64,000 nt of DNA from IMG/VR virus record IMGVR_UViG_3300031555_007715; one strand, 5' to 3'. The stretch comes from a virus (lineage: Duplodnaviria; Heunggongvirae; Uroviricota; Caudoviricetes). Shown here in pieces: positions 1 to 64,000 of this stretch. How positions within the stretch are numbered: position 1 is the first letter of the stretch; each line of letters opens with the position of its first letter. The position numbers were made by a program, and so were the translations under genes. The notes below the pieces were generated by a model. It saw nothing but the letters and a program-made list of their open reading frames with translations. It was not told the origin of the DNA and did no database searches.

Positions 1-70
1 TTATTATTAGTATTATATCACATATTGAAATAAAAGTGAATACTTTTATAGTAAAAGCACTAACTTTTTA

Positions 71-99
71 TTGACGATTATCATATTGAGGGGTATAAT
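71..99 (+). promoter_or_regulatory. sigma-A type promoter: TTGACG, 17-nt spacer, TATAAT
   Basis: -35 hexamer at 71-76, 17-nt spacer, -10 hexamer at 94-99, read directly. Confidence 0.5.
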
Positions 100-128
100 T
101 AGAGTACAATACAGCAAAGGAGAAGGCT

Positions 129-200
129 ATGGAATTAACAATAATTGTACTTGGGATAATAGGCTTAGCAATTGTTCTGCGTAAAAATAATAAGGAGTGA
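129..200 (+). CDS. 23-aa hydrophobic micropeptide (MELTIIVLGIIGLAIVLRKNNKE), not in ORF track
   Basis: ATG preceded by AAAGGAGAAGG; single predicted TM; stop overlaps the RBS of the next gene. Confidence 0.25.
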   Translation: MELTIIVLGIIGLAIVLRKNNKE

Positions 201-204
201 TTGT

Positions 205-498
205 ATGAAAATATGGCTTGATGATATTCGTTCTATGCCAGATAATTATACTCATCATGCTTTTAGTGTGGATGAGGCAAAGAATTTAATTTGTACTGCT
301 GAAAACAACGGAGAAATAATTGAGGTTATTGATTGTGACCACGATTTGGGTGATTATTATAACTTTGGTGGTGATGGGATAAAACTTCTTGATTGGCTTA
401 TTGAGAGAGGTACATTTTATCCAATTAGATTGCATACAGCAAATCCCGTCGGTCGAAAGAATATGATGATGTTATTAGAGAGGTATTGGAGGGATTAA
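205..498 (+). CDS. small protein starting MKIWLDDIRSMP; possible CPR (cyclic-phosphate processing receiver-like) domain protein
   Basis: ATG at 205 after AAGGAG. N-terminal W-L-D-D-x-R-x-x-P motif recalled from CPR-family phage proteins. The family assignment is recollection only. Confidence 0.4.
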   Translation: MKIWLDDIRSMPDNYTHHAFSVDEAKNLICTAENNGEIIEVIDCDHDLGDYYNFGGDGIKLLDWLIERGTFYPIRLHTANPVGRKNMMMLLERYWRD

Positions 499-500
499 AG

Positions 501-860
501 ATGAAAAAAAATATTGAGATTACGTTAGATACAAATATTGCAAGAAAAATGTTAGGTGTAGTAGGATTTGATATGACTAATTCAACAGATGATGAAGTTT
601 TTGAGAAGGTATTGTCACTTATTAATAAATATGGTGCGGTATCAAAAATTATAAATAGTAATATCAAAGAAACTATTAATAATGATGCTTATTCTAATTC
701 ATGTGATTGTCCTGAATGCGGAGAACATATATCTCGTGGAAAGGAAGAAAGAACTTTTTTCTGTTTTAAGTGCGGAGTTCATTTACATCAAAGAGCTTTT
801 ACAAAAGAAGAGATTGATGAGGCGGTGTTTGAACATGAGATAGATTCTTACGAAGATTAA
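501..860 (+). CDS. hypothetical protein with C-terminal C-x-C-P-E-C-G / C-F-K-C-G zinc ribbon
   Basis: ATG at 501 after GGAGGG; CDCPECGEH...CFKCGVH. Confidence 0.5.
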   Translation: MKKNIEITLDTNIARKMLGVVGFDMTNSTDDEVFEKVLSLINKYGAVSKIINSNIKETINNDAYSNSCDCPECGEHISRGKEERTFFCFKCGVHLHQRAFTKEEIDEAVFEHEIDSYED

Positions 861-880
861 TATTTGGAGGAATATTGATT

Positions 881-1138
881 ATGGTAATTGTTGCTGATAT
901 TATTAAAACGAAAAGTCAAAAGTTATATGATGAATGTTTTTGTTGTTCACATGTTTTATATGTAAATTGCGAAAGTAAAATTAAACATTTAACTGGCGAT
1001 TTTTATGAGTCTATATCGCATTTTGATGAGTTAGAACCCGTGGCATATTCTTCTAATTATAATGAACTTGAAGAATATGCAAAAAACAATAATCTTGCAA
1101 ACTTTATTATTAAAGAAAATTCTTTGATGAAAAATTAA
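881..1138 (+). CDS. hypothetical protein
   Basis: ORF with GGAGGA RBS 9 nt upstream of the second ATG. Confidence 0.4.
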   Translation: MVIVADIIKTKSQKLYDECFCCSHVLYVNCESKIKHLTGDFYESISHFDELEPVAYSSNYNELEEYAKNNNLANFIIKENSLMKN

Positions 1139-1145
1139 AAAAGGT

Positions 1146-1174
1146 ATTGACATATACCATATATCGTGGTATAC
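1146..1174 (+). promoter_or_regulatory. promoter TTGACA-17-TATACT driving the tRNA cluster
   Basis: near-consensus hexamers with 17-nt spacing. A duplicate of this promoter occurs at 2067-2095. Confidence 0.6.
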
Positions 1175-1185
1175 TAAGTACATAA

Positions 1186-1258
1186 GGTTGTAGCAGAGAA
1201 ACGATTACATCTACAAATCTCATACGTTTGAAAACATCGTTTCTATTATTCACAACTA
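1186..1258 (+). repeat. conserved tRNA-operon leader, copy 1 (GTAGCAGAG..AACGATTACATCTA...ATCGTTTCT.TTATTC)
   Basis: about 70 nt repeated at 2106-2178; contains inverted repeat GAAACGAT/ATCGTTTC. Confidence 0.5.
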
Positions 1259-1265
1259 TACATAT

Positions 1266-1338
1266 GGCTCGGTAGCTCAGATGGTAGAGCGGTAGCCTGA
1301 ACAGCTATGCGTCGGTGTTTCGAAAGCACCCTGAGCCA
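1266..1338 (+). tRNA. tRNA-Phe (anticodon GAA)
   Basis: hand-folded cloverleaf: acceptor GGCTCGG/CTGAGCC, D-arm GCTC-AGATGGTA-GAGC, anticodon loop CTGAACA, T-arm GGTGT-TTCGAAA-GCACC. Position 37 is C, which is unusual. Confidence 0.6.
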
Positions 1339-1339
1339 C

Positions 1340-1492
1340 TTGGTAGTGTCCGTAACTGGTATTACGGCGGGAATGTGACACGCACGAATATTTAGGCTGA
1401 TTATGTTCGAAGACTCTCGGTGTAAAATCAGTCAGGGTCAAGATATTCTTCATTCTGTAAGACAGTGAGTTCGAATCTCACGCTACCATTAT
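1340..1492 (+). ncRNA. non-canonical tRNA-like element, about 150 nt
   Basis: 5' acceptor GGTAGTG plus D-arm CGTA-ACTGGTAT-TACG at 1340-1366. A perfect T-arm GTGAG-TTCGAAT-CTCAC and matching 3' acceptor CGCTACC sit at 1470-1492. About 100 nt of unassigned sequence lies between them. Confidence 0.4.
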
Positions 1493-1539
1493 CCCATAGT
1501 TTAATATGGTAAAACGCTTCCAAGAGATATGGAAGGTCA

Positions 1540-1618
1540 TGGAATAGACTTAGCGCTTAATACATGACATACAAATTGTATTTGTATAGATGTCAGTTCG
1601 ATTCTGGCTGGGCGAATA
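1540..1618 (+). ncRNA. tRNA-like element with consensus T-arm (GTCAG-TTCGATT-CTGGC) and an 8-bp internal hairpin
   Basis: T-arm readable at about 1592-1613; I could not fold the acceptor and anticodon arms by eye. Confidence 0.3.
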
Positions 1619-1711
1619 ATAAGAAAAATATAACTTATATGGTATCTGCAAAACGCCATAGAAAATTATCCTATTGCAGTGGGATGTGAATATTTTTCGA
1701 AACACTTATAA

Positions 1712-1787
1712 AGTTACCTAATTAATAGTTCAACTGGAAGAACGCCAGCTCTGCTGGAAACTGGGTTCGAATCCCGACTTTAGGTTG
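1712..1787 (+). ncRNA. tRNA-like element (D-arm GTTC-AACTGGAA-GAAC, T-loop GGTTCGAATCC)
   Basis: D- and T-arms are readable; acceptor pairing is imperfect (5 of 7). Confidence 0.35.
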
Positions 1788-1920
1788 ACAGGTTCGACTT
1801 TGCAGGAATAGCACTTCTGGCCACAAAGAAAGCCAATCCTGCGGGCGGTATCTCCCTCGGCTATGTTAAATATAAAAGTAGTGGTTAATTGAAATTATAT
1901 TTGGCATAGTTGAAAACGAT

Positions 1921-2051
1921 TGTTGTTTCGTGGTGGTAATGGTTAACCACAAGGGAACTCGAAAGGCTTAGTTGATATTAATCAAATGCAAACTCGGTAC
2001 GGTTAGGATTTTTCAGACAAATCTTTGCGGGGTTCGATTCCCCGCCGAAAC
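1921..2051 (+). ncRNA. tRNA-like element with about 55-nt insertion; 3' part carries an anticodon arm GATTT-TTCAGAC-AAATC (CAG, Leu-like)
   Basis: 5' acceptor TGTTTCG pairs perfectly with 3' CGAAACA. D-arm GTGG-TAATGGTTAA-CCAC at 1928-1948. Anticodon arm, T-arm (CGGGG-TTCGATT-CCCCG) and 3' acceptor at about 2005-2051. Confidence 0.35.
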
Positions 2052-2066
2052 AATTGAAATATTATA

Positions 2067-2095
2067 TTGACATATATAATATTTCATGATATACT
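2067..2095 (+). promoter_or_regulatory. promoter TTGACA-17-TATACT (second copy)
   Basis: identical hexamers and spacing as at 1146-1174. Confidence 0.6.
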
Positions 2096-2105
2096 TAGAA
2101 TATAA

Positions 2106-2178
2106 ATTGTAGCAGAGGTAACGATTACATCTATTTAAGGAATTGAAAATATCGTTTCTAATATTCGCAATTTTATAT
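2106..2178 (+). repeat. conserved tRNA-operon leader, copy 2
   Basis: nucleotide-level repeat of 1186-1258. Confidence 0.5.
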
Positions 2179-2185
2179 AATATAT

Positions 2186-2257
2186 TGGACATTCGCCAAG
2201 CGGCAAGGCACAGGACTTTGACTCCTGCACTCGCTGGTTCGAATCCAGCATGTCCAG
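2186..2257 (+). tRNA. tRNA-Gln (anticodon UUG)
   Basis: acceptor TGGACAT/ATGTCCA, anticodon stem CAGGA/TCCTG with loop CTTTGAC, T-arm GCTGG-TTCGAAT-CCAGC. Confidence 0.75.
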
Positions 2258-2343
2258 TTTTCTGTAGCGGAGGAATAATTACATCGAGTTGACTGTTAAT
2301 CAAAATGCGTGTTTTAAATTATTTCTATTATTCACAGAGCCAT

Positions 2344-2416
2344 GCTAGCGTACCCAAGTGGTGATGGGGCTGTTCTTATAAAGCAGTTGCCACAGGTTCG
2401 ATTCCTGTCGCTAGTA
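2344..2416 (+). tRNA. tRNA-Ile (anticodon UAU), reads AUA
   Basis: acceptor GCTAGCG/CGCTAGT, anticodon stem CTGTT/AGCAG with loop CTTATAA, T-arm ACAGG-TTCGATT-CCTGT. Confidence 0.65.
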
Positions 2417-2565
2417 CTATGATTTAAACTTCTTTGCAATAATACGACATGGTAAATTATTAAATTAAATTAGAAAAAAATAAGAATATCGTGCTGCAGA
2501 ACGGTATTCGGGATTGTCGGAATAAAAATTGGAGTTTGGTCAGAACATCCGATATTGCAATAAGG

Positions 2566-2643
2566 ATGTCCGCCGTATATTTCAATGGTAGAAGGTACCC
2601 TGGCGTTGGGGTATGGTCTGGGTTCGAATCCCAGTATGGCAAT
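2566..2643 (+). tRNA. tRNA-like gene, anticodon unresolved; the most stable fold gives an 8-nt anticodon loop TGGCGTTG
   Basis: D-arm TTTC-AATGGTA-GAAG and T-arm CTGGG-TTCGAAT-CCCAG are clear. The anticodon stem TACCC/GGGTA only forms with an 8-nt loop. Confidence 0.4.
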
Positions 2644-2677
2644 TAAATCAAAAAGCACCCCTTCGGGTGCTTTTTTG

Positions 2678-3940
2678 TTATGCTTTACATATTAAGTTGT
2701 ATACGTTTGTTAACGTTGGTTTCTTATGGATTGCACTGATTTGTTCTTTGGTGAGAACATTATTATCTATTAGAGTAAACTCTTTTTCTAATGCAACAGA
2801 AAAATTCCTGTTTAAGATTTCTTCTGTTCTACTAGCATTCTCTAACATTTTTTCAATTCTTGTATATGCAAATCCATTTAACATACCACGCACAAAATAC
2901 TTGAGTACCTTACCAAACGGTTCTTTAGCAAGGATAGCTATTGCGTGTATTTTTATTAACTTTGTTAGTGTTATTCCAGGCAAAACTGTTTTCACATACT
3001 GGGAATAATATGCAAGAAGGTCTTCTTTTTTCATCTTTTCATATGTGTCCCTAAAATTTATATAGTTATAAACAGAACCACATTCAACAACGTATTCTTC
3101 TTCCATGTTAAACATTTCCTCAATAGTATTTGCGGTCAAATTGATATCTGCGTTCATAATATCCATCATTCTGTGATATACATAGCTATACTTTGTTTCG
3201 GATTTTCCTAGACTAAGGTATTTATATAACCATCCATTGTCCTTACCACACTTAACGTTGTATTTTAGCATCAACAATGTTATCATTGACTCTAAGCAAA
3301 AATTCATATGAAAAACAACGTCTGTTTTTAGGTATGAATTAAGAAAATCAAAAAGCTCTTTTAGACCACAATAGGTAATTTGTTCTCCTTCAAATATTGT
3401 GTTATTCCACTCATTAAAATAACATGATGTGTCATAGAAGGATTCGGATAAATATCCAGTTCTTTTCCCATTGAGAAAATATCTTCCTTTTTCTTTTTCA
3501 CCAACAAGTTTAATATCGTCAATTTTCCCCATAGCAAGAAATTGTAACTTTTTGTCAAGTATGATTAAATTATCAATTTCTTCATACACATAACTTATTT
3601 TTCCTTCACAAACCTCGAAGCCAAAAGGAACAATTTCTACAACAAGAAAACGTTCATCATTCTGGATAACATTATAATCGTATCCGACTAAAATTTCATC
3701 TTGTTCCTCGTTGTAAATAAAGTAGTATAATGGGGTTAAGCAATTTGGACATGAAAAACTCTGGTTGATTGTTTCACTTTCTTTTACACGACAACTACAG
3801 CCACAACTGCAATTTAAGTCGTATGTGTCTTTCGATAGTTCCGTCAGGAACATCATATTGTGAGCGCCTATTGACCTTGCAACAGGTTTTACCTCTTCTA
3901 TCATGATGTCTAACAAAACATCCTTGTCATATATCTCCAT
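2678..3940 (-). CDS. hypothetical protein with C-x-C-G-C-x-C and C-P-N-C cysteine clusters
   Basis: 420-aa ORF; strong RBS TAAGGAGGAG. Confidence 0.6.
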   Translation of the reverse strand: MEIYDKDVLLDIMIEEVKPVARSIGAHNMMFLTELSKDTYDLNCSCGCSCRVKESETINQSFSCPNCLTPLYYFIYNEEQDEILVGYDYNVIQNDERFLVVEIVPFGFEVCEGKISYVYEEIDNLIILDKKLQFLAMGKIDDIKLVGEKEKGRYFLNGKRTGYLSESFYDTSCYFNEWNNTIFEGEQITYCGLKELFDFLNSYLKTDVVFHMNFCLESMITLLMLKYNVKCGKDNGWLYKYLSLGKSETKYSYVYHRMMDIMNADINLTANTIEEMFNMEEEYVVECGSVYNYINFRDTYEKMKKEDLLAYYSQYVKTVLPGITLTKLIKIHAIAILAKEPFGKVLKYFVRGMLNGFAYTRIEKMLENASRTEEILNRNFSVALEKEFTLIDNNVLTKEQISAIHKKPTLTNVYNLICKA

Positions 3941-3950
3941 ATTCTCCTCC

Positions 3951-5294
3951 TTAATATGAGCGAATGGTGAGTTTTTTTTCTTTACTCCATTCTTTCAAGA
4001 ACAAAACATCGTCATCATTAGGCAATTTGTTAAATGCCTTTTTTGCTTGAACAATTTCATTGTCTTTGTTTATTTCGACCGTAATATACGGTTCCTCGTT
4101 TTTTCTAATTAAACAAATTCGAGTTTTACCGTCACAAACAGCGCCAATGTATGTTTTTACACAATGATGAAGCTTCTTGCTTTCATTGATTAAATCTAAC
4201 GGACGGGTTGGAATTATTACCTCCATCTCATTACTTTTATATGATAATGATTTGTATTCTTCCGTCGCCTGTGAAAATTTTTCCATTAGTTCTTCATCAA
4301 TTTTTTCGTCTTGAATAAGTTCATGTCTATCCATGGCAGCATTATGAGCCTGTTCTAAGTTTTCAGGGTATAAGTCTACGTCGTCAGCATTTACGTCAAT
4401 GAGATGAGTATAATCTCTATATAATCTCAAAAAATCTTCGAAGTTACTTCTGCAAGACCATGTTGTAAACTGTTCCCCTAGAGCACGAATATCAATGTTG
4501 TCATTCGTAAATATTGCTTTCATAATATAATTACAATATTCTGCAAAGTTAACAATATTGGTATCGTTAATAATAGAAAAAACCCGTTCTTCATTGGTAT
4601 GACTTGCTTCATATAAGTTTAATCTAAAAAATACCGCATGAAGTTTTCTGAGCATTTCAGGATTAAACTTAGAGCATAAACCAATGGAATCAGAAACAGT
4701 AATTGACAATTCCTGTGCAAGACAAAGAACTTTTTTGTTTAATAATGATGCACTAGGAATTTTTTCACCACCCGTGAAAAGTTTCTTCACGTATTTCATA
4801 TTTTCTGTCTCGATTAATAATGGGATTAGCTTGTGAATATTCTTAATAAAGACATTCATAATGTATATTGAATTTTGTTTTATATTTAACAAGGAACTCA
4901 TTAACAAAATGTCTGATATATCAAAGCTTTGGTGTTTAAGTATTTCTACAATAAAAATAACCAATACATCCTCATTACATACATTAGCTAATTCCGTATT
5001 ACTAATTTCAAAATCCTCAAACGGCTTTTCTATTTCATTGAACTCTTTATTATACACAAGATGCCATATTTCTTTTTTGTCAAATACAATTTCATCAGAA
5101 TCAATACTAATTACAACCTCATTACAAATCAAGCTATTACCCTCTATTTCTAAAAATCGGTAAGTATGTTTGTAATTGAAGACGTCTGATACTTTTTCTT
5201 TTACCCTAAACCCCATGGGATTATAATAATCCCCATTAACTTTTACCCAGACATCAATAATGTCTTTAGGCAATTTTGAGATAACTTTCATCAT
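3951..5294 (-). CDS. hypothetical protein (447 aa)
   Basis: long ORF preceded by a CGAAGGAGGG leader. Confidence 0.6.
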   Translation of the reverse strand: MMKVISKLPKDIIDVWVKVNGDYYNPMGFRVKEKVSDVFNYKHTYRFLEIEGNSLICNEVVISIDSDEIVFDKKEIWHLVYNKEFNEIEKPFEDFEISNTELANVCNEDVLVIFIVEILKHQSFDISDILLMSSLLNIKQNSIYIMNVFIKNIHKLIPLLIETENMKYVKKLFTGGEKIPSASLLNKKVLCLAQELSITVSDSIGLCSKFNPEMLRKLHAVFFRLNLYEASHTNEERVFSIINDTNIVNFAEYCNYIMKAIFTNDNIDIRALGEQFTTWSCRSNFEDFLRLYRDYTHLIDVNADDVDLYPENLEQAHNAAMDRHELIQDEKIDEELMEKFSQATEEYKSLSYKSNEMEVIIPTRPLDLINESKKLHHCVKTYIGAVCDGKTRICLIRKNEEPYITVEINKDNEIVQAKKAFNKLPNDDDVLFLKEWSKEKKLTIRSY

Positions 5295-5457
5295 ATAACC
5301 CTCCTTCGCATGTTATGATATGTTACTGTTGTGTATAACTACCTAGCCTAATTATATCACAAGTAAATACAACATCTTAAAAATGATATAATTGTTGTCA
5401 TAAATAGTATTTTGTGATATACTTTTTATGATATATTTATATATGGAGGTGAATGTT

Positions 5458-6264
5458 ATGCAATTTTTATTACAAAAATCCAATGATATTGATGTTATGG
5501 TTTTAAGAGGGGAATTAGATAAACAAAAATATTTATATGAGTATAATTTTGTGTCTATTGATGATATTGTAAATAATGGGCTTTCTGGTTACGATATGAA
5601 AAATGTTGTACCTGTTGGAAGTATTGAATTTGTAACAAAATATTTGAAAACATTTCACGGAGTTAATAATATGAATCCAATTGAAGTACCAACTGAGATG
5701 AGATTAGATAAGTTCTTAAACAGAGACTATCGTATTGTTAGTGCAGATGAGATACCAAAAGCAGGACGATATTTTATTAAAGATGTCAGCAAATTAAAAC
5801 AATTTTCATATTGTGGTGAGATGGAATATTTTTTCTATGATGGTATTTTTGAAACATCTGACAGAAGATTTGATACAAAGATTCACCTAGATAAGGAACA
5901 TTTATATCAAGTATCAACTATTTTAGATATTTTGTCGGAATATAGAGTATATGTTTTCAATGACGAGATACAAGGGATACAGTTTTATGATGGTATTCCA
6001 ACGATTATGCCAACTCCCGATGAGATTAAAAAAATAAAAGAAATGATAAACAGATATATACTTTGTGAATCGAGGCCAAAGGCTTATAGCTTAGATATTG
6101 CAATTATAAGAACAAAAAATGATATTGAAAGAGATGTTGCTGTTTTAGAAGTTCATCCTTTTGCTTGTCTAGGTCTATATGGAATAACTGGTAGTTTTTT
6201 GCCAATGGCATATAGAATGGGAATTGATTGGTATTTAAAACATAATAATATTGTGAAGAAATAA
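5458..6264 (+). CDS. hypothetical protein; weak resemblance to an ATP-grasp C-terminal motif (LEVHPFACLG)
   Basis: ATG at 5458 after GGAGGTG; the motif call is weak. Confidence 0.45.
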   Translation: MQFLLQKSNDIDVMVLRGELDKQKYLYEYNFVSIDDIVNNGLSGYDMKNVVPVGSIEFVTKYLKTFHGVNNMNPIEVPTEMRLDKFLNRDYRIVSADEIPKAGRYFIKDVSKLKQFSYCGEMEYFFYDGIFETSDRRFDTKIHLDKEHLYQVSTILDILSEYRVYVFNDEIQGIQFYDGIPTIMPTPDEIKKIKEMINRYILCESRPKAYSLDIAIIRTKNDIERDVAVLEVHPFACLGLYGITGSFLPMAYRMGIDWYLKHNNIVKK

Positions 6265-6305
6265 TATAAAAGCCCATGATGAGATATCCATCACGGGCTT
6301 TCTTT

Positions 6306-6503
6306 TTAAGTTAAAAATTTTTCGTTTTTTAAGTTTTCAAGATAGTATTTATATATCAGAATAACACACTTACAGTTATTTGAATACATTATTATGCATT
6401 TGTATTTTTTTAGTATTTTATCGTTTTCTTTTCTTTTTCTTTTCTCTTCAATAAATTTATCTTTTTGTTTATCTGATAACCTTGATAATAATCTTTTTTC
6501 CAA
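6306..6503 (-). CDS. small K/E-rich basic ORF with TTG start and no RBS
   Basis: ORF-track entry only; doubtful. Confidence 0.2.
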   Translation of the reverse strand: MEKRLLSRLSDKQKDKFIEEKRKRKENDKILKKYKCIIMYSNNCKCVILIYKYYLENLKNEKFLT

Positions 6504-6577
6504 TTTATTAAAAACTTCATCGGCGGGATAGGTTTTACCTTCTTGAATACTTTTCTCTGCCTCATCTAATGCTTTTT

Positions 6578-7075
6578 CTATTCTATTAATTTCTTTTTTT
6601 TTTCGTTTTCAGTAAAACCCATTCTTGACATGTTAAACATTATATTTGCCAATGCTTCTTCTTTTTCAATACCTTCATCAACATATACGTCCTGAGCTAG
6701 AACATTTTTAAAAGGTATAGTGTCATATCCGTAATGTTTAATTTTATTATTGCAGTCTCCCCATATGGATATTTCTCCATTTTCAGTTTTTTCATAGATA
6801 TCTTGTTTGAGACATAAAAAACTGTCTATATATGATTCGATGCTTTTATTTTCTTCGTTTATTTTTTCCTGATTTATAACAAAAACAACACTTTCGTTAA
6901 CCATATTTCCAATATTAACCTCAAGCATTTCATTCATAAATTTATTTAATTGTAAAATGGCTTGTTCTCTTATTGTTATTAATCCTATTTTATTTTCTAT
7001 GTTAAAATATTTTAAATATTCGTCATATAATTTTTCATAATTATCAATTGATGTAAATAAATCTTTTACTATCAT
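6578..7075 (-). CDS. hypothetical protein (165 aa)
   Basis: ORF with AAAGGAGAT RBS. Confidence 0.55.
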   Translation of the reverse strand: MIVKDLFTSIDNYEKLYDEYLKYFNIENKIGLITIREQAILQLNKFMNEMLEVNIGNMVNESVVFVINQEKINEENKSIESYIDSFLCLKQDIYEKTENGEISIWGDCNNKIKHYGYDTIPFKNVLAQDVYVDEGIEKEEALANIMFNMSRMGFTENEKKKKLIE

Positions 7076-7288
7076 ATTCGTATCTCCTTTGTTAAATATT
7101 TGCTTTTATTATAACATAATATTAATATTTTGTCTATAGGATATTTTTTTTGAAAATAAAATAGATATGGTATAATAAGGTAAGAAAGTCAATATTGTTT
7201 ATAGTACAGATTTATTGTACCGAAGGGGGATACAATACGACTTATCTTGTATCAAAAAAATATTTACAAACGAAGGAGGTAATATACA

Positions 7289-7717
7289 ATGAAGATATTT
7301 GAGTATATTATGCAATTTTTCCAACAATTTGAGTCATTAGACATAAATAGTCAAGACTCAACAGCGGGCATCTTGCTTGTTTTAATAATAAGCACTCTTA
7401 TTAATTTTATCGCTCAAACCTTTAAGGCAAGTGGTTCCGTAATAAAAGCGATAGCTAATGTAAAAAAGAAGAAGATTGCTTTGATGTCTGATAAGTTGGA
7501 CAATGAATTGAAGCAAGTGGAGCTTGAGTTAAAAGCCGAGGAACTTAAGTTAAAGCAAGAAGCACTTAAGCAGGAGCAGGAGAAAACCAAGCAATTAAAG
7601 CTTGCAAATAAGAAGGAAAGAGCAGAACAAAAAAGAGCCAATGAATTACATAAATTGGATGTTGCTGCTAAAGAAGTTGAGTTGCAAATCAAAAGAGCAA
7701 CTATCAACAACGATTAA
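7289..7717 (+). CDS. membrane-anchored coiled-coil protein (K/E/Q-rich)
   Basis: ACGAAGGAGGT leader; one hydrophobic segment followed by a KQEALKQEQEK-type coiled coil. Confidence 0.6.
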   Translation: MKIFEYIMQFFQQFESLDINSQDSTAGILLVLIISTLINFIAQTFKASGSVIKAIANVKKKKIALMSDKLDNELKQVELELKAEELKLKQEALKQEQEKTKQLKLANKKERAEQKRANELHKLDVAAKEVELQIKRATINND

Positions 7718-8080
7718 GGGACGGACATATGTATGTGTGTTAGCATTTTCTAGTTTTCGCTAACACAAATTTTAGGGCGTAGAACAGATACATCATGGGT
7801 GTGTACATGGTGTTGATTACCGATTACAAGCGTTAGCCGTAACGCTTATTTAAGACTACAGCGTTAGCCGTAACGCTATTACGAAGTACAGATTCCTCAA
7901 AGGAAAGATGTAGGCAAGCATAGACACAATATTGTTTTGCTGAGGATGGTTATAATGAAAACAAGTAGTTTCTAAGGCAAGATACAAGAAGGACTACATT
8001 TATAGAACAACGCATTTATAGAGCGTAGAAAAGAAACACCCCCTTGTTTCGGGCATCACAGAAATGTGATGCTTTTTTTA
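7718..8080 (+). ncRNA. structured noncoding tail or ncRNA ending at a rho-independent terminator
   Basis: hairpin 7737-7766 (GTGTTAGC/GCTAACAC). Two identical hairpins AGCGTTAGCCGTAACGCT at 7829-7846 and 7860-7877. Terminator GCATCACA-GAAA-TGTGATGC plus T7 at 8053-8079. Confidence 0.4.
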
Positions 8081-8103
8081 TTTACAAAAAAATAGAACAG
8101 GCG

Positions 8104-8304
8104 TTACCGCCTGCTCTTAATGTGTCTCGCACATTTACATCCAACCAGTGTTAATACTGTTCCAGCCAATGTTAATACTGCAAAAATAGCAATGACTGTC
8201 AGTATAATAGCCACCGTGGACAGTACTTCAATCAATCCTGTCAAAATATAATATCCTCCTTTGTCCTCTCTGTACTTGTGCATGATAAAACTTGCTAACA
8301 TCAT
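8104..8304 (-). CDS. small membrane protein (66 aa)
   Basis: hydrophobic ORF; no clear RBS. Confidence 0.3.
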   Translation of the reverse strand: MMLASFIMHKYREDKGGYYILTGLIEVLSTVAIILTVIAIFAVLTLAGTVLTLVGCKCARHIKSRR

Positions 8305-8361
8305 TATAACATATATATTAAAAAATAAAAAACCACCAACAGAAATGTCAGTGGTTGATAT

Positions 8362-8532
8362 TTATCTTTTTTCACATAACCTAAAGTTAATTTCTTTTTC
8401 CTTTTTCAGCTTTAATTTTTCATATGTCGATTTATGATAAAGGTATACAATGAAAGTTCCCAACAATATAAGACTAGAAATTCCAGCAACTATTAATAAT
8501 ATACTTACTATCCAACATAAAACGTTTATCAT
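8362..8532 (-). CDS. small membrane protein (56 aa, MINVLCWIVSILLIVAGISS...), not in ORF track
   Basis: manually translated from the minus strand; one TM followed by a basic tail. Confidence 0.3.
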   Translation of the reverse strand: MINVLCWIVSILLIVAGISSLILLGTFIVYLYHKSTYEKLKLKKEKEINFRLCEKR

Positions 8533-8656
8533 ATAGATTCTCCTTTCTTCTTTTCTTTGTGAGTGTTCTCCTATACTATATTATACACTTAATTATTGCT
8601 TTTGTCTATGATTTTTTGTAAAATATAAGAAAAAGAGTTTAGGAAGGGAGATTTTT

Positions 8657-9163
8657 ATGAAAAAAACTTATATTGTTATTTTAATTCTTTCTACAATTTT
8701 AATTGGTTGTAAGGGAAAAACAGAAGATATAGAAAATTGGAATAGTGGTGTAGTTGGTGATATAGTAATAACTACTCCTACTCCAACATCCGAGCCAGTA
8801 TATATACCACCCATTGATGAGCCAGTTGTCACACAACAACCAACAGGGATACCTCAAGTTACACCAGAGTCACCACAAGAAGAAATTCCTGTTAAAGATG
8901 ATGAAATATACGTCGGAGGGGTTCGATTTTTTCCTATTGAAAAAGATTTTGTTTGTTGGGAAGAAATTTATTGTAAGCTTTTCCCTACAGAAAAAAGTGA
9001 CGATTGCATGATTTTACATAAAGGCGATATTATCACTTCTGAGGCAATATCATCAAATGGTGAATGGATTTGGTTTAAGATGTTAGAAACAGATGTGTTT
9101 ATTCAAACAAGATATTGTGTAAATTTAGATAGCATTAACAGAGAAGATGAGCTGAATAATTAA
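8657..9163 (+). CDS. lipoprotein with Pro/Thr-rich linker
   Basis: signal peptide with lipobox LIGC; RBS AGGAAGGGAG. Confidence 0.65.
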   Translation: MKKTYIVILILSTILIGCKGKTEDIENWNSGVVGDIVITTPTPTSEPVYIPPIDEPVVTQQPTGIPQVTPESPQEEIPVKDDEIYVGGVRFFPIEKDFVCWEEIYCKLFPTEKSDDCMILHKGDIITSEAISSNGEWIWFKMLETDVFIQTRYCVNLDSINREDELNN

Positions 9164-9167
9164 TATT

Positions 9168-9911
9168 ATGATAAGAAATATTTTTAAAAAAAATAAAATA
9201 AAAAAAATAGTGCCAAAAGCTTTTAATATATACTTTAAAGATGAGATAAATGAATGTGTAGGTATAAATGATATTGATATGATATGTATATCTGATACGC
9301 ATGGATGTTTATTAAATAAAGACGGAGAAGATTATAAAAGATTAGTTTTTGAATTGAATAATAAATGCGATGTAGTAATTTTACTTGGCGATATCAGAAA
9401 AGATGAGCTACGTATTATTTGCAATTTAGTTAATAGAAATTTTCCTATTATTGCAGTAAAGGGAAATCATGATGACTATAATCAATTTAATAATTTTGAT
9501 GATATTATAGATATTCATAATAACGTATTTGAAATTAAGGGAATAAAGTTTATTGGCATTCAAGGATGTGTTTCTCCTTATAAACTAAAATGTGATTCAT
9601 TATATATTACTCAAGAAGATTCATTAGAATTTTCAGAAAAAATGGAACATGCCAATGTTATAATTTCTCATGCCTGTCCATATGATAGAGACTGCAATTT
9701 AGATTCTAGTGCATATTCATATGATTGTCACATCGGATTATTAGGTACATTAAAATACTTTTATGATAATAGATGTTTTTTAAATTTGCATGGTCATAAT
9801 CATAATACATCAAAAGAAGATAATAAAAAGATGTTAAATAAAGGGTATAGTGTTTCTATTTATAAAATTGAAAGGGTAGTAATTCAGTCAAAAAAAATAA
9901 TAACATTTTAA
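9168..9911 (+). CDS. calcineurin-like metallophosphoesterase
   Basis: motifs D-x-H (ICISDTHG), GD (LLGDI), GNHD. Confidence 0.7.
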   Translation: MIRNIFKKNKIKKIVPKAFNIYFKDEINECVGINDIDMICISDTHGCLLNKDGEDYKRLVFELNNKCDVVILLGDIRKDELRIICNLVNRNFPIIAVKGNHDDYNQFNNFDDIIDIHNNVFEIKGIKFIGIQGCVSPYKLKCDSLYITQEDSLEFSEKMEHANVIISHACPYDRDCNLDSSAYSYDCHIGLLGTLKYFYDNRCFLNLHGHNHNTSKEDNKKMLNKGYSVSIYKIERVVIQSKKIITF

Positions 9912-9981
9912 AATTCAGATTGACAGATGTCCTAATATGTGCTATAATTAATTCATAAGTTAATTTATCAGTTATTGTGTT

Positions 9982-10054
9982 GGGGTATTAGCTCAGATGG
10001 TAGAGCACTTGACTTTTAATCAAGGAGTCACGGGTTCGAGTCCCGTATGCCTCA
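9982..10054 (+). tRNA. tRNA-Lys (anticodon UUU)
   Basis: acceptor GGGGTAT/ATGCCTC, D-arm GCTC-AGATGGTA-GAGC, anticodon stem CTTGA/TCAAG with loop CTTTTAA, T-arm ACGGG-TTCGAGT-CCCGT. Confidence 0.8.
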
Positions 10055-10124
10055 TTAGAGCAAATTATTTCTATCATTTTCGATTACTTTGTTTCTAACA
10101 ATGACTAAAAGAAGAGAACGGAGC

Positions 10125-10742
10125 TTAGTCAACGCCGTTCTCTTCTTTTTTTATAAATTTTTTTTCATTGAAATCGTAATATTCACAATATTCAATATTC
10201 TCATCAATTCTATATCTAATTATATTTTCAGCAATCAATCTATTGTCATCAAATATCTCAAATGCCGATATAAGAGAATCAGTTTCTATTTTAATATTAT
10301 TGATACAAGAAATAATATATGTCCAATCATAAATTGGTGGTTCATATTGATATGATAATTCTTCATTGAACCATTCCTCACATTTAAATCCGTTATTGTT
10401 TAACCAGCATGAAACTAAGTGTCTATGACAAAAAGCATCTGATTTTTCATAACATAACAAATATATATCTATATCTTTGTAATATTTATTAAACCCAGCA
10501 AGATTATAAATTTCATTTATAACTTCCTTTGCATTGAGATTATTGAGTATTTTAGAATTATAAGCTTTTACATAATTAATATTATTATTCAATTGCTTCC
10601 AGCTTGATAAAATTTCATTTGTTGGTGCTAATTTTGTATATCTAAGTCCTTTATAAAAAGATGGTACATTAAAACTGATTGCAATTATTATTGCATTTTT
10701 TGGTAATTGATTTATTTTTGCAAAATATGTTGTATATATCAT
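10125..10742 (-). CDS. hypothetical protein starting MIYTTYFAK; possibly DUF488-like
   Basis: start reset to the ATG after AAAAGGGAGG; family call from memory of the MIYTxGF/Y N-terminal pattern. Confidence 0.4.
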   Translation of the reverse strand: MIYTTYFAKINQLPKNAIIIAISFNVPSFYKGLRYTKLAPTNEILSSWKQLNNNINYVKAYNSKILNNLNAKEVINEIYNLAGFNKYYKDIDIYLLCYEKSDAFCHRHLVSCWLNNNGFKCEEWFNEELSYQYEPPIYDWTYIISCINNIKIETDSLISAFEIFDDNRLIAENIIRYRIDENIEYCEYYDFNEKKFIKKEENGVD

Positions 10743-10882
10743 TTGAATTACCTCCCTTTTAGTACATTCTATCACTTTATGTTATGATAAACAAAAACAC
10801 AAACAAGAACAATTGAGTGTTGCACTATGTTATATTTTGTGGTACAATATTATTATAAAATATAAAAGAAAGGGATGATATT

Positions 10883-11779
10883 GTGGGTTGTTGGAATGAG
10901 ACATGTGGGTTAAGCCATTTACCTATTAAATATAAAGAAGATGTTAGATTTGTTATATTATTTGAAGTAAATGGGCATAAAAGAAAAGAGGGTATTTATT
11001 ATAATGATGAGTATGCTCCTTTATGTTTGCCTATGAGTGGGAAATATAATGATTATGGTTCTATCGAAAATGTCGATATTGAGTTATCTATAACATTAGA
11101 ACTATTAAAAAATTTAAAGCTGTTTATTAAAAATGATGGATATGTTCCTTATGAGTTTGAAGATATTGAAAAATTTTTAGATGATATTGGTGGAGAAGAA
11201 ATCTATTTTTATTGTGGACACACATATTATCGATTAAGAATTATTATGTACCATAAATCATTATTTGATTTACTTGTAAATAGCTTTTCATCAAGAGTTC
11301 CGTATAATCATCAAAAAAAAGACACCATTAAACTTTTATGGAAAGATAGAATCAATAGACATTATGAAAAGTTTTTAAATTTAAAAGATGAGATTAAAGA
11401 TTGTACTGATAAGAATGAAATTGAAAAATATGAATCAATGTTATTATTTAGAGCATTACAAGAGCCTGTTTTTTCATCTTCACAGTACTCTTATAATTTC
11501 GTTCGGGAATATGAAAAATATATTTCTAATGAAAATTTTGATAAGTACAGTGATTTGTTAATTGATTATATAATGTTTACAGAATCTTTAGCGGTTGGTA
11601 GACAAGGATTTTTTTCACTTAGCGGTTCAGGTAGTCAAGATACAGAAATGTATGTACAAAAATTAATTGCTGAATGGTCTTTATCCTTTATTGAAAATGC
11701 AAGAAAAGATGAGGATTGGGATATTTTAGAAGATGATGACGATATAAAAGAAACAGTTTTTTGGTATGACAGGGGGTAA
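10883..11779 (+). CDS. hypothetical protein (GTG start)
   Basis: 298-aa ORF, first gene of a tightly packed plus-strand operon. Confidence 0.55.
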   Translation: MGCWNETCGLSHLPIKYKEDVRFVILFEVNGHKRKEGIYYNDEYAPLCLPMSGKYNDYGSIENVDIELSITLELLKNLKLFIKNDGYVPYEFEDIEKFLDDIGGEEIYFYCGHTYYRLRIIMYHKSLFDLLVNSFSSRVPYNHQKKDTIKLLWKDRINRHYEKFLNLKDEIKDCTDKNEIEKYESMLLFRALQEPVFSSSQYSYNFVREYEKYISNENFDKYSDLLIDYIMFTESLAVGRQGFFSLSGSGSQDTEMYVQKLIAEWSLSFIENARKDEDWDILEDDDDIKETVFWYDRG

Positions 11780-11782
11780 ATT

Positions 11783-12301
11783 ATGAAAAAAGCTTATAAA
11801 TTGTTTAGATTAAAAGACGGCAAGTTATATCCTTTATTTGTTGATACTTCTACAGAAATGCCTATCGGACAATGGTTAGAAGCAAAAGAAGGAGAAAAAA
11901 TTAATAATAAAGTGAAGTCAAAAATAGGACCATTATGTTTTAGACCAGGGTTTCACCTTTCTGATATTCCGTTAGCAATACATATCGGGGTAAAAGGTGA
12001 ATCGGGCGATATTGAGTTCATGCATAAGGACCATGTGTGGTGTGAATGCGAGTATGATGATAAATATAATTATCAGTCTATAGCAAATAATAATGGTACT
12101 AAAAATGGTAAGTTAAGCCCAAAATATGCTTATTTGGACTATATCCCTAAAAACGGATATTATAGATATAAAACCAGTCCGAATATGTTAGGAGAATGGA
12201 TAATTGCTGGCAATATCAAAGTTTTAAGGATATTATCTGATGAAGAGGTTGCTGAAATTTTAGTTAATAAGGGTTACACTCCTATGTTAAGAGAAAAATA
12301 A
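11783..12301 (+). CDS. hypothetical protein (172 aa)
   Basis: ORF 3 nt after the previous stop. Confidence 0.55.
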   Translation: MKKAYKLFRLKDGKLYPLFVDTSTEMPIGQWLEAKEGEKINNKVKSKIGPLCFRPGFHLSDIPLAIHIGVKGESGDIEFMHKDHVWCECEYDDKYNYQSIANNNGTKNGKLSPKYAYLDYIPKNGYYRYKTSPNMLGEWIIAGNIKVLRILSDEEVAEILVNKGYTPMLREK

Positions 12302-12389
12302 TTTTTGATATTATCATTTTGATATTTACAAAATTAATAAAAGGTGATATTATTAATATATAAAATAAATTATAAAGGAGTGACCGATT

Positions 12390-13097
12390 ATGAGGGAAAA
12401 ATTAAAAAATGAATTTTTGGGTTGGAAGAAAATTGAGGTGTTATGGTTACTTATTGCATGTGTTGTAATTACTGCCTTATCTATTTATTGGGGCGATACT
12501 CTTATGGGAATTATCTCTGCTACAACAGGAGTAGCTTGTGTTGTTTGCACGGCTAAAGGCAAGTTAAGTGCATATGTGTTTGGATTAGTTAATTGCGTGT
12601 TATATGCGATTATTGCTTTTAAAGCAAAGTATTATGGCGAAGTATGTCTTAATATTTTGTACTACGCTCCATTACAATTTTATGGATTTTATGTATGGCA
12701 AAAAAATATGAATAATGAAACACATGAAGTTAACAAGAAAAGAATGACAAATAAGTTAAGGCTTATTTTAGCCGCTGTTGTTATTATTGCAACTGTTGCG
12801 TATGGATATTTTCTTGATATTTTAGGCGGGGAGCTTCCATATGTTGATGCATTAAGTACAGTTGTATCTGTTGTAGCAATGATTATTTCTATTAAAATGT
12901 ATACAGAACAATGGGCATTATGGATTGTTGTCAATGTTGTTACTGTTATTATGTGGTGTGTTGCTTTCATCAATGGAAGTGATAGCGTTGCGACATTGTT
13001 AATGTGGATGGTTTATTTGTTAAATTCTGTATTTGCATTTATAAAATGGAAAAAGGAAACGGAAGGCACTAAAACTGTAAATGTTTTAAGGGGGTAA
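12390..13097 (+). CDS. pnuC: nicotinamide riboside transporter PnuC family
   Basis: 235-aa polytopic membrane protein with Trp-rich TMs typical of PnuC; lies directly upstream of a NadR-like gene. Confidence 0.6.
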   Translation: MREKLKNEFLGWKKIEVLWLLIACVVITALSIYWGDTLMGIISATTGVACVVCTAKGKLSAYVFGLVNCVLYAIIAFKAKYYGEVCLNILYYAPLQFYGFYVWQKNMNNETHEVNKKRMTNKLRLILAAVVIIATVAYGYFLDILGGELPYVDALSTVVSVVAMIISIKMYTEQWALWIVVNVVTVIMWCVAFINGSDSVATLLMWMVYLLNSVFAFIKWKKETEGTKTVNVLRG

Positions 13098-13101
13098 TGG
13101 T

Positions 13102-14124
13102 ATGTATAAAGTAGGTATGTACGGTGGCAATTTTGACCCTCTTCATATTGGACACTTAAACTGTATGATAACGGCTGCGTGTATGTGTGAAGAATTATAT
13201 ATTATTTTAAGTTATAGCGAAAAAAGAGATTATGTTCCTTTTAGGTTACGGTATCGATGGATTAAAAATTCTCTAAAACATATTGGTAACGTCAAGGTTA
13301 TTTGTGTTGCTGATAATGCTGAAACTAAAGAAAAATATGATGATGATTGTTGGCAAAAAGGAGCAAATCAGATTAAAGCATTAATTGGAAAACATATCGA
13401 TGTTGTTTTTTGTGGCAGTGACTATGAGGGGCAAAATAGATTTGAAAAACTTTATGACGAGTCCGAAATATATTATTTTTCTAGAAACGATATTCCTATT
13501 AGTTCTACTGAAATAAGGGCAAATCCTTTTAAGTATTGGGATTATATTCCGAATATTGCAAAGCCTTATTTTGTAAAAAAAGTATTAATTGTTGGCGGTG
13601 AATCTACAGGAAAAAGTGTTTTAGTTAAGAATTTAGCTGTTAATTATAACACTAACTTTGTAGAAGAAGTTGGCAGGAATACTTGTGAATATGCTGGTGG
13701 AGAAGAATACATGATAGCCGATGATATGATAGAAAATATCATCAAACAAAAATTGAATGTTGATGAAGCCATTAAAAATAGCAATAAAATAGTTTTTGTT
13801 GATACAGATGCACTAACCACTTTGTTTTATTGTAAGTTTTTGTTAGGCGAAGAATCTAGCAATTATAAAGAGTGTGAAAATCTTGCTAATGCTGTTAATT
13901 CTCTTAACAACTGGGATTTGGTTATTTTTTTAGAACCGACAGTTAAATTTGTTCAGGATGGAACACGAAGCAATGAAATTGAGGTGGATAGAATTAAATA
14001 TAGTAATCAGATTAAAGAACTTTTAAATCAAAATGGCATACAATTTATAACTATTGACGGTAACTATAAAGATAGATACATAAAGACGAAACAAGAAGTT
14101 GATAAATTATTAGGAGGTTTTTAA
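13102..14124 (+). CDS. nadR: NadR-like bifunctional NMN adenylyltransferase / ribosylnicotinamide kinase (no HTH domain)
   Basis: nucleotidyltransferase motif GGNFDPLHIGH at the N-terminus; P-loop VLIVGGESTGKS in the C-terminal half. Confidence 0.75.
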   Translation: MYKVGMYGGNFDPLHIGHLNCMITAACMCEELYIILSYSEKRDYVPFRLRYRWIKNSLKHIGNVKVICVADNAETKEKYDDDCWQKGANQIKALIGKHIDVVFCGSDYEGQNRFEKLYDESEIYYFSRNDIPISSTEIRANPFKYWDYIPNIAKPYFVKKVLIVGGESTGKSVLVKNLAVNYNTNFVEEVGRNTCEYAGGEEYMIADDMIENIIKQKLNVDEAIKNSNKIVFVDTDALTTLFYCKFLLGEESSNYKECENLANAVNSLNNWDLVIFLEPTVKFVQDGTRSNEIEVDRIKYSNQIKELLNQNGIQFITIDGNYKDRYIKTKQEVDKLLGGF

Positions 14125-14125
14125 T

Positions 14126-14650
14126 ATGTCTATAAAAAAATTACAAACCCAATTAGAAGCAGAAGCAAATAATTATGTTACAAAGTATGGATTAGATGAC
14201 ACTGAAAAGCAGGAATTGTTATTTATTGTAAATTCTTTTGTTAAATACTACAATAATGCTAATAGCAAAGGAAAATCTTTGTCTAAAATTTTAAGAGAAT
14301 TTAAGGATTCTGTTGATGTTTTAATTAGTGGAGTATTTGGCAGAGACTTTTCTAGTGATGCTGTTAATATTTTTGAAAAACTTCCTTCAATAAAGGAAAT
14401 GTATCAAAAAAGTGTTAAAGAATTAGAGAAAGAAATTGAAGAGCTTAATATTCAAAATGGAGAATTAAAAGCAGAAATTGAAGAGCTAAATAAGCTTAAA
14501 AATAAACTGGAAAAACAAAAAGAAGCTTATAAAAAGAAGGCGGAAGCCCAGTCTAATAGCGGCTATAGCGGCGGATATGGTAATTATAATTCTAACAGCT
14601 ATGGCGGCTGTGGTGGAGGAGTGAGTTATCGTGGGTATGGAAGTTGCTAG
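14126..14650 (+). CDS. coiled-coil protein with G/Y/S/N-rich Cys-containing C-terminal tail (SGYSGGYGNYNSNSYGGCGGGVSYRGYGSC)
   Basis: ORF overlaps the start of the downstream radical-SAM gene. Confidence 0.55.
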   Translation: MSIKKLQTQLEAEANNYVTKYGLDDTEKQELLFIVNSFVKYYNNANSKGKSLSKILREFKDSVDVLISGVFGRDFSSDAVNIFEKLPSIKEMYQKSVKELEKEIEELNIQNGELKAEIEELNKLKNKLEKQKEAYKKKAEAQSNSGYSGGYGNYNSNSYGGCGGGVSYRGYGSC

Positions 14651-15581
14651 AACAATTAAGATTTTTGATAAAGAGATTTCCATAAGAAAATATGGATGCA
14701 AAAATTTTTTAATGAAAGAACCCTTATATATAGAAAAACCACGAATTAATATTTTCGTTCAAGTTACTAATTATTGTAATGCAAATTGTCCATTTTGTAT
14801 TTATCATCATACTGATTTAGGCAAAGACGCATTTAATCTTAAAAAGTTTGAGGAAATATTGAATTACTTTGTTTCAAGGGAAGATATTGATATTGGGAAG
14901 CTTAATTTTACAGGGGGCGAACCAGTTTCTTCCCAATATTTTGATGACATTATTTGTGCTTGCATGGAAAGTCTTGATTATACAAGAAAGCCAGAAGTTA
15001 CATTAAACACAAATGGGTTAAATCTCGATAAGATTATTAAATATCAAGATTTTCTTGATAATGTTGGATTGAGCAGACATCACTATCAAGATAATAAAAA
15101 TTATGAAATTTTCAGGGACACCTCAATTGCGAGCGGTGAAGATATTAAAGAAATGATGTCTTGCATAGATGATTCAAACAAATGGAAAATGCAATTAAGG
15201 TGCAATCTTATTAATGGGTATATTTGTAATTATGATGCTATGATTAAATATCTTGAACATGCTATTGAATTAGGAGTTCATGATTGCGGGTTTGTTACTC
15301 TCGCTCCAAATAACAAATTCTGTGTTGAACATCAAATAGATTTTAACTCATTAGTGAAAATTAGCGAGAATTTAATTAAGACTAATGGGTGGAAAAGACT
15401 TGATGATAATAATCATGAAAGTGTTTATTGCGAATGTGCTAATTATATGTATAGCAACAAAGTGGGAGAAATATGTAAATTCTATGCAAGGCTATTTTGT
15501 AATAACGATAATATTGATAGTATTTTAGTATACGATGGTCAATATTTGAGACATGGATTTGGGGGAAGAATAATTTTATAA
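14631..15581 (+). CDS. radical SAM enzyme
   Basis: C-x3-C-x2-C motif NYCNANCPFC; extra C-terminal Cys cluster CECANYMYSN...C. GTG start at 14631, alternative ATG at 14637. Confidence 0.7.
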   Translation: MGMEVARTIKIFDKEISIRKYGCKNFLMKEPLYIEKPRINIFVQVTNYCNANCPFCIYHHTDLGKDAFNLKKFEEILNYFVSREDIDIGKLNFTGGEPVSSQYFDDIICACMESLDYTRKPEVTLNTNGLNLDKIIKYQDFLDNVGLSRHHYQDNKNYEIFRDTSIASGEDIKEMMSCIDDSNKWKMQLRCNLINGYICNYDAMIKYLEHAIELGVHDCGFVTLAPNNKFCVEHQIDFNSLVKISENLIKTNGWKRLDDNNHESVYCECANYMYSNKVGEICKFYARLFCNNDNIDSILVYDGQYLRHGFGGRIIL

Positions 15582-15691
15582 TAGGAATATCGTTGTTAGT
15601 TATTTGAAACTAATAACGATATTTTTTATATTTACATATATCATATAATGTGGTATAATAATAGTATAATAAAGAAAGGAAGTGTTAGTAT

Positions 15692-16570
15692 ATGGGTTGT
15701 GATATTCATTTAATTGTTCAAGTAAAGAAAGACGGTAAATGGGAATATGTCAAAGAGGTTCCCCACTCATTAATGAAAAGAAAATATAGTACTTTTGCGT
15801 TTTTAGCTGATGTTAGGAATGATTTTGATACTAAGGGATTTAAGCCGAAAGGATTGCCTGACGATTTAGGTGGATTTAAATATGCTTTCGTTTCTGAAAC
15901 CGAAAGGTATAAAGAAATTTATAACGAAAAAACTACAAAAAAGGTATTGTTACCTGATGGTACTTATATTTCTCCTACGGATATTAGCATTAGATGTGAA
16001 GTTGAGACGGAAGCAGAAGCAAGGGCATTCGGTAATTATTCTATTCAATATGCAGGAGATGTTAGACATTGCTATATTTTTGACCCCGCAGTAAGAAATG
16101 GCGTTGAAAAAGAAGTGCCGTATAAGGAATTAACAACTCTTGATGAGTTCTTGAAAGATTATGGTGAGGAATATTGGGATGAAGAAATGAAGGATTATGG
16201 GTACTGGGAAGTACACTTTGATTGTGAAGATTATCATTCCCATTCATGGCTTTCTCTTAAAGAATTGAAAGAATTTGATAAGTCTGATTATCTTTGTAGT
16301 AAGGTAAGAATTAGTTCTTACTTTTATGATAATTTCGTTAAAATGGGTGGAGTATTACCAGATGGAATGACAGTAGAACAACATTCACCAGACGATTTTG
16401 TAGATGTACTAAGACAAGCTTTTAACCCAGAAGTTATTGTTAAGTTTATGGATGATGAGAAAAAAGATGAGGCTCCTGTTATGAAGGGGATTAGAGAGCT
16501 AGAGGATATTTCTAAGTTATATAATGTTGCTGATGATTGTATTAGAATTGTTTTTGCCTTTGATAATTAA
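15692..16570 (+). CDS. hypothetical protein (292 aa)
   Basis: ORF with AAAGGAAG RBS. Confidence 0.55.
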   Translation: MGCDIHLIVQVKKDGKWEYVKEVPHSLMKRKYSTFAFLADVRNDFDTKGFKPKGLPDDLGGFKYAFVSETERYKEIYNEKTTKKVLLPDGTYISPTDISIRCEVETEAEARAFGNYSIQYAGDVRHCYIFDPAVRNGVEKEVPYKELTTLDEFLKDYGEEYWDEEMKDYGYWEVHFDCEDYHSHSWLSLKELKEFDKSDYLCSKVRISSYFYDNFVKMGGVLPDGMTVEQHSPDDFVDVLRQAFNPEVIVKFMDDEKKDEAPVMKGIRELEDISKLYNVADDCIRIVFAFDN

Positions 16571-16689
16571 TATATGATTTAATGCCCTTAAGTTTTTTAT
16601 AACTTGAGGGTATTTTTTCTTATAAGTATTGATTTTATTTTTGATATACATTATAATCGAATTATAGATTATAATGTGAGGTAAGATTT

Positions 16690-18234
16690 ATGAAGGATAA
16701 GATTTTAATACAAGACACAGTAACACATACAACCCAGAAAAGTATCGACAATATGTTTCTTAATAATAATATAGCAATAGATAACTATAAATACATGGAT
16801 TATACAGTTCAGTCCGTTTTATTAAGAGGAACAATATATGATATTCATTCTTTGTGGAATGAAAAAGCTAAAGCAAGAGAATCCTTTTTCATTGATGGAG
16901 AAAGTGAAGTAATTGGTATTCCTAACTTTTTTGTAAAAATTAATGGTGTATTTGAAGATAAAAAAAAGCAAAAGGAACTTGAAAAAATACTTACAGAAGA
17001 CTCTGTAGTGTTTAGAGATTTTCATGTTTGCGATGTGCATCATTTTCATCATGGTTCTATGAATACAAAAAATATATATGATTTCATAAAAGATGGTAAT
17101 TTTTCTATAGAAAAGATACAAAAATTTATTAATATGGTTTGTGAATATAAAGATTATTTTAAATATGAGCAAAATATAATTAATAATTTAAATAAATCTG
17201 TGGTCAATAATATTGTACATGCATTAAATGTATTTTATAAAGCAATAAGAAAAGAAATTTGGAAGTCTCTTGATGATTATAATGAAGAATATTTGAATTT
17301 TATTTTAAGCGTTATTTTTATGAAAGATGATATTATAAGTCAAGTTAATAAATGGGACTACTCATCTTCTGTTCCTAAAATAGTTATTTATGATGAGTAT
17401 GTTTCTGAAAAAGGAAATATTTCTGATTATTTAATGGTTGACTTTTTAAATTATATTGGGTTAGACATTGCTATTATTTGTCCGTCAGCGAGAAGCAGTA
17501 TTGAATTATTTGAGTTTTCTTTAAATGATTCGTATTTAACAAGATTGGTTTTGGATAAATTTTTAGAACCTAGTAAAGTATCGTATGAAGACAAATGTGT
17601 AAGAAAAGGCATAATAACTGTTATATCGGCTATTGCGGGTATTGTTATTGTTATATGTTTAATTATAAAGGCACTACAGCCTGTTATTGAGCAACGAAAA
17701 GAAGATAAAAGAATGGCTCATATAGATAGCGTTGAATTAATGATAGATAATATAGGTGAAGTGACCTTAGATAAACATGATGTAATTTTTAATACATATA
17801 CTGAATATGAAAAATTGGTTGAGGAAGATAAATTACTTGTTGATAATAAAAATGTATTAATAGATGCTGTTGATAAGTATTATGCTTTAGATAATGAAAG
17901 TAAAATAAAAGAAAAAATTCAGACAATAATAAAAGATATTGATGGTTTAAGTACATATAACGATGAGAACGTAAGTATTTATAGTTATGCAAAAGATATA
18001 AATGATAGATATGAGTCATTATCAGCTCCAGAAAAAGAACTTGTAACTAATTATGAAGTATTAAAAGAATTTATTAATAGTGATGAATATGTGTCACATA
18101 CATCACCCTTTGGAACATTGGCTGGAAGTTTGAGTGATATTAGTAGTTTAGTATTTAGAATTTTAATAATGACTCTTGCTTTTTCAGTAGTTTTTACGGG
18201 GTTTGGTATTATCAGGAGAATGATGGAAAGATAA
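16690..18234 (+). CDS. hypothetical protein with C-terminal TM segments and a His-rich patch (DVHHFHHG)
   Basis: 514-aa ORF. Confidence 0.6.
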   Translation: MKDKILIQDTVTHTTQKSIDNMFLNNNIAIDNYKYMDYTVQSVLLRGTIYDIHSLWNEKAKARESFFIDGESEVIGIPNFFVKINGVFEDKKKQKELEKILTEDSVVFRDFHVCDVHHFHHGSMNTKNIYDFIKDGNFSIEKIQKFINMVCEYKDYFKYEQNIINNLNKSVVNNIVHALNVFYKAIRKEIWKSLDDYNEEYLNFILSVIFMKDDIISQVNKWDYSSSVPKIVIYDEYVSEKGNISDYLMVDFLNYIGLDIAIICPSARSSIELFEFSLNDSYLTRLVLDKFLEPSKVSYEDKCVRKGIITVISAIAGIVIVICLIIKALQPVIEQRKEDKRMAHIDSVELMIDNIGEVTLDKHDVIFNTYTEYEKLVEEDKLLVDNKNVLIDAVDKYYALDNESKIKEKIQTIIKDIDGLSTYNDENVSIYSYAKDINDRYESLSAPEKELVTNYEVLKEFINSDEYVSHTSPFGTLAGSLSDISSLVFRILIMTLAFSVVFTGFGIIRRMMER

Positions 18235-18271
18235 AAATATCGGGCTGGTTAGTTTTAACCAGCCCTTATTG

Positions 18272-18943
18272 TTATTTCGTTGATTTCGACGAATTGTTAT
18301 TGTTTTTTTCCTTTTTATTGTTGAACCCGACAACCATCATCATTGCGGAGATGTTGTCAATATCAGTATCACCGTTAACAGTAACAGTTGTACTGCCAAT
18401 AATATCTTTTTTGATATCAAATATCTTGTTGTCTTCGTTATCTCTAATAGTAGCATTACCAAACAGAGAAAACAGATTTGTTTTTAACGTTCCCAATTTT
18501 GTATCAGAGCCGCTATAAATATTATAGTCTTTTTTTACGGACAACTTATATGAGATATACGACAATACTTTATTATCGATGTCAACAACTTTCCATGTAC
18601 TTGCCATCAAGTGAAAATCTTCGTTCGTTTTAAATAAATCATTCCCATTGATAGAAGTAAACGTATACGTTTTGTTGAAGAAAAGATAAAACATATCGCT
18701 TTTGATTGTTCCGAGCTTTTTTCCATCTACAACAACGCTGTATGTTTCAGTTAGTGACGGCTTGTCTCTGTGAAGATAAACTTCATCAGCAGAATTAATC
18801 ATACTGATAATCTCTTCATCAGTAACGTTTTCAGCTACTTCATAATCGCTTGTTACTGCCGACACAATCCAGCCAAAGGCAAAAATGATAAATATGACAG
18901 CAAGAGCAACAATATACAGTAGGTATTTTCTGATACTCTTCAT
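18272..18943 (-). CDS. membrane-anchored protein (N-terminal TM, beta-rich ectodomain)
   Basis: start reset to MKSIRKYL after AAAGGAGGG. Confidence 0.55.
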   Translation of the reverse strand: MKSIRKYLLYIVALAVIFIIFAFGWIVSAVTSDYEVAENVTDEEIISMINSADEVYLHRDKPSLTETYSVVVDGKKLGTIKSDMFYLFFNKTYTFTSINGNDLFKTNEDFHLMASTWKVVDIDNKVLSYISYKLSVKKDYNIYSGSDTKLGTLKTNLFSLFGNATIRDNEDNKIFDIKKDIIGSTTVTVNGDTDIDNISAMMMVVGFNNKKEKNNNNSSKSTK

Positions 18944-18966
18944 AATGTGGTTCCCTCCTTTGTAAA

Positions 18967-19194
18967 TCAAGTCATAGATGTTTCAATGCTTTCGAATAAT
19001 TCCCAAAAGTCACTAAGGTCTTTTTTTGAACCGTAATAACGTAAAGCATAGCAGTCGCTAAGTCTATTTCCATTACAGTCATATGCATTGGGTTCAATTC
19101 TAAGATTGATATCGCCGTATTTTACAACGGCTATTGCATATAACTCTTTTTCCTTCTCATCAAAATTTGTTAATAAAAATTCATCTTCATCCAT
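18967..19194 (-). CDS. hypothetical small protein
   Basis: RBS GTAGGAGGAAAAA. Confidence 0.5.
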   Translation of the reverse strand: MDEDEFLLTNFDEKEKELYAIAVVKYGDINLRIEPNAYDCNGNRLSDCYALRYYGSKKDLSDFWELFESIETSMT

Positions 19195-19206
19195 TTGTTT
19201 TTCCTC

Positions 19207-19473
19207 CTACAATCTCCAAATAGGTTTTGTTAATGCACCATCAATAGATTCTCCAGACAGCTCGTCTGTTAAATCTTTTTCATAAGCGCTGTAGACATCC
19301 ATTCCTGTAACAATATATTGATGCTCATCTTTGAGTTTTGCTTCTTCGTCAGGGTTTAGTGCAACAATGCCTGCGATAATAACAGCCTCTTTACCGTTTA
19401 TAATGGTGCCTGTTTTTCTTACGATAACCTGTCCTAACATAGATGATTCCTCCTTTTTGTTTAACAGCCCCAA
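19207..19473 (-). CDS. hypothetical small protein
   Basis: RBS GGAGGAATCATCT. Confidence 0.5.
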   Translation of the reverse strand: MGLLNKKEESSMLGQVIVRKTGTIINGKEAVIIAGIVALNPDEEAKLKDEHQYIVTGMDVYSAYEKDLTDELSGESIDGALTKPIWRL

Positions 19474-19493
19474 AAATAATGGGGCTGTCGTAG

Positions 19494-19766
19494 TTACTCC
19501 GCAACCAGTAAAACGCTTTTACCAGAAATGTTATCAAATTTCATAACTTCTCCGTTTTCATCATACGCAGCGACCATATCGGCATATGGAATATCATCAT
19601 AACGATGTTTATATCCTTCCATATATGATACACATACAGTTTTGCTTGTTGCGTTTACAGCATGAACTGAGCCTATTTCATATGCCTTTCTATTAAGGAT
19701 ATTACTCTTTAATAAAAAAACAACAGGCGTCTGATACTGTAAATCTGAACACTTTAAATTTGCCAT
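19494..19766 (-). CDS. hypothetical small protein
   Basis: RBS AAAAGGAGGATACT. Confidence 0.5.
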   Translation of the reverse strand: MANLKCSDLQYQTPVVFLLKSNILNRKAYEIGSVHAVNATSKTVCVSYMEGYKHRYDDIPYADMVAAYDENGEVMKFDNISGKSVLLVAE

Positions 19767-19824
19767 AGTATCCTCCTTTTACAAGTATCCCACCAAGCCA
19801 ATTATGACTTGGTGGGGTGGAGAG

Positions 19825-20664
19825 CTATTCGCTCTTGTTTTTCTTTGCTTTTCTTGCAGCCTTACGTGCTTCTTTATCACGGTTGTTTTTATCAACCCAA
19901 TAACGAAGGACGGCTTCTACACGGTCAAGCAAATAGGTTTCATTACCGAGCTTAAGGTTCATGTACTCAATGTCTTTTCTGGTTAACCAGTACTCAATGT
20001 TGCTAGCACTGAGATATGCGACATTGTTCGGGAGTTTCTTAAAAATAAGCTCGTATTTTACAAACTTATCACTAATACGCCCCGTTCTTAAGCAAGCGAG
20101 AATTTCATCACACAGCTTCTCGACACTGTCCTTTTCATCTAAGGCCTTTTCGATGAAAGTTAAATCAATCTCATCGTTTAAGAACTTATTGAAAATGTGT
20201 TCACCTTTTTCAACATAGGCGAAATAATGCTTTTTCTCCGATGCAGGAAATTCATCCTCAAAAAGACTGAACAAATTAGTCGTATTGAATCTTTCGCAGA
20301 AATGCTTTGTGGTGTACTCGGAACAAAAGATGCCCAACGAGAAAAAGAAATCCCACGCAATAGATTCTTCATTGATAGCTTCTCCCAAATTCTTTTTAGG
20401 GTTAACTATCATGTTAAGATATCCATTTCTGTCGATTCTGAAAGAATCAATAACACACAACCAAAATCCCTTGTTGCATGCAGCCTTGCTGATGGTGAAA
20501 GTATCCCACCAACCCTCTTTTGTTGATAAAGATACCCATCTGGAAAAACGGTGAACAAATAATCTCGTGGAGCCATCTTCTCTTGACTCACAGAGTACCA
20601 TTTTCCCTTTTTCCGTCTCGTTCAGACGTTCACAATGAAATGCGTCCCATTCAAATCTGTCCAT
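19825..20664 (-). CDS. hypothetical protein with basic C-terminal tail
   Basis: start reset to MDRFEWDAF, which carries an AACGAAGGAGGA leader. Confidence 0.55.
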   Translation of the reverse strand: MDRFEWDAFHCERLNETEKGKMVLCESREDGSTRLFVHRFSRWVSLSTKEGWWDTFTISKAACNKGFWLCVIDSFRIDRNGYLNMIVNPKKNLGEAINEESIAWDFFFSLGIFCSEYTTKHFCERFNTTNLFSLFEDEFPASEKKHYFAYVEKGEHIFNKFLNDEIDLTFIEKALDEKDSVEKLCDEILACLRTGRISDKFVKYELIFKKLPNNVAYLSASNIEYWLTRKDIEYMNLKLGNETYLLDRVEAVLRYWVDKNNRDKEARKAARKAKKNKSE

Positions 20665-20880
20665 AAACAAATCCTCCTTCGTTAAATGTGGTCTATACTT
20701 TGTATTATAACTATACATATTAATTATATAATATTTTGTTTATAATAAAAAAAATATTTATATTCTATTATTGTCGAATATTTCTACTCCTGTCGAGGAC
20801 TATTTTCCTATTTTGTTAAGGTTATTTTATATTATATAATATAATTGTATTGGTATAGTATATAGGGAAAGGAGATTATT

Positions 20881-21840
20881 TTGAAATATTTTGGTTTTTT
20901 GGATTTTGAATTTAATCAAGGTTGGTCATCATATGAACCAGAAATAATATCAATTGGGTGTTCGATTATCGATGAAAATTTCAAAGATGCTGGTAAATTT
21001 TATGCGATGGTAAGACCAACTATAAATAAAAAAATACATAAACATGTGGCAAGAGTAACAGGTATAAATCAAGATGAGTTGGATAATTCTCCTGATTTTG
21101 TAGCTGTATCAAATCAGTTTCATGAGTTTATAAAAGAATATAAACAGATTCAGTTTTTTAGTTTTGGAACAGAAGATTGGAAATCTGTTTGTTTTACATG
21201 TAATGTAAATAGTTGTAATATTATGATGCTTGATATTGGAAATATAAATGATTTTCAAAAAAACATACTGGACAGTTTTGTTTGTGGAGATATGCCGTTA
21301 TGGTTTCAACAAAAAAGCATTAATACTCTTTGTAGATTCTATAACATATCTCCTCTAGAGGCACATAATTCATTGAATGATGCCATTATGTTAAAAGACA
21401 TATATGTATGTAATAAAATTAGAGGAAAATATGATTTTAAGAATAATAAATTTGATAATATGGATGGAATATCTGAACAAGATATATTAATTGCTAATAG
21501 CGTTGCTTATTATGAAAGAAATAAAGAAATAGAAACAATAATGCAGCGTTATGTATCACAATGTAAATCAGAAGAGATACATTGTAAACTAACAGGAGAC
21601 ATATATTCTCATTCAAAATACTTTATTAATAAAGAGCTTTTTGCAAGCAAGAAGAAAAGAAAATATAACCAATATATAATTAAATGTTACTTTAATAAGT
21701 ATACAGGTTTTTTTGATTTTCAAATAAAAAAAGATAATGAAGTTGTTGCTTATTTTTCTATCTTATCAACAGGTAAAAATAGTAAAAGGGCACATACTAT
21801 AATTAAATTAATAAATAAAGAAATAAAACGACAATGCTAA
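20881..21840 (+). CDS. DnaQ-like DEDDh 3'-5' exonuclease domain protein
   Basis: Exo I motif FLDFEF, Exo III motif H-N-S-L-N-D. TTG start after AAAGGAGAT. Confidence 0.6.
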   Translation: MKYFGFLDFEFNQGWSSYEPEIISIGCSIIDENFKDAGKFYAMVRPTINKKIHKHVARVTGINQDELDNSPDFVAVSNQFHEFIKEYKQIQFFSFGTEDWKSVCFTCNVNSCNIMMLDIGNINDFQKNILDSFVCGDMPLWFQQKSINTLCRFYNISPLEAHNSLNDAIMLKDIYVCNKIRGKYDFKNNKFDNMDGISEQDILIANSVAYYERNKEIETIMQRYVSQCKSEEIHCKLTGDIYSHSKYFINKELFASKKKRKYNQYIIKCYFNKYTGFFDFQIKKDNEVVAYFSILSTGKNSKRAHTIIKLINKEIKRQC

Positions 21841-21862
21841 AAACCAACATTGTCGTTTTTTA

Positions 21863-22339
21863 TTATTTATCTATAAGTATCCAGCGATACTTTTCATCGT
21901 ACATTTTTTTGTACAATTCGTTTTGTTTTTTTCTTTTTGCGTCAGAACTTCTTCCTTTATTTAATGAAGAATATTCTTCCCAAATAGGATTGAGTTTTTC
22001 TGATACATCTATTTCTTCTATGATATCAACAACGAAAGTTGCTCCACAGAAAGGACAAAACTTAATTGGGATATAGTCTGTAGCTTCATAATAATCTACG
22101 GTTATATTATCTTCGTAATCGTAGTCATAATCTGTCTCCATTCTGTTTTTAATAAGACATACAAAAGCCTCAATTTTTTCAATTCTACTATCTTTATTTA
22201 TTTCAGGGCTATCAACAATAGTAAGATGTTGTTTAGATAATTCACACATGTCATGTTCTAGCTCTTCTATAAATTCAAATCGTTCACCGTCGCTTCTATT
22301 CCAAATAAAGCGTTTCACATTAATTTTATGTTCTTTCAT
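21863..22339 (-). CDS. hypothetical protein with C-P-F-C-G zinc ribbon
   Basis: RBS GTAAGGAGGCAC. Confidence 0.55.
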   Translation of the reverse strand: MKEHKINVKRFIWNRSDGERFEFIEELEHDMCELSKQHLTIVDSPEINKDSRIEKIEAFVCLIKNRMETDYDYDYEDNITVDYYEATDYIPIKFCPFCGATFVVDIIEEIDVSEKLNPIWEEYSSLNKGRSSDAKRKKQNELYKKMYDEKYRWILIDK

Positions 22340-22428
22340 ATTCGTGCCTCCTTACTATCCCTCGGTTATCTTACTATTATTACTTTAAGTATATTATACC
22401 ATAAAATATGGAATTAGTAAATATGCTT

Positions 22429-23277
22429 TTATTGTTTTCTTAAATTGCAACAATCTTCTTTATTTGGGTTAAAGTTATTTTTCCAATATTCATATGCATC
22501 TGATTCATCTTCACAAACACTAATTTCTTTAAAACCAGTAATCTTTTTAATAAGTTCTTTTTTCTTATCAAGAGGAAGATGTTTATAATTACTTTGTTTT
22601 ATTGTGTAGTCACTATAATCAATATTAAACCATTTTTGAATCCAAGTATTAACTCTTAAAAATTCAACCTGAATTTTATCACATTGAACATTGTTTAATA
22701 TTTCGTAATCTATGTACTCATCAATAAATGGTGATAATCTCAGTGCAACATCAAATCCTTCTTTTTGAAGTTTTTCAATTGCTGCAATTCTTTTACTAGG
22801 CACTGTTGCTTTTTCATATGTAAGAGATAAATCATCATCAGTTGTTGTGACTGTAATTTGGATATGTGCCAAGTTTTTATCCATTATTTTTATATACTCA
22901 TCATCAGCAACAAGGTCGCTTTTTGTTACAATTAAATATGATATTTTTTCTTCATTTAATGCTTTTATTGTTTCGTATGTAACTCTTTTTATTTTTTCTA
23001 TAGGTTGAAAACAATCTGTCATTCCACCTAGTCTTACAATATTAATATTCCCATCTTTTTTTATTTTTTTTATAGTTTTTTTAATTTTTTCAATATCCGC
23101 AATAGAAGGGTCAGTTGGATTCCAAAGATTTCTGAAATCAAGCAAGGATTTTGCGTAGCAATAGCTACAATCGTGTTGGCATCCCTTTCCGTATGTGTCT
23201 AACCTATGGGGATATTTACATTTATCACCTTCATTGCCTTTTACAGACTTAAAAAAGCTTTTAAATTCATCTGCCAT
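22429..23277 (-). CDS. radical SAM enzyme (SPL/photolyase-like layout)
   Basis: C-x3-C-x2-C motif CQHDCSYC near the N-terminus. Confidence 0.6.
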   Translation of the reverse strand: MADEFKSFFKSVKGNEGDKCKYPHRLDTYGKGCQHDCSYCYAKSLLDFRNLWNPTDPSIADIEKIKKTIKKIKKDGNINIVRLGGMTDCFQPIEKIKRVTYETIKALNEEKISYLIVTKSDLVADDEYIKIMDKNLAHIQITVTTTDDDLSLTYEKATVPSKRIAAIEKLQKEGFDVALRLSPFIDEYIDYEILNNVQCDKIQVEFLRVNTWIQKWFNIDYSDYTIKQSNYKHLPLDKKKELIKKITGFKEISVCEDESDAYEYWKNNFNPNKEDCCNLRKQ

Positions 23278-23375
23278 AATGTTTATCCTTTCTTTATTTA
23301 TATTAATGTTATTATCGCATTATCTTGGATAAAATTCAACAGGGTAAAGCTATTAATAGCAATACCCTGTTGTTA

Positions 23376-24683
23376 TTAACCGTTCATCTTTCTCTTTGCT
23401 TCTTTTTCCGCTCTTTTAATTTCAGCCCATGATATTTGCTTTGTGTGTGCCTTAAAGTTGTAAATAGGTTTAACAATGCACTCAATATCTACTGTATCCT
23501 TAATACAATTAAGGATAGATTCAGCAGGTTTATATGCAGCAGGTGATTCGTCTAATGTCTCACGACATACTGACCAAGTTTGAACACCTTCCATGTCTTT
23601 TGTAAAGTCATCAAGCGACAACTTCTCGTTGGCAGCGGAACGGGATAACATTCTACCCGCGCCATGAGGTGCGGAACAGTTCCATTCTTCATTTCCTTTA
23701 CCGACACAAATAATTACACCGTCTTTCATGTTTAACGGGATAGCGAGTTTTTCACCTTTTTTTGCAGAAACGGCTCCCTTTCTTATTACAATATCTCCGT
23801 TATCTAACTGTTCGATATAATTGTGAACCGTATCAAATGATTCAATCTCTTTTACACCAAGGAACTTGATGATATCATAAGCGATTAATCGTCTGTTTTC
23901 AGAAGCAATTTTTGAACATAAAATCATGTTTTCAACATAATCATCATAGTCCTTGCCTCGGATAAATGCTAATTCACGAGGAATACCCTTATTTGCAGAA
24001 TAAAATTCTTTCTTAATATCCTCAATTACCATATTAATATCATGCTTTCTTCCACATGCAATTAGCTGGTCTACGGCCTTCTTAATCTTTTCTTTAAGAA
24101 CGCTTTCATCTTCCATGTGGGTAACGCCCTTTCTCTGGAAATACTCACATACCTTTTTTCCAATAGTTCTTGACCCTGTATGAATGGATAATGCATATGT
24201 ATTTTCATCAATTCTTCCGATTTCGATATAGTGGTTTCCCCCACCAAGAGAACCGACAGAATTAAGATATTTTGTTGCATCACCAAAATTAAGATTTCTT
24301 ACTACTGTTTCAACACATTCTTTAACTTCCTTTTTCATCTGCTTGTGTTCGGATTCTCTTACATTCATACCATTAGGAATATTATCTACAATAAAATCAT
24401 CTAATGCCTTAAAGTCGATTTCCTTTTCACACTTGAAAATAGTAGTTAATACACCACAAGAAATATCGACTCCTACAATGTTAGGAATAATCATCTTGTT
24501 TTTATTAATAATAGTTGTTCCGATAGTACATCCTTCTCCCGCATGTACGTCGGGCATGATGCGAATGGATGCGTCCTTAAATACAGGATGGTTACATAAC
24601 CCCTGAACTTGAGAAATTGCAGCCTGTTCTACAATATCTGCATAAATTGTTGCGTTCGTATATTTTCCGTTAAGTGTAAACAT
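23376..24683 (-). CDS. rtcB: RtcB RNA ligase (3'-phosphate/5'-OH RNA-splicing ligase)
   Basis: motifs MPDVHAGEG and SAPHGAGR. Start reset to MFTLNG after AAGGAAAGAAG; the upstream ATG at 24743 has no RBS. Confidence 0.85.
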   Translation of the reverse strand: MFTLNGKYTNATIYADIVEQAAISQVQGLCNHPVFKDASIRIMPDVHAGEGCTIGTTIINKNKMIIPNIVGVDISCGVLTTIFKCEKEIDFKALDDFIVDNIPNGMNVRESEHKQMKKEVKECVETVVRNLNFGDATKYLNSVGSLGGGNHYIEIGRIDENTYALSIHTGSRTIGKKVCEYFQRKGVTHMEDESVLKEKIKKAVDQLIACGRKHDINMVIEDIKKEFYSANKGIPRELAFIRGKDYDDYVENMILCSKIASENRRLIAYDIIKFLGVKEIESFDTVHNYIEQLDNGDIVIRKGAVSAKKGEKLAIPLNMKDGVIICVGKGNEEWNCSAPHGAGRMLSRSAANEKLSLDDFTKDMEGVQTWSVCRETLDESPAAYKPAESILNCIKDTVDIECIVKPIYNFKAHTKQISWAEIKRAEKEAKRKMNG

Positions 24684-24840
24684 TTTATCATCTTCTTTCC
24701 TTTTATTTGATTTAATTTTACCACTAATTATGGTATTTGTCAATAGCGTAAAAAAGTTATAAAGATTTTAAATATATATTGCTTTTTTTGTGTTTTTATT
24801 ATATAATATTATTATAATACATAAAAGGAGTGTTTATATT

Positions 24841-25578
24841 ATGAAAAAAAGATATAATGGGTCAATGAATATCACATTGTACACAAATAAGTTAAGAGAT
24901 GAAATTATTAATTTTTGTTGTTCAGATGGCCAGTGTTTGGATTTTCTAACCAATAAATATCCTGATAATAGACTTTTTAAGGATGGACTTTTGGCGTCTT
25001 TGTATATCACAAATATCAGGTTTATGAAGAGAGAGATGGGAACTAATTTGACATCATATAATGATAGTAACATGAATCGTGTTGATTATATGGAAAAAGT
25101 AGGAGATTTGTTGTACATATATGATACAGTTACGTTGTCAATATCTTATAATAGTGATGTAGAAATGGAAATCCCTAAGTTAGTAATTGACTTTTTTAAG
25201 AACGCAATTATTCCTTTGCACGAAAACATTGTTGGTGAAGAGGAAGATTTTGAGGCAAGTGACGATAATGATGAGAAAAATATTACAATTAGAGGAGAAT
25301 TTTCAAAAGAAAATTGTAAGTATTGTGATAAAGCAGATAAATACAAACAATGCGAGAATTATTCCAGATGTAGAAATTTTCATAACTTCCCTGACATAAG
25401 TAAAAACCCAATTAAGATGGGCGACGTATTGTTTGTTAAAGAGGGGAATAATATTAAGGCAGTTACAGTTAATTACATAATTAATTCGGCAAAAGGAGAA
25501 TTTTATGTTGATTGTCTAAATGATATTTGGATTAATAAAAATGATATAGGAAAGACAGTATTTGTAACGCCGAGATAA
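24841..25578 (+). CDS. hypothetical protein
   Basis: ATG after AAAAGGAGTG; terminator hairpin at 25601-25628. Confidence 0.55.
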   Translation: MKKRYNGSMNITLYTNKLRDEIINFCCSDGQCLDFLTNKYPDNRLFKDGLLASLYITNIRFMKREMGTNLTSYNDSNMNRVDYMEKVGDLLYIYDTVTLSISYNSDVEMEIPKLVIDFFKNAIIPLHENIVGEEEDFEASDDNDEKNITIRGEFSKENCKYCDKADKYKQCENYSRCRNFHNFPDISKNPIKMGDVLFVKEGNNIKAVTVNYIINSAKGEFYVDCLNDIWINKNDIGKTVFVTPR

Positions 25579-25685
25579 CTTAAATATGAATATTTAAAAA
25601 AGCAGACAATATGTCTGCTTTTTTTATGGATTTCTTTTAAAAAAAATGTTATAAATAAAGAAAAAGAAAAAAGGAGAGTTTTATA

Positions 25686-26537
25686 ATGAGTTACGCAGAT
25701 AGGGTGTTTAAAGATATGTGTAATGACATATTGGTTAATGGAACCGATACAAAAGGAGAACTTGTTCGTCCAATATGGATTGATACAGGTGAATCAGCAT
25801 ATACCATTAAAAAATTTGGAGTAATAAATAGATATGATTTAAGAGAAGAATTTCCCGCACTTACACTAAGAAAAACAGGGTTAAAAAGTGCTATGGATGA
25901 GATATTATGGATATATCAAAGAAAGTCTAATAATATAAAAGACCTAAAGCCGCATATTTGGGATTCCTGGGCTGATGAAAACGGTTCTATTGGAACTGCT
26001 TATGGGTATACTATTGGTGAAAAGTTTGAATACAAAGGTGAGATGATAGACCAGATGGATTATGTGTTAAAACAATTAAAAGAAAATCCATATAGTAGAA
26101 GAATTATTACTAATATGTATCAATTTCATAATCTTGCAACAGGACACTTAGACCCTTGTTGTTATTCTTGTACATATAATGTAACAAAAGAGCCTAATAG
26201 TGAAAAATTGGTATTAAATATGGTATTAAATCAAAGAAGTCAGGATGTTTTAGCGGCAAACAATTGGAATGTTGCTCAATATGCTATTTTACTTATGATG
26301 GTAGCACAAGTAAATGATATGATTGCAGGAGAATTGGTTCATGTTATTGCTGATGCTCATATCTATGACAGACATGTTGATGCTATAAAGGAGTTGATTA
26401 GTAGAGAAGAGTTTCCAGCACCAAAGGTTTATTTGAATCCAAATGTTAAAGATTTTTATGATTTTACAACCGATGATTTGATTATTGAAAATTACGTAAC
26501 AGGTGAACAAATAAAAAATATTCCAATTGCTGTATAA
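25686..26537 (+). CDS. thyA: thymidylate synthase
   Basis: collinear with ThyA: NGT...LRxxFPxxTxxK...EILWIYQ...IWDxWA...GxxYG...DPCC...RSxDVxxxxxxNVAQYAxLxxMxAQ. Confidence 0.85.
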   Translation: MSYADRVFKDMCNDILVNGTDTKGELVRPIWIDTGESAYTIKKFGVINRYDLREEFPALTLRKTGLKSAMDEILWIYQRKSNNIKDLKPHIWDSWADENGSIGTAYGYTIGEKFEYKGEMIDQMDYVLKQLKENPYSRRIITNMYQFHNLATGHLDPCCYSCTYNVTKEPNSEKLVLNMVLNQRSQDVLAANNWNVAQYAILLMMVAQVNDMIAGELVHVIADAHIYDRHVDAIKELISREEFPAPKVYLNPNVKDFYDFTTDDLIIENYVTGEQIKNIPIAV

Positions 26538-26569
26538 TATTAAATTTGTATATGAAAGGAATTTATTTT

Positions 26570-26743
26570 ATGGTTTTATTTTTAATGTTATTTTTATTTG
26601 TAAATTTAATCATATTGAGTGGTTTGTCTTGCGATGTTAATAAATATAATTATTTTATAGATAATATTAATGGAAGGCCGATTATAGGAAATTCTTATAT
26701 AGAAAATATGAGATATAAATTAAAAAAGAATAATAAATTTTAG
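26570..26743 (+). CDS. small hydrophobic protein between thyA and the DHFR gene
   Basis: ORF-track entry, start reset to MVLFLML. Confidence 0.3.
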   Translation: MVLFLMLFLFVNLIILSGLSCDVNKYNYFIDNINGRPIIGNSYIENMRYKLKKNNKF

Positions 26744-26754
26744 GAGGCATAAAA

Positions 26755-27204
26755 ATGAAAGCAATTGCTTGTGTTGATAAAAATATGGGTATAGGAAAAG
26801 ATAATAAATTGCTTGTTAGTTTCAAAGAAGATATGAAGTTTTTTAAAGAAACAACAATCGGTCATACAGTCATTATGGGTACTAACACATTTTTATCTAT
26901 GAAAAAGCCATTAAAAGATAGAAAAAACATTGTTGTTTCTAAAAATCTGAGACAAGAAGATTATACAGATGTAATTGTTTGTAATAATTATAAAGAGCTA
27001 TTGGATATTGATGATGCTTATGTAATAGGTGGTGGACAAATATATAAATTATTTTTACCTTATTGTGATGAAATTATCCTTACTGAGGTGAATGAAGATT
27101 ATGGTGCAGATACGTTCTTCCCTTATTTTGATAAATCATTGTATAAAGTTGAAATATTGAAAGAAACGGATGATTTTGTTATAAAAAGATACAAAAAGGG
27201 CTAG
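26755..27204 (+). CDS. folA: dihydrofolate reductase
   Basis: N-terminal IACVDKNMGIGKDNKL, VIMGTNTF, VIGGGQIY. Confidence 0.8.
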   Translation: MKAIACVDKNMGIGKDNKLLVSFKEDMKFFKETTIGHTVIMGTNTFLSMKKPLKDRKNIVVSKNLRQEDYTDVIVCNNYKELLDIDDAYVIGGGQIYKLFLPYCDEIILTEVNEDYGADTFFPYFDKSLYKVEILKETDDFVIKRYKKG

Positions 27205-27216
27205 GATAGCCCTTTT

Positions 27217-27939
27217 TTATCTTAAATATATTATTTTTTTATCTTCTAGTCTTATCGCCGCTAAATTAGAATTTAAGGTTCTATAAACTAGTCCGCAATC
27301 TATATTTATTCCATTTTTATTTATAAACACTTTTCCTGCCACTTCTTCTGAAATTCCGTAATCAGGGAGAAAAATTGTCGGTGTATGGCCGTGTATAAGA
27401 ACGGAATTCTCATCGTCATAGGTTATTGTGTCAAAAAAATCATCACCGACTTCCCTAAACCACAAATAAGTCTTTCTACTGGTATTTCTTAAATTAGGCC
27501 ATGCCCATGCGTGAGCAATTATATGTCTTTTGTTATTTACCATAACTTCTTTATATAATGGCAAATTTTCAAACCAATCGATAATTGGTTTAATTTCCTC
27601 AAATGTTTTATATCCCGCATCTTGTAACTCATATTCAAATCTATATTTACATGCAAGATATGCTATATCATTTTCTATTTCACCACATTTTAAGAGGTTA
27701 AGGCAGGTATGATATTTGTTTATAACCATGTCTTCATGGTTGCCTAATACCATTTGATATTTTCCATTTTCCGTTATGTTTTCCATCGCCCATTTTAACA
27801 TTTCTATTTGTTGAGGGCCTCTATCTATAATATCTCCAACTAATATAATGGTATCGTCTTTTTTTATGTTACGATTTTTTAATAGTTTTTGAAATTCATC
27901 ATAACATCCATGGACATCTCCAACAACCCAAGTAGCCAT
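27217..27939 (-). CDS. PPP-family Ser/Thr phosphatase (lambda phosphatase / ApaH-like)
   Basis: GDVHG, GDIIDRGP, GNHE motifs; start reset to MATWVVGDVHG after GAGAGGTGA. Confidence 0.8.
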   Translation of the reverse strand: MATWVVGDVHGCYDEFQKLLKNRNIKKDDTIILVGDIIDRGPQQIEMLKWAMENITENGKYQMVLGNHEDMVINKYHTCLNLLKCGEIENDIAYLACKYRFEYELQDAGYKTFEEIKPIIDWFENLPLYKEVMVNNKRHIIAHAWAWPNLRNTSRKTYLWFREVGDDFFDTITYDDENSVLIHGHTPTIFLPDYGISEEVAGKVFINKNGINIDCGLVYRTLNSNLAAIRLEDKKIIYLR

Positions 27940-28073
27940 ATCAATCACCTCTCTTTTTGTTTTTAATTATACCATAATTCTTAATATTTGTAAATATGCT
28001 TGATTTTATTTATTGACTTTTTAGACTTTATGTTGTATAATATTTACATACGCTTTAAGAAAAGAGGATATTT

Positions 28074-29084
28074 ATGAGATACGTAAAATCAGAAAATTTA
28101 AAACCAGGTATGTTATTAGCAACATCATTATATGATAATGAGGAGCATTTGTTGTTGAAGTCAAATTCACTATTAAATGCTTTTAATATAAAAAGAATAA
28201 GAAGTATGGATTTTGAGGGGTTATATGTGTTGGAGTCTTCTGATGAAGAACCGATAGAATTAAATCCTATTATAGCAGAATCTACTAGATTAAATGCTAT
28301 TAAAAATCTAAAAAAACTTAATATTGATGCGTGTATGTATCTTGCTAATGAAATAGTTAATGAAATTAGAGAATCGGGATTTCAAATTATTCAGTCAATT
28401 CGCAATAGTTCATTTGATAACTATACATATGTTCATAGTGTTAATGTTTGTATTGACTCTGTTTTAATTGGAATTGGTTTAGGGTTGAGTGATGATGAGT
28501 TAAGACAATTATCTCAGGCTGCATTATTACATGATATAGGAAAGGCATGTGTTGATGCTAGCATTATTAATAAACCAGATAAATTAACTGATGATGAATA
28601 TGAAGAGGTAAAAAAACATTCATTATATGGTTATAATTTATTAAAAGGAAATCATGATGTTTATTCTGTTGTGAGAAATGCTATTTTTTCACATCATGAA
28701 AATGAAGACGGAACAGGATATCCAAGAGGATTAAAATCGGAAAATATACATATATTTGCAAAGATTATTCATGTGGCGGACGTATTTGATGCATTAACAG
28801 CGAGAAGATGTTATAAAGATGCAATAAATCCCGCTGATGCACTTGAGTTTTTAATGGCAAATGTGGGAAAAATGTTTGATGAGAAATGTGTTGATATATT
28901 TAGAAAATTTATTGCTTTATATCCACTTGGTACAGAAGTATTATTATCAAACGGAGAGGTTGCTGTTATTATGTCTAATAATGATAATTTGACCAGACCT
29001 ATAGTAAAAACGAATAATGGTAAAGTAATAGATTTAATGAAAGTATTAAATATTACGATTATGCAATTATTAACGCAATCATAA
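28074..29084 (+). CDS. HD-GYP domain phosphodiesterase
   Basis: LHDIGK, HHEN and DGTGYPRGL motifs. Confidence 0.75.
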   Translation: MRYVKSENLKPGMLLATSLYDNEEHLLLKSNSLLNAFNIKRIRSMDFEGLYVLESSDEEPIELNPIIAESTRLNAIKNLKKLNIDACMYLANEIVNEIRESGFQIIQSIRNSSFDNYTYVHSVNVCIDSVLIGIGLGLSDDELRQLSQAALLHDIGKACVDASIINKPDKLTDDEYEEVKKHSLYGYNLLKGNHDVYSVVRNAIFSHHENEDGTGYPRGLKSENIHIFAKIIHVADVFDALTARRCYKDAINPADALEFLMANVGKMFDEKCVDIFRKFIALYPLGTEVLLSNGEVAVIMSNNDNLTRPIVKTNNGKVIDLMKVLNITIMQLLTQS

Positions 29085-29150
29085 ATGGATATTTTATAAT
29101 ATAATTGTTATTAAAATAAAAGGACACATAAGTTTATGTGTCCTTTTATT

Positions 29151-29720
29151 TTAATACTTTTTGTATAAATTACATTTATTGCAATATATAGATGTGTTAT
29201 CATATTGGACATAATCTCTTAAATAACAATTAATATTATGCTCATGATTTTGATTATTGCATGATGTTGCACAAACGCTTTTAGAACAATTTAAGTTAGG
29301 AAAAAATTTTCCACTACCAAGACAGTCATCACAATATACTTTTCCTGTACCATCGCACACAATACATTTTACATTATGAGGGGCATAGCAAGGATAATTT
29401 TTTCCTTTATATGTGTAATATCCTTTGCCATAACAGGTTTTACAATTGTTGTATATATTTGATGTACCGTTATTACAACCTGCATTACATTTTTTAAGCC
29501 TAAAACTTTTACATGTAGGACATGCCCTTATAACACTTACTTCTCCATCATACGCACAAACAAAGCAGTCGTTTGTATGAATATGTAAATATCCAACATC
29601 GTTACATACAATACATGTTTCGGTGTTATTACTCGCCCAAGCTGTTATTGGAGTAACTATGTTGATGATAAGTGCAATCGATAATAAAACTCCAAATAAA
29701 ATTCTCATTGACTTTTTCAT
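29151..29720 (-). CDS. secreted Cys-rich protein with DnaJ-type C-x-x-C-x-G-x-G zinc-finger repeats
   Basis: signal peptide; CKTCYGKG, CIVCDGTGKV and CDDCLGSGKF repeats; more than 25 Cys. Confidence 0.6.
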   Translation of the reverse strand: MKKSMRILFGVLLSIALIINIVTPITAWASNNTETCIVCNDVGYLHIHTNDCFVCAYDGEVSVIRACPTCKSFRLKKCNAGCNNGTSNIYNNCKTCYGKGYYTYKGKNYPCYAPHNVKCIVCDGTGKVYCDDCLGSGKFFPNLNCSKSVCATSCNNQNHEHNINCYLRDYVQYDNTSIYCNKCNLYKKY

Positions 29721-29754
29721 TAAAATCGCCTCCTAAAGTTTAAAATAATGTTTT

Positions 29755-30087
29755 TTAAAAACCTTTACATGCTAATATTGTTACACCCTTATTATTAACA
29801 CATTCAGTTTTTTTCTCTATTCTTGGATTTACGAACCTCCTATTAATCATATCTTTTAATGCAATGCCATTATTGTAACCGTGAATAACCTTGATATTAC
29901 AATCGTTCTTATTGAGATTAATAATATTGTTTAATAAAATTTTTGCATCTTTTGTACCAAGATTATGTAAATCAACTAGCACGGTGTCAGTTCTTTCTTC
30001 AATTCTAATTCTGTCTAAATCAGCTTTTTTTAAGACAAGAGTTAATCTTGCTAAAAGCTCATTCTCTCTGTTTCCCATAAAAATCAT
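29755..30087 (-). CDS. Smr-domain protein
   Basis: D-L-H-N-L and H-G-Y-N-N-G motifs resembling the Smr DLHG...HGxG signature; start uncertain. Confidence 0.4.
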   Translation of the reverse strand: MIFMGNRENELLARLTLVLKKADLDRIRIEERTDTVLVDLHNLGTKDAKILLNNIINLNKNDCNIKVIHGYNNGIALKDMINRRFVNPRIEKKTECVNNKGVTILACKGF

Positions 30088-30267
30088 CTTTTCTTTTTCA
30101 TAGTTCCATCCTTTCCTATAAAAGCAATGTTGTTTTTGTTTACATTTATATAATACCATATTTTATGGTATCTGTCAATATGAAATCAAATTTTTACTAT
30201 CTGTTTATATGGATTTTTCTGTTTTACAATGGTATAATAGAATAAAAACGGGATTGGAGACGATATT

Positions 30268-32175
30268 ATGCATATTAAGTGTAAAACTAATTATTCGTTT
30301 ATGGTTAAGAAATTTGACAAAAATAATAACAAGGAAACATATAATACATATATATATTGTCAACATTGTCATAATATGAATATGTATGTTGATTTCTTGA
30401 ATTATGAAGAAGATTCTGTTATGCCTGATAAAAAAATAGTTGATGACATTATTAATCATTTTTGGTACATAGATAATTATAATGAATTTTTAGTACAACT
30501 TTCACAAGAAAAAATAAGCAAAAAAAGTCTTGGTAGATATTTAAGTCCTAAGAAAAATTCAAAATGGGAAGATATGATTAATAAAATAAAATTCAAGCAT
30601 AGAACTAAAAAAGAAATTTTATTAACATGTCCCATTTGTGGAAAGATAATAAAAAATAGCGATATGATGGAATTATCTAGAAGCAATAGTTATATTACTC
30701 AAAATTCCTTTATAAAGGAATTTGATATAACAGAGAATGAAGATAAAATAATACTTAGTGTTTATATATATTCAATTTTTCCTGCGGTAGAATATAAAAA
30801 ATTAAAATATACAACAACCAATGTTAGATTTGTATTTAATAAAGACACAAGAAATATATATGCATTTCAACCAATTTGTTGTGAAACAAAAAAGCCTATT
30901 TATAAAGAGGCGAATCGAATTTTAAATATTACTTACTTATCGAATTCTGCTAATTTTTTAACATATTTACAGAGAATTGCTACAAATAATAAAGATGTAT
31001 TAATAAATTTATTGGGGTATTTTGAAAAATATTTTGAGAAGGATAGTGAATTGGATAAAAAAAATATACGATTTAAAGATTTATGTATGTTTTTCAGATA
31101 TCCTATGTACGATTTAAGAACCAGAAATAATATATCGCATATAACTAATATTTATTGTTCAAAAAAGCCATCTATAACACAAAAAAGAAAAGTAACCTTA
31201 CAGGAATTATATTTAATGCAGACTGACATAGATTTTATGTTTAAAATGTTAAAACAAAAAAAATGTCCATTAAAGAAAAAGTTCTTAAAATGTGTTTATA
31301 AAAATCCAACATATATATATCTATATTATTCATTAAAAAAAATGGGGTTCAAGGATTATAATGTTATTTTAGAAATTTTAGAAAATATGAAAGAACCATT
31401 AATTATTGAATTTTTAAGTTATTATGTTGGATTTAGTCCTGATACTTGGACTGAGTATAATTCTAACTTTATTAAAGAAATATCATCATTATTTAAGTAT
31501 TGTATTGAAAAAAAAGGCGAAGTTTATGTTAAAAATAGTTTATTATCATTTGATTCAAGAGAAAGTATCTATATTTATCAGGATATGATAAGTTTATACA
31601 CACAACTTTTAACTTATGAAGATTTTAATATGAATTCTTTTACTAATTTAGATTTTCGACACCTGCATGATACATTTTCATCATTAATTACAAAAATGAA
31701 GTTTAGTAATAGAAAAATTCCATATAAAGCGGATGATTTAAAGCTTAATGATAACATAAATAGTTATAATTTTGTTTTAGCTCCAGATACTTATTCTTTG
31801 GTTGATTGTGGTGAAAAAATGGGAATATGTGTTGGTGGGTATGGTGATAGGGCGGTTAGTAAATCATCAAACATTGTTTTTATTATACATAATAATAAAT
31901 TTGTGGGGTGTATAGAACTTGATAATTCTATGAAGACATTAAAACAAGCAAAGGCAAAATACAATAATTATTTAAGTGGTGATGTTGCTTGTGCTTTTAA
32001 AGAATGGGTTGAAAAATATAATATTAAGGCGGAATCTTGCTATGACTATACAGCGATTGCTGATAAAAAAGATAGAAATTGTTCATATAATTTTTGTGTT
32101 ACGGCGAGATTTGATGATGTTGACGAAATGAATAAGAATGTTGAAGTAAAATATGATTATAATATTATTAATTAA
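30268..32175 (+). CDS. PcfJ-like protein with N-terminal zinc ribbon (paralog 1 of 4)
   Basis: CQHCHN...CPICGK at the N-terminus. C-terminal MGICVGGY....NIVFIIH....CIELD motif shared with ORFs at 42408, 47129 and 54311. Confidence 0.65.
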   Translation: MHIKCKTNYSFMVKKFDKNNNKETYNTYIYCQHCHNMNMYVDFLNYEEDSVMPDKKIVDDIINHFWYIDNYNEFLVQLSQEKISKKSLGRYLSPKKNSKWEDMINKIKFKHRTKKEILLTCPICGKIIKNSDMMELSRSNSYITQNSFIKEFDITENEDKIILSVYIYSIFPAVEYKKLKYTTTNVRFVFNKDTRNIYAFQPICCETKKPIYKEANRILNITYLSNSANFLTYLQRIATNNKDVLINLLGYFEKYFEKDSELDKKNIRFKDLCMFFRYPMYDLRTRNNISHITNIYCSKKPSITQKRKVTLQELYLMQTDIDFMFKMLKQKKCPLKKKFLKCVYKNPTYIYLYYSLKKMGFKDYNVILEILENMKEPLIIEFLSYYVGFSPDTWTEYNSNFIKEISSLFKYCIEKKGEVYVKNSLLSFDSRESIYIYQDMISLYTQLLTYEDFNMNSFTNLDFRHLHDTFSSLITKMKFSNRKIPYKADDLKLNDNINSYNFVLAPDTYSLVDCGEKMGICVGGYGDRAVSKSSNIVFIIHNNKFVGCIELDNSMKTLKQAKAKYNNYLSGDVACAFKEWVEKYNIKAESCYDYTAIADKKDRNCSYNFCVTARFDDVDEMNKNVEVKYDYNIIN

Positions 32176-32237
32176 CTATATACAAATGTTTAAATATGTG
32201 ATATAATATTGTTAAATAATATAGAAGAAGATTATAT

Positions 32238-32990
32238 ATGTATAGAGATTATAAAATTGATACACACACTCATACATTAATAAGCGGTCATGCTTATAAT
32301 ACAGTAAATGAAATGATTTTAGCCGCTAATAAAAAAAATATGGAAGTGCTTTGTTTAACAGAACACGGTCCAATGATACCTGGTGGTCCTAATGCATACT
32401 ATTTTTCTAATTTAAGAATTTTACCAGATAATTATCATAGTGAATATGTACCACATGTTATTTTTGGTATGGAGGCGAATATTTGTAATTATAATGGTGA
32501 TACAGATTATGAAACCATTCATGATGATATAAATGATATCAAATATATCATAGCAAGCTTTCATACTGTTTGTTTGCAACCAAGCACTGTGGGAAATAAT
32601 ACAAATGCTTATATTGGTGCTATTAGAAAGCCTTATGTGACGGTTTTAGGACACATTGATGATGGCAGAGTGCCATGTGATTATGAACAAGTTGTTAAAG
32701 CTGCAAAAAAATATGATGTATTAATAGAGGTAAATAATTCTTCTAATTCTGTTAATTCATTCAGATTAAATTCTCAAAAAAATACGCTGGAGTATTTGCA
32801 GTTATGTAAAGAAAATGGCAATATGATTGTTCTTGGCAGTGATGCTCATTATGAAGGGGATATTGGTAATTTTTCAAATGTTATTCCTTTATTGGAAAAA
32901 GTTAATTTCCCAGAAGAACTGATTATTAATAGAGACACTAAATTATTTATTGACTTTATAGAGAAGAAATACAAAAAAAGATTTTTATAA
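32238..32990 (+). CDS. PHP-domain metal-dependent phosphoesterase
   Basis: N-terminal D-T-H-T-H-T and later H/D metal ligands. Confidence 0.7.
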   Translation: MYRDYKIDTHTHTLISGHAYNTVNEMILAANKKNMEVLCLTEHGPMIPGGPNAYYFSNLRILPDNYHSEYVPHVIFGMEANICNYNGDTDYETIHDDINDIKYIIASFHTVCLQPSTVGNNTNAYIGAIRKPYVTVLGHIDDGRVPCDYEQVVKAAKKYDVLIEVNNSSNSVNSFRLNSQKNTLEYLQLCKENGNMIVLGSDAHYEGDIGNFSNVIPLLEKVNFPEELIINRDTKLFIDFIEKKYKKRFL

Positions 32991-33043
32991 TAATAAGCCG
33001 CCCCTTGTGCATTAGGGACGGCTTACCTTTTTGTTGTTACATT

Positions 33044-34729
33044 TTAGCGAATTTTTACCTTGACGGCAGGAATTAAATTGTTTTCGGATTCAACATATGA
33101 AATTTCAATTTTTGCACCAATCTCGGCAAATACAATATTGAAATCAAGTGTGCTGTTAAAAACAAAAGTACAGTCTTTTTCAGCAATTTTTACATAATAT
33201 GTCGTTGTTCCTTCAACAACTTCACTACCAATATCTGTTATGGTTCCCGAAATGGTTGTTAACTCTTTGTTTGCCAACGAATCTGTTGTATTATGAGTTG
33301 AAAGAGACTTCATATAAGCAGTTTGTGCGTCTACCAATGTCTCTCCAAATCCATATTTCTGATAGTCACCATAAGCAACAAATGCATATCCCGCAAAATT
33401 GTTGTTAATGTCTCTCAGTAACATGAAATATGATTCAACACCTCCAACCTTAAGCGGGAGCGGATATCCTGCGGAGTATTGCATATTTCTAACTTTTCCT
33501 TCGATAGCTTCCTGTGCGCCTTTCTCAGAAATACCCTTTATAACATAATAGGTTATTTCTCCAGTTCTGGAGTTCATCATCATAATTCCATTGGAAGCGT
33601 TCTTCTGAGCAGTGTCTAATACTTTGTTTCGCATACCCGTATAATAATAGCATACGCCATCAATATAAACAACGTCCAAATCGGCAGTCGGTTCAATTAC
33701 TCCAATTTTTTTAATGAAGGAATTACCCCACCCCTTTGCATAAGCGCCATAAATTCTTGCGTATTCCTTAAAGAAACTTTCAGGATAAACACGGTCAACG
33801 TATTCAGGGATGTTGTCTAAGTCATAAAACTCACATTTCTTTGTTTTTGCGTTTAACTCAACAATTCCTGTTACTTCATTAAATCCATTAATGCCAATGG
33901 TGTCATATACGGTTGCAATAAAGAAAAACTCTCCATCATCATTAACCTCAGGAGAAATATCCGTTATACGGCCACCGATATTGTTTTTTCTCATATAATT
34001 GTAAATGATTCTTTTAGCATTGTCACCGAATGGAGCCTGTTCTGTTGTAAATAACGATTCTTCGTTAAATACGAGATTTCTGTTGTTTCTATTGATAATA
34101 AAGTATCCTTCATTACCAGTATCGCTGTCCCATGTAAATATACTTCTCGGCTCAAGCGGAACAACATAGAAAATATCATTTTTAATATTCTGTGTTGTAA
34201 CCTGTGACTCTAACAACTTAAATCTTGAACCCAATGATGGCTTAGCGCCCATTTCTGTTTCAGCCATTTTTAATGCCTCAGGAATTCCTACCAATGGCAA
34301 CTTGGATGTGTCATTGTTTTCACCGAGAAGGTCAGGAAAACAGTCTCCACCATTTTCACCTTCGACAACAGTTACCATTTTTTCAACCTTTGAATACCAC
34401 TTGTTTGCATTTACCATATTAGAGCTGGTGATTCCAGCTATAATAAATGCAACCCATAGAATAGCTGCACCGATAGGTAATATAAGCCAAAACGGTGATG
34501 CATTGACGTCAGCATCAAAAAAGTTGAATGAAACAATTGCCGCAATAGTTAAACCAATACAAATGGTCCACCAAACAGCAGGGCTGTGGAGGGTAAACGG
34601 AGTTTTAGCCAACCACAAAATCCATCCGCATACAGCGATAATTACAGCAAGAACCACAAACATAATTAATACGCTTATTGCGGAATCAGGCATATAATCG
34701 CTAATTCTTTTGTTTCTCGATTTACTCAT
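33044..34729 (-). CDS. polytopic membrane protein with large extracytoplasmic domain
   Basis: start reset to MSKSRNKR after GCGAAGGAGAA; 4-5 N-terminal TM segments. Confidence 0.55.
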   Translation of the reverse strand: MSKSRNKRISDYMPDSAISVLIMFVVLAVIIAVCGWILWLAKTPFTLHSPAVWWTICIGLTIAAIVSFNFFDADVNASPFWLILPIGAAILWVAFIIAGITSSNMVNANKWYSKVEKMVTVVEGENGGDCFPDLLGENNDTSKLPLVGIPEALKMAETEMGAKPSLGSRFKLLESQVTTQNIKNDIFYVVPLEPRSIFTWDSDTGNEGYFIINRNNRNLVFNEESLFTTEQAPFGDNAKRIIYNYMRKNNIGGRITDISPEVNDDGEFFFIATVYDTIGINGFNEVTGIVELNAKTKKCEFYDLDNIPEYVDRVYPESFFKEYARIYGAYAKGWGNSFIKKIGVIEPTADLDVVYIDGVCYYYTGMRNKVLDTAQKNASNGIMMMNSRTGEITYYVIKGISEKGAQEAIEGKVRNMQYSAGYPLPLKVGGVESYFMLLRDINNNFAGYAFVAYGDYQKYGFGETLVDAQTAYMKSLSTHNTTDSLANKELTTISGTITDIGSEVVEGTTTYYVKIAEKDCTFVFNSTLDFNIVFAEIGAKIEISYVESENNLIPAVKVKIR

Positions 34730-34915
34730 AATATTCTCCTTCGCCATCGCATACCACAAGGTATCTCCTGTCTATTCAGGTTTGATTGTTATGTAGTAAG
34801 CTGTACTTAAAAAAAGTATAACTTCTATGTTTATTATATCATAAAAATTATGATGGTTAAATATAATAAAACAGACCGCATAGTTTAAATGCGGTCTGGT
34901 GCGTTTATATGTACT

Positions 34916-35905
34916 TTATTTATAAAAGATATTTGCAATAGGTGAATCTTTTTCAAGAATTAATGTATTGCCATTGTTTGCCTTTAAAGAAATTTTAGCA
35001 GCGTCTAATTCTCTTACGAAAGTATAGAATTCGCTCTTTGATTCATCATTATATGCGTTAGATAAAATCTTCATATATTCAGCCTCGCCGTCCGCAATAA
35101 TTCTTTCTGCTTCAATATTCGCTTCGGCAAGCATAATTGCAACTGTTTTATCTGTTTCATTGATAATTTTTTGTGCTTCTGATTTACCTTGTGCCTCATA
35201 ACTAGCCGCAACATTTGTTCTTTCTGAAATCATTCTTGTATAAACGGCTTGTTTATTTTCATCTGGTAAGTCTAAAACTTTTACTTCGGTTTTTACAATT
35301 TCAATACCGTAGTCACTACAGTCAGGTAAGTTGCTTGCAATTGCCTCTGTTAAAGAAACAATTTTAACAGGGCTAATTTGGTTATCAATAGTAATGTTGA
35401 TGTTTCCATCTCTTGAAACAATTACCTCATCTTGCGTCATTCCAGAAATAGTATTTTTAATGGCATTATACACTATTGTATTTAATCTCGATTCAGCGTT
35501 CATATTGGAACCGCTTAATGTCTTGATAAACTTTTCGGGAGAGGTAACTTTCCAAATAACATAGCTATCAACAATCATTGTCTTTTTATCAGAAGTAATG
35601 ACGTCACTTCTTGCAATATCATAGAACAATAACTGTTTATCAATATTTGTTACGCTTTGGATAAAAGGAACTTTAAATGTAAGGCCAGGTTCGTCTTCAA
35701 CTCTTACAATTGAACCAAACTGTTTGATGACGCTATATTCATTCTCTTTTGTAATGACCATATTTGAAAAGAGAACTATTAAAGCAAAAATAACAATACT
35801 TAAAAGTGTAAATGCGATAAATGGCTTTTTATAATTTTGTTGTTCATTATTTTCTTGCCTTTTTTTTAAAATTTCGTATTCGTCTAAATCAATACCATCG
35901 AACAT
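34916..35905 (-). CDS. SPFH/band-7 protein, HflC-like
   Basis: N-terminal TM then FGSIVRVEDEPGLTFKVPFIQ band-7 core; coiled-coil tail. Confidence 0.7.
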   Translation of the reverse strand: MFDGIDLDEYEILKKRQENNEQQNYKKPFIAFTLLSIVIFALIVLFSNMVITKENEYSVIKQFGSIVRVEDEPGLTFKVPFIQSVTNIDKQLLFYDIARSDVITSDKKTMIVDSYVIWKVTSPEKFIKTLSGSNMNAESRLNTIVYNAIKNTISGMTQDEVIVSRDGNINITIDNQISPVKIVSLTEAIASNLPDCSDYGIEIVKTEVKVLDLPDENKQAVYTRMISERTNVAASYEAQGKSEAQKIINETDKTVAIMLAEANIEAERIIADGEAEYMKILSNAYNDESKSEFYTFVRELDAAKISLKANNGNTLILEKDSPIANIFYK

Positions 35906-35921
35906 AATTATTTATCCTCCT

Positions 35922-36830
35922 TTATTTATTTATATTAACAAGATTATCGAGTGGTAATAAGGTGTTTAAATCATCGTTATCACCTTTGATGATAATTTTC
36001 ATATTTGGTAAAATTTCTTCCATTACTTCGAAGAACATTCGCTCTTTAGTAATTAAAGGATATTTTAAGTATTCGTTATACATTGCATTAAATCTTGCGA
36101 CCTGTCCTTCTGCCTCGGCAACTCTTTTTGCCGCAGTTGCTTCTGCTGCTTGTATAATTTTATCAACATTTGCTTCGGCAGCGGGGAGCTGTTCATTCTT
36201 ATATTTATTTGCATTATTTAATGCTGTTTCTTTTCCTTGCTTTGCAGTTTCTACTGACCTAAATGCTTCATCAACCTCATAAGTTGGTGGTTCTGCGTCC
36301 TGAATAGTCACATTTCTTACAATTAAACCAACATTTAAGGCGTCCATTTTTTCAGTTAACATAGACTTAATATTTGCCTGAATATCTGCCTTTCCTGTTG
36401 TTAATACAGTATCGACAGGATAAGATGCAATTACTGTTCTTATGCAGTTTTGGGAAACGGACTTTAAAATATGTTGTGGTGAATCAGAAGCGTATAAAAA
36501 TGCAATGGGGTCTGACGTTTGATATTCTATGTAAAAGTCAACATTAATGAAGTTATAATCAGATGTAATCATCACTGATTCTTCTGGAATGCTTGCATTT
36601 GTATTTAAGTCATATCCGATTGACATTCCCTTAAGCGTTGTATCAACTTTTTTTACTTTTTGGATAAACGGAATCTTAAAATGTAATCCCGCTTCTGTTT
36701 CAGTTTCTGCTTTACCAAAGGTAGTTATAACGGCAGCATGTTCTTCATCTAATGTGTAATATGAAGTAAATAAGCAAAAAACTCCTAATGCTACCAAGGT
36801 ACAAATAATAATAGTTCGTGCTAATTTCAT
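35922..36830 (-). CDS. SPFH/band-7 protein, HflK-like
   Basis: N-terminal TM then FGKAETETEAGLHFKIPFIQ; Ala/Glu-rich coiled coil. Confidence 0.7.
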   Translation of the reverse strand: MKLARTIIICTLVALGVFCLFTSYYTLDEEHAAVITTFGKAETETEAGLHFKIPFIQKVKKVDTTLKGMSIGYDLNTNASIPEESVMITSDYNFINVDFYIEYQTSDPIAFLYASDSPQHILKSVSQNCIRTVIASYPVDTVLTTGKADIQANIKSMLTEKMDALNVGLIVRNVTIQDAEPPTYEVDEAFRSVETAKQGKETALNNANKYKNEQLPAAEANVDKIIQAAEATAAKRVAEAEGQVARFNAMYNEYLKYPLITKERMFFEVMEEILPNMKIIIKGDNDDLNTLLPLDNLVNINK

Positions 36831-36964
36831 AGAACCTCTCCTTTCTTTTTTATGATACCAGTATACTACTTTTTACGATTTTTGTCTATATTTTTTTTAA
36901 CAAAATATGTACATTGTCTTTTTTTTGTGGTATATAGTTATAAAACACAAAAATAGGAGTATAT

Positions 36965-37714
36965 ATGAATATATTTAAGAGTTCATACATAAGGGAAAAT
37001 ATAGAGAAAACTTTAAAAAAAACAAGATTTGAGCGGGAAAAAGAAATCTATAAAAATGGGATGAAAGAAAATTTAAGAGGCAAAATAGCAGAGAAGGTTA
37101 TTGTTGATTTATGTAATAAGAAAAATAAGACAAATGAAGAACAATATATATTAAAAAATATGTTTAAAAAAGATGTATGTTTTGCTGAGGTATTATCAAA
37201 TAAATATAAATCGGATATAAAAATTACATTTAAGGATGAAACTTGTTCTTATGTTAGCATAAAAAACACAGGTTGTTCGGTTGTTGGTGCATGTGAAGTT
37301 ACATGTGATAGTTTTAATAATTTTTTTAATAACAAAAAACTTGCCAGAGTTATGAAAAAATATGAATCTTTAAGATTTAATTTAACGGAGTTATTAAGTA
37401 AATATCAAAACGACTATAATTATTTAAAACAATTTTTATATAAAAATATAGATAAATATTTGAAGTTTATATTAACAGGAACAGGAGCTAATTTACCACC
37501 TGACTACATAATATTTATTGATAAAAAAAGTGATTACATATATTGTTCATCAATTGATGAATATATAAATAATTTAATTATATATTCGTCATTGGGGTCA
37601 CTGGAGTCACATACCATTATGACAAGAACGTCTGGAAAATATTGCAATTTAAAAATAAAAGTAATGAACCCAATAAAAAATAAAAAAATAATTGAAAAAT
37701 TTATTAATAAATAA
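36965..37714 (+). CDS. hypothetical protein
   Basis: 249-aa ORF; terminator at 37717-37747. Confidence 0.55.
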   Translation: MNIFKSSYIRENIEKTLKKTRFEREKEIYKNGMKENLRGKIAEKVIVDLCNKKNKTNEEQYILKNMFKKDVCFAEVLSNKYKSDIKITFKDETCSYVSIKNTGCSVVGACEVTCDSFNNFFNNKKLARVMKKYESLRFNLTELLSKYQNDYNYLKQFLYKNIDKYLKFILTGTGANLPPDYIIFIDKKSDYIYCSSIDEYINNLIIYSSLGSLESHTIMTRTSGKYCNLKIKVMNPIKNKKIIEKFINK

Positions 37715-37777
37715 AAAGAGCAAGGCACAATATGTCTTGCTCTTTTGAAACATTCAGTTTTTTATCCCCAATAAAAA

Positions 37778-38434
37778 TTATGGAGTTACCTCAGGGTCTA
37801 CTGGGTCAGTGTCTCCTGCTGCTGGTTCAGAAACGGAATCAGAACCTTCAACAGTAGCTTCTGGCTCAACGATATCAGTTAAAGAATCATATACGGACTC
37901 TTTTTCCTGAGCGGTATCAATACCGACCATAGTTTCGTTGGTAATATCATCTTCTACGGATGCAACAGAATCTTCTGCTTCAACATCAACGTTGCTAGTA
38001 ATAGTAAAATTGAACTGTCCAGCCCATTTACCCGCAGAAATGGATTCCATTTCAATAAGACCAGTTTCGGTCTGAGAACCAGTTTCTTTTACACCATTAG
38101 CATAAGAGAACTCGGTAGCAGAAGGAGTTACAGTAGTCTTAATGTCATCTTTACCAGCCTGCTTCATTACAAATTCAGCATCTGGAGTTACTGTGATAAT
38201 ATCGGTACCTGAGATGTTACCTTTAACATCTACTGAATAAGCGCCAGTACCAAGTTTACCGTCAAGGATAATAGTCTTTGGAATAGTTACAGTAAAAGTA
38301 CTACTCTGAGTAGCATATACCTCAACAGCGTTAGAACCTGTTGCCACTTCTGCGGCATTAACACCAACTGGTGCAGCCAAGGCAACAACCATTGCTCCAG
38401 CCAAAAGAGGAGCTATAATTTTGTTTAATTTCAT
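37778..38434 (-). CDS. secreted protein carrying a conserved approximately 110-aa beta-rich domain plus acidic tail
   Basis: signal peptide. The domain YATQSSTFTVTIPK...GNISGTDIITVTPD...SISAGKW...FNFTITS is shared with 39734 and 62280. Confidence 0.6.
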   Translation of the reverse strand: MKLNKIIAPLLAGAMVVALAAPVGVNAAEVATGSNAVEVYATQSSTFTVTIPKTIILDGKLGTGAYSVDVKGNISGTDIITVTPDAEFVMKQAGKDDIKTTVTPSATEFSYANGVKETGSQTETGLIEMESISAGKWAGQFNFTITSNVDVEAEDSVASVEDDITNETMVGIDTAQEKESVYDSLTDIVEPEATVEGSDSVSEPAAGDTDPVDPEVTP

Positions 38435-38698
38435 TTTTTATTCCCCCAATTTAATAATTTTGTTGATATAGTTTCAACAATCACAATTGAAATACTAAAA
38501 AATAGAGTCAATTGTTAATATTATTTTAGCATCAATTTTTTATTATGTCAAACGCCCCAATTCTTAATGATGTAAAATACAATAGTTTAATTGTTGAACT
38601 ATCTTTATATTATCATATTCTTTATTGTTTTTCTAGTGTTTAATAAGAAAAATAAAAGTTATTACAGATTTTTTGTCTATAATAACTCTTGGTTAAAA

Positions 38699-39529
38699 TT
38701 AATTTACTGTTATGGACACTATTTGGTTTGCACCATTACATTTTGCTTGTGTTTCTAAGTCATAACATTCTATTACAAATTTTAATGTATGAACACCTTT
38801 TGATAAAAGAGCATTAAAATCAACTTCTTTTACTTTTCCGTTAGGTATTAATGCTGTTTCTATTAATAGCTCATCATTTTTTGTGTTGTATATTAAGTAT
38901 CTAAAATAAACAGTATTTTCTTCTGGGTTAGAAAGTTTTATTAGTGGGTATTGGTCTGAAACATATAAATTCATATATCCAGGAATAACAGTATTTTCTT
39001 GTTCCTTTATTTGGTCTATTTGATTTTGTGTTAAATCACCATCCCAGTCATTAACATCGTTATCAATTTCGAATTTAGGTGTATTATTTTCCGTAACAGG
39101 AGGGGGTGTATCACCTGTGCTAGAAAGATAAACAATTGCAGCGATTAAGCCTATTCCTATGCCACCAAGAATTATTGGTAGTATGCTTGTGCTTTTAACG
39201 ATTTTTACATATTGATTATCACCTATATAAATATAGCCGACGCTTGATGCATTACTTAATTTATGTACGTTTACTAAAAAAGGTCTTTCATCAACTGTAT
39301 CATTAGAGACGTTTCTTTCAAGTGATAATTCAGCTATTGATTTTTTATCATCATATTTATATTTTTTATTTAAGTTAACTTCTCCAACAATAACAATTTC
39401 GTCATTATTTTTTATATTTTTTTCAAAATATTTGCTTTCATAAAAATTAAAATGAACATTCTTATTTTTATATAGTTTTCCATTTTCGTCTATTGTTTGA
39501 GCATTATATGTTGTTAAATTTTTTATCAT
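38699..39529 (-). CDS. hypothetical membrane-anchored protein
   Basis: central TM segment followed by a PPPVTENNTP linker. Confidence 0.55.
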   Translation of the reverse strand: MIKNLTTYNAQTIDENGKLYKNKNVHFNFYESKYFEKNIKNNDEIVIVGEVNLNKKYKYDDKKSIAELSLERNVSNDTVDERPFLVNVHKLSNASSVGYIYIGDNQYVKIVKSTSILPIILGGIGIGLIAAIVYLSSTGDTPPPVTENNTPKFEIDNDVNDWDGDLTQNQIDQIKEQENTVIPGYMNLYVSDQYPLIKLSNPEENTVYFRYLIYNTKNDELLIETALIPNGKVKEVDFNALLSKGVHTLKFVIECYDLETQAKCNGANQIVSITVN

Positions 39530-39733
39530 AAGTCTTCTCCTTTTTCGTATTTTATCATTGAAGATATTAATTATATATCACACAATTAGTCATATTTCAA
39601 TACATTATGTCATTTTTAAGAATATTTTGTCGAATTATAATTGATATTTTTTTTATTAAATGTTATATTATAAGTGATTAATAAGATTGTAAATATTAAT
39701 GGTTATAAAATAACTCACTTTTTAGGGGGTAAT

Positions 39734-41377
39734 ATGAAAAAATTTATTGCATGCATTATTTCATTATTTCTTATGACTATTATTATTTTCATAAATAAAG
39801 CCCCGATTGAGGCATTAGTTACTTATACTGTAACATCAGATGTTTATGCAGCCCAGAGTAGCTCTTATACGATAAAAATTCCTAAAAAAATATCATTATC
39901 AGGAAACGATGGAACGGCTGTTTATGGAATATCTTTAAAAGGAAATATATCTGGAACAGATGTTATAAGTGTTGTGCCAAATGAGAATTTTATAATGTCT
40001 CAGAGGGGAAAAGACGATGTTATTGCTAATATTACTCAGGATAAAACAGATTTTACTTATGCTATGGGCGTAAGGCCAGATGTTGATGTCGTTTATGTTG
40101 GGAATATAAATATGGAATCAATTTCTGCTGGTAAGTGGTATGGAACCTTTAATTTTGATATATATAGTTCTATTGAAATAACCAAGGACTCGATTTCATC
40201 TTCCACGTCAGATATTTATGGAGATAATATATTAGGAAGAGATGATGAACAAAATAAAACAACTGAATATAAAGAATTGTTATATTATCATTATCATGAT
40301 TTTGTCGAAAATCAAACAAAAGAACCAAATTGTACAGAAGATGGTTATATAAAGCATGTTTGTTCGTCATGTGGAACGGTTCATTTAGATATTATTGACG
40401 AAACGGGGCATAGCTATATAACAACTGTTATTGAAAGTACTTGCTGTGATGGTGGATATACGCTTCATGAGTGTACGCTTTGTGGACATTTGTATATTGA
40501 TAATTATACTAATCCGTTAGGACATCAATATAATGAACAAAGCGGTATTTGTGGGGATTGTGGAGAAAGTCAGGCAGGAGTATATGATTCAAATGGTTTG
40601 TTACAATCATGGGAAAAGTTAGTGAATAATAATATTTTAGCCGTTGATGAGAATGGTGTATTATATAATCCTAATTCAACAGAATCTTTTATACTATCAA
40701 ATAATATGCATGAAAAACTTATTATAGATAGTGGAGTAAAAGTTATTAAGGAAAGAACGTTTGACACTTGTGTATCCCTTAAAGAAGTTGTAATGCCTGA
40801 TACAATAGTAGAAATTGAACCTTATGCTTTTGTTCAATGTTCATCATTAAAAAATGTTGAATTTTCTAATAATCTTGTAAAAATAGGAGAGGGAGCATTT
40901 GAAAGATGTACGACTCTTGATGAGGTTAAGTTACCATCTTCTGTTGAACAAATAGACGAGAGAACTTTTTTTGCTTGTAGTTCACTTAAAAATGTTGATA
41001 TGAGTGATTGTAAAGTAACTAAATTAAAAGAGTCTACGTTTGAAAATTGTAATACATTATTAAATATTCTTTTTCCAGAATGTTTAGTTTCAATTGAAAA
41101 TAGAGTATTTTATAATTGTAGTTCGTTAACTATTGTAACAACAGGCTTAAACGTATCTGTTATAGGGGAATCGGCATTCGAGTCATGTGCATCTCTTGTG
41201 GAGTTTAATATATTAAACGGTAATTTTTCATATATAGGAAAAGATGCCTTTAAGAATTCTCACATATTAGGAAAAGTATTATTAAAAGGGATTGTGTTTG
41301 AAGATAGAGATGAATTTAATAATTTTGTTTATCAATCTGGGTTATCTCATACATCAAAGATATGGTATATGCAATAA
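39734..41377 (+). CDS. secreted surface protein: shared N-terminal domain, Cys-rich region and BspA-type leucine-rich repeats
   Basis: start reset to MKKFIACIIS. LRR units of the form F..C.SLK.V..P..V..I...AF..C. Confidence 0.65.
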   Translation: MKKFIACIISLFLMTIIIFINKAPIEALVTYTVTSDVYAAQSSSYTIKIPKKISLSGNDGTAVYGISLKGNISGTDVISVVPNENFIMSQRGKDDVIANITQDKTDFTYAMGVRPDVDVVYVGNINMESISAGKWYGTFNFDIYSSIEITKDSISSSTSDIYGDNILGRDDEQNKTTEYKELLYYHYHDFVENQTKEPNCTEDGYIKHVCSSCGTVHLDIIDETGHSYITTVIESTCCDGGYTLHECTLCGHLYIDNYTNPLGHQYNEQSGICGDCGESQAGVYDSNGLLQSWEKLVNNNILAVDENGVLYNPNSTESFILSNNMHEKLIIDSGVKVIKERTFDTCVSLKEVVMPDTIVEIEPYAFVQCSSLKNVEFSNNLVKIGEGAFERCTTLDEVKLPSSVEQIDERTFFACSSLKNVDMSDCKVTKLKESTFENCNTLLNILFPECLVSIENRVFYNCSSLTIVTTGLNVSVIGESAFESCASLVEFNILNGNFSYIGKDAFKNSHILGKVLLKGIVFEDRDEFNNFVYQSGLSHTSKIWYMQ

Positions 41378-41446
41378 TCTTGAATGACTAATAATTGATA
41401 AAAATTAAACACCCACTGTTTTATAAGAATAGTGGGTGTTTTTTAT

Positions 41447-41809
41447 TTAAACAAAAATCCAACAGGCAGTAATAATAGCGGCAATTCCATACAATAATTG
41501 GAAAAAACCTCCTACATATCCAAACGTATAAATAGTTTCTGGTTTATTTGGATTAATATATATTTTTACAAAAGTGCCTTTTTTATTAGAGTTAAAAAAC
41601 AGGCGCGAAATTTCGTTTTCATAGGAAATTTTATTATATAAATATTTTATTTTTGCAATATAATTCTTATACTTTACCCCATCTTGCCAATAAGAATTAA
41701 TTATTGTTGCTGTAATTTTAACTGCATCTTTTCTTCTATAAATGCTTAGTATTCCTAAAACGACAAATACTATTCCATAAATGAGTAAACATAAATTTAA
41801 TATAATCAT
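41447..41809 (-). CDS. small membrane protein (3 TM)
   Basis: hydrophobic ORF; RBS AAAAGGAGAAAA. Confidence 0.5.
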   Translation of the reverse strand: MIILNLCLLIYGIVFVVLGILSIYRRKDAVKITATIINSYWQDGVKYKNYIAKIKYLYNKISYENEISRLFFNSNKKGTFVKIYINPNKPETIYTFGYVGGFFQLLYGIAAIITACWIFV

Positions 41810-41848
41810 TAGCATTTTCTCCTTTTATTAATTTGTTGTGTTTTTTAT

Positions 41849-42334
41849 TTAAATATATCCCCAAATGTATTTTGCTATTTCCTTAAATATTTCATTATCT
41901 CGTTCTAATTCAATATATTCTTTTTTTTCAGGGTTATACTTATAAACGATAAAGTCTGTATTAACATTTTGTTCAGAATTATAATATGAAACACCAATTG
42001 GCGCTTTGCTAATACATGCATATTCATAGCAACCTGCTTCATTTATATCACCAATATTGTTAATTACATACTTTTTTGCTTCTTCTATATCAACATGAAA
42101 GCTACTAATAAAATAATCAATTGAATATTTTTTCTGTTTCCAGTTTTCTAAATAATTGCAAAACTGTTCAAAAGAATATTCTTCTTCTGTTTTATTTGTT
42201 TTTATTAAATATATTTTATATTCTTTTATTAGCATTTCATTGGTTTTTTCACATATATTCACAGGGTATACCATATATATGTCTTCTATTGAACTCAAAT
42301 CTACAGGTTGGATTATCCATGAGCCATTATTCAT
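41849..42334 (-). CDS. hypothetical protein
   Basis: start reset to MNNGSW after AAAAGAGGT; terminator at 42369-42402 upstream of the next gene. Confidence 0.5.
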   Translation of the reverse strand: MNNGSWIIQPVDLSSIEDIYMVYPVNICEKTNEMLIKEYKIYLIKTNKTEEEYSFEQFCNYLENWKQKKYSIDYFISSFHVDIEEAKKYVINNIGDINEAGCYEYACISKAPIGVSYYNSEQNVNTDFIVYKYNPEKKEYIELERDNEIFKEIAKYIWGYI

Positions 42335-42407
42335 AAATATACCTCTTTTCACTATTTATTGTTAGTGTCCCACAGAAAGTTTAATAATACTTTCTGTGGG
42401 ATAGTTA

Positions 42408-44414
42408 CTAGTTACTTATATTGTTTAATGCATGAATCTTGTCAGTAGAACAGCCAAGTCTAATTTTTTTACAAATGTATTTTGCAAATTTTATTAGCTC
42501 TTCGTCATAAACAGTTCTATTGTTGGAATAATAGCACTGTCCTAACCCAGATTTAGTGCATTCGGCTGTTATAAAGGATGTTGTAGGTGTATCTTTTTTT
42601 CTAATAAAGAAGATGACGCAATAACCATTTTTAACTCTATAAGGATAAGAACCAACACAGTTATGTTGTTGATTTCCTTCATTGATAAAATCAGCTTCGG
42701 AAGATGGGAATATAATAGTATATTCTTCAAACAATTTAGGAATACCTACTGGTAATTCTTCTTTGTCTTGTAAATTTGGTAAAACATATCTTTCACATTC
42801 CTTTGATATTGTTTCAAGTTTTGCATCTTCTAGTTTTCTGTTTCTTTCTTTAAAGAAATTTGTCATTTTGTCGTGTTGTTCTTTTATACTTTTGGGATAT
42901 TTGTCTGGTTCTATTTGACACATATCGCACATTGTTAAGTAGTCACTCATATAGTCAACCGTTTCTGATATTTCTATTTTATACTGCTTAGATTGTTTCA
43001 TAATATAGTTGTATAAAGTTTCTGGTGAATATCCAAATTTTAAGATATTACCTATATCCTTACAATCACTTTGACTGTTAATCCATGAATAATTGAATGA
43101 TTCTGTGAAATTATCGAAATTTTCTTTCGATATTTTTGTTAATTCATAGAAATCTCTCCAATAAAAATATTCTTCTAAGGTTGCATTCTTTTTCATTAAA
43201 TATTCACCAATATAAACAGGAATTCTCAACGCACTTTTACCCTTAGAAGTTTCACTGTCAATTAATCCGCTTAAAGACTTTACTTTTTGTTGAATATCTG
43301 ACTTTGAAAAACTATTTTTAATACTATCATATACAGTAAAGAAAAGTCTTGGCTGTCCCATTTTAACAATTTGTTCCATAACAGGGTACATATTAAATAT
43401 ACATAAGAAAATAATAAAAAACATTTCCAAGCTATATCTTTCTGGAGAATATTTTAAAACAGTCTGAAATCCCGACATTTTAAGAAACTTTTCATGTTTT
43501 AATGCAAAATCATCAAAATCATCGCAATCTTTATATGTAACCTCTGGAACGAATGTGATGTTTTTACTATTAATGTTAAAGAAGTCAAATGTGTCACAAG
43601 GCGTTATTTTAGTTTTTTGTTGGCGATAACATTGTATATTTCCGCCAATAATATGTTCAAGGACGGCGTCAATGTAGTATTTATCGTTTATAACATTATT
43701 TTTAACAGACATTTCTCTTGTTATTTTATATATTATAATGCCGTTATCTACACCATAAACATAAAACATTGATTTTCTAAATGTTTGACTAAGGTCTCTA
43801 ACACTTGTTGAATAACTATATGACTGGTAATTTGTTTCTTTATATTTTTTATATTCACTTGAAACAATACGTTGTGATACGGTTGCATTACAATAAGGGC
43901 ATATTGTTTGATACTGTTTTGGTTGAACTGACAGTTTATGACACGCAGGACAAACTGTTCTAAATATATTAGGATTGCCGTAAGTATCTTTTATGCCAGA
44001 AAAATCATCACCTACGATAATAGCAGGAAAGTTCATTTTTTCTGAAAATACTTTTTTAACTTCATCAACTATTTCATTAGGAATATTTTTATCGATTATT
44101 TCTTTGTAGTCATAATCATATTTATATTCTTCGGGGATAATTAAAAGTTTTATTTCATGTTCCTGAATATTGGTTGAAACAACTTCTTCATTTAGTGAAC
44201 TAATACATTTTACTAAAGATTTTTCTCTTGTAAAAGCAATATCAATAGGTTTTTGATATGTTGCACATTTGTTGTTTTTAATTAAATCGTACTCATCTTT
44301 AGACAAAGTACGATATTTGTATATAACAGATATCTCATCATTTACTTTTTTCATAATCATGTATCGATATCCGTAACTTCCATAGTCTTTTTTTCTTGTT
44401 ACAATTGCCTCCAT
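42408..44414 (-). CDS. PcfJ-like protein with zinc ribbons (paralog 2, close to paralog 3)
   Basis: CPACHK...CPYCNA. C-terminal EGNQQHNCVGSY...CVIFFIRKK...ITAEC. Confidence 0.65.
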   Translation of the reverse strand: MEAIVTRKKDYGSYGYRYMIMKKVNDEISVIYKYRTLSKDEYDLIKNNKCATYQKPIDIAFTREKSLVKCISSLNEEVVSTNIQEHEIKLLIIPEEYKYDYDYKEIIDKNIPNEIVDEVKKVFSEKMNFPAIIVGDDFSGIKDTYGNPNIFRTVCPACHKLSVQPKQYQTICPYCNATVSQRIVSSEYKKYKETNYQSYSYSTSVRDLSQTFRKSMFYVYGVDNGIIIYKITREMSVKNNVINDKYYIDAVLEHIIGGNIQCYRQQKTKITPCDTFDFFNINSKNITFVPEVTYKDCDDFDDFALKHEKFLKMSGFQTVLKYSPERYSLEMFFIIFLCIFNMYPVMEQIVKMGQPRLFFTVYDSIKNSFSKSDIQQKVKSLSGLIDSETSKGKSALRIPVYIGEYLMKKNATLEEYFYWRDFYELTKISKENFDNFTESFNYSWINSQSDCKDIGNILKFGYSPETLYNYIMKQSKQYKIEISETVDYMSDYLTMCDMCQIEPDKYPKSIKEQHDKMTNFFKERNRKLEDAKLETISKECERYVLPNLQDKEELPVGIPKLFEEYTIIFPSSEADFINEGNQQHNCVGSYPYRVKNGYCVIFFIRKKDTPTTSFITAECTKSGLGQCYYSNNRTVYDEELIKFAKYICKKIRLGCSTDKIHALNNISN

Positions 44415-44738
44415 CAAACCATCTCCCTTTTTACATATTTTTATATTATAATTATACCATAAATTATTCTTTTTGTCACTAAAAAAATGCTTTTTTACAC
44501 AAAAAAAGGGTCGCTATTTCTAGCAACCCCAAAGAACTAAGCCGTGAATAACAGAGATGAATTTGGTGGACAATTCCTATCTCGGAATCGTCCTTTTCTT
44601 CTTGTTATTGTTATTCGATGGAATATTCGATGGAATCATCTTCCCCGCTACGGCTAAAGACTTTATGTTTTTATTATATAACAATATTTTCATAAAGTCA
44701 AATGAAAGTTCCCTATTGAGTAGTTTTTTGTTTTATGG

Positions 44739-45098
44739 TTAGAATACTTCCCATATACCATCGGGTCTCATCTGAGCAAATGCGAGCAATTGGGTAAGAG
44801 GAATTTTTGCATTTCCCTCTGTTGCCTTCCAGTAATCAGGGTCAGTATCATTACCTAACTGGGCTATAGCATTCTTTAAGATGGGAATACTTTCTGCTCC
44901 AGATAATCCATGTAACACCCTAATACCATGTTCCTTATCAACTACATCATAATAATACTTTGAGTAATTATAAGTAATGTTTAGCCACATTTCTTTGGTT
45001 CCACCTGAGCAATATGTTCCTCCTGCCATCATATGTGGCATTTGTGCTTCAAGAGTTTCGTTTGTAACCGATGATTTCAATGAAACATCATAACTCAT
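44739..45098 (-). CDS. hypothetical protein (119 aa)
   Basis: AACGAAGGAGGTG leader. Confidence 0.5.
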   Translation of the reverse strand: MSYDVSLKSSVTNETLEAQMPHMMAGGTYCSGGTKEMWLNITYNYSKYYYDVVDKEHGIRVLHGLSGAESIPILKNAIAQLGNDTDPDYWKATEGNAKIPLTQLLAFAQMRPDGIWEVF

Positions 45099-45181
45099 TT
45101 AATACACCTCCTTCGTTGCCTGTTGATGTAATATAACTTAACAGTTATATTATATAACAAAATAGATAAAAATTATATTTT

Positions 45182-45844
45182 TTATTCTTTATTATTTCTT
45201 TTATCTTTGATATCTCTACTTTCAATAATCATTTTACGATATTCTTCATAGTTGTCGAAATTTATATATTCACCGTTATATACATCAAAACATTTTTCAC
45301 CATTTGCCATTTCATATTCATTTGCAGATACGATAATATATATGTCTTTTCTATAAGAATTTTCTAGAATTGTTTTAAAAAGCCCTTCTTTTAAGTCAAT
45401 GATGTTATCTATACTCAAACCACTGTCTACTGCATCAAATAAAATCCATCTTTCGTTATTAACAACTTTTTCGTTCTCGGGCAAAAAGTCTTTACTTATT
45501 CCCGTTTCGATAAAACGTTTTAAATTTTTTGCAATGTGCATTATATTTAAGACAATGTTTTCTCCTTCTGATGAACACATACTTTCAGCAAGAAAGCTAA
45601 AATCTCCCCTAAAACAACTCGCAGAGCGGGCATTAGAGCCGCCGTCATTTAAATTATCAAATAAAACAAAAGGAATTTCTTCTTTTTTTAGTTCTCTTTT
45701 AATTTCTTTGATTAGCGATGTTTTTCCTATGCCGTTACATCCAACTAAAACAGTAACGCCATCTTTTATTGTAATACAATCTTTTTTGAAGACATTTTCT
45801 CCCTCAACGTGAGGGTCTTTTATTAGTGAAAATTTTCTACTCAT
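45182..45844 (-). CDS. P-loop ATPase (AAA/ABC-like)
   Basis: Walker A GCNGIGKTS and Walker B ILFDAVD. Confidence 0.55.
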   Translation of the reverse strand: MSRKFSLIKDPHVEGENVFKKDCITIKDGVTVLVGCNGIGKTSLIKEIKRELKKEEIPFVLFDNLNDGGSNARSASCFRGDFSFLAESMCSSEGENIVLNIMHIAKNLKRFIETGISKDFLPENEKVVNNERWILFDAVDSGLSIDNIIDLKEGLFKTILENSYRKDIYIIVSANEYEMANGEKCFDVYNGEYINFDNYEEYRKMIIESRDIKDKRNNKE

Positions 45845-45904
45845 ATTTGATATCCTTTCATTATTGTTAGAAATCCCCGCTTTCGTTATAAAGCGGGGAT
45901 ATTT

Positions 45905-46396
45905 TTATACTCCTAATAATTCTTTAATTTGAATTTCTGATATTGGTGTGTAGTTGATTTGTTCTACGGATACACAAAAATATCTGTTGCCATCTTTCCA
46001 TTTTCTATTTAACAATCCATAATTAAATCTGTGTAAATGGCCATGGATATTAAGATATGGAATTTCAGGTGGCATATACCCAATTGGTTCATGGGATAAC
46101 CACAAATACCCCACCATTATAGGGTGTGTATTAACCTCAATGCTAGGAAATTTCTTTCTAATTTCATTAGCATCATCATGATTTCCTGTTACAATGATAA
46201 TTTTTCCTTTTAAATGTTCTAAAATTTCAATATCCCCAATATCTCCACAAAGATATACTTCATCATCATCATTAATTGTTGAGTTCCAATTGTTGATAAT
46301 AACGCTTCGCATGTCTTCAACATCTTTGAATGGTCTATGCTCATATGTTAAAATATTCTCATCTTTATTGTGGATATCTGCAATAAAATAACGCAT
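45905..46396 (-). CDS. calcineurin-like metallophosphoesterase
   Basis: ADIHN, CGDIGD, GNHDD and GHLH motifs. Confidence 0.7.
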   Translation of the reverse strand: MRYFIADIHNKDENILTYEHRPFKDVEDMRSVIINNWNSTINDDDEVYLCGDIGDIEILEHLKGKIIIVTGNHDDANEIRKKFPSIEVNTHPIMVGYLWLSHEPIGYMPPEIPYLNIHGHLHRFNYGLLNRKWKDGNRYFCVSVEQINYTPISEIQIKELLGV

Positions 46397-46432
46397 ATTT
46401 ATACCTTCTTTCTCTTAAAAACGAGTTATTTG

Positions 46433-46972
46433 TTAGTCGACGATAACAACATTTTCTCCAAACTTTTCCCTAATTTCACTCATTGTTACATATACAACGG
46501 GTGAAATAGTTTCATCCTTATTGTAGGCGACTTTGTAATAAGGAGTATCATCACAATCGTTTTCGTCAAGCCAACCACCACCAAAGTTTTCAATAATCTC
46601 TTTGATAATGTCAACACTTGCCCCCCAACAACCCAAAGAAAGGTATGTTGTTTCGGCATTAATTAATTCTGATAAATCGTGCTCCTCATAATATTCATTG
46701 CTTTCAAGGTGATAAATGTTATCATACATATAAAATAAAGAACGTGCCTCACCCTTATAATTGAAGTAAATAAAACCACTAATACAATACCACTCTGTAT
46801 TAGAATCACTGTGTTCATTTAATTTATAGTCCCAAGTTATATCAGAAAGAGATTTATGAGAATTTCTTTCTATGTTACAGCTTACATTCTTATCGTATTT
46901 TTGTCTGATGAAATTCAAAATTTCTTCATGTCTTACAAATCCCTTAATCTTTCCGTTAGTATCTACGCCCAT
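46433..46972 (-). CDS. hypothetical protein
   Basis: RBS CAAAGGAGTGA. Confidence 0.5.
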   Translation of the reverse strand: MGVDTNGKIKGFVRHEEILNFIRQKYDKNVSCNIERNSHKSLSDITWDYKLNEHSDSNTEWYCISGFIYFNYKGEARSLFYMYDNIYHLESNEYYEEHDLSELINAETTYLSLGCWGASVDIIKEIIENFGGGWLDENDCDDTPYYKVAYNKDETISPVVYVTMSEIREKFGENVVIVD

Positions 46973-47128
46973 TTAAATCACTCCTTTGTTATTTGATAAG
47001 TTAATTATAACACATTATATGGTATTTGTCTACGCTTATAATGTTAAATTTAAAATATGTTTTTGTTCATGCTATAATATTATTGTTAGTTGTTGTTTAA
47101 GTTTTCAACTTTACGAAGGAGGTAGAAA

Positions 47129-48907
47129 ATGATTGAAAAACTGAACCGTGCATTTGTGAGAAAATTGTTTCTGGATAATTGTACAGAACCAATTGTCACA
47201 CTTGTAAAACCGACCCTTAAGGGAGAGACATACTCTTCTTATGGTGGTGGTACTAGAGGAAATGTTGTTATTTCTTCGAAAAAGATTATTTTGATGTGTC
47301 CTTGCAATGGCTTTGAAAAGCAGGAACTATCGGGAAATGCCGTCGAACAATGTGTTTGTCCTCTTTGTAATCAGGGATTTAATTATTGGATGAGACGTGC
47401 AAGAGTAATTTTATCCGCAGATACCGTAAAAGATGCGGAAAAGAAGTTTGCGGAAATTAACAACAAAAATGCCGCAAGATGGCAACAGGGAAATTACATT
47501 GTTTCATTTGGCGGGTACAGAACATCAACTGATGGTAAGCCTAAGTCAAGAGAAAAGTTGTTACAGACGTATTACGTTAAGGAAAAACTTGATGGAACGT
47601 GTGGTATCGATATTGTTCGTCTTACTATTAATGCAGTTGTTGATGATGGTAATATTACCTTTGAAGAGAAGTATGATAAGTGGTGTGAAGTTGTACCTGG
47701 TCAGAAAATTGCCGCGTATAAGATTACCAAGGCAAGAGGTCAGGAAGAAATCGATGTTTTTGATGCTTTTCATATTACGTCAGATAACGTTACCAACGAT
47801 GAGTGCGTTTACTATGAGGGAGCAACGTCAATGATTGATTTTATTGCGAATAATCCTGAATTTGCAAAACGTACAGGTCTTGATGAGTTGGTAATGAATT
47901 ATTTGCCGACGTCTCTTATTCCCGAAAACTCGTTGTTCTTATTGTACTTATATCTTTACAGTAAATACCCTGTTGTTGAATTACTTGTAAAGATGAAGTA
48001 TTATGGTTTGGTGTTTGGGCTGATGGATAGAATCTGCTCAGCATACAGGCGCGAGGATATTAGAGCTTCGGTTTCATCGCTCAACAAGTTATTAAATCAG
48101 ACTTCTAAGGGAAGTGCGAGTTTAAGTATTCCGTCATATATCGGTCAGTACCTTAATGCAAAGGGTGCAAAGATTGATGAGTATTTTTCATGGGTTGCCC
48201 TAAACGAATACGAAAGTATTTCTAAGGAAAACTTTGAAAAGATTATCTCAAGCGAGGCGTACTGGTATATTAATTACTATAATCAGCTTGGACAATTACC
48301 TAATATTATTAAATACGGGTATACTTTGAATCAGGTTATGAAGTATATTATGAAACAGTATTCGAATGATAATAAGTGGAATATTCGTCAGAATAAGGTT
48401 GACTATCGTACCCCTCACCAGATTACCAGTATTATTAATCTTTGGAAGGACTACCTTGAACATTGTGAACTCATGGATGTTAAGCCTGATAAATTCCCAC
48501 AGGATGTAAAAAAGGCTCATGATGATATTATATCCGCATACAAGGCAGTTAAAGATAAGATGATTGACAAGGAACTGGCACAAATTGCGGATAAATATTC
48601 TTCGTATAAGACTACGTCTAAGCATTATGATATTGTTGTTCCTCGTAGTGTTAATGATTTCGTAACAGAGGGTAATAACCAGCATAATTGTGTTGGTGGA
48701 TATGTTGAAAGTGTTAGAAAGGGTAGATGTAGGGTTTTCTTTATTAGAAAGATTGATGATATGGAAACATCGTACATTACAGCCGAATGTAATAAGCTGG
48801 GGCAATTAGCACAGATAAAGTACAGAAACAACCTTCCTGTTACTAACTACGATGAGGTAGAATACGCAAAAGCATTTTGCAAATTCATTATGTCAAAGGG
48901 TTGGTAA
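47129..48907 (+). CDS. PcfJ-like protein with zinc ribbon (paralog 3)
   Basis: CPCNG...CPLCNQ. C-terminal EGNNQHNCVGGY...CRVFFIRK...ITAEC. ACGAAGGAGGT leader. Confidence 0.65.
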   Translation: MIEKLNRAFVRKLFLDNCTEPIVTLVKPTLKGETYSSYGGGTRGNVVISSKKIILMCPCNGFEKQELSGNAVEQCVCPLCNQGFNYWMRRARVILSADTVKDAEKKFAEINNKNAARWQQGNYIVSFGGYRTSTDGKPKSREKLLQTYYVKEKLDGTCGIDIVRLTINAVVDDGNITFEEKYDKWCEVVPGQKIAAYKITKARGQEEIDVFDAFHITSDNVTNDECVYYEGATSMIDFIANNPEFAKRTGLDELVMNYLPTSLIPENSLFLLYLYLYSKYPVVELLVKMKYYGLVFGLMDRICSAYRREDIRASVSSLNKLLNQTSKGSASLSIPSYIGQYLNAKGAKIDEYFSWVALNEYESISKENFEKIISSEAYWYINYYNQLGQLPNIIKYGYTLNQVMKYIMKQYSNDNKWNIRQNKVDYRTPHQITSIINLWKDYLEHCELMDVKPDKFPQDVKKAHDDIISAYKAVKDKMIDKELAQIADKYSSYKTTSKHYDIVVPRSVNDFVTEGNNQHNCVGGYVESVRKGRCRVFFIRKIDDMETSYITAECNKLGQLAQIKYRNNLPVTNYDEVEYAKAFCKFIMSKGW

Positions 48908-49138
48908 AAACAAGGGCTTCGCTAAATATAGCGGAGCCCGTTCTTTTTAATAAAACTCAAGGTCATGTTTTTCTTTATCAAAAGAATAAATTGTTTCTGT
49001 TGCTTTTTTATTATTTTCTCTTTTCTTCTTTTTTTCTTTTTCTTTTTTATAAGCTTGTAAGCTTACAATATTATTTTTTTTCATATGCATCTCTCCCTTA
49101 AAATTCATATTGTATTTCTTGATATTATTATACCACAT

Positions 49139-49612
49139 TTAAGAGTATTTGTCTACACTTTCATTAAAAGAATCAATCAAATAACAAATAGATTCATAGT
49201 CATTAATGTCATCGGGTGAACAAAGTGGTATACAATGAATTTTTATTTTTTCAAATAGTTCTTTCTTACAATACTCATATACAGCATTGTCGTTTAAGTC
49301 TTTTATTGTTTTTTCAATTTCAGGTATTAATTCACAAGACAGATTATCTTCTCTTAAACAATTTAAAGTAATATCTAAGATAGATAATGCTAAATTTTTA
49401 TTGTCAACGTTTCTCTTTTTTCTGAAAGTCCCCATTCTTTTTAAAAGAATTTCATTTGTCGAATCGCTAACACATTCAACTATAAGGTTCTTAATATTGT
49501 CTATTTCTTTTTGTAGACTATTTTTGTGTTCAGGATATTTCTCTAATAAATTTGTTCTATCTTGTAATTCTTCTGCAAGCTCATATAATGAAATATTTTT
49601 TTTCATAAGCAA
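49139..49612 (-). CDS. hypothetical protein
   Basis: RBS AAATAAGGAGGTTG. Confidence 0.5.
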   Translation of the reverse strand: MLMKKNISLYELAEELQDRTNLLEKYPEHKNSLQKEIDNIKNLIVECVSDSTNEILLKRMGTFRKKRNVDNKNLALSILDITLNCLREDNLSCELIPEIEKTIKDLNDNAVYEYCKKELFEKIKIHCIPLCSPDDINDYESICYLIDSFNESVDKYS

Positions 49613-49751
49613 CCTCCTTATTTAATTTAATTATATTATATCATAATTTATGATTTTTGTACATAGTTATGTTTTTTTTAGATTTAATGGTATAATTCAA
49701 ATACAAAGTTTTTTGTAACAGTACAGATAGTTGTTTACGAAGGAGGCTATT

Positions 49752-49979
49752 ATGGAAGTTTGGCAGATTGTTGGATTGAGTATCATTGTTGGTATTCTTG
49801 TTGTTACATATCTCTTTTGTCTTTTTATGGATATAAAGAGATATAATAAGGGAGTTTGTCCTCATTGCGGTGAAAAGCTTACTATGTTTGATATTAATCG
49901 GCATGGTGAGAGGGGATACGCATGTGACGAATGCGGGAATTATCTTGTATGGATTGATGCCCACATAGACCGTTACTAA
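49752..49979 (+). CDS. small membrane protein with C-terminal C-P-H-C-G / C-D-E-C-G zinc ribbon
   Basis: ACGAAGGAGG leader; start reset to MEVWQIV; terminator hairpin right after the stop. Confidence 0.5.
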   Translation: MEVWQIVGLSIIVGILVVTYLFCLFMDIKRYNKGVCPHCGEKLTMFDINRHGERGYACDECGNYLVWIDAHIDRY

Positions 49980-50124
49980 ATTTTACACGAATAGCTGCTG
50001 TTGAAAAACAGTGGCTATTTTATTAAAAAAAACAGTTGATAAAAGTAATATTTAATTATATAATAATAAATGAAAGTCAGCGCGCTATAAATAAGGTCAT
50101 CCTGGTTAGATAAGAGTGGTAAAA

Positions 50125-50281
50125 TTTGGACAGGACCATTTCCACTTAAAAAAATTGACATCTTGGAAAGCAAAAAAATCGAAGAAGCCTAGCTATTAAG
50201 AGCGTAATTAAGGTGAAGAATCGAGAGAGGTAAGTTTGGACAAGACCATTCCCTCTATAAAAAAATTGACATCCTGGAAAG
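50125..50281. repeat. two approximately 47-nt direct repeats (TTTGGACARGACCATT.CC....AAAAAAATTGACATCYTGGAAAG) 110 nt apart
   Basis: copy 1 at 50125-50170, copy 2 at 50235-50281; a hairpin GGGGTCTCG...CGAACCCC plus T-run follows at 50318-50348. Confidence 0.5.
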
Positions 50282-50405
50282 AATATAAGTCGACGTAGAA
50301 ACAGGATTCTACTGTCATGGGGTCTCGATAAATTCGAACCCCTTTTTTATTGAAAAAGAAAGCGACTCCTACTTCGGACAATTCCGAATTGGAGTAGCTT
50401 TTAAG

Positions 50406-50627
50406 TTATTCTTCGATAAAATCGTCGAGAACAGGGATAAAATTCATGTTCTCATCAAAAACATGGTATCCCGCTCCAGCAATCCATTGAATGCAAGTAT
50501 GGCCATGAGACCAATCTTTACAACGGCAATGTATATTCATACGAATTTGACCGTCAGTTCTTCTTGTCTCAAGTTTTCTACCGCAATTAGGGCAAATAAT
50601 CTTTGACGTATACTTTATTTCCTTCAT
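50406..50627 (-). CDS. small zinc-ribbon protein (C-P-N-C-G...C-R-C-K...H-G-H-T-C)
   Basis: RBS CAAAGGAGGTC. Confidence 0.5.
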   Translation of the reverse strand: MKEIKYTSKIICPNCGRKLETRRTDGQIRMNIHCRCKDWSHGHTCIQWIAGAGYHVFDENMNFIPVLDDFIEE

Positions 50628-50709
50628 GAGAGACCTCCTTTGTTATTCAATCGTGACTTTTTCTTTTACTTAAGTATAAGACTTAGTATAATAATTATAA
50701 CATAAAATA

Positions 50710-51519
50710 TTACTTTATTATATTATTTATTTTTTCTCGACAATAAAATAGATATTGTTGTGCAACACCTTTATATGGACCAAGTATATTGGATTTTTCT
50801 AATATATCTTTATTTGACACATTATCTTGACCATTAAAAAATAATAGAATCATTGTTCTTCTTATCCATGTATCAACGGGAAAAACAGTATAATCATGAT
50901 AAGCAAAAAGCTTAATACATGCTTCAACTTTTTGCCCAATTCCTTTTATTTCTGTTAAATGGTTATAAATTTCTTTTATTCCATACTTATTTATTTTTTG
51001 TAAGGCGTCATAAATATAGTTAGCTCTAAAACCGACTTTACATTCTTTAAAGTCATCAATACTTAAAGATAGCAATTTATCCAATGATGGGAATGAATAA
51101 TATTTTTTGTTTTTATATAAAATTTCATTTCCATACTTTTCGCATATAAGCTCTATACATCTTTGAATTTGAGGAATTCTATTATTTTGGCTAATTATAA
51201 AACTTATGATAGTCTCTAAAGGGCTTTGATTTAATATATATATTCCCTTGCTTTCTTCTATAAAATCTTTCATAAAAGAACAATTTTTTGTTATATTGTC
51301 TTGTATTTCATTATATTTTTCATTAATATTAAAATATTTTGACCAATATTCATAATTTTCACTATTTTTTATATATAAAACATTGTTATCTTGATAACAT
51401 TCAATTAATTTATCTTCACTAATAACAATATAGTGATTATTATCTATTTTTTGATATCTAAAAACTTGACCACATTCTAATGTTTTTGAAAGATTAAAAT
51501 CGTTAATGATAAGTTCCAT
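50710..51519 (-). CDS. HhH-GPD DNA glycosylase, Ogg/AlkA-like
   Basis: helix-hairpin-helix IKGIGQKVEACI followed by the catalytic Asp in FPVDTW. Confidence 0.6.
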   Translation of the reverse strand: MELIINDFNLSKTLECGQVFRYQKIDNNHYIVISEDKLIECYQDNNVLYIKNSENYEYWSKYFNINEKYNEIQDNITKNCSFMKDFIEESKGIYILNQSPLETIISFIISQNNRIPQIQRCIELICEKYGNEILYKNKKYYSFPSLDKLLSLSIDDFKECKVGFRANYIYDALQKINKYGIKEIYNHLTEIKGIGQKVEACIKLFAYHDYTVFPVDTWIRRTMILLFFNGQDNVSNKDILEKSNILGPYKGVAQQYLFYCREKINNIIK

Positions 51520-51713
51520 TATTAAAGGGTCCTTTCTCTTTTTTTTAATGATATCATATTTAATAATATTTATCTATGGTATTTATTGTTAATAAAAAAT
51601 TATATAATTGATTTTTTTGATGTATAATATTATTAGCAAGTATTTTCTTAATAAGTGCAGGTACTTAATATTAAGCAAGAGAGAAATTATACATGTAACG
51701 TGCGAAGGAGGAC

Positions 51714-52238
51714 ATGATTATGAAAAGAAACTTTATTTTGATTAAGGGCGATGAGTCCAAGGTTGAAAGCGTTGATAAGGATATTAGAGATTGTGCTTTT
51801 TATCAGCCAATCGAAGACGCTAAAAAAGCAGCTCGTAATTACATAAAGATGGTTGATGCCGTCAATGATTATGAAAGCTGTGAACAGAGATTTTATACCT
51901 ATACCAAGCAGTTAGAGGGGCTTGAATTTATTGGCCAGAGCATTGAAATCAGACCATATAAGAACCTTTATGAGGCATTATTAGATGGATTCTGTTCGTT
52001 TAATGATGTTGGGATGACTGCTGCGGGGTTAAAGTCTATTGATGATGGCATGTTGTTTGCTGTTAGAGTGCCAGGAAATACAAAGTCTTTTGGCTATGTT
52101 CTTTATTCTCCTAGCGGGGATATTTTGAAAGCGAGATATGCTTTTAATCTCGACTTTGAAAATAAGACTATCTGTAAATATCTTATGCTTTTTGCAAAAG
52201 ATGTTTTGGATTATGTTGAACAGTCAAAGACGGCGTAA
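51714..52238 (+). CDS. hypothetical protein
   Basis: GCGAAGGAGGA leader; terminator at 52245-52275. Confidence 0.5.
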   Translation: MIMKRNFILIKGDESKVESVDKDIRDCAFYQPIEDAKKAARNYIKMVDAVNDYESCEQRFYTYTKQLEGLEFIGQSIEIRPYKNLYEALLDGFCSFNDVGMTAAGLKSIDDGMLFAVRVPGNTKSFGYVLYSPSGDILKARYAFNLDFENKTICKYLMLFAKDVLDYVEQSKTA

Positions 52239-52349
52239 TCTTTAAGCTGCGATTTCGCAGCTTTTTTATTTTTTGTGTTTACATTTTATATTTTTTGTTA
52301 TATAATTAATTTATTGAAAAATAATTGAAATTTAGAAAGGAGTTTTTTT

Positions 52350-52511
52350 ATGGGAAAAGAAACTAAAATTATATTAGGAACTATTTTGGCAGTATTAACA
52401 GGGGTTATTGTAGGATGTTCTATCTATTCTTCTAAAAAGAAAAAGAGAGCATTACTTGAAGATGGTTGTGAATGTGATTGCGGTTGCGAGTATTGTGATA
52501 GCAATGAGTAA
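52350..52511 (+). CDS. 53-aa membrane peptide with Cys-rich tail (CECDCGCEYC), not in ORF track
   Basis: ATG after AAAGGAG; one TM; terminator at 52526-52556. Confidence 0.35.
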   Translation: MGKETKIILGTILAVLTGVIVGCSIYSSKKKKRALLEDGCECDCGCEYCDSNE

Positions 52512-52633
52512 TACTTGATATGAAGCCATGCTGTAACGGCATGGCTTTTTGTTTTTGAAAAGAATTGTTATAAATGATATAATTATAATGTTAAGTTATA
52601 TCTTTTACAACAATTCTTACGAAGGAGGTTGCT

Positions 52634-53332
52634 ATGATTGACATTATTAATGAGATTTGCAGAACTCTCAATATTACCTATGATGAGTTAATGAAACTGA
52701 ATGCTAAGGAAATTGAAGAGTTAGCAAACAAAAGGCAAGAAGAAGAAATTGCCGAACGAATTAAGAATGGCGAGAAAGAAATTAACATGTTAAAGCTTAT
52801 TGTTAAAGATTGGGATGTATTAGCTTCTTATATTGGAGAAGAAGAACTTATCAGACAATTTGCTAAACATCGTAAGCTTAGCGATTATTTTACATCGACT
52901 TACAGTCTTCCTGATTGCCTCAAGCATCTGTCGGAAGAACAGCAGGAACTTTTTAGGGTTTCATCGTCTGGTAGTAGATATTATATTTTGTCTACTTATT
53001 ACAGCGAAGATGCTATAAAAGACGCATTGTTATTGTGGAATAAAAATCTTTCTTGTTACTCTTTGACTATGTACCGTTATGACGGTATTAACACAGAGGT
53101 ATCTTTTTCTATTGAGATGGAAAACTTTATGGGTGATAAAAAGACAAATTATCACCTAAGTACGACGTTGTTTTCTGTTTTGCAAAGGGATATTAATATG
53201 ATTATTAACGATGTTCTTGACAGGATGGACTTTCATAAAATTGTTAATAAGGAATCTGATAAGTATCAACGTGTAAATCAGTTTTTCCTTTCTGATGAGT
53301 GGAAGCATTTTGAGAAAATTGTTAAGTCGTAA
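52634..53332 (+). CDS. hypothetical protein
   Basis: ACGAAGGAGGT leader. Confidence 0.5.
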   Translation: MIDIINEICRTLNITYDELMKLNAKEIEELANKRQEEEIAERIKNGEKEINMLKLIVKDWDVLASYIGEEELIRQFAKHRKLSDYFTSTYSLPDCLKHLSEEQQELFRVSSSGSRYYILSTYYSEDAIKDALLLWNKNLSCYSLTMYRYDGINTEVSFSIEMENFMGDKKTNYHLSTTLFSVLQRDINMIINDVLDRMDFHKIVNKESDKYQRVNQFFLSDEWKHFEKIVKS

Positions 53333-53500
53333 GGACGGGGACTTCTCCATATTGGGGGAGTCCTTTGTTTTATTAAATGTTTTAAATAAATGATATAATA
53401 TAAATATGCAGTTTTATGCTTTTAAGTATAGATGGCAAACATTTTTACAAAAAGAACTGGTCACAAAAAGTACATTATTGGAAGAAATGGAGGAGATTCT

Positions 53501-54229
53501 ATGAATAACATTATTAGTGTAATCAGTGATATTTTCACAAATGATTTGTTGGTCTTTTTGTTTAGGGCTTTATGTGCCGTATGTTTTGCTCTTATTATTG
53601 GCTTAGAAAGAGAGCTGACGGGGCATAAGGGTAGTATTAAAGTAAATATTTTAATTGCCCTTGGGTCTTGCGTATTTTGTTCCTTTGAGCTACTTTTAGG
53701 ACTTGCAGAAGCAAGAGTTTCGGCTAATATTACGACTGGTGTTGGTTTTTTATGTGCTGGATTTATTATGAAGACTGGTACATATGTAAACGGCTTGTCT
53801 ACAGCGGCAACTCTTTGGTGTAGTGCTGGTGTTGGTATGTTAACGGCAAGAGGTTATATTGCCGAAGCATTTATCATTAGCATTCTGTTATTTGCATTGA
53901 ACCTTATAATTTCGAAGCTTTTCAAAAATATTAAGCCTCTTAAGGGGTTTGATGACTCAAAGAAAAACATTACATACAAGTATAACGTTGTGTGTTTGAA
54001 GAGTGATGCGGAAGAGGTTAGGAAATCTTTTATTAAAACAATTTCACCTATAAGCGGCGTATCTCTTGAATCTATTGTAACAAAAGGGATAACAGAAGAT
54101 AAAGTTAGAGTTGTTGTTGTTATTAATATGGACAATCAGGACTTCGTTGTTGCGGAAGATATTTCGTCAAAGATTGATTCAATTAAAGGCGTATTGTCTT
54201 CTGGATGGGAACAGGAATACGATAATTAA
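53501..54229 (+). CDS. mgtC: MgtC/SapB family membrane protein
   Basis: IIGLERELTGHKG motif; start reset to the ATG after AATGGAGGAG; terminator at 54235-54272. Confidence 0.7.
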   Translation: MNNIISVISDIFTNDLLVFLFRALCAVCFALIIGLERELTGHKGSIKVNILIALGSCVFCSFELLLGLAEARVSANITTGVGFLCAGFIMKTGTYVNGLSTAATLWCSAGVGMLTARGYIAEAFIISILLFALNLIISKLFKNIKPLKGFDDSKKNITYKYNVVCLKSDAEEVRKSFIKTISPISGVSLESIVTKGITEDKVRVVVVINMDNQDFVVAEDISSKIDSIKGVLSSGWEQEYDN

Positions 54230-54310
54230 TTGTGTGGCGGTTGTTGTTAAAACAGCCGCCTTTTTTGATAAAAAAATGCACCCGCTGTGAGGCAGGTGCA
54301 TCATGAGACG

Positions 54311-56542
54311 TTAATCAAAATAAAATGGAATAGGATTGTTATCAATGTCTACATTTTGGGGCGGTTTAATGTCCCAATTAATTGTAGCCCCATCAAGAAA
54401 CACTTTTTCAAAACTATTTTTGTCGGCATAAATTTTATACGACTCAATAAATTCACTCGTGGCTCTTTCAAACGGTTCATCACTTGGATTAATTTCACTT
54501 AGTTGATTATTGCGAGAATCATAAGCGTCTTTAAAATGTATCTTGTTTTCGATAAGCCACTTTACAAGAGCAGGTTTCTTTTCTTGTCGTAAACGGTCAT
54601 TACAATAATCTTTTGCTTGAATTAACTCGTACTCATAAGGTGAAATTTCACGTAGTTCTATACAAGCAGCAAGTTCATTTTTACTATCAAGCATAAACAC
54701 AATATTGCAATTTTTTGCAAAAGCCTTTTGGTCATAAGAGCCGACGCAAATATGCATTTTTTGCCCTGTATCTTTCATCTCGTCAGAAGTTTTTGCAAGA
54801 ACAAAGGAATATCCTTCAACATTACCACAGACAGAAAGTTCTTCTTTTACATACGGGATATAAAATCCCCGTGTTTTTATTTGGTCTAATACTAGCGATA
54901 ATCTGTCGTGTATTTGCTTAAAGTTTCCTTTAAATACTTTCTTTAACTCTTCTTTGTTTTCTGGTATCATTTTTTGTTCTCTCAATCTGTCGAACATGTA
55001 ACACATGTCTTTAAAAAGCATAAAGTTTATATCATTCACGTTTTTTGACAAAGAATCAAAAAAATCTTTTTCAGGACGCACCGAGCAATAAGTTTTTATA
55101 AACTCGATTATTTTGCAATAATATGTCCAGTTGTTATTCGATGGCAAAATGCTACCAAAAGAGAAAAGCTGTACTTTTTCCTTAAGAGATGGATTCAGGT
55201 CTGAAAAATATTTACACATGCAATCAATGTTTGTTAATCCTACGGAACAAAGTCTGACATATAAAAATGCAATAGCGGGATTTTTTAAACACATTTTTCT
55301 AAGAACTTTTCCTTTTACATTCAGTTTCCTTAAGAATTTTTCGAAAAGCAAAGAATCGTCTTTCATTCTTGCAAATTTCTTTAGTGTTTCTTTTTCAAAA
55401 TTATCAAGCGATATTTTTAAAAATTCTTCATTGTAACTATTTCCGTATCTATTAATCAGACACAACATTCGCATTGCGTCACTCGAACAAGAAACATAGT
55501 CTAATAGGTCTTTAATGTTAAGAAATGAGTTCTTTTTTTTGCATATTGCTTTTGCTACATTGATAAACATCTCATCAGTGAGATTTATTCCTGTCATGGG
55601 ATATTTTTGGTACGTGATATTGATGATTCGTGGTGCGCCTTTTTGCAACGGTTTTTTATCATCAAGTGAAATAGCACGAAATGCATATGTCTGGCCTGTC
55701 GTAACATTAAAAGTAATTCTTTCATTACTGGTAACACAATGTATTTTTCCATAAGGATTTGGCAATAAGTGTTTGTTAACAACAGATAAAACGATGGTGT
55801 TAGAACCTTCGTCATTGAATATATCGTAACAAATAGGTATCTTATTACTATAAATCCAATCAGAATCTCTACTTAATGACCGAACAGATAAACCGTCAAA
55901 TGAACAGATAGAACTATTTGAATTATTTGCACCAAATACTTTGTAACAAGAAGGGCATCGATAAATAAATTTACCATCCTCGTTTTCAAAAACATCCAAA
56001 AAGTATTGTTTTTCGCCTCTATCCCAGAAATCAGACATTATATCAATTATTATTGTTTTTGGAGTATCAAGGGCGTCTTTTCTTAAGGCATAAGCAATAA
56101 TGTTATCCTGTTCTTCTTTTAATACATCTTCTAGAGTTTTGTTGTGCATAGGAACAAGATAGTCTAACTCTTCATTTTGCTTTTTACAGAAAGGACATTG
56201 TATAATGTGAGTTGCCAATTTTTTGTAAAATAAGTAATTCCCATCATCTTTTGCTTTCTTGCTTATTGAAAATTTAAGCTTTTTTTCGTTAAACTTAATC
56301 ATTTTTTCTTGTTTTGATAACATCTTTTGATGTACCGCATGCATTCTTGAATAACGATAGTTAAGCTGTCTGTTTTTTGGATAGGTCCCTAAAAAGTCGT
56401 CGGTCAGGATATTATTCTCTAATTGATATCTTCCATTAAGTATGGCAAGTACCTTTTTAATGCTGAAATAATTACAGTATTCTTCTATGTTTATGTCTCG
56501 GTACACAGTAAATACATAAATTTCATTCTCGTTTAAGTTCAT
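54311..56542 (-). CDS. PcfJ-like protein with zinc ribbons (paralog 4, closest to paralog 1)
   Basis: CPFCKK...CPSCYK. C-terminal QKMHICVGSY...CNIVFML...ACIEL. GCGAAGGAGGTTG leader. Confidence 0.65.
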   Translation of the reverse strand: MNLNENEIYVFTVYRDINIEEYCNYFSIKKVLAILNGRYQLENNILTDDFLGTYPKNRQLNYRYSRMHAVHQKMLSKQEKMIKFNEKKLKFSISKKAKDDGNYLFYKKLATHIIQCPFCKKQNEELDYLVPMHNKTLEDVLKEEQDNIIAYALRKDALDTPKTIIIDIMSDFWDRGEKQYFLDVFENEDGKFIYRCPSCYKVFGANNSNSSICSFDGLSVRSLSRDSDWIYSNKIPICYDIFNDEGSNTIVLSVVNKHLLPNPYGKIHCVTSNERITFNVTTGQTYAFRAISLDDKKPLQKGAPRIINITYQKYPMTGINLTDEMFINVAKAICKKKNSFLNIKDLLDYVSCSSDAMRMLCLINRYGNSYNEEFLKISLDNFEKETLKKFARMKDDSLLFEKFLRKLNVKGKVLRKMCLKNPAIAFLYVRLCSVGLTNIDCMCKYFSDLNPSLKEKVQLFSFGSILPSNNNWTYYCKIIEFIKTYCSVRPEKDFFDSLSKNVNDINFMLFKDMCYMFDRLREQKMIPENKEELKKVFKGNFKQIHDRLSLVLDQIKTRGFYIPYVKEELSVCGNVEGYSFVLAKTSDEMKDTGQKMHICVGSYDQKAFAKNCNIVFMLDSKNELAACIELREISPYEYELIQAKDYCNDRLRQEKKPALVKWLIENKIHFKDAYDSRNNQLSEINPSDEPFERATSEFIESYKIYADKNSFEKVFLDGATINWDIKPPQNVDIDNNPIPFYFD

Positions 56543-56728
56543 TATTCTTTCAACCTCCTTCGCAAAATAGTATCTATATAAACTTAAAGTTAATAATACT
56601 GATACAAATATTATAGCATGAAATACGATTATTTGAAAGTTGAAAATTTTGTTTAAGAAATGTATTGATGATATAATATGTATAGGTAGTTATTTAACTA
56701 AAGTGCAGATTAACGAAGGAGGTAGTGT

Positions 56729-56998
56729 ATGATTAAAATCAGAATTAACAGCAATCGTGCGGAAGCACAGTTCATCAAAATGTTGCTTGCAAAGTTTGTG
56801 GGTAGCAAAAACTTTGAGCTGGAGGAAAAGAGAAGTATTTCTACCTCTGGTAGTGAAGTTGAATTGGATGTGAAGGTACATGCCAATTTCTCTGCTTTTG
56901 CAAAAAGGGTAGAGGCACAGAAGTGGCAGCTCCAGTATATCGCTAGTCCTAAAAAGGCTGGTGCATGGGAGTATGAATTAAATACCCAGACTGCGTAG
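56729..56998 (+). CDS. hypothetical small protein
   Basis: AACGAAGGAGGT leader; terminator at 57011-57040. Confidence 0.5.
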   Translation: MIKIRINSNRAEAQFIKMLLAKFVGSKNFELEEKRSISTSGSEVELDVKVHANFSAFAKRVEAQKWQLQYIASPKKAGAWEYELNTQTA

Positions 56999-57107
56999 AC
57001 AGTAAGAGAGGAACCTTAATGGGTTCCTTTTCTTTTTATAAAAAAATATTTTTAAAAAATAATTAAAAACACTTGACTTTTATAATATTTAGGTGTAATA
57101 TAATAAT

Positions 57108-57228
57108 TGTCAACAAGCAATTCCTTCACTTGTTGATACTCCTTTTTGTGAGTGATTTTTGGTACTCGATTTTTCGTAGTATCCTCCTTCGTATTGAAGC
57201 CCCGTTTTTGCGGGGCTTTTCCTTTTTT
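57108..57228 (+). ncRNA. candidate small RNA between promoter TTGACT-17-TAATAT (57073-57101) and terminator (57197-57228)
   Basis: no ORF. Contains TCCTCCTTCGT, the reverse complement of the recurrent ACGAAGGAGG leader. Confidence 0.3.
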
Positions 57229-57277
57229 AGCTATAAAACATATAAATAATAGCCAGTTCTTTGAACTGGCTATATTA

Positions 57278-57985
57278 TTATTCTATTCTTTCATTATTTG
57301 GAATTTTTATTTTGTTATATGAAAAGCCTGAAACATATAAAGAACTAGCTGATTTATTTTTTATTTCATCCGTTATTGTATATTTTTCACCAGGCATAAT
57401 AGTAATATTTCCATCTAATTGATATTTATTCTCACCCATATTTTTACCCTCTTCATTTAAATATCCTATTTTATATTCAATATGAGTTATTGCTTCTATA
57501 TTGTTATTTTTTACAATAATTGAAAATTTATCATCATAGGTAGCTATATCGATAATTGTCATGTTATTCATTGAAAAATATTTATTTGTTGCAGATATAT
57601 CTTCTTTTATACCAATATCATCTGATTTTTTACAAACATAAATTATAATTTTCTCATCAGGTCTTGATTTATATTTTATATGTTTATTGGTTTTAATAAC
57701 ACAACCATCAGGAGTGTATTGGTCAATTATATATTCAACGTTTAAGTCCAAAAATCCCAGTTTTTCTAATTTTTCTATTGCATCATTTTCGTCATATCCC
57801 GTTATGTCAGGAATAAAAATATAATTATCATATCTTTTTCCGTTTTCATAAGTAATTGCAAACTGACTTAGTACATATATTAAAATAAGAACAGGAATTA
57901 ATATTAAGATTGTAAATATTAATTTTTTCTTTTCAATTAGTTTTTCTTTAATTTTTTTTAATGTTTCTTTCAATTTTTCTTTCAT
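57278..57985 (-). CDS. membrane-anchored protein with PASTA-like segment
   Basis: N-terminal TM; IPDITGYDENDAIEKLEKLGF resembles a PASTA repeat. Confidence 0.45.
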   Translation of the reverse strand: MKEKLKETLKKIKEKLIEKKKLIFTILILIPVLILIYVLSQFAITYENGKRYDNYIFIPDITGYDENDAIEKLEKLGFLDLNVEYIIDQYTPDGCVIKTNKHIKYKSRPDEKIIIYVCKKSDDIGIKEDISATNKYFSMNNMTIIDIATYDDKFSIIVKNNNIEAITHIEYKIGYLNEEGKNMGENKYQLDGNITIMPGEKYTITDEIKNKSASSLYVSGFSYNKIKIPNNERIE

Positions 57986-58114
57986 TGTAATCACCTCTTT
58001 TATTTATTATTTGTTTTTATTATAGCACAAATTATTTTTTTTGATATATTTTTGATATAATTGTTATGGTAAGTTATTTATAATAATCTCATTACATACG
58101 AAAGGGGTGTTTTA

Positions 58115-58387
58115 TTGAGTGCTGAGAACGATAAAAAAGGAAGAACGTTTCATCATTTAAAAGGTATTGTTGTAGAAGAGGCATTGTTTAATTCGGATGG
58201 CGATGCCATAGATGGAACGGAGCGGCAACTTGTTGTGCTTTATAATGAGAGTAGAGTATCTATTGATGAGGTTGATGATATTCTTAAAAAAGGGATATAT
58301 GATATTTCATCAAAAGTTATTTCTATTCCTTATGAAGTTGCTATTAATTTGTCTGATTTAAAAGAGGAGGATAAGAAGGATGAGTAA
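58115..58387 (+). CDS. hypothetical small protein (TTG start)
   Basis: ACGAAAGGGGTG leader. Confidence 0.4.
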   Translation: MSAENDKKGRTFHHLKGIVVEEALFNSDGDAIDGTERQLVVLYNESRVSIDEVDDILKKGIYDISSKVISIPYEVAINLSDLKEEDKKDE

Positions 58388-58718
58388 AGAAAATGTAAAG
58401 AAGCAGAATGTTGTTTGGCACTTGGTGTTACACGATATTTGTAATGGTATCATTACTTTGAATACCGATGATGTTCCAATGTGGTCTGGCAGTTATTTAT
58501 GTACGTGTGTTGAGATGCGTAATGATAAAGTTGCTCGTAGATATCTTCAAATCATGGAGTATGATGATGAAAATGAATGCTGGCATGATTGTGGTAACCC
58601 TGGACATGTTTCTCATAAGATTCTTGCGTGGACGGATTCTATTGAATTGTGTGATGTCGCAGTGAATGAGGGGAATATTGAATATGTTTACGGTTGCTTT
58701 TTTAAGAAGAATCAGTAA
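58380..58718 (+). CDS. hypothetical protein
   Basis: overlaps the previous ORF by 8 nt; RBS GAGGAGGATAAGAAGG. Confidence 0.5.
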   Translation: MSKENVKKQNVVWHLVLHDICNGIITLNTDDVPMWSGSYLCTCVEMRNDKVARRYLQIMEYDDENECWHDCGNPGHVSHKILAWTDSIELCDVAVNEGNIEYVYGCFFKKNQ

Positions 58719-58754
58719 AGAAGAGAGGGCATTGCATTTAGCGATGTCCTCTCT

Positions 58755-59243
58755 TTATATTTCTGTTGGAGTAATACTTATAATTTTTTTGTTTTTACTT
58801 ATTGCATAATCAATGCAATTTTTTGTTCCGCCTGATGAGAATCCATCATACACAGCCAATATTATGTTTGAATTATCTACCATGTATATATTTCTTTCTT
58901 GCATACAAAATGAATTATATTTTCTGCTGTTAATATGAATAGTATCCGCTCTTGATAATATATATTGATACATTTTTTTTATTTTATCATCAGTCCATTT
59001 GCCTGTGTGGTTAATACAAGGAATAGCACAATGTAACTTGATGTTATATCCAGCATCTTTAAGGTCTATAACAGCCAGTGCAAATATCATATCGAGTCCT
59101 AATGCCATGCCAGAAATGCCTTCTGTACAGTTATTAAGAATGAGTATTTCTTTTATTTTTTCTTTCAAGAACAGATATCTTATGTCAGATAAATCGTATC
59201 CATATAATTTATCTGGTCTATGTCCTGTTGCACATATAATCAA
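58755..59243 (-). CDS. SLOG-superfamily Rossmann protein (YpsA/DprA-like)
   Basis: GISGMALGLD glycine-rich loop; ATGHRP N-terminal segment; TTG start after AAGGAGG. Confidence 0.4.
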   Translation of the reverse strand: MIICATGHRPDKLYGYDLSDIRYLFLKEKIKEILILNNCTEGISGMALGLDMIFALAVIDLKDAGYNIKLHCAIPCINHTGKWTDDKIKKMYQYILSRADTIHINSRKYNSFCMQERNIYMVDNSNIILAVYDGFSSGGTKNCIDYAISKNKKIISITPTEI

Positions 59244-59255
59244 GATAATTCCTCC

Positions 59256-59705
59256 TTAATAAGTCCCTCTGCTAATTGCTCTTTCTATATCTTTTCTTTT
59301 AATGCTTTCACGCTTATCATAGGTTTTCTTTCCTTTTGCAAGAGCTATTTCCAATTTTGCAAGACCATCCTTAATATATAGACTTAAAGGAACAATTGTC
59401 ATTCCTTTTTCCTCAACTGCTTGCTTGAGCTTTAAGATTTCATGCTTGTTTAATAGTATTTTTTTTACACGCTTTTCATCATGATTAAAAATGTTACCAT
59501 TGGAATAAGCAGAAATATGCATATTATTAACGCATACATCAGTTCCCTCAATAGAAATATATGCATCATTTATATTTGCTTTTCCTTCTCTTATCGCTTT
59601 TATTTCGGTTCCCTTTAATACGATGCCAGCCTCGTATTTGTCTTGAATATAATATTCATAATTTGCCTTTTTGTTATTGGCAATCACCATTTTAATTGAC
59701 TTCAT
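59256..59705 (-). CDS. smpB: SsrA-binding protein SmpB
   Basis: alignable to SmpB along its whole length (NKKANYEYYI..YEAGIVLKGTEIKAIREGKANINDAYI). Confidence 0.85.
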   Translation of the reverse strand: MKSIKMVIANNKKANYEYYIQDKYEAGIVLKGTEIKAIREGKANINDAYISIEGTDVCVNNMHISAYSNGNIFNHDEKRVKKILLNKHEILKLKQAVEEKGMTIVPLSLYIKDGLAKLEIALAKGKKTYDKRESIKRKDIERAISRGTY

Positions 59706-59718
59706 TTTTATTCCTCCC

Positions 59719-59979
59719 TTATAAACTAAAATATACTTTTATACTGGTTGCTGCTGTTATTAATATTGCTATTGATGTTCCTGCTATAATTGACCACTTA
59801 AGAATCTTTCTTCTTTTATATCGTGTTCTTATTTTTTGGGAACTTACATCATTACCTAAAATATTTGCTTCATTTTTCATTTCTCTCTTTAATTCACTAT
59901 ATTTAACACAAAATTCGATAATTATTACACCTATAAAAAAGATGGTAATTTCAGTAAATGATTTTAATATAATTTCCAT
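59719..59979 (-). CDS. small membrane protein
   Basis: two hydrophobic segments; RBS ATGAAAGGAG. Confidence 0.45.
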   Translation of the reverse strand: MEIILKSFTEITIFFIGVIIIEFCVKYSELKREMKNEANILGNDVSSQKIRTRYKRRKILKWSIIAGTSIAILITAATSIKVYFSL

Positions 59980-60051
59980 GATAAACTCCTTTCATATTTT
60001 ATAATAAGATTATACCATATTTTATGATATATATCAATACCTAAAATTAAA

Positions 60052-60078
60052 AAGCCTATCATAAAACGATAGGCTTCT
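60052..60078. terminator. bidirectional hairpin AAGCCTATC...GATAGGCTT
   Basis: perfect 9-bp inverted repeat downstream of the minus-strand block. Confidence 0.5.
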
Positions 60079-60776
60079 GACACATTCTAATAATTCAACG
60101 AAATTCATAATTATTTTTATTCTCTAATTTTTTAGGCACATTGATTGTACTTTAGAGTGTTTGATATAGTAATATTGTTTGATTGTTAGCGTCATATTAG
60201 TTCGTTGTATCTTAAACAAGGCATAAATAATATATTAAATATGATATTAGGTTTTTGCCCCAAGGTATGTCAAAAATCTGTTAAGGATTTGTATCTTCAC
60301 CAAAAGCAAACATTAAATATAATATTTTTTATATTTATTATGCAATATTTTTAATATTTCAAACAATATAACTCTAATAATGGAACGTTATTATTTCTAT
60401 CGCTCACTTGTAGGTTCTTTCTTTGGGCTTAAAAAATCTTTTAATGCAAATATTATAAACGTCTTCATGTTTCCATTATTGAATTATTAGGCTTTCATAA
60501 ACGATAAAAATAAATCTATTAACGTTTTTATCAAAATTAGCAAAAATTAGATTTTTTTGTCTAAAATAATATCATCTGAATACTGTCGGCAATTCAGATT
60601 TAATTGGCTTGACAAAAACGACAATAAAACTTAATCCTTACAGTTTAATTGAGCTGTATATATTATAACAAAAAAATATTGGCAAGTAAATCTATTGATT
60701 TTTTTTCGCAATGGTAATATAATCTAATATATATGAAGCATATTAACAATTTCACAAATAGAAAGGATTTTAAAAG

Positions 60777-61685
60777 ATGAAAAAGAAATTATTATTAGTT
60801 TTAATGGGAATTTCCATTATCTCGCTAGCGGCATGCGGCAAGGAATCAAAAAATAATGTTGTTTATATTGATGACGAAGTAGTTGTAACACAAGGGGCAG
60901 CTAATGTTGATAAAAATGATTCCAATAAAAGTGAAGAGGGAGCGGACACAACACAAACGCCAAATCAAAATGAGCAGGCAGAAATAACACCCGAAATTCA
61001 AGAACCGCCAGTTATTCCTGATAAGAGTGATGATATTGGAAATAATGAGTTAGGTAATATTACATTGCCAGGAGAATTTGTAGAGGGTGAAGTAACGGAA
61101 GAAGATTTAAGGGTAGAAAAAGAGTTTTCTTTGAAATATATTGAAAAAGATACAAAAACTATTGTTAAGTTCTATGAGGGGGCTTTCTCTCTGGATAATG
61201 TAGAAGAAGTAAAAACATTTATTAATGATTCAATCAAAGATATGGGCTGGGATGATAATAAGCCAGTTATTATGGAATATAGTTTTGCAGATATGGGCTA
61301 TCCAGATGTAAAGGGTAAGTTAATTACTGGTTGTGTTAGAATTTCTGAAAATGATTCTTATGTGCTTCATATTTATTTGTTTGATATTGATAATGAGACT
61401 TATGCCTTTTCTGTAGAAAATAAACTTAGTGTTTATGATGTAGCTATTAATTTAAACTATATTATTCCTTCTTTCTCATTGGATAATAAAGATTTATTGC
61501 CTGATTATGAAAAGGATGAGAATGTTGAAGACGAGAAAACAGAAGAATCTGATGCTATCGAAGATAGAACATCTGCGGATGATGGGGCAAAAGAAGATGA
61601 CGAGAATATTGAATCTGGTGATGAGACAGAAGAGCCAGATACAGATAATGATGAAGAAGCATCTGATGATAAAAAAGATAAATAG
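60777..61685 (+). CDS. lipoprotein with highly acidic C-terminal tail
   Basis: signal peptide with lipobox LAAC; D/E-rich tail. Confidence 0.6.
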   Translation: MKKKLLLVLMGISIISLAACGKESKNNVVYIDDEVVVTQGAANVDKNDSNKSEEGADTTQTPNQNEQAEITPEIQEPPVIPDKSDDIGNNELGNITLPGEFVEGEVTEEDLRVEKEFSLKYIEKDTKTIVKFYEGAFSLDNVEEVKTFINDSIKDMGWDDNKPVIMEYSFADMGYPDVKGKLITGCVRISENDSYVLHIYLFDIDNETYAFSVENKLSVYDVAINLNYIIPSFSLDNKDLLPDYEKDENVEDEKTEESDAIEDRTSADDGAKEDDENIESGDETEEPDTDNDEEASDDKKDK

Positions 61686-61743
61686 TATTAATTCATAGAT
61701 TATATATGCTCATAGCGAATATTTCCTATGAGCATTATTTTTT

Positions 61744-62244
61744 ATGAAAGAAAGGAATTATATGTATGCAAGATTAAGTAAATTAGACGATAAAGAAAAA
61801 ATTGATGAGTTGATGAAATTATGTTTTGGAGAACGAGAAGATTATAAAGTATTTGAGAATTTAAATGGTAGGTATTTATTGGCTTTTGATGATGATAAAC
61901 TTGTTGCTATGACAGGTTTATATTATAATAAAGAATACAATTGGTATGAAATGGATTTGACTTGTACACATCCAGATTATCAACATAAAGGTGTTATGCA
62001 TGAGCTTTTTGCCAGAATTTGTTCATATACTGATGAAGATATATATTGTAGTTGTTGGAGATTAGGTGGAAACGAGCATGTAAATTTGCATTCTTTGATG
62101 AGAGATTTTGGATTTGTTGAAGTTGTAAAAAATCGATTTACATGGAGAAAATCATATAATTGTAATTTGTTTTGTGTTAATTGTAATGGCAATGATTGTA
62201 AATGTTATGAGGATTTATATTTAAGAAGAAAAAAGCATAAATAA
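61744..62244 (+). CDS. GNAT family N-acetyltransferase
   Basis: motif A-like YQHKGVMHELF; terminator at 62247-62275. Confidence 0.5.
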   Translation: MKERNYMYARLSKLDDKEKIDELMKLCFGEREDYKVFENLNGRYLLAFDDDKLVAMTGLYYNKEYNWYEMDLTCTHPDYQHKGVMHELFARICSYTDEDIYCSCWRLGGNEHVNLHSLMRDFGFVEVVKNRFTWRKSYNCNLFCVNCNGNDCKCYEDLYLRRKKHK

Positions 62245-62279
62245 AAAGGACTCTAAAATTTAGGGTCCTTTTGTATTTT

Positions 62280-64000
62280 TTAATTAACAACATTCTCTAG
62301 TTGGTTGAATTCTGACTGCTTGCCTTGAGCTGTGTCGCTTCCTGTTGGTGTTATGTTTACTATATCCTGTTCCGTAGAAGCGATAGAATCTTCTGCTTCT
62401 AAATCTACTGAGCTGGTAATAGTAAAGTTAAACAAACCACTCCATTTACCTGCCGATATAGACGCCATCTTTATTGAACCTGTTTCTGTCTGGAAACCTG
62501 TTTCTTTTACACCTAATGCATATGAGAATTCTGTATTAGTTTGAGTTATTGTTGTTTCTATGTCTGATTTACCTTCTTGTTTCATTAAGAAGTTGTTATC
62601 TGGAGTAACAGTAATAATATCGGTTCCCGATATATTACCTTCTACCTTGATTGTATAAGCTCCAGAACCTTCTTTACCGTCTAATACGACTATCTTAGGA
62701 ATGGTAACAGTAAATGTACTGCTCTGGGTAGCGTATACATCTGCTAGGCCACTTCCTGTTTTTTGTATTCTAAGAGTAGCACTGCCTTCTATAGGAGTAT
62801 AACCTTTTTTAGATACTTGATAATAAACTGTGTGGTCTCCTGCTGTCTTAAATGTAGGAACTTCTTTGAATATATAAGTTTTTGGTTTTACACCATACAT
62901 TACATTTACATTTTTTATTGTAGAAATTAATTCTATTGAGTGCAATTCTTCATTTTGTTCTACCACTTTATCTTCTACTAATATATTTGTACCAACCTCA
63001 AATGGTTTATAAGAGAAATATCTATATACAGTAGCTCCTGATGTATCTACTACTTGTGGTGTTGAACTGTCTTCATATTTGTAATCAATATGATAATCAC
63101 CAACTTCTTTTGATGTACCTAGTGTTTCAGCACTTACTGTTGTACCACAATCTATTGACATTATTTTTGTTGATAATACCTTATTTGAGGCATCTATATC
63201 TACATCTTTGTATAAAACAGGATATTTTTCTGGTATAAATATTCTATATACTGTTGTACCGTTTTCTGATACTGTAGATGTAGTAGAAGATGAGTAGTAA
63301 TAGCCTTCATGGTAAGCGCTAAGAGTTGTTAATGTTCCTTTAGTTTCTCCTGTTACATTGGACTCATATTCTGCCGTCCATGTAGATGTGCCTAATACCT
63401 TACCTGATGTGTTATTTACTACATCTATACAGGTTACTGTATATGATGCTGGTATAAAGTATCTGTAAACTATTGTACCATTATCTTTTACTATTGCTTC
63501 TGTACAGTCTTTATAGATATATCCTGTATAGTATTTACTTACAGTTGTATCAGAACCTATGTCTGAACCTTTTACAGTTTCATTATAGGTTATTTGCTTA
63601 TCTGTTTTTCCTAATTCTTTATTAGCATTAGGATGGTTTATATTATCTACCATGTCTATATAAGTAACTGTTTCTGTATTATAAGTTACTGTATATGTAT
63701 ATGTAGTTGAAGCTGCTTTATAGTTTCTTGTCTCATCTGAGGTAACTGTTATTGTAGCTGTACCTTTACCACCAGCGTTTGTGATGGTTACTGTGTTTCC
63801 ACTAATACTTACAGTTGCCACAGAAGTGTTAGATGAACTTACTTTTAATGTACCATTACCTTCGTTTGTTTTAATAGTAAAGGTATGTGTGTTTGTATTT
63901 GGATATTCTGTACTACCAGAAGTTGCTGATAAAGTAAGTGTATTATTCTTTTGAGTAATAGTTACTGTTGTGCTTCCAGTGATAGTTGTATATCCTGTTT
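62280..64000 (-). CDS. large secreted surface protein (partial, continues past the window end): C-terminal shared approximately 110-aa domain, upstream T/S/Y-rich beta repeats
   Basis: C-terminus homologous to 37778-38434; the open frame continues to position 64000. Confidence 0.55.
   Translation of the reverse strand, partial: TGYTTITGSTTVTITQKNNTLTLSATSGSTEYPNTNTHTFTIKTNEGNGTLKVSSSNTSVATVSISGNTVTITNAGGKGTATITVTSDETRNYKAASTTYTYTVTYNTETVTYIDMVDNINHPNANKELGKTDKQITYNETVKGSDIGSDTTVSKYYTGYIYKDCTEAIVKDNGTIVYRYFIPASYTVTCIDVVNNTSGKVLGTSTWTAEYESNVTGETKGTLTTLSAYHEGYYYSSSTTSTVSENGTTVYRIFIPEKYPVLYKDVDIDASNKVLSTKIMSIDCGTTVSAETLGTSKEVGDYHIDYKYEDSSTPQVVDTSGATVYRYFSYKPFEVGTNILVEDKVVEQNEELHSIELISTIKNVNVMYGVKPKTYIFKEVPTFKTAGDHTVYYQVSKKGYTPIEGSATLRIQKTGSGLADVYATQSSTFTVTIPKIVVLDGKEGSGAYTIKVEGNISGTDIITVTPDNNFLMKQEGKSDIETTITQTNTEFSYALGVKETGFQTETGSIKMASISAGKWSGLFNFTITSSVDLEAEDSIASTEQDIVNITPTGSDTAQGKQSEFNQLENVVN

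Follow-up and report, generated by a model that had tools for sequence, protein, structure and literature searches.

The pnuC (positions 12390-13097) and nadR (13102-14124) genes, adjacent on the plus strand of the analyzed window (the whole stretch of DNA, 64 kb in length), probably constitute an NAD+ salvage module of the NARP3 type belonging to a large phage or phage-like element whose host would be a low-GC gut bacterium. NARP3 consists of the PnuC-like transporter Bas30_87 and the NadR-like enzyme Bas30_86 of Escherichia phage TrudiRoth, which import nicotinamide riboside (NR), rebuild NAD+ and restore plating against Sir2-HerA and DSR1, both genes being needed (PMC13464706, Sci Adv 2026). 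A phage operon of PnuC and a NadR without HTH was predicted in the Discussion and Fig. S3 of the 2024 paper on NARP1 and NARP2 (10.1101/2024.02.11.579819). With such operons pointed out in 2024 and confirmed by experiment in 2026, the finding of the pair as such adds little, and the locus is a new and distant example of an already proven system. It widens the range of NARP3 from Enterobacteriaceae phages to elements that are probably huge phages infecting gut bacteria of low GC content, and adds to its picture a recurrent and undescribed linkage to genes for a Cys-tailed protein and a radical SAM enzyme.

Both open reading frames were confirmed at these positions. The 235-aa product of the first matches PF04973 in the Pfam search (E 1.5e-47), so that the PnuC family membership proposed in the earlier note holds, and exceeds the cutoff of the PnuC equivalog TIGR01528 (145.6 bits for 42.45). 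It also matches phrog_1880, a PHROG “auxiliary metabolic” family (E 4.6e-64) and, over its residues 8-222, the solved PnuC of N. mucosa (4QTN, E 1.2e-50). In the alignment, Q96 and N182 correspond to Q94 and N180 of Bas30_87, which bind NR and were mutated in the NARP3 study, and the EQWxxW motif is invariant. N45 of Bas30_87 is not conserved, its place being taken by a Gly, and it is not conserved in N. mucosa PnuC either.

The 340-aa product of nadR contains both PF01467 and PF13521 and scores 211 bits with the NadR model NF005988 (cutoff 201), covering profile positions 64-407 of 411; with TIGR01526 it reaches 233 bits, under the cutoff of 341. It matches phrog_3462, also an “auxiliary metabolic” PHROG family (E 3e-83), and the solved NadR structures 8x7f, 9x6f and 1lw7 (E 2.6e-49 to 4e-40, the range reaching 2e-31 when 6gye is included). 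For both proteins, such E-values lie well outside anything expected by chance. We take the sequence of 9x6f to be that of Bas30_86, because the residues mutated in the NARP3 paper (K10, F11, S37, E80, P84, G89 and F110) fit it exactly. The NMN adenylyltransferase (NMNAT) domain (about residues 1-150) carries the GxFxPxHxGH nucleotidyltransferase motif (G9-N-F-D-P-L-H-I-G-H18, positions 13126-13155) and the second NMNAT motif ISSTEIR (residues 133-139, 13498-13518). The ribosylnicotinamide kinase domain (about residues 158-340) carries the Walker A P-loop GGESTGKS (residues 165-172, 13594-13617), a Walker B VFVDTD and the LID sequence DGTR (residues 286-289). None of the canonical NMNAT and kinase motifs varies in alignment A1; the invariant residues include G9, F11, P13, G17 and H18 of the first, S134 and R139 of the second, and G165, E167, S168, G170 and K171 of the P-loop. 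The N-terminal HTH repressor domain of the trifunctional enterobacterial type is absent, since the NF005988 alignment begins at profile position 64; the NMNAT motif stands at the very start of the protein, which is therefore a bifunctional, enzyme-only NadR. The earlier note had described exactly such an enzyme, with both motifs and no DNA-binding domain, and the family models and the alignment of the catalytic residues bear it out.

The Pnu family also has transporters for other vitamins. The Gly at the position of Bas30_87 N45, and the fact that in relatives the genes adjoin those of a Ter system whose predicted product is a nucleoside-like metabolite, would be compatible with a transporter of thiamine, riboflavin or a deoxynucleoside and a NadR-like enzyme acting on another nucleoside. 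We regard this as very improbable, given the wide margin by which the NR-specific TIGR01528 cutoff is exceeded, the 43% identity to the protein of the NR-bound structure 4QTN and the presence of a complete NadR in the operon; moreover, every characterized NadR has, to our knowledge, two domains with specificity for NR and NMN. An NR importer and a bifunctional NadR leading through NMN to NAD+, as initially proposed, fits the family assignments, the residue checks and NARP3. PnuC would let extracellular NR diffuse across the membrane, NadR would phosphorylate it to NMN with its C-terminal P-loop kinase domain, trapping it in the cell, and the N-terminal HIGH-motif adenylyltransferase domain would join NMN to AMP from ATP, yielding NAD+. 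In this pathway NadR would act purely as an enzyme, its HTH repressor domain being missing, and the module would hold up the NAD+ pool during infection.

The pair shares with NARP3 its make-up, in which an NR transporter of the PnuC family is encoded on one strand next to a NadR that lacks the HTH and has both an NMNAT and a kinase domain, as well as the canonical motifs, the equivalents of PnuC Q94 and N180, and the expected chemistry from NR to NMN and NAD+. However, identity to the T5-like versions is about 33% for NadR, the figure also for the characterized Bas30_86, and about 41% for PnuC, and the gene order is pnuC-nadR, whereas it is nadR-pnuC in T5-like phages (Bas30_86/87, SE3). The enzyme has a canonical H-x-G-H where the T5-like ones have T-R-G-H, and several residues mutated in Bas30_86 differ (K10 to N, the region of E80, P84 and G89, and E230 to V); H. 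influenzae NadR and N. mucosa PnuC also show variation at the positions of the non-conserved NARP3 residues. Gut MAG contigs, not Enterobacteriaceae phages, hold the nearest relatives, and NARP3 lacks the two genes that would be co-transcribed with the pair here. The same families and the same logic, facilitated uptake followed by trapping through phosphorylation, are found in the bacterial PnuC-NadR salvage of H. influenzae, Salmonella/E. coli and Lactococcus lactis (1LW7, 8X7F, 6GYE, 4QTN), but enterobacterial NadR bears the HTH repressor, and the pair here lies in a phage-like accessory region, not in a host NAD regulon. NARP1 (Adps and Namat) and NARP2 (Nampt and Nmnat) are likewise two-enzyme phage pathways that rebuild NAD+ against NAD+-depleting defences (10.1101/2024.02.11.579819). 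They start from intracellular ADP-ribose and nicotinamide, whereas PnuC-NadR imports an external precursor, and it has no enzyme in common with NARP1 and only the generic NMN adenylyltransferase step with NARP2. The NR-based route is thus distinct from both, as the earlier note held, but it is not a new idea, having been predicted in 2024 and proven in 2026 (PMC13464706).

By analogy with Bas30_86/87, the main benefit of the module would most likely be to offset NAD+-depleting defences of the SIR2, TIR or DSR type, and a second possible benefit would be to meet the NAD+ demand of the phage itself. It is quite conceivable, if on the less probable side, that the pair serves as a plain auxiliary metabolic module, with the same biochemistry and a different selective reason, supplying NAD+ to a host dependent on NR salvage or to NAD-dependent ligases or ADP-ribosyl enzymes of the phage. 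Several neighborhoods are in line with this. The closest genomic relatives lie in clusters for NAD metabolism on MAG contigs. A 1.2-Mb circular Bacilli contig (L010) clusters NAPRTase-like, Prs-like, PnuC, NadR and ADP-ribosylglycohydrolase genes, and another relative (L014) has NadE, Prs and NrtR alongside the pair. On a phage-like contig of 165 kb, some 1.8 kb separate a 63%-identical copy from the gene of an NAD-dependent DNA ligase. In addition, the contig that holds the window also encodes an ADP-ribosylglycohydrolase, 8-9 kb past the left edge of the window, and a survey of jumbo phages found pnuC in 68 of the 174 “NAD-jumbo phages”, as a part of self-sufficient NAD+ synthesis (PMC11662467). 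Against this, the sole experimental test of such an operon gave a counter-defence phenotype (PMC13464706), and the window yielded neither an NAD+-dependent ligase nor any other obvious consumer of NAD+. Counter-defence and plain metabolic roles look alike in sequence and can coexist.

The locus is likely carried by a large gut phage. The window, in an element with about 30% G+C, has a phage-like setting of five tRNAs, RtcB, ThyA, DHFR and six PcfJ-like paralogues. The earlier note had called the pair phage-borne, a view that PHROG families, tRNAs and jumbo-type paralogues favor but that rests on indirect evidence, because the window has no capsid, terminase or tail gene. No structural phage genes were identified in the 64 kb or in the 10 kb past the left end, where RuvB and Thg1 accompany the ADP-ribosylglycohydrolase; at the right end, an ORF codes for a product without database record. 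An ordinary host NR salvage operon on a bacterial chromosome, a plasmid or another mobile element would account for this lack of virion and packaging genes and for the presence of bacterial MAG contigs among the nearest relatives. It would also agree with the searches of the phage collections, where no deposited phage in INPHARED matched positions 10000-19000 in a nucleotide search, a NadR pattern search of IMG/VR gave no close NadR relative, and the best hit in the phage collection, MT836087, looks bacterial (ABC transporter, DNA polymerase I and NrtR-like Nudix protein). We consider a bacterial location unlikely, as core housekeeping genes, ribosomal and translation-factor genes among them, are absent from the 64 kb, the coding strand changes often, and the 59 ORFs outside the operon match 25 or more named PHROG families (31 reported). 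Moreover, the only phage-collection matches of the six PcfJ-like paralogues are 230-kb jumbo phages, and the tRNA cluster, with RtcB, an RNA ligase, ThyA and DHFR, argues against a bacterial origin, as does the confinement of an identical protein, present in many samples, to contigs of at most 136 kb.

Among loci from bacterial genome and MAG contigs, pnuC lies directly 5' of nadR in all 17, as it does here, with identities of up to 59%; the MAG contigs bearing these genes are labelled Bacilli, Tenericutes and Muribaculaceae. Since the closest relatives are pnuC-nadR operons on gut MAG contigs, the distribution fits a capture from bacteria of this kind, and the pair was probably captured as one unit from a gut-bacterial operon. 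NadR homologues are present in 499 of 50,697 phage records, and the pair is annotated likewise in Bacillus phage Nate and Salmonella phage SE3.

The gap between pnuC and nadR is 4 nt and the RBS of nadR lies within the 3' end of pnuC, an arrangement that indicates translational coupling. The RBS of pnuC is AAAGGAG (about 12376-12382), preceded by a putative promoter, TTTACA-17-TATTAT with a TG extension, 36 nt 5' of the gene (12325-12353, plus strand); in the consensus scan, promoter-like sites are not commoner in this AT-rich DNA than in shuffles. The orf174 gene (14126-14650, plus strand; 174 aa) begins 1 nt past the nadR stop and is overlapped by 14-20 nt by the radical SAM enzyme gene (14631-15581, plus strand; 316 aa, or 314 aa from the ATG at 14637). 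A terminator-like hairpin with a T-run follows directly 3' of the stop of the latter (15583-15626), and terminator-like sites number 6 in the scan compared to 1.9 +/- 1.7 in shuffles. After the hairpin comes a second promoter-like sequence, TTTACA-17-TGgTATAAT (15631-15659). On the basis of these sites and of gene spacing, the eight plus-strand genes (10883-18234), previously proposed to form a single operon, are better read as probably four transcription units, in which only the two genes that follow are closely linked to the pair and would be transcribed together with it. The two upstream genes of unknown product (10883-12301) are set aside as part of the system, being separated from pnuC by the promoter-like site and absent from L027, the only close relative whose upstream region was examined. 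An NAD+-I or NAD+-II riboswitch 5' of pnuC was likewise discarded (no Rfam match at E<=5 in 10700-12450), and no Rfam riboswitch matched at the gathering threshold anywhere in the window.

The recurrence of this four-gene block in distant relatives is previously undescribed and is the sole fresh lead from the locus. L027 keeps the block with identities of 70% for NadR, 61% for the radical SAM enzyme and 40% for orf174 (hereafter X); it is also present in L034, L043, L014 and the IMG/VR viral contig L037, and in a rearranged version, X-radical SAM-NMNAT-PnuC, in L033. NadR and/or PnuC occur within 8 kb of 10 of 22 X-radical SAM loci and of 2 of 22 radical SAM loci without X (de-duplicated loci with enough flank), a count biased because some linked loci were found through NadR; as a background rate, NadR is present in only about 1% of phage records. 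Together with the tight gaps and overlap and the putative promoter and terminator framing the four genes, these data suggest that the functional unit might be a four-gene cassette, an extended NARP3 variant rather than a two-gene system, in which X and the radical SAM enzyme would act on or need the NR, NMN or NAD+ of the pair, or add a second activity in the same conflict. We hold this to be doubtful. X-radical SAM genes occur without NAD genes on several large viral contigs and also in L031 and L032, where the setting is one of bacterial housekeeping genes (trigger factor, RecJ, UvrC). The neighbors of eight NAD-free loci are general nucleotide and RNA-repair genes, and co-location in accessory islands could therefore explain part of the linkage. 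A universal NAD link of X-radical SAM was discarded, as the 107 neighbors of these eight loci without NadR and PnuC include only one NAD-ligase and one Prs. Furthermore, characterized NARP3 requires two genes only, and we know of no chemistry that joins a peptide-tail radical SAM enzyme to NAD+. In the portion of the literature open to searching, no functional link between radical SAM enzymes and phage PnuC/NadR was found, and all three terms met only in a 2012 vibriophage genome description. It is a tentative proposal, then, that in this lineage of large phages and gut-bacterial relatives the NR salvage pair makes up half of a conserved cassette and cooperates with the other half, an undescribed module of a Cys-tailed protein and a rare MoaA-like radical SAM enzyme. 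Were it true, this would be an extended NARP3 variant with new chemistry, for example a protein- or peptide-derived product modified by the radical SAM enzyme and acting in an NAD+-centred conflict or depending on NAD+ supply.

PADLOC defence models matched none of PnuC, NadR, orf298, orf172, orf292 and the YceG protein, and its prokaryotic viperin (pVip) model matched the radical SAM enzyme at 54 bits over the radical SAM core only (residues 41-194). The enzyme matches PF04055 (E 1.5e-11) and has only 30 relatives at E<=1e-10 among 5.8 billion proteins. Assignment to MoaA (TIGR02666, 52 bits for a cutoff of 284) or to pVip (NF038283, 45 bits for 180) was rejected, and NrdG, QueE, PqqE and other named families fall far under their cutoffs. 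Its AlphaFold model (pLDDT 89) predicts a MoaA-like fold, although the enzyme falls into no named family; MoaA is the best PDB match (TM 0.6, 17% identity), the fold search otherwise returning generic radical SAM neighbors, and Pfam recognized no SPASM or RRE domain. For orf174, a helical/coiled-coil protein, no family matched in Pfam and NCBIfam. Its C-terminal Gly/Ser/Tyr tail, SYGGCGGGVSYRGYGSC, ends in Cys and is kept in orthologues and distant relatives, and orf174 probably serves the radical SAM enzyme as substrate or partner. This enzyme has in common with MoaA/viperin enzymes and radical SAM peptide maturases the CxxxCxxC core (C49/C53/C56), and its further conserved cysteines (C191, C231, C267 and C269) could hold an auxiliary cluster. 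As with the peptide maturases, a small gene lies upstream, with a conserved C-terminal tail resembling a substrate, but the partner here is a helical protein of 120-190 aa instead of a short peptide.

The two genes of the pair were found at the positions reported in the earlier note. The first, pnuC (12390-13097, + strand), codes for a 235 aa PnuC-family transporter, as matches to PF04973 in Pfam (E 1.5e-47), to the NCBIfam PnuC equivalog TIGR01528 (145.6 bits for a cutoff of 42.45) and to PHROG 1880, "PnuC-like nicotinamide mononucleotide transport" (E 4.6e-64), attest. Its residues 8-222 align with the crystal structure of the Neisseria mucosa nicotinamide riboside (NR) transporter (4QTN, E 1.2e-50). 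The second, nadR (13102-14124, + strand), codes for a 340 aa protein in which a cytidylyltransferase-like domain (PF01467) is combined with a P-loop kinase domain (PF13521). This protein matches the NCBIfam NadR family NF005988 (211 bits, cutoff 201) over profile positions 64-407 of 411 only, indicating that the N-terminal helix-turn-helix (HTH) is absent, as well as PHROG 3462 (E 3e-83) and four solved NadR structures (E 2.6e-49 to 2e-31). It is a divergent member of the family, since it scores 233 bits against TIGR01526, under the cutoff of 341. In an alignment with the NadR of H. influenzae, an enterobacterial NadR, 9x6f, the homologs of Salmonella phage SE3 and Bacillus phage Nate and a Clostridia-like homolog, all canonical elements are invariant: G9, F11, P13, G17 and H18 of the GxFxPxHxGH motif (nt 13126-13155), S134 and R139 of ISSTEIR, G165, E167, S168, G170 and K171 of the P-loop, D234 and T235 of Walker B, D272, and D286, G287 and R289 of the LID. 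The assignment of the first gene to PnuC, and of the second to a NadR-like enzyme with both catalytic motifs and no DNA-binding domain, therefore holds on each count.

This kind of system was already known. Phage NadR genes were seen to lie mostly in an operon with PnuC in the original description of NARP1 and NARP2, which proposed a further NAD+ pathway (10.1101/2024.02.11.579819). A fusion of a HIGH-nucleotidyltransferase and a P-loop kinase was listed among the counter-NAD+ systems of jumbo phages by Iyer et al. in 2021 (PMC7824862), and pnuC was found in 68 of 174 "NAD-jumbo phages" in a survey (PMC11662467). In August 2026 the Bas30_86/87 operon of phage TrudiRoth was named NARP3: its transporter binds and imports NR, its HTH-less NadR converts NR to NMN and then to NAD+, both genes are required, and the pair restores both NAD+ levels and plating in the face of Sir2-HerA and DSR1 (PMC13464706). 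Family and motif matches together with this precedent support the reading of the window genes as an NR-based NAD+ salvage pair. The distinct NR-based route that had been suggested is thus real but not new, having been predicted with NARP1/NARP2 and demonstrated in 2026. Judging from its sequence, the window pair is a divergent further member of this experimentally characterised system. NadR homologs are present in 499 of the 50,697 records of the deposited phage collection, including phages of Salmonella, Vibrio, Klebsiella, Escherichia, Enterococcus, Bacillus, Lactobacillus and Prevotella, among others, a distribution broader than the mainly enterobacterial range of the NARP3 paper; an annotated PnuC adjoins NadR in both records examined, those of Bacillus phage Nate and Salmonella phage SE3.

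Identity to the T5-like versions is 33% for NadR and 41% for PnuC. The gene order is pnuC then nadR, whereas it is reversed in SE3 and Bas30, and the window NadR has the classical H-x-G-H where T5-like proteins have T-R-G-H. Q96 and N182 of the window PnuC correspond to the essential Q94 and N180 of Bas30_87. The window pair differs at several positions that the NARP3 study mutated, namely K10 (Asn in the window), the E80/P84/G89 loop and E230 in NadR (9x6f being taken as Bas30_86), and N45 (Gly) in PnuC. As these positions are variable in the NadR of H. influenzae and the PnuC of N. mucosa too, they are read as lineage-specific contacts rather than as loss of function. Among 1,179 NadR-related proteins (E<=1e-30), the matches listed, an identical protein aside, are 58-72% identical and all come from metagenome assemblies; judged by sequence identity, known phages are not among the closest relatives. 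In species-representative genomes the best matches are 59% identical on a circular MAG contig of Bacilli (1.2 Mb), 58% on a MAG contig labelled Muribaculaceae, 56% in a "Tenericutes" MAG and 45-53% in Lachnospiraceae. In these genomes pnuC lies immediately 5' of nadR at 17/17 loci, which fits the capture of a gut-bacterial operon as one unit. Two related loci are larger NAD clusters, one with NAPRTase-like and Prs-like genes, PnuC, NadR and an ADP-ribosylglycohydrolase (L010), the other with NadE, Prs, PnuC, NadR and NrtR (L014). The ADP-ribosylglycohydrolase domain of L010, the closest Bacilli MAG locus, directly follows NadR (11105-12253), and a gene of this family also lies on the contig of the window, 8-9 kb past its left end (L123, 19508-20470); it is a second NAD/ADP-ribose-related function in such elements. 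The top match in the phage collection (44%), MT836087.1, is filed as 'UNVERIFIED Bacteriophage sp.' and looks like a bacterial chromosome fragment. Its positions 3857-6779 carry genes for an NrtR-like Nudix regulator, an HTH-less NadR and a PnuC, as well as a 163-aa ORF that to the eye alone is reminiscent of a YbiA/NADAR-type protein; genes for an ABC transporter and DNA polymerase I border them.

The main interest of the locus is twofold: NARP3 would extend to what are probably huge phages of gut bacteria, and the two genes downstream, orf174 (X, 14126-14650, + strand) and a radical SAM gene (14631-15581, + strand), form an unexplained partnership. Together with pnuC and nadR they make up a tightly coupled set, with gaps of 4 nt (pnuC-nadR) and 1 nt (nadR-orf174), the ribosome-binding site lying each time within the preceding gene, and an overlap of 14-20 nt between orf174 and the radical SAM gene. 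The single eight-gene operon (10883-18234) proposed earlier is unlikely, given internal promoter-like sites before pnuC (12325-12353) and orf292 (15631-15659), both with a TG-extended -10, and before a YceG-domain gene (16629-16657), and hairpins followed by T-runs 3' of the radical SAM gene (15583-15626), of orf292 (16581-16614) and of the last gene (18242-18265). Terminator-like sites number 6 against 1.9 +/- 1.7 in shuffles, but promoter-like matches show no overall enrichment, so the limits of the units are putative. No riboswitch was found before pnuC with Rfam, in the window at gathering threshold or in 10700-12450 at E<=5.

The four-gene block has the same arrangement in L027 (NadR 70%, radical SAM 61% and orf174 40% identical) and is also kept in L034, L043, L014 and L037; in L033 the genes run X-rSAM-NMNAT-PnuC, the enzyme being NMNAT-only. 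Ter (tellurite-resistance type) genes recur next to it: a 514 aa YceG-domain membrane protein in the window (16690-18234, + strand), TelA and a 749-aa TerD protein in L027 (757-1788 and 13843-16092), and a complete Ter biosynthetic module in L034 (4314-10249; C-C lyase, ATP-grasp, PRTase, StiP/PELOTA, vWA-TerF and HAD). Iyer et al. (PMC7824862) read the Ter genes of jumbo phages as defences in superinfection or against xenobiotics.

X and the radical SAM gene also constitute a two-gene module without a described family (14126-15581 in the window), X being a helical protein of 120-190 aa whose gene overlaps its partner. Other copies lie in L027 (11028-12456), L034 (2541-4035), L031 (6535-7924), L036, L039, L056 and L075. 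No known family was matched by orf174 in Pfam or NCBIfam. The extreme C-terminus of X is kept across very distant relatives, being Gly/Ser/Tyr-rich with two Cys, and always ends in Cys (SYGGCGGGVSYRGYGSC in the window; SYGSCGGGSRRSYGGC, DPCSGGYSSSRGGRC and SCGGGYSTPGC in relatives). Relatives of the radical SAM enzyme are few, 30 among 5.8 billion proteins at E<=1e-10; remoter ones lie on IMG/VR contigs of 17-299 kb, and the family has conserved cysteines additional to CxxxCxxC. The enzyme misses every curated family cutoff; its confident model (pLDDT 89) is nearest to MoaA (TM 0.6, 17% identity), then to BlsE, SuiB, viperin and SkfB. Peptide-modifying radical SAM enzymes act on partner peptides, and our best guess, by analogy, is that this enzyme modifies the Cys tail of X. 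In one branch the gene of the small Cys-tailed protein is preceded by a third conserved one (L035 6704-7618, L088 6828-7613, L060 6863-7642 and L047 6867-7649), which codes for ~260-300 aa with an FFIKLSPINxN-like C-terminus and suggests a three-gene version of the module.

A functional tie between this modification and NAD+ salvage appears doubtful. Among de-duplicated loci with adequate flanks, NadR and/or PnuC lie within 8 kb at 10/22 X-rSAM loci against 2/22 radical SAM loci without X; among loci found via the radical SAM gene only, the linkage holds for roughly 6-8 of 16-18. About 40% of the X-rSAM modules adjoin NadR and/or PnuC. Against such a tie, the pair is solitary among bacterial housekeeping genes in L031 and L032, and on several large viral contigs it occurs without NAD genes, next to general nucleotide and RNA-repair genes. 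We found no paper tying radical SAM functionally to phage PnuC/NadR.

The window is probably of phage origin. It has ~30% G + C throughout, no housekeeping genes and five tRNA genes (1266-2642 and 9981-10055; Phe, Gln, Ile(TAT), Lys and one called by ARAGORN at 2571-2642, whose four-base anticodon loop is odd and whose tRNA status is unconfirmed by Rfam). It also codes for RtcB, an RNA ligase, thymidylate synthase, DHFR and an R2K-clade ATP-grasp protein (5428-6264, + strand), and 31 PHROG families were reported matched among the 59 ORFs outside the operon. Six large paralogs (3951-5294, 30268-32175, 39674-41377, 42408-44417, 47129-48907 and 54311-56542) have a common C-terminal PcfJ-like region (phrog_3169, 8470, 16315); within the phage collection these proteins match only jumbo phages of 230 kb that infect Acinetobacter and Bacillus. 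Against a phage origin, no capsid, terminase or tail genes are present in the window or in the 10 kb to its left, neither an INPHARED nucleotide match (10000-19000) nor a close NadR relative in IMG/VR (NadR patterns) was found, and an identical NadR occurs on contigs of up to 136 kb in many samples. An 'active DUF488-N3a' protein is encoded immediately upstream of the plus-strand block (10125-10775, - strand), the R2K ATP-grasp gene lying farther left; both families are usual in large-phage conflict systems. Finally, another radical SAM gene, of Fer4_12 type and unrelated to the first, adjoins RtcB, near thymidylate synthase (22429-23277 (-), 23376-24743 (-) and 25686-26537 (+)), and RtcB and extra radical SAM genes recur near X-rSAM on other large viral contigs.
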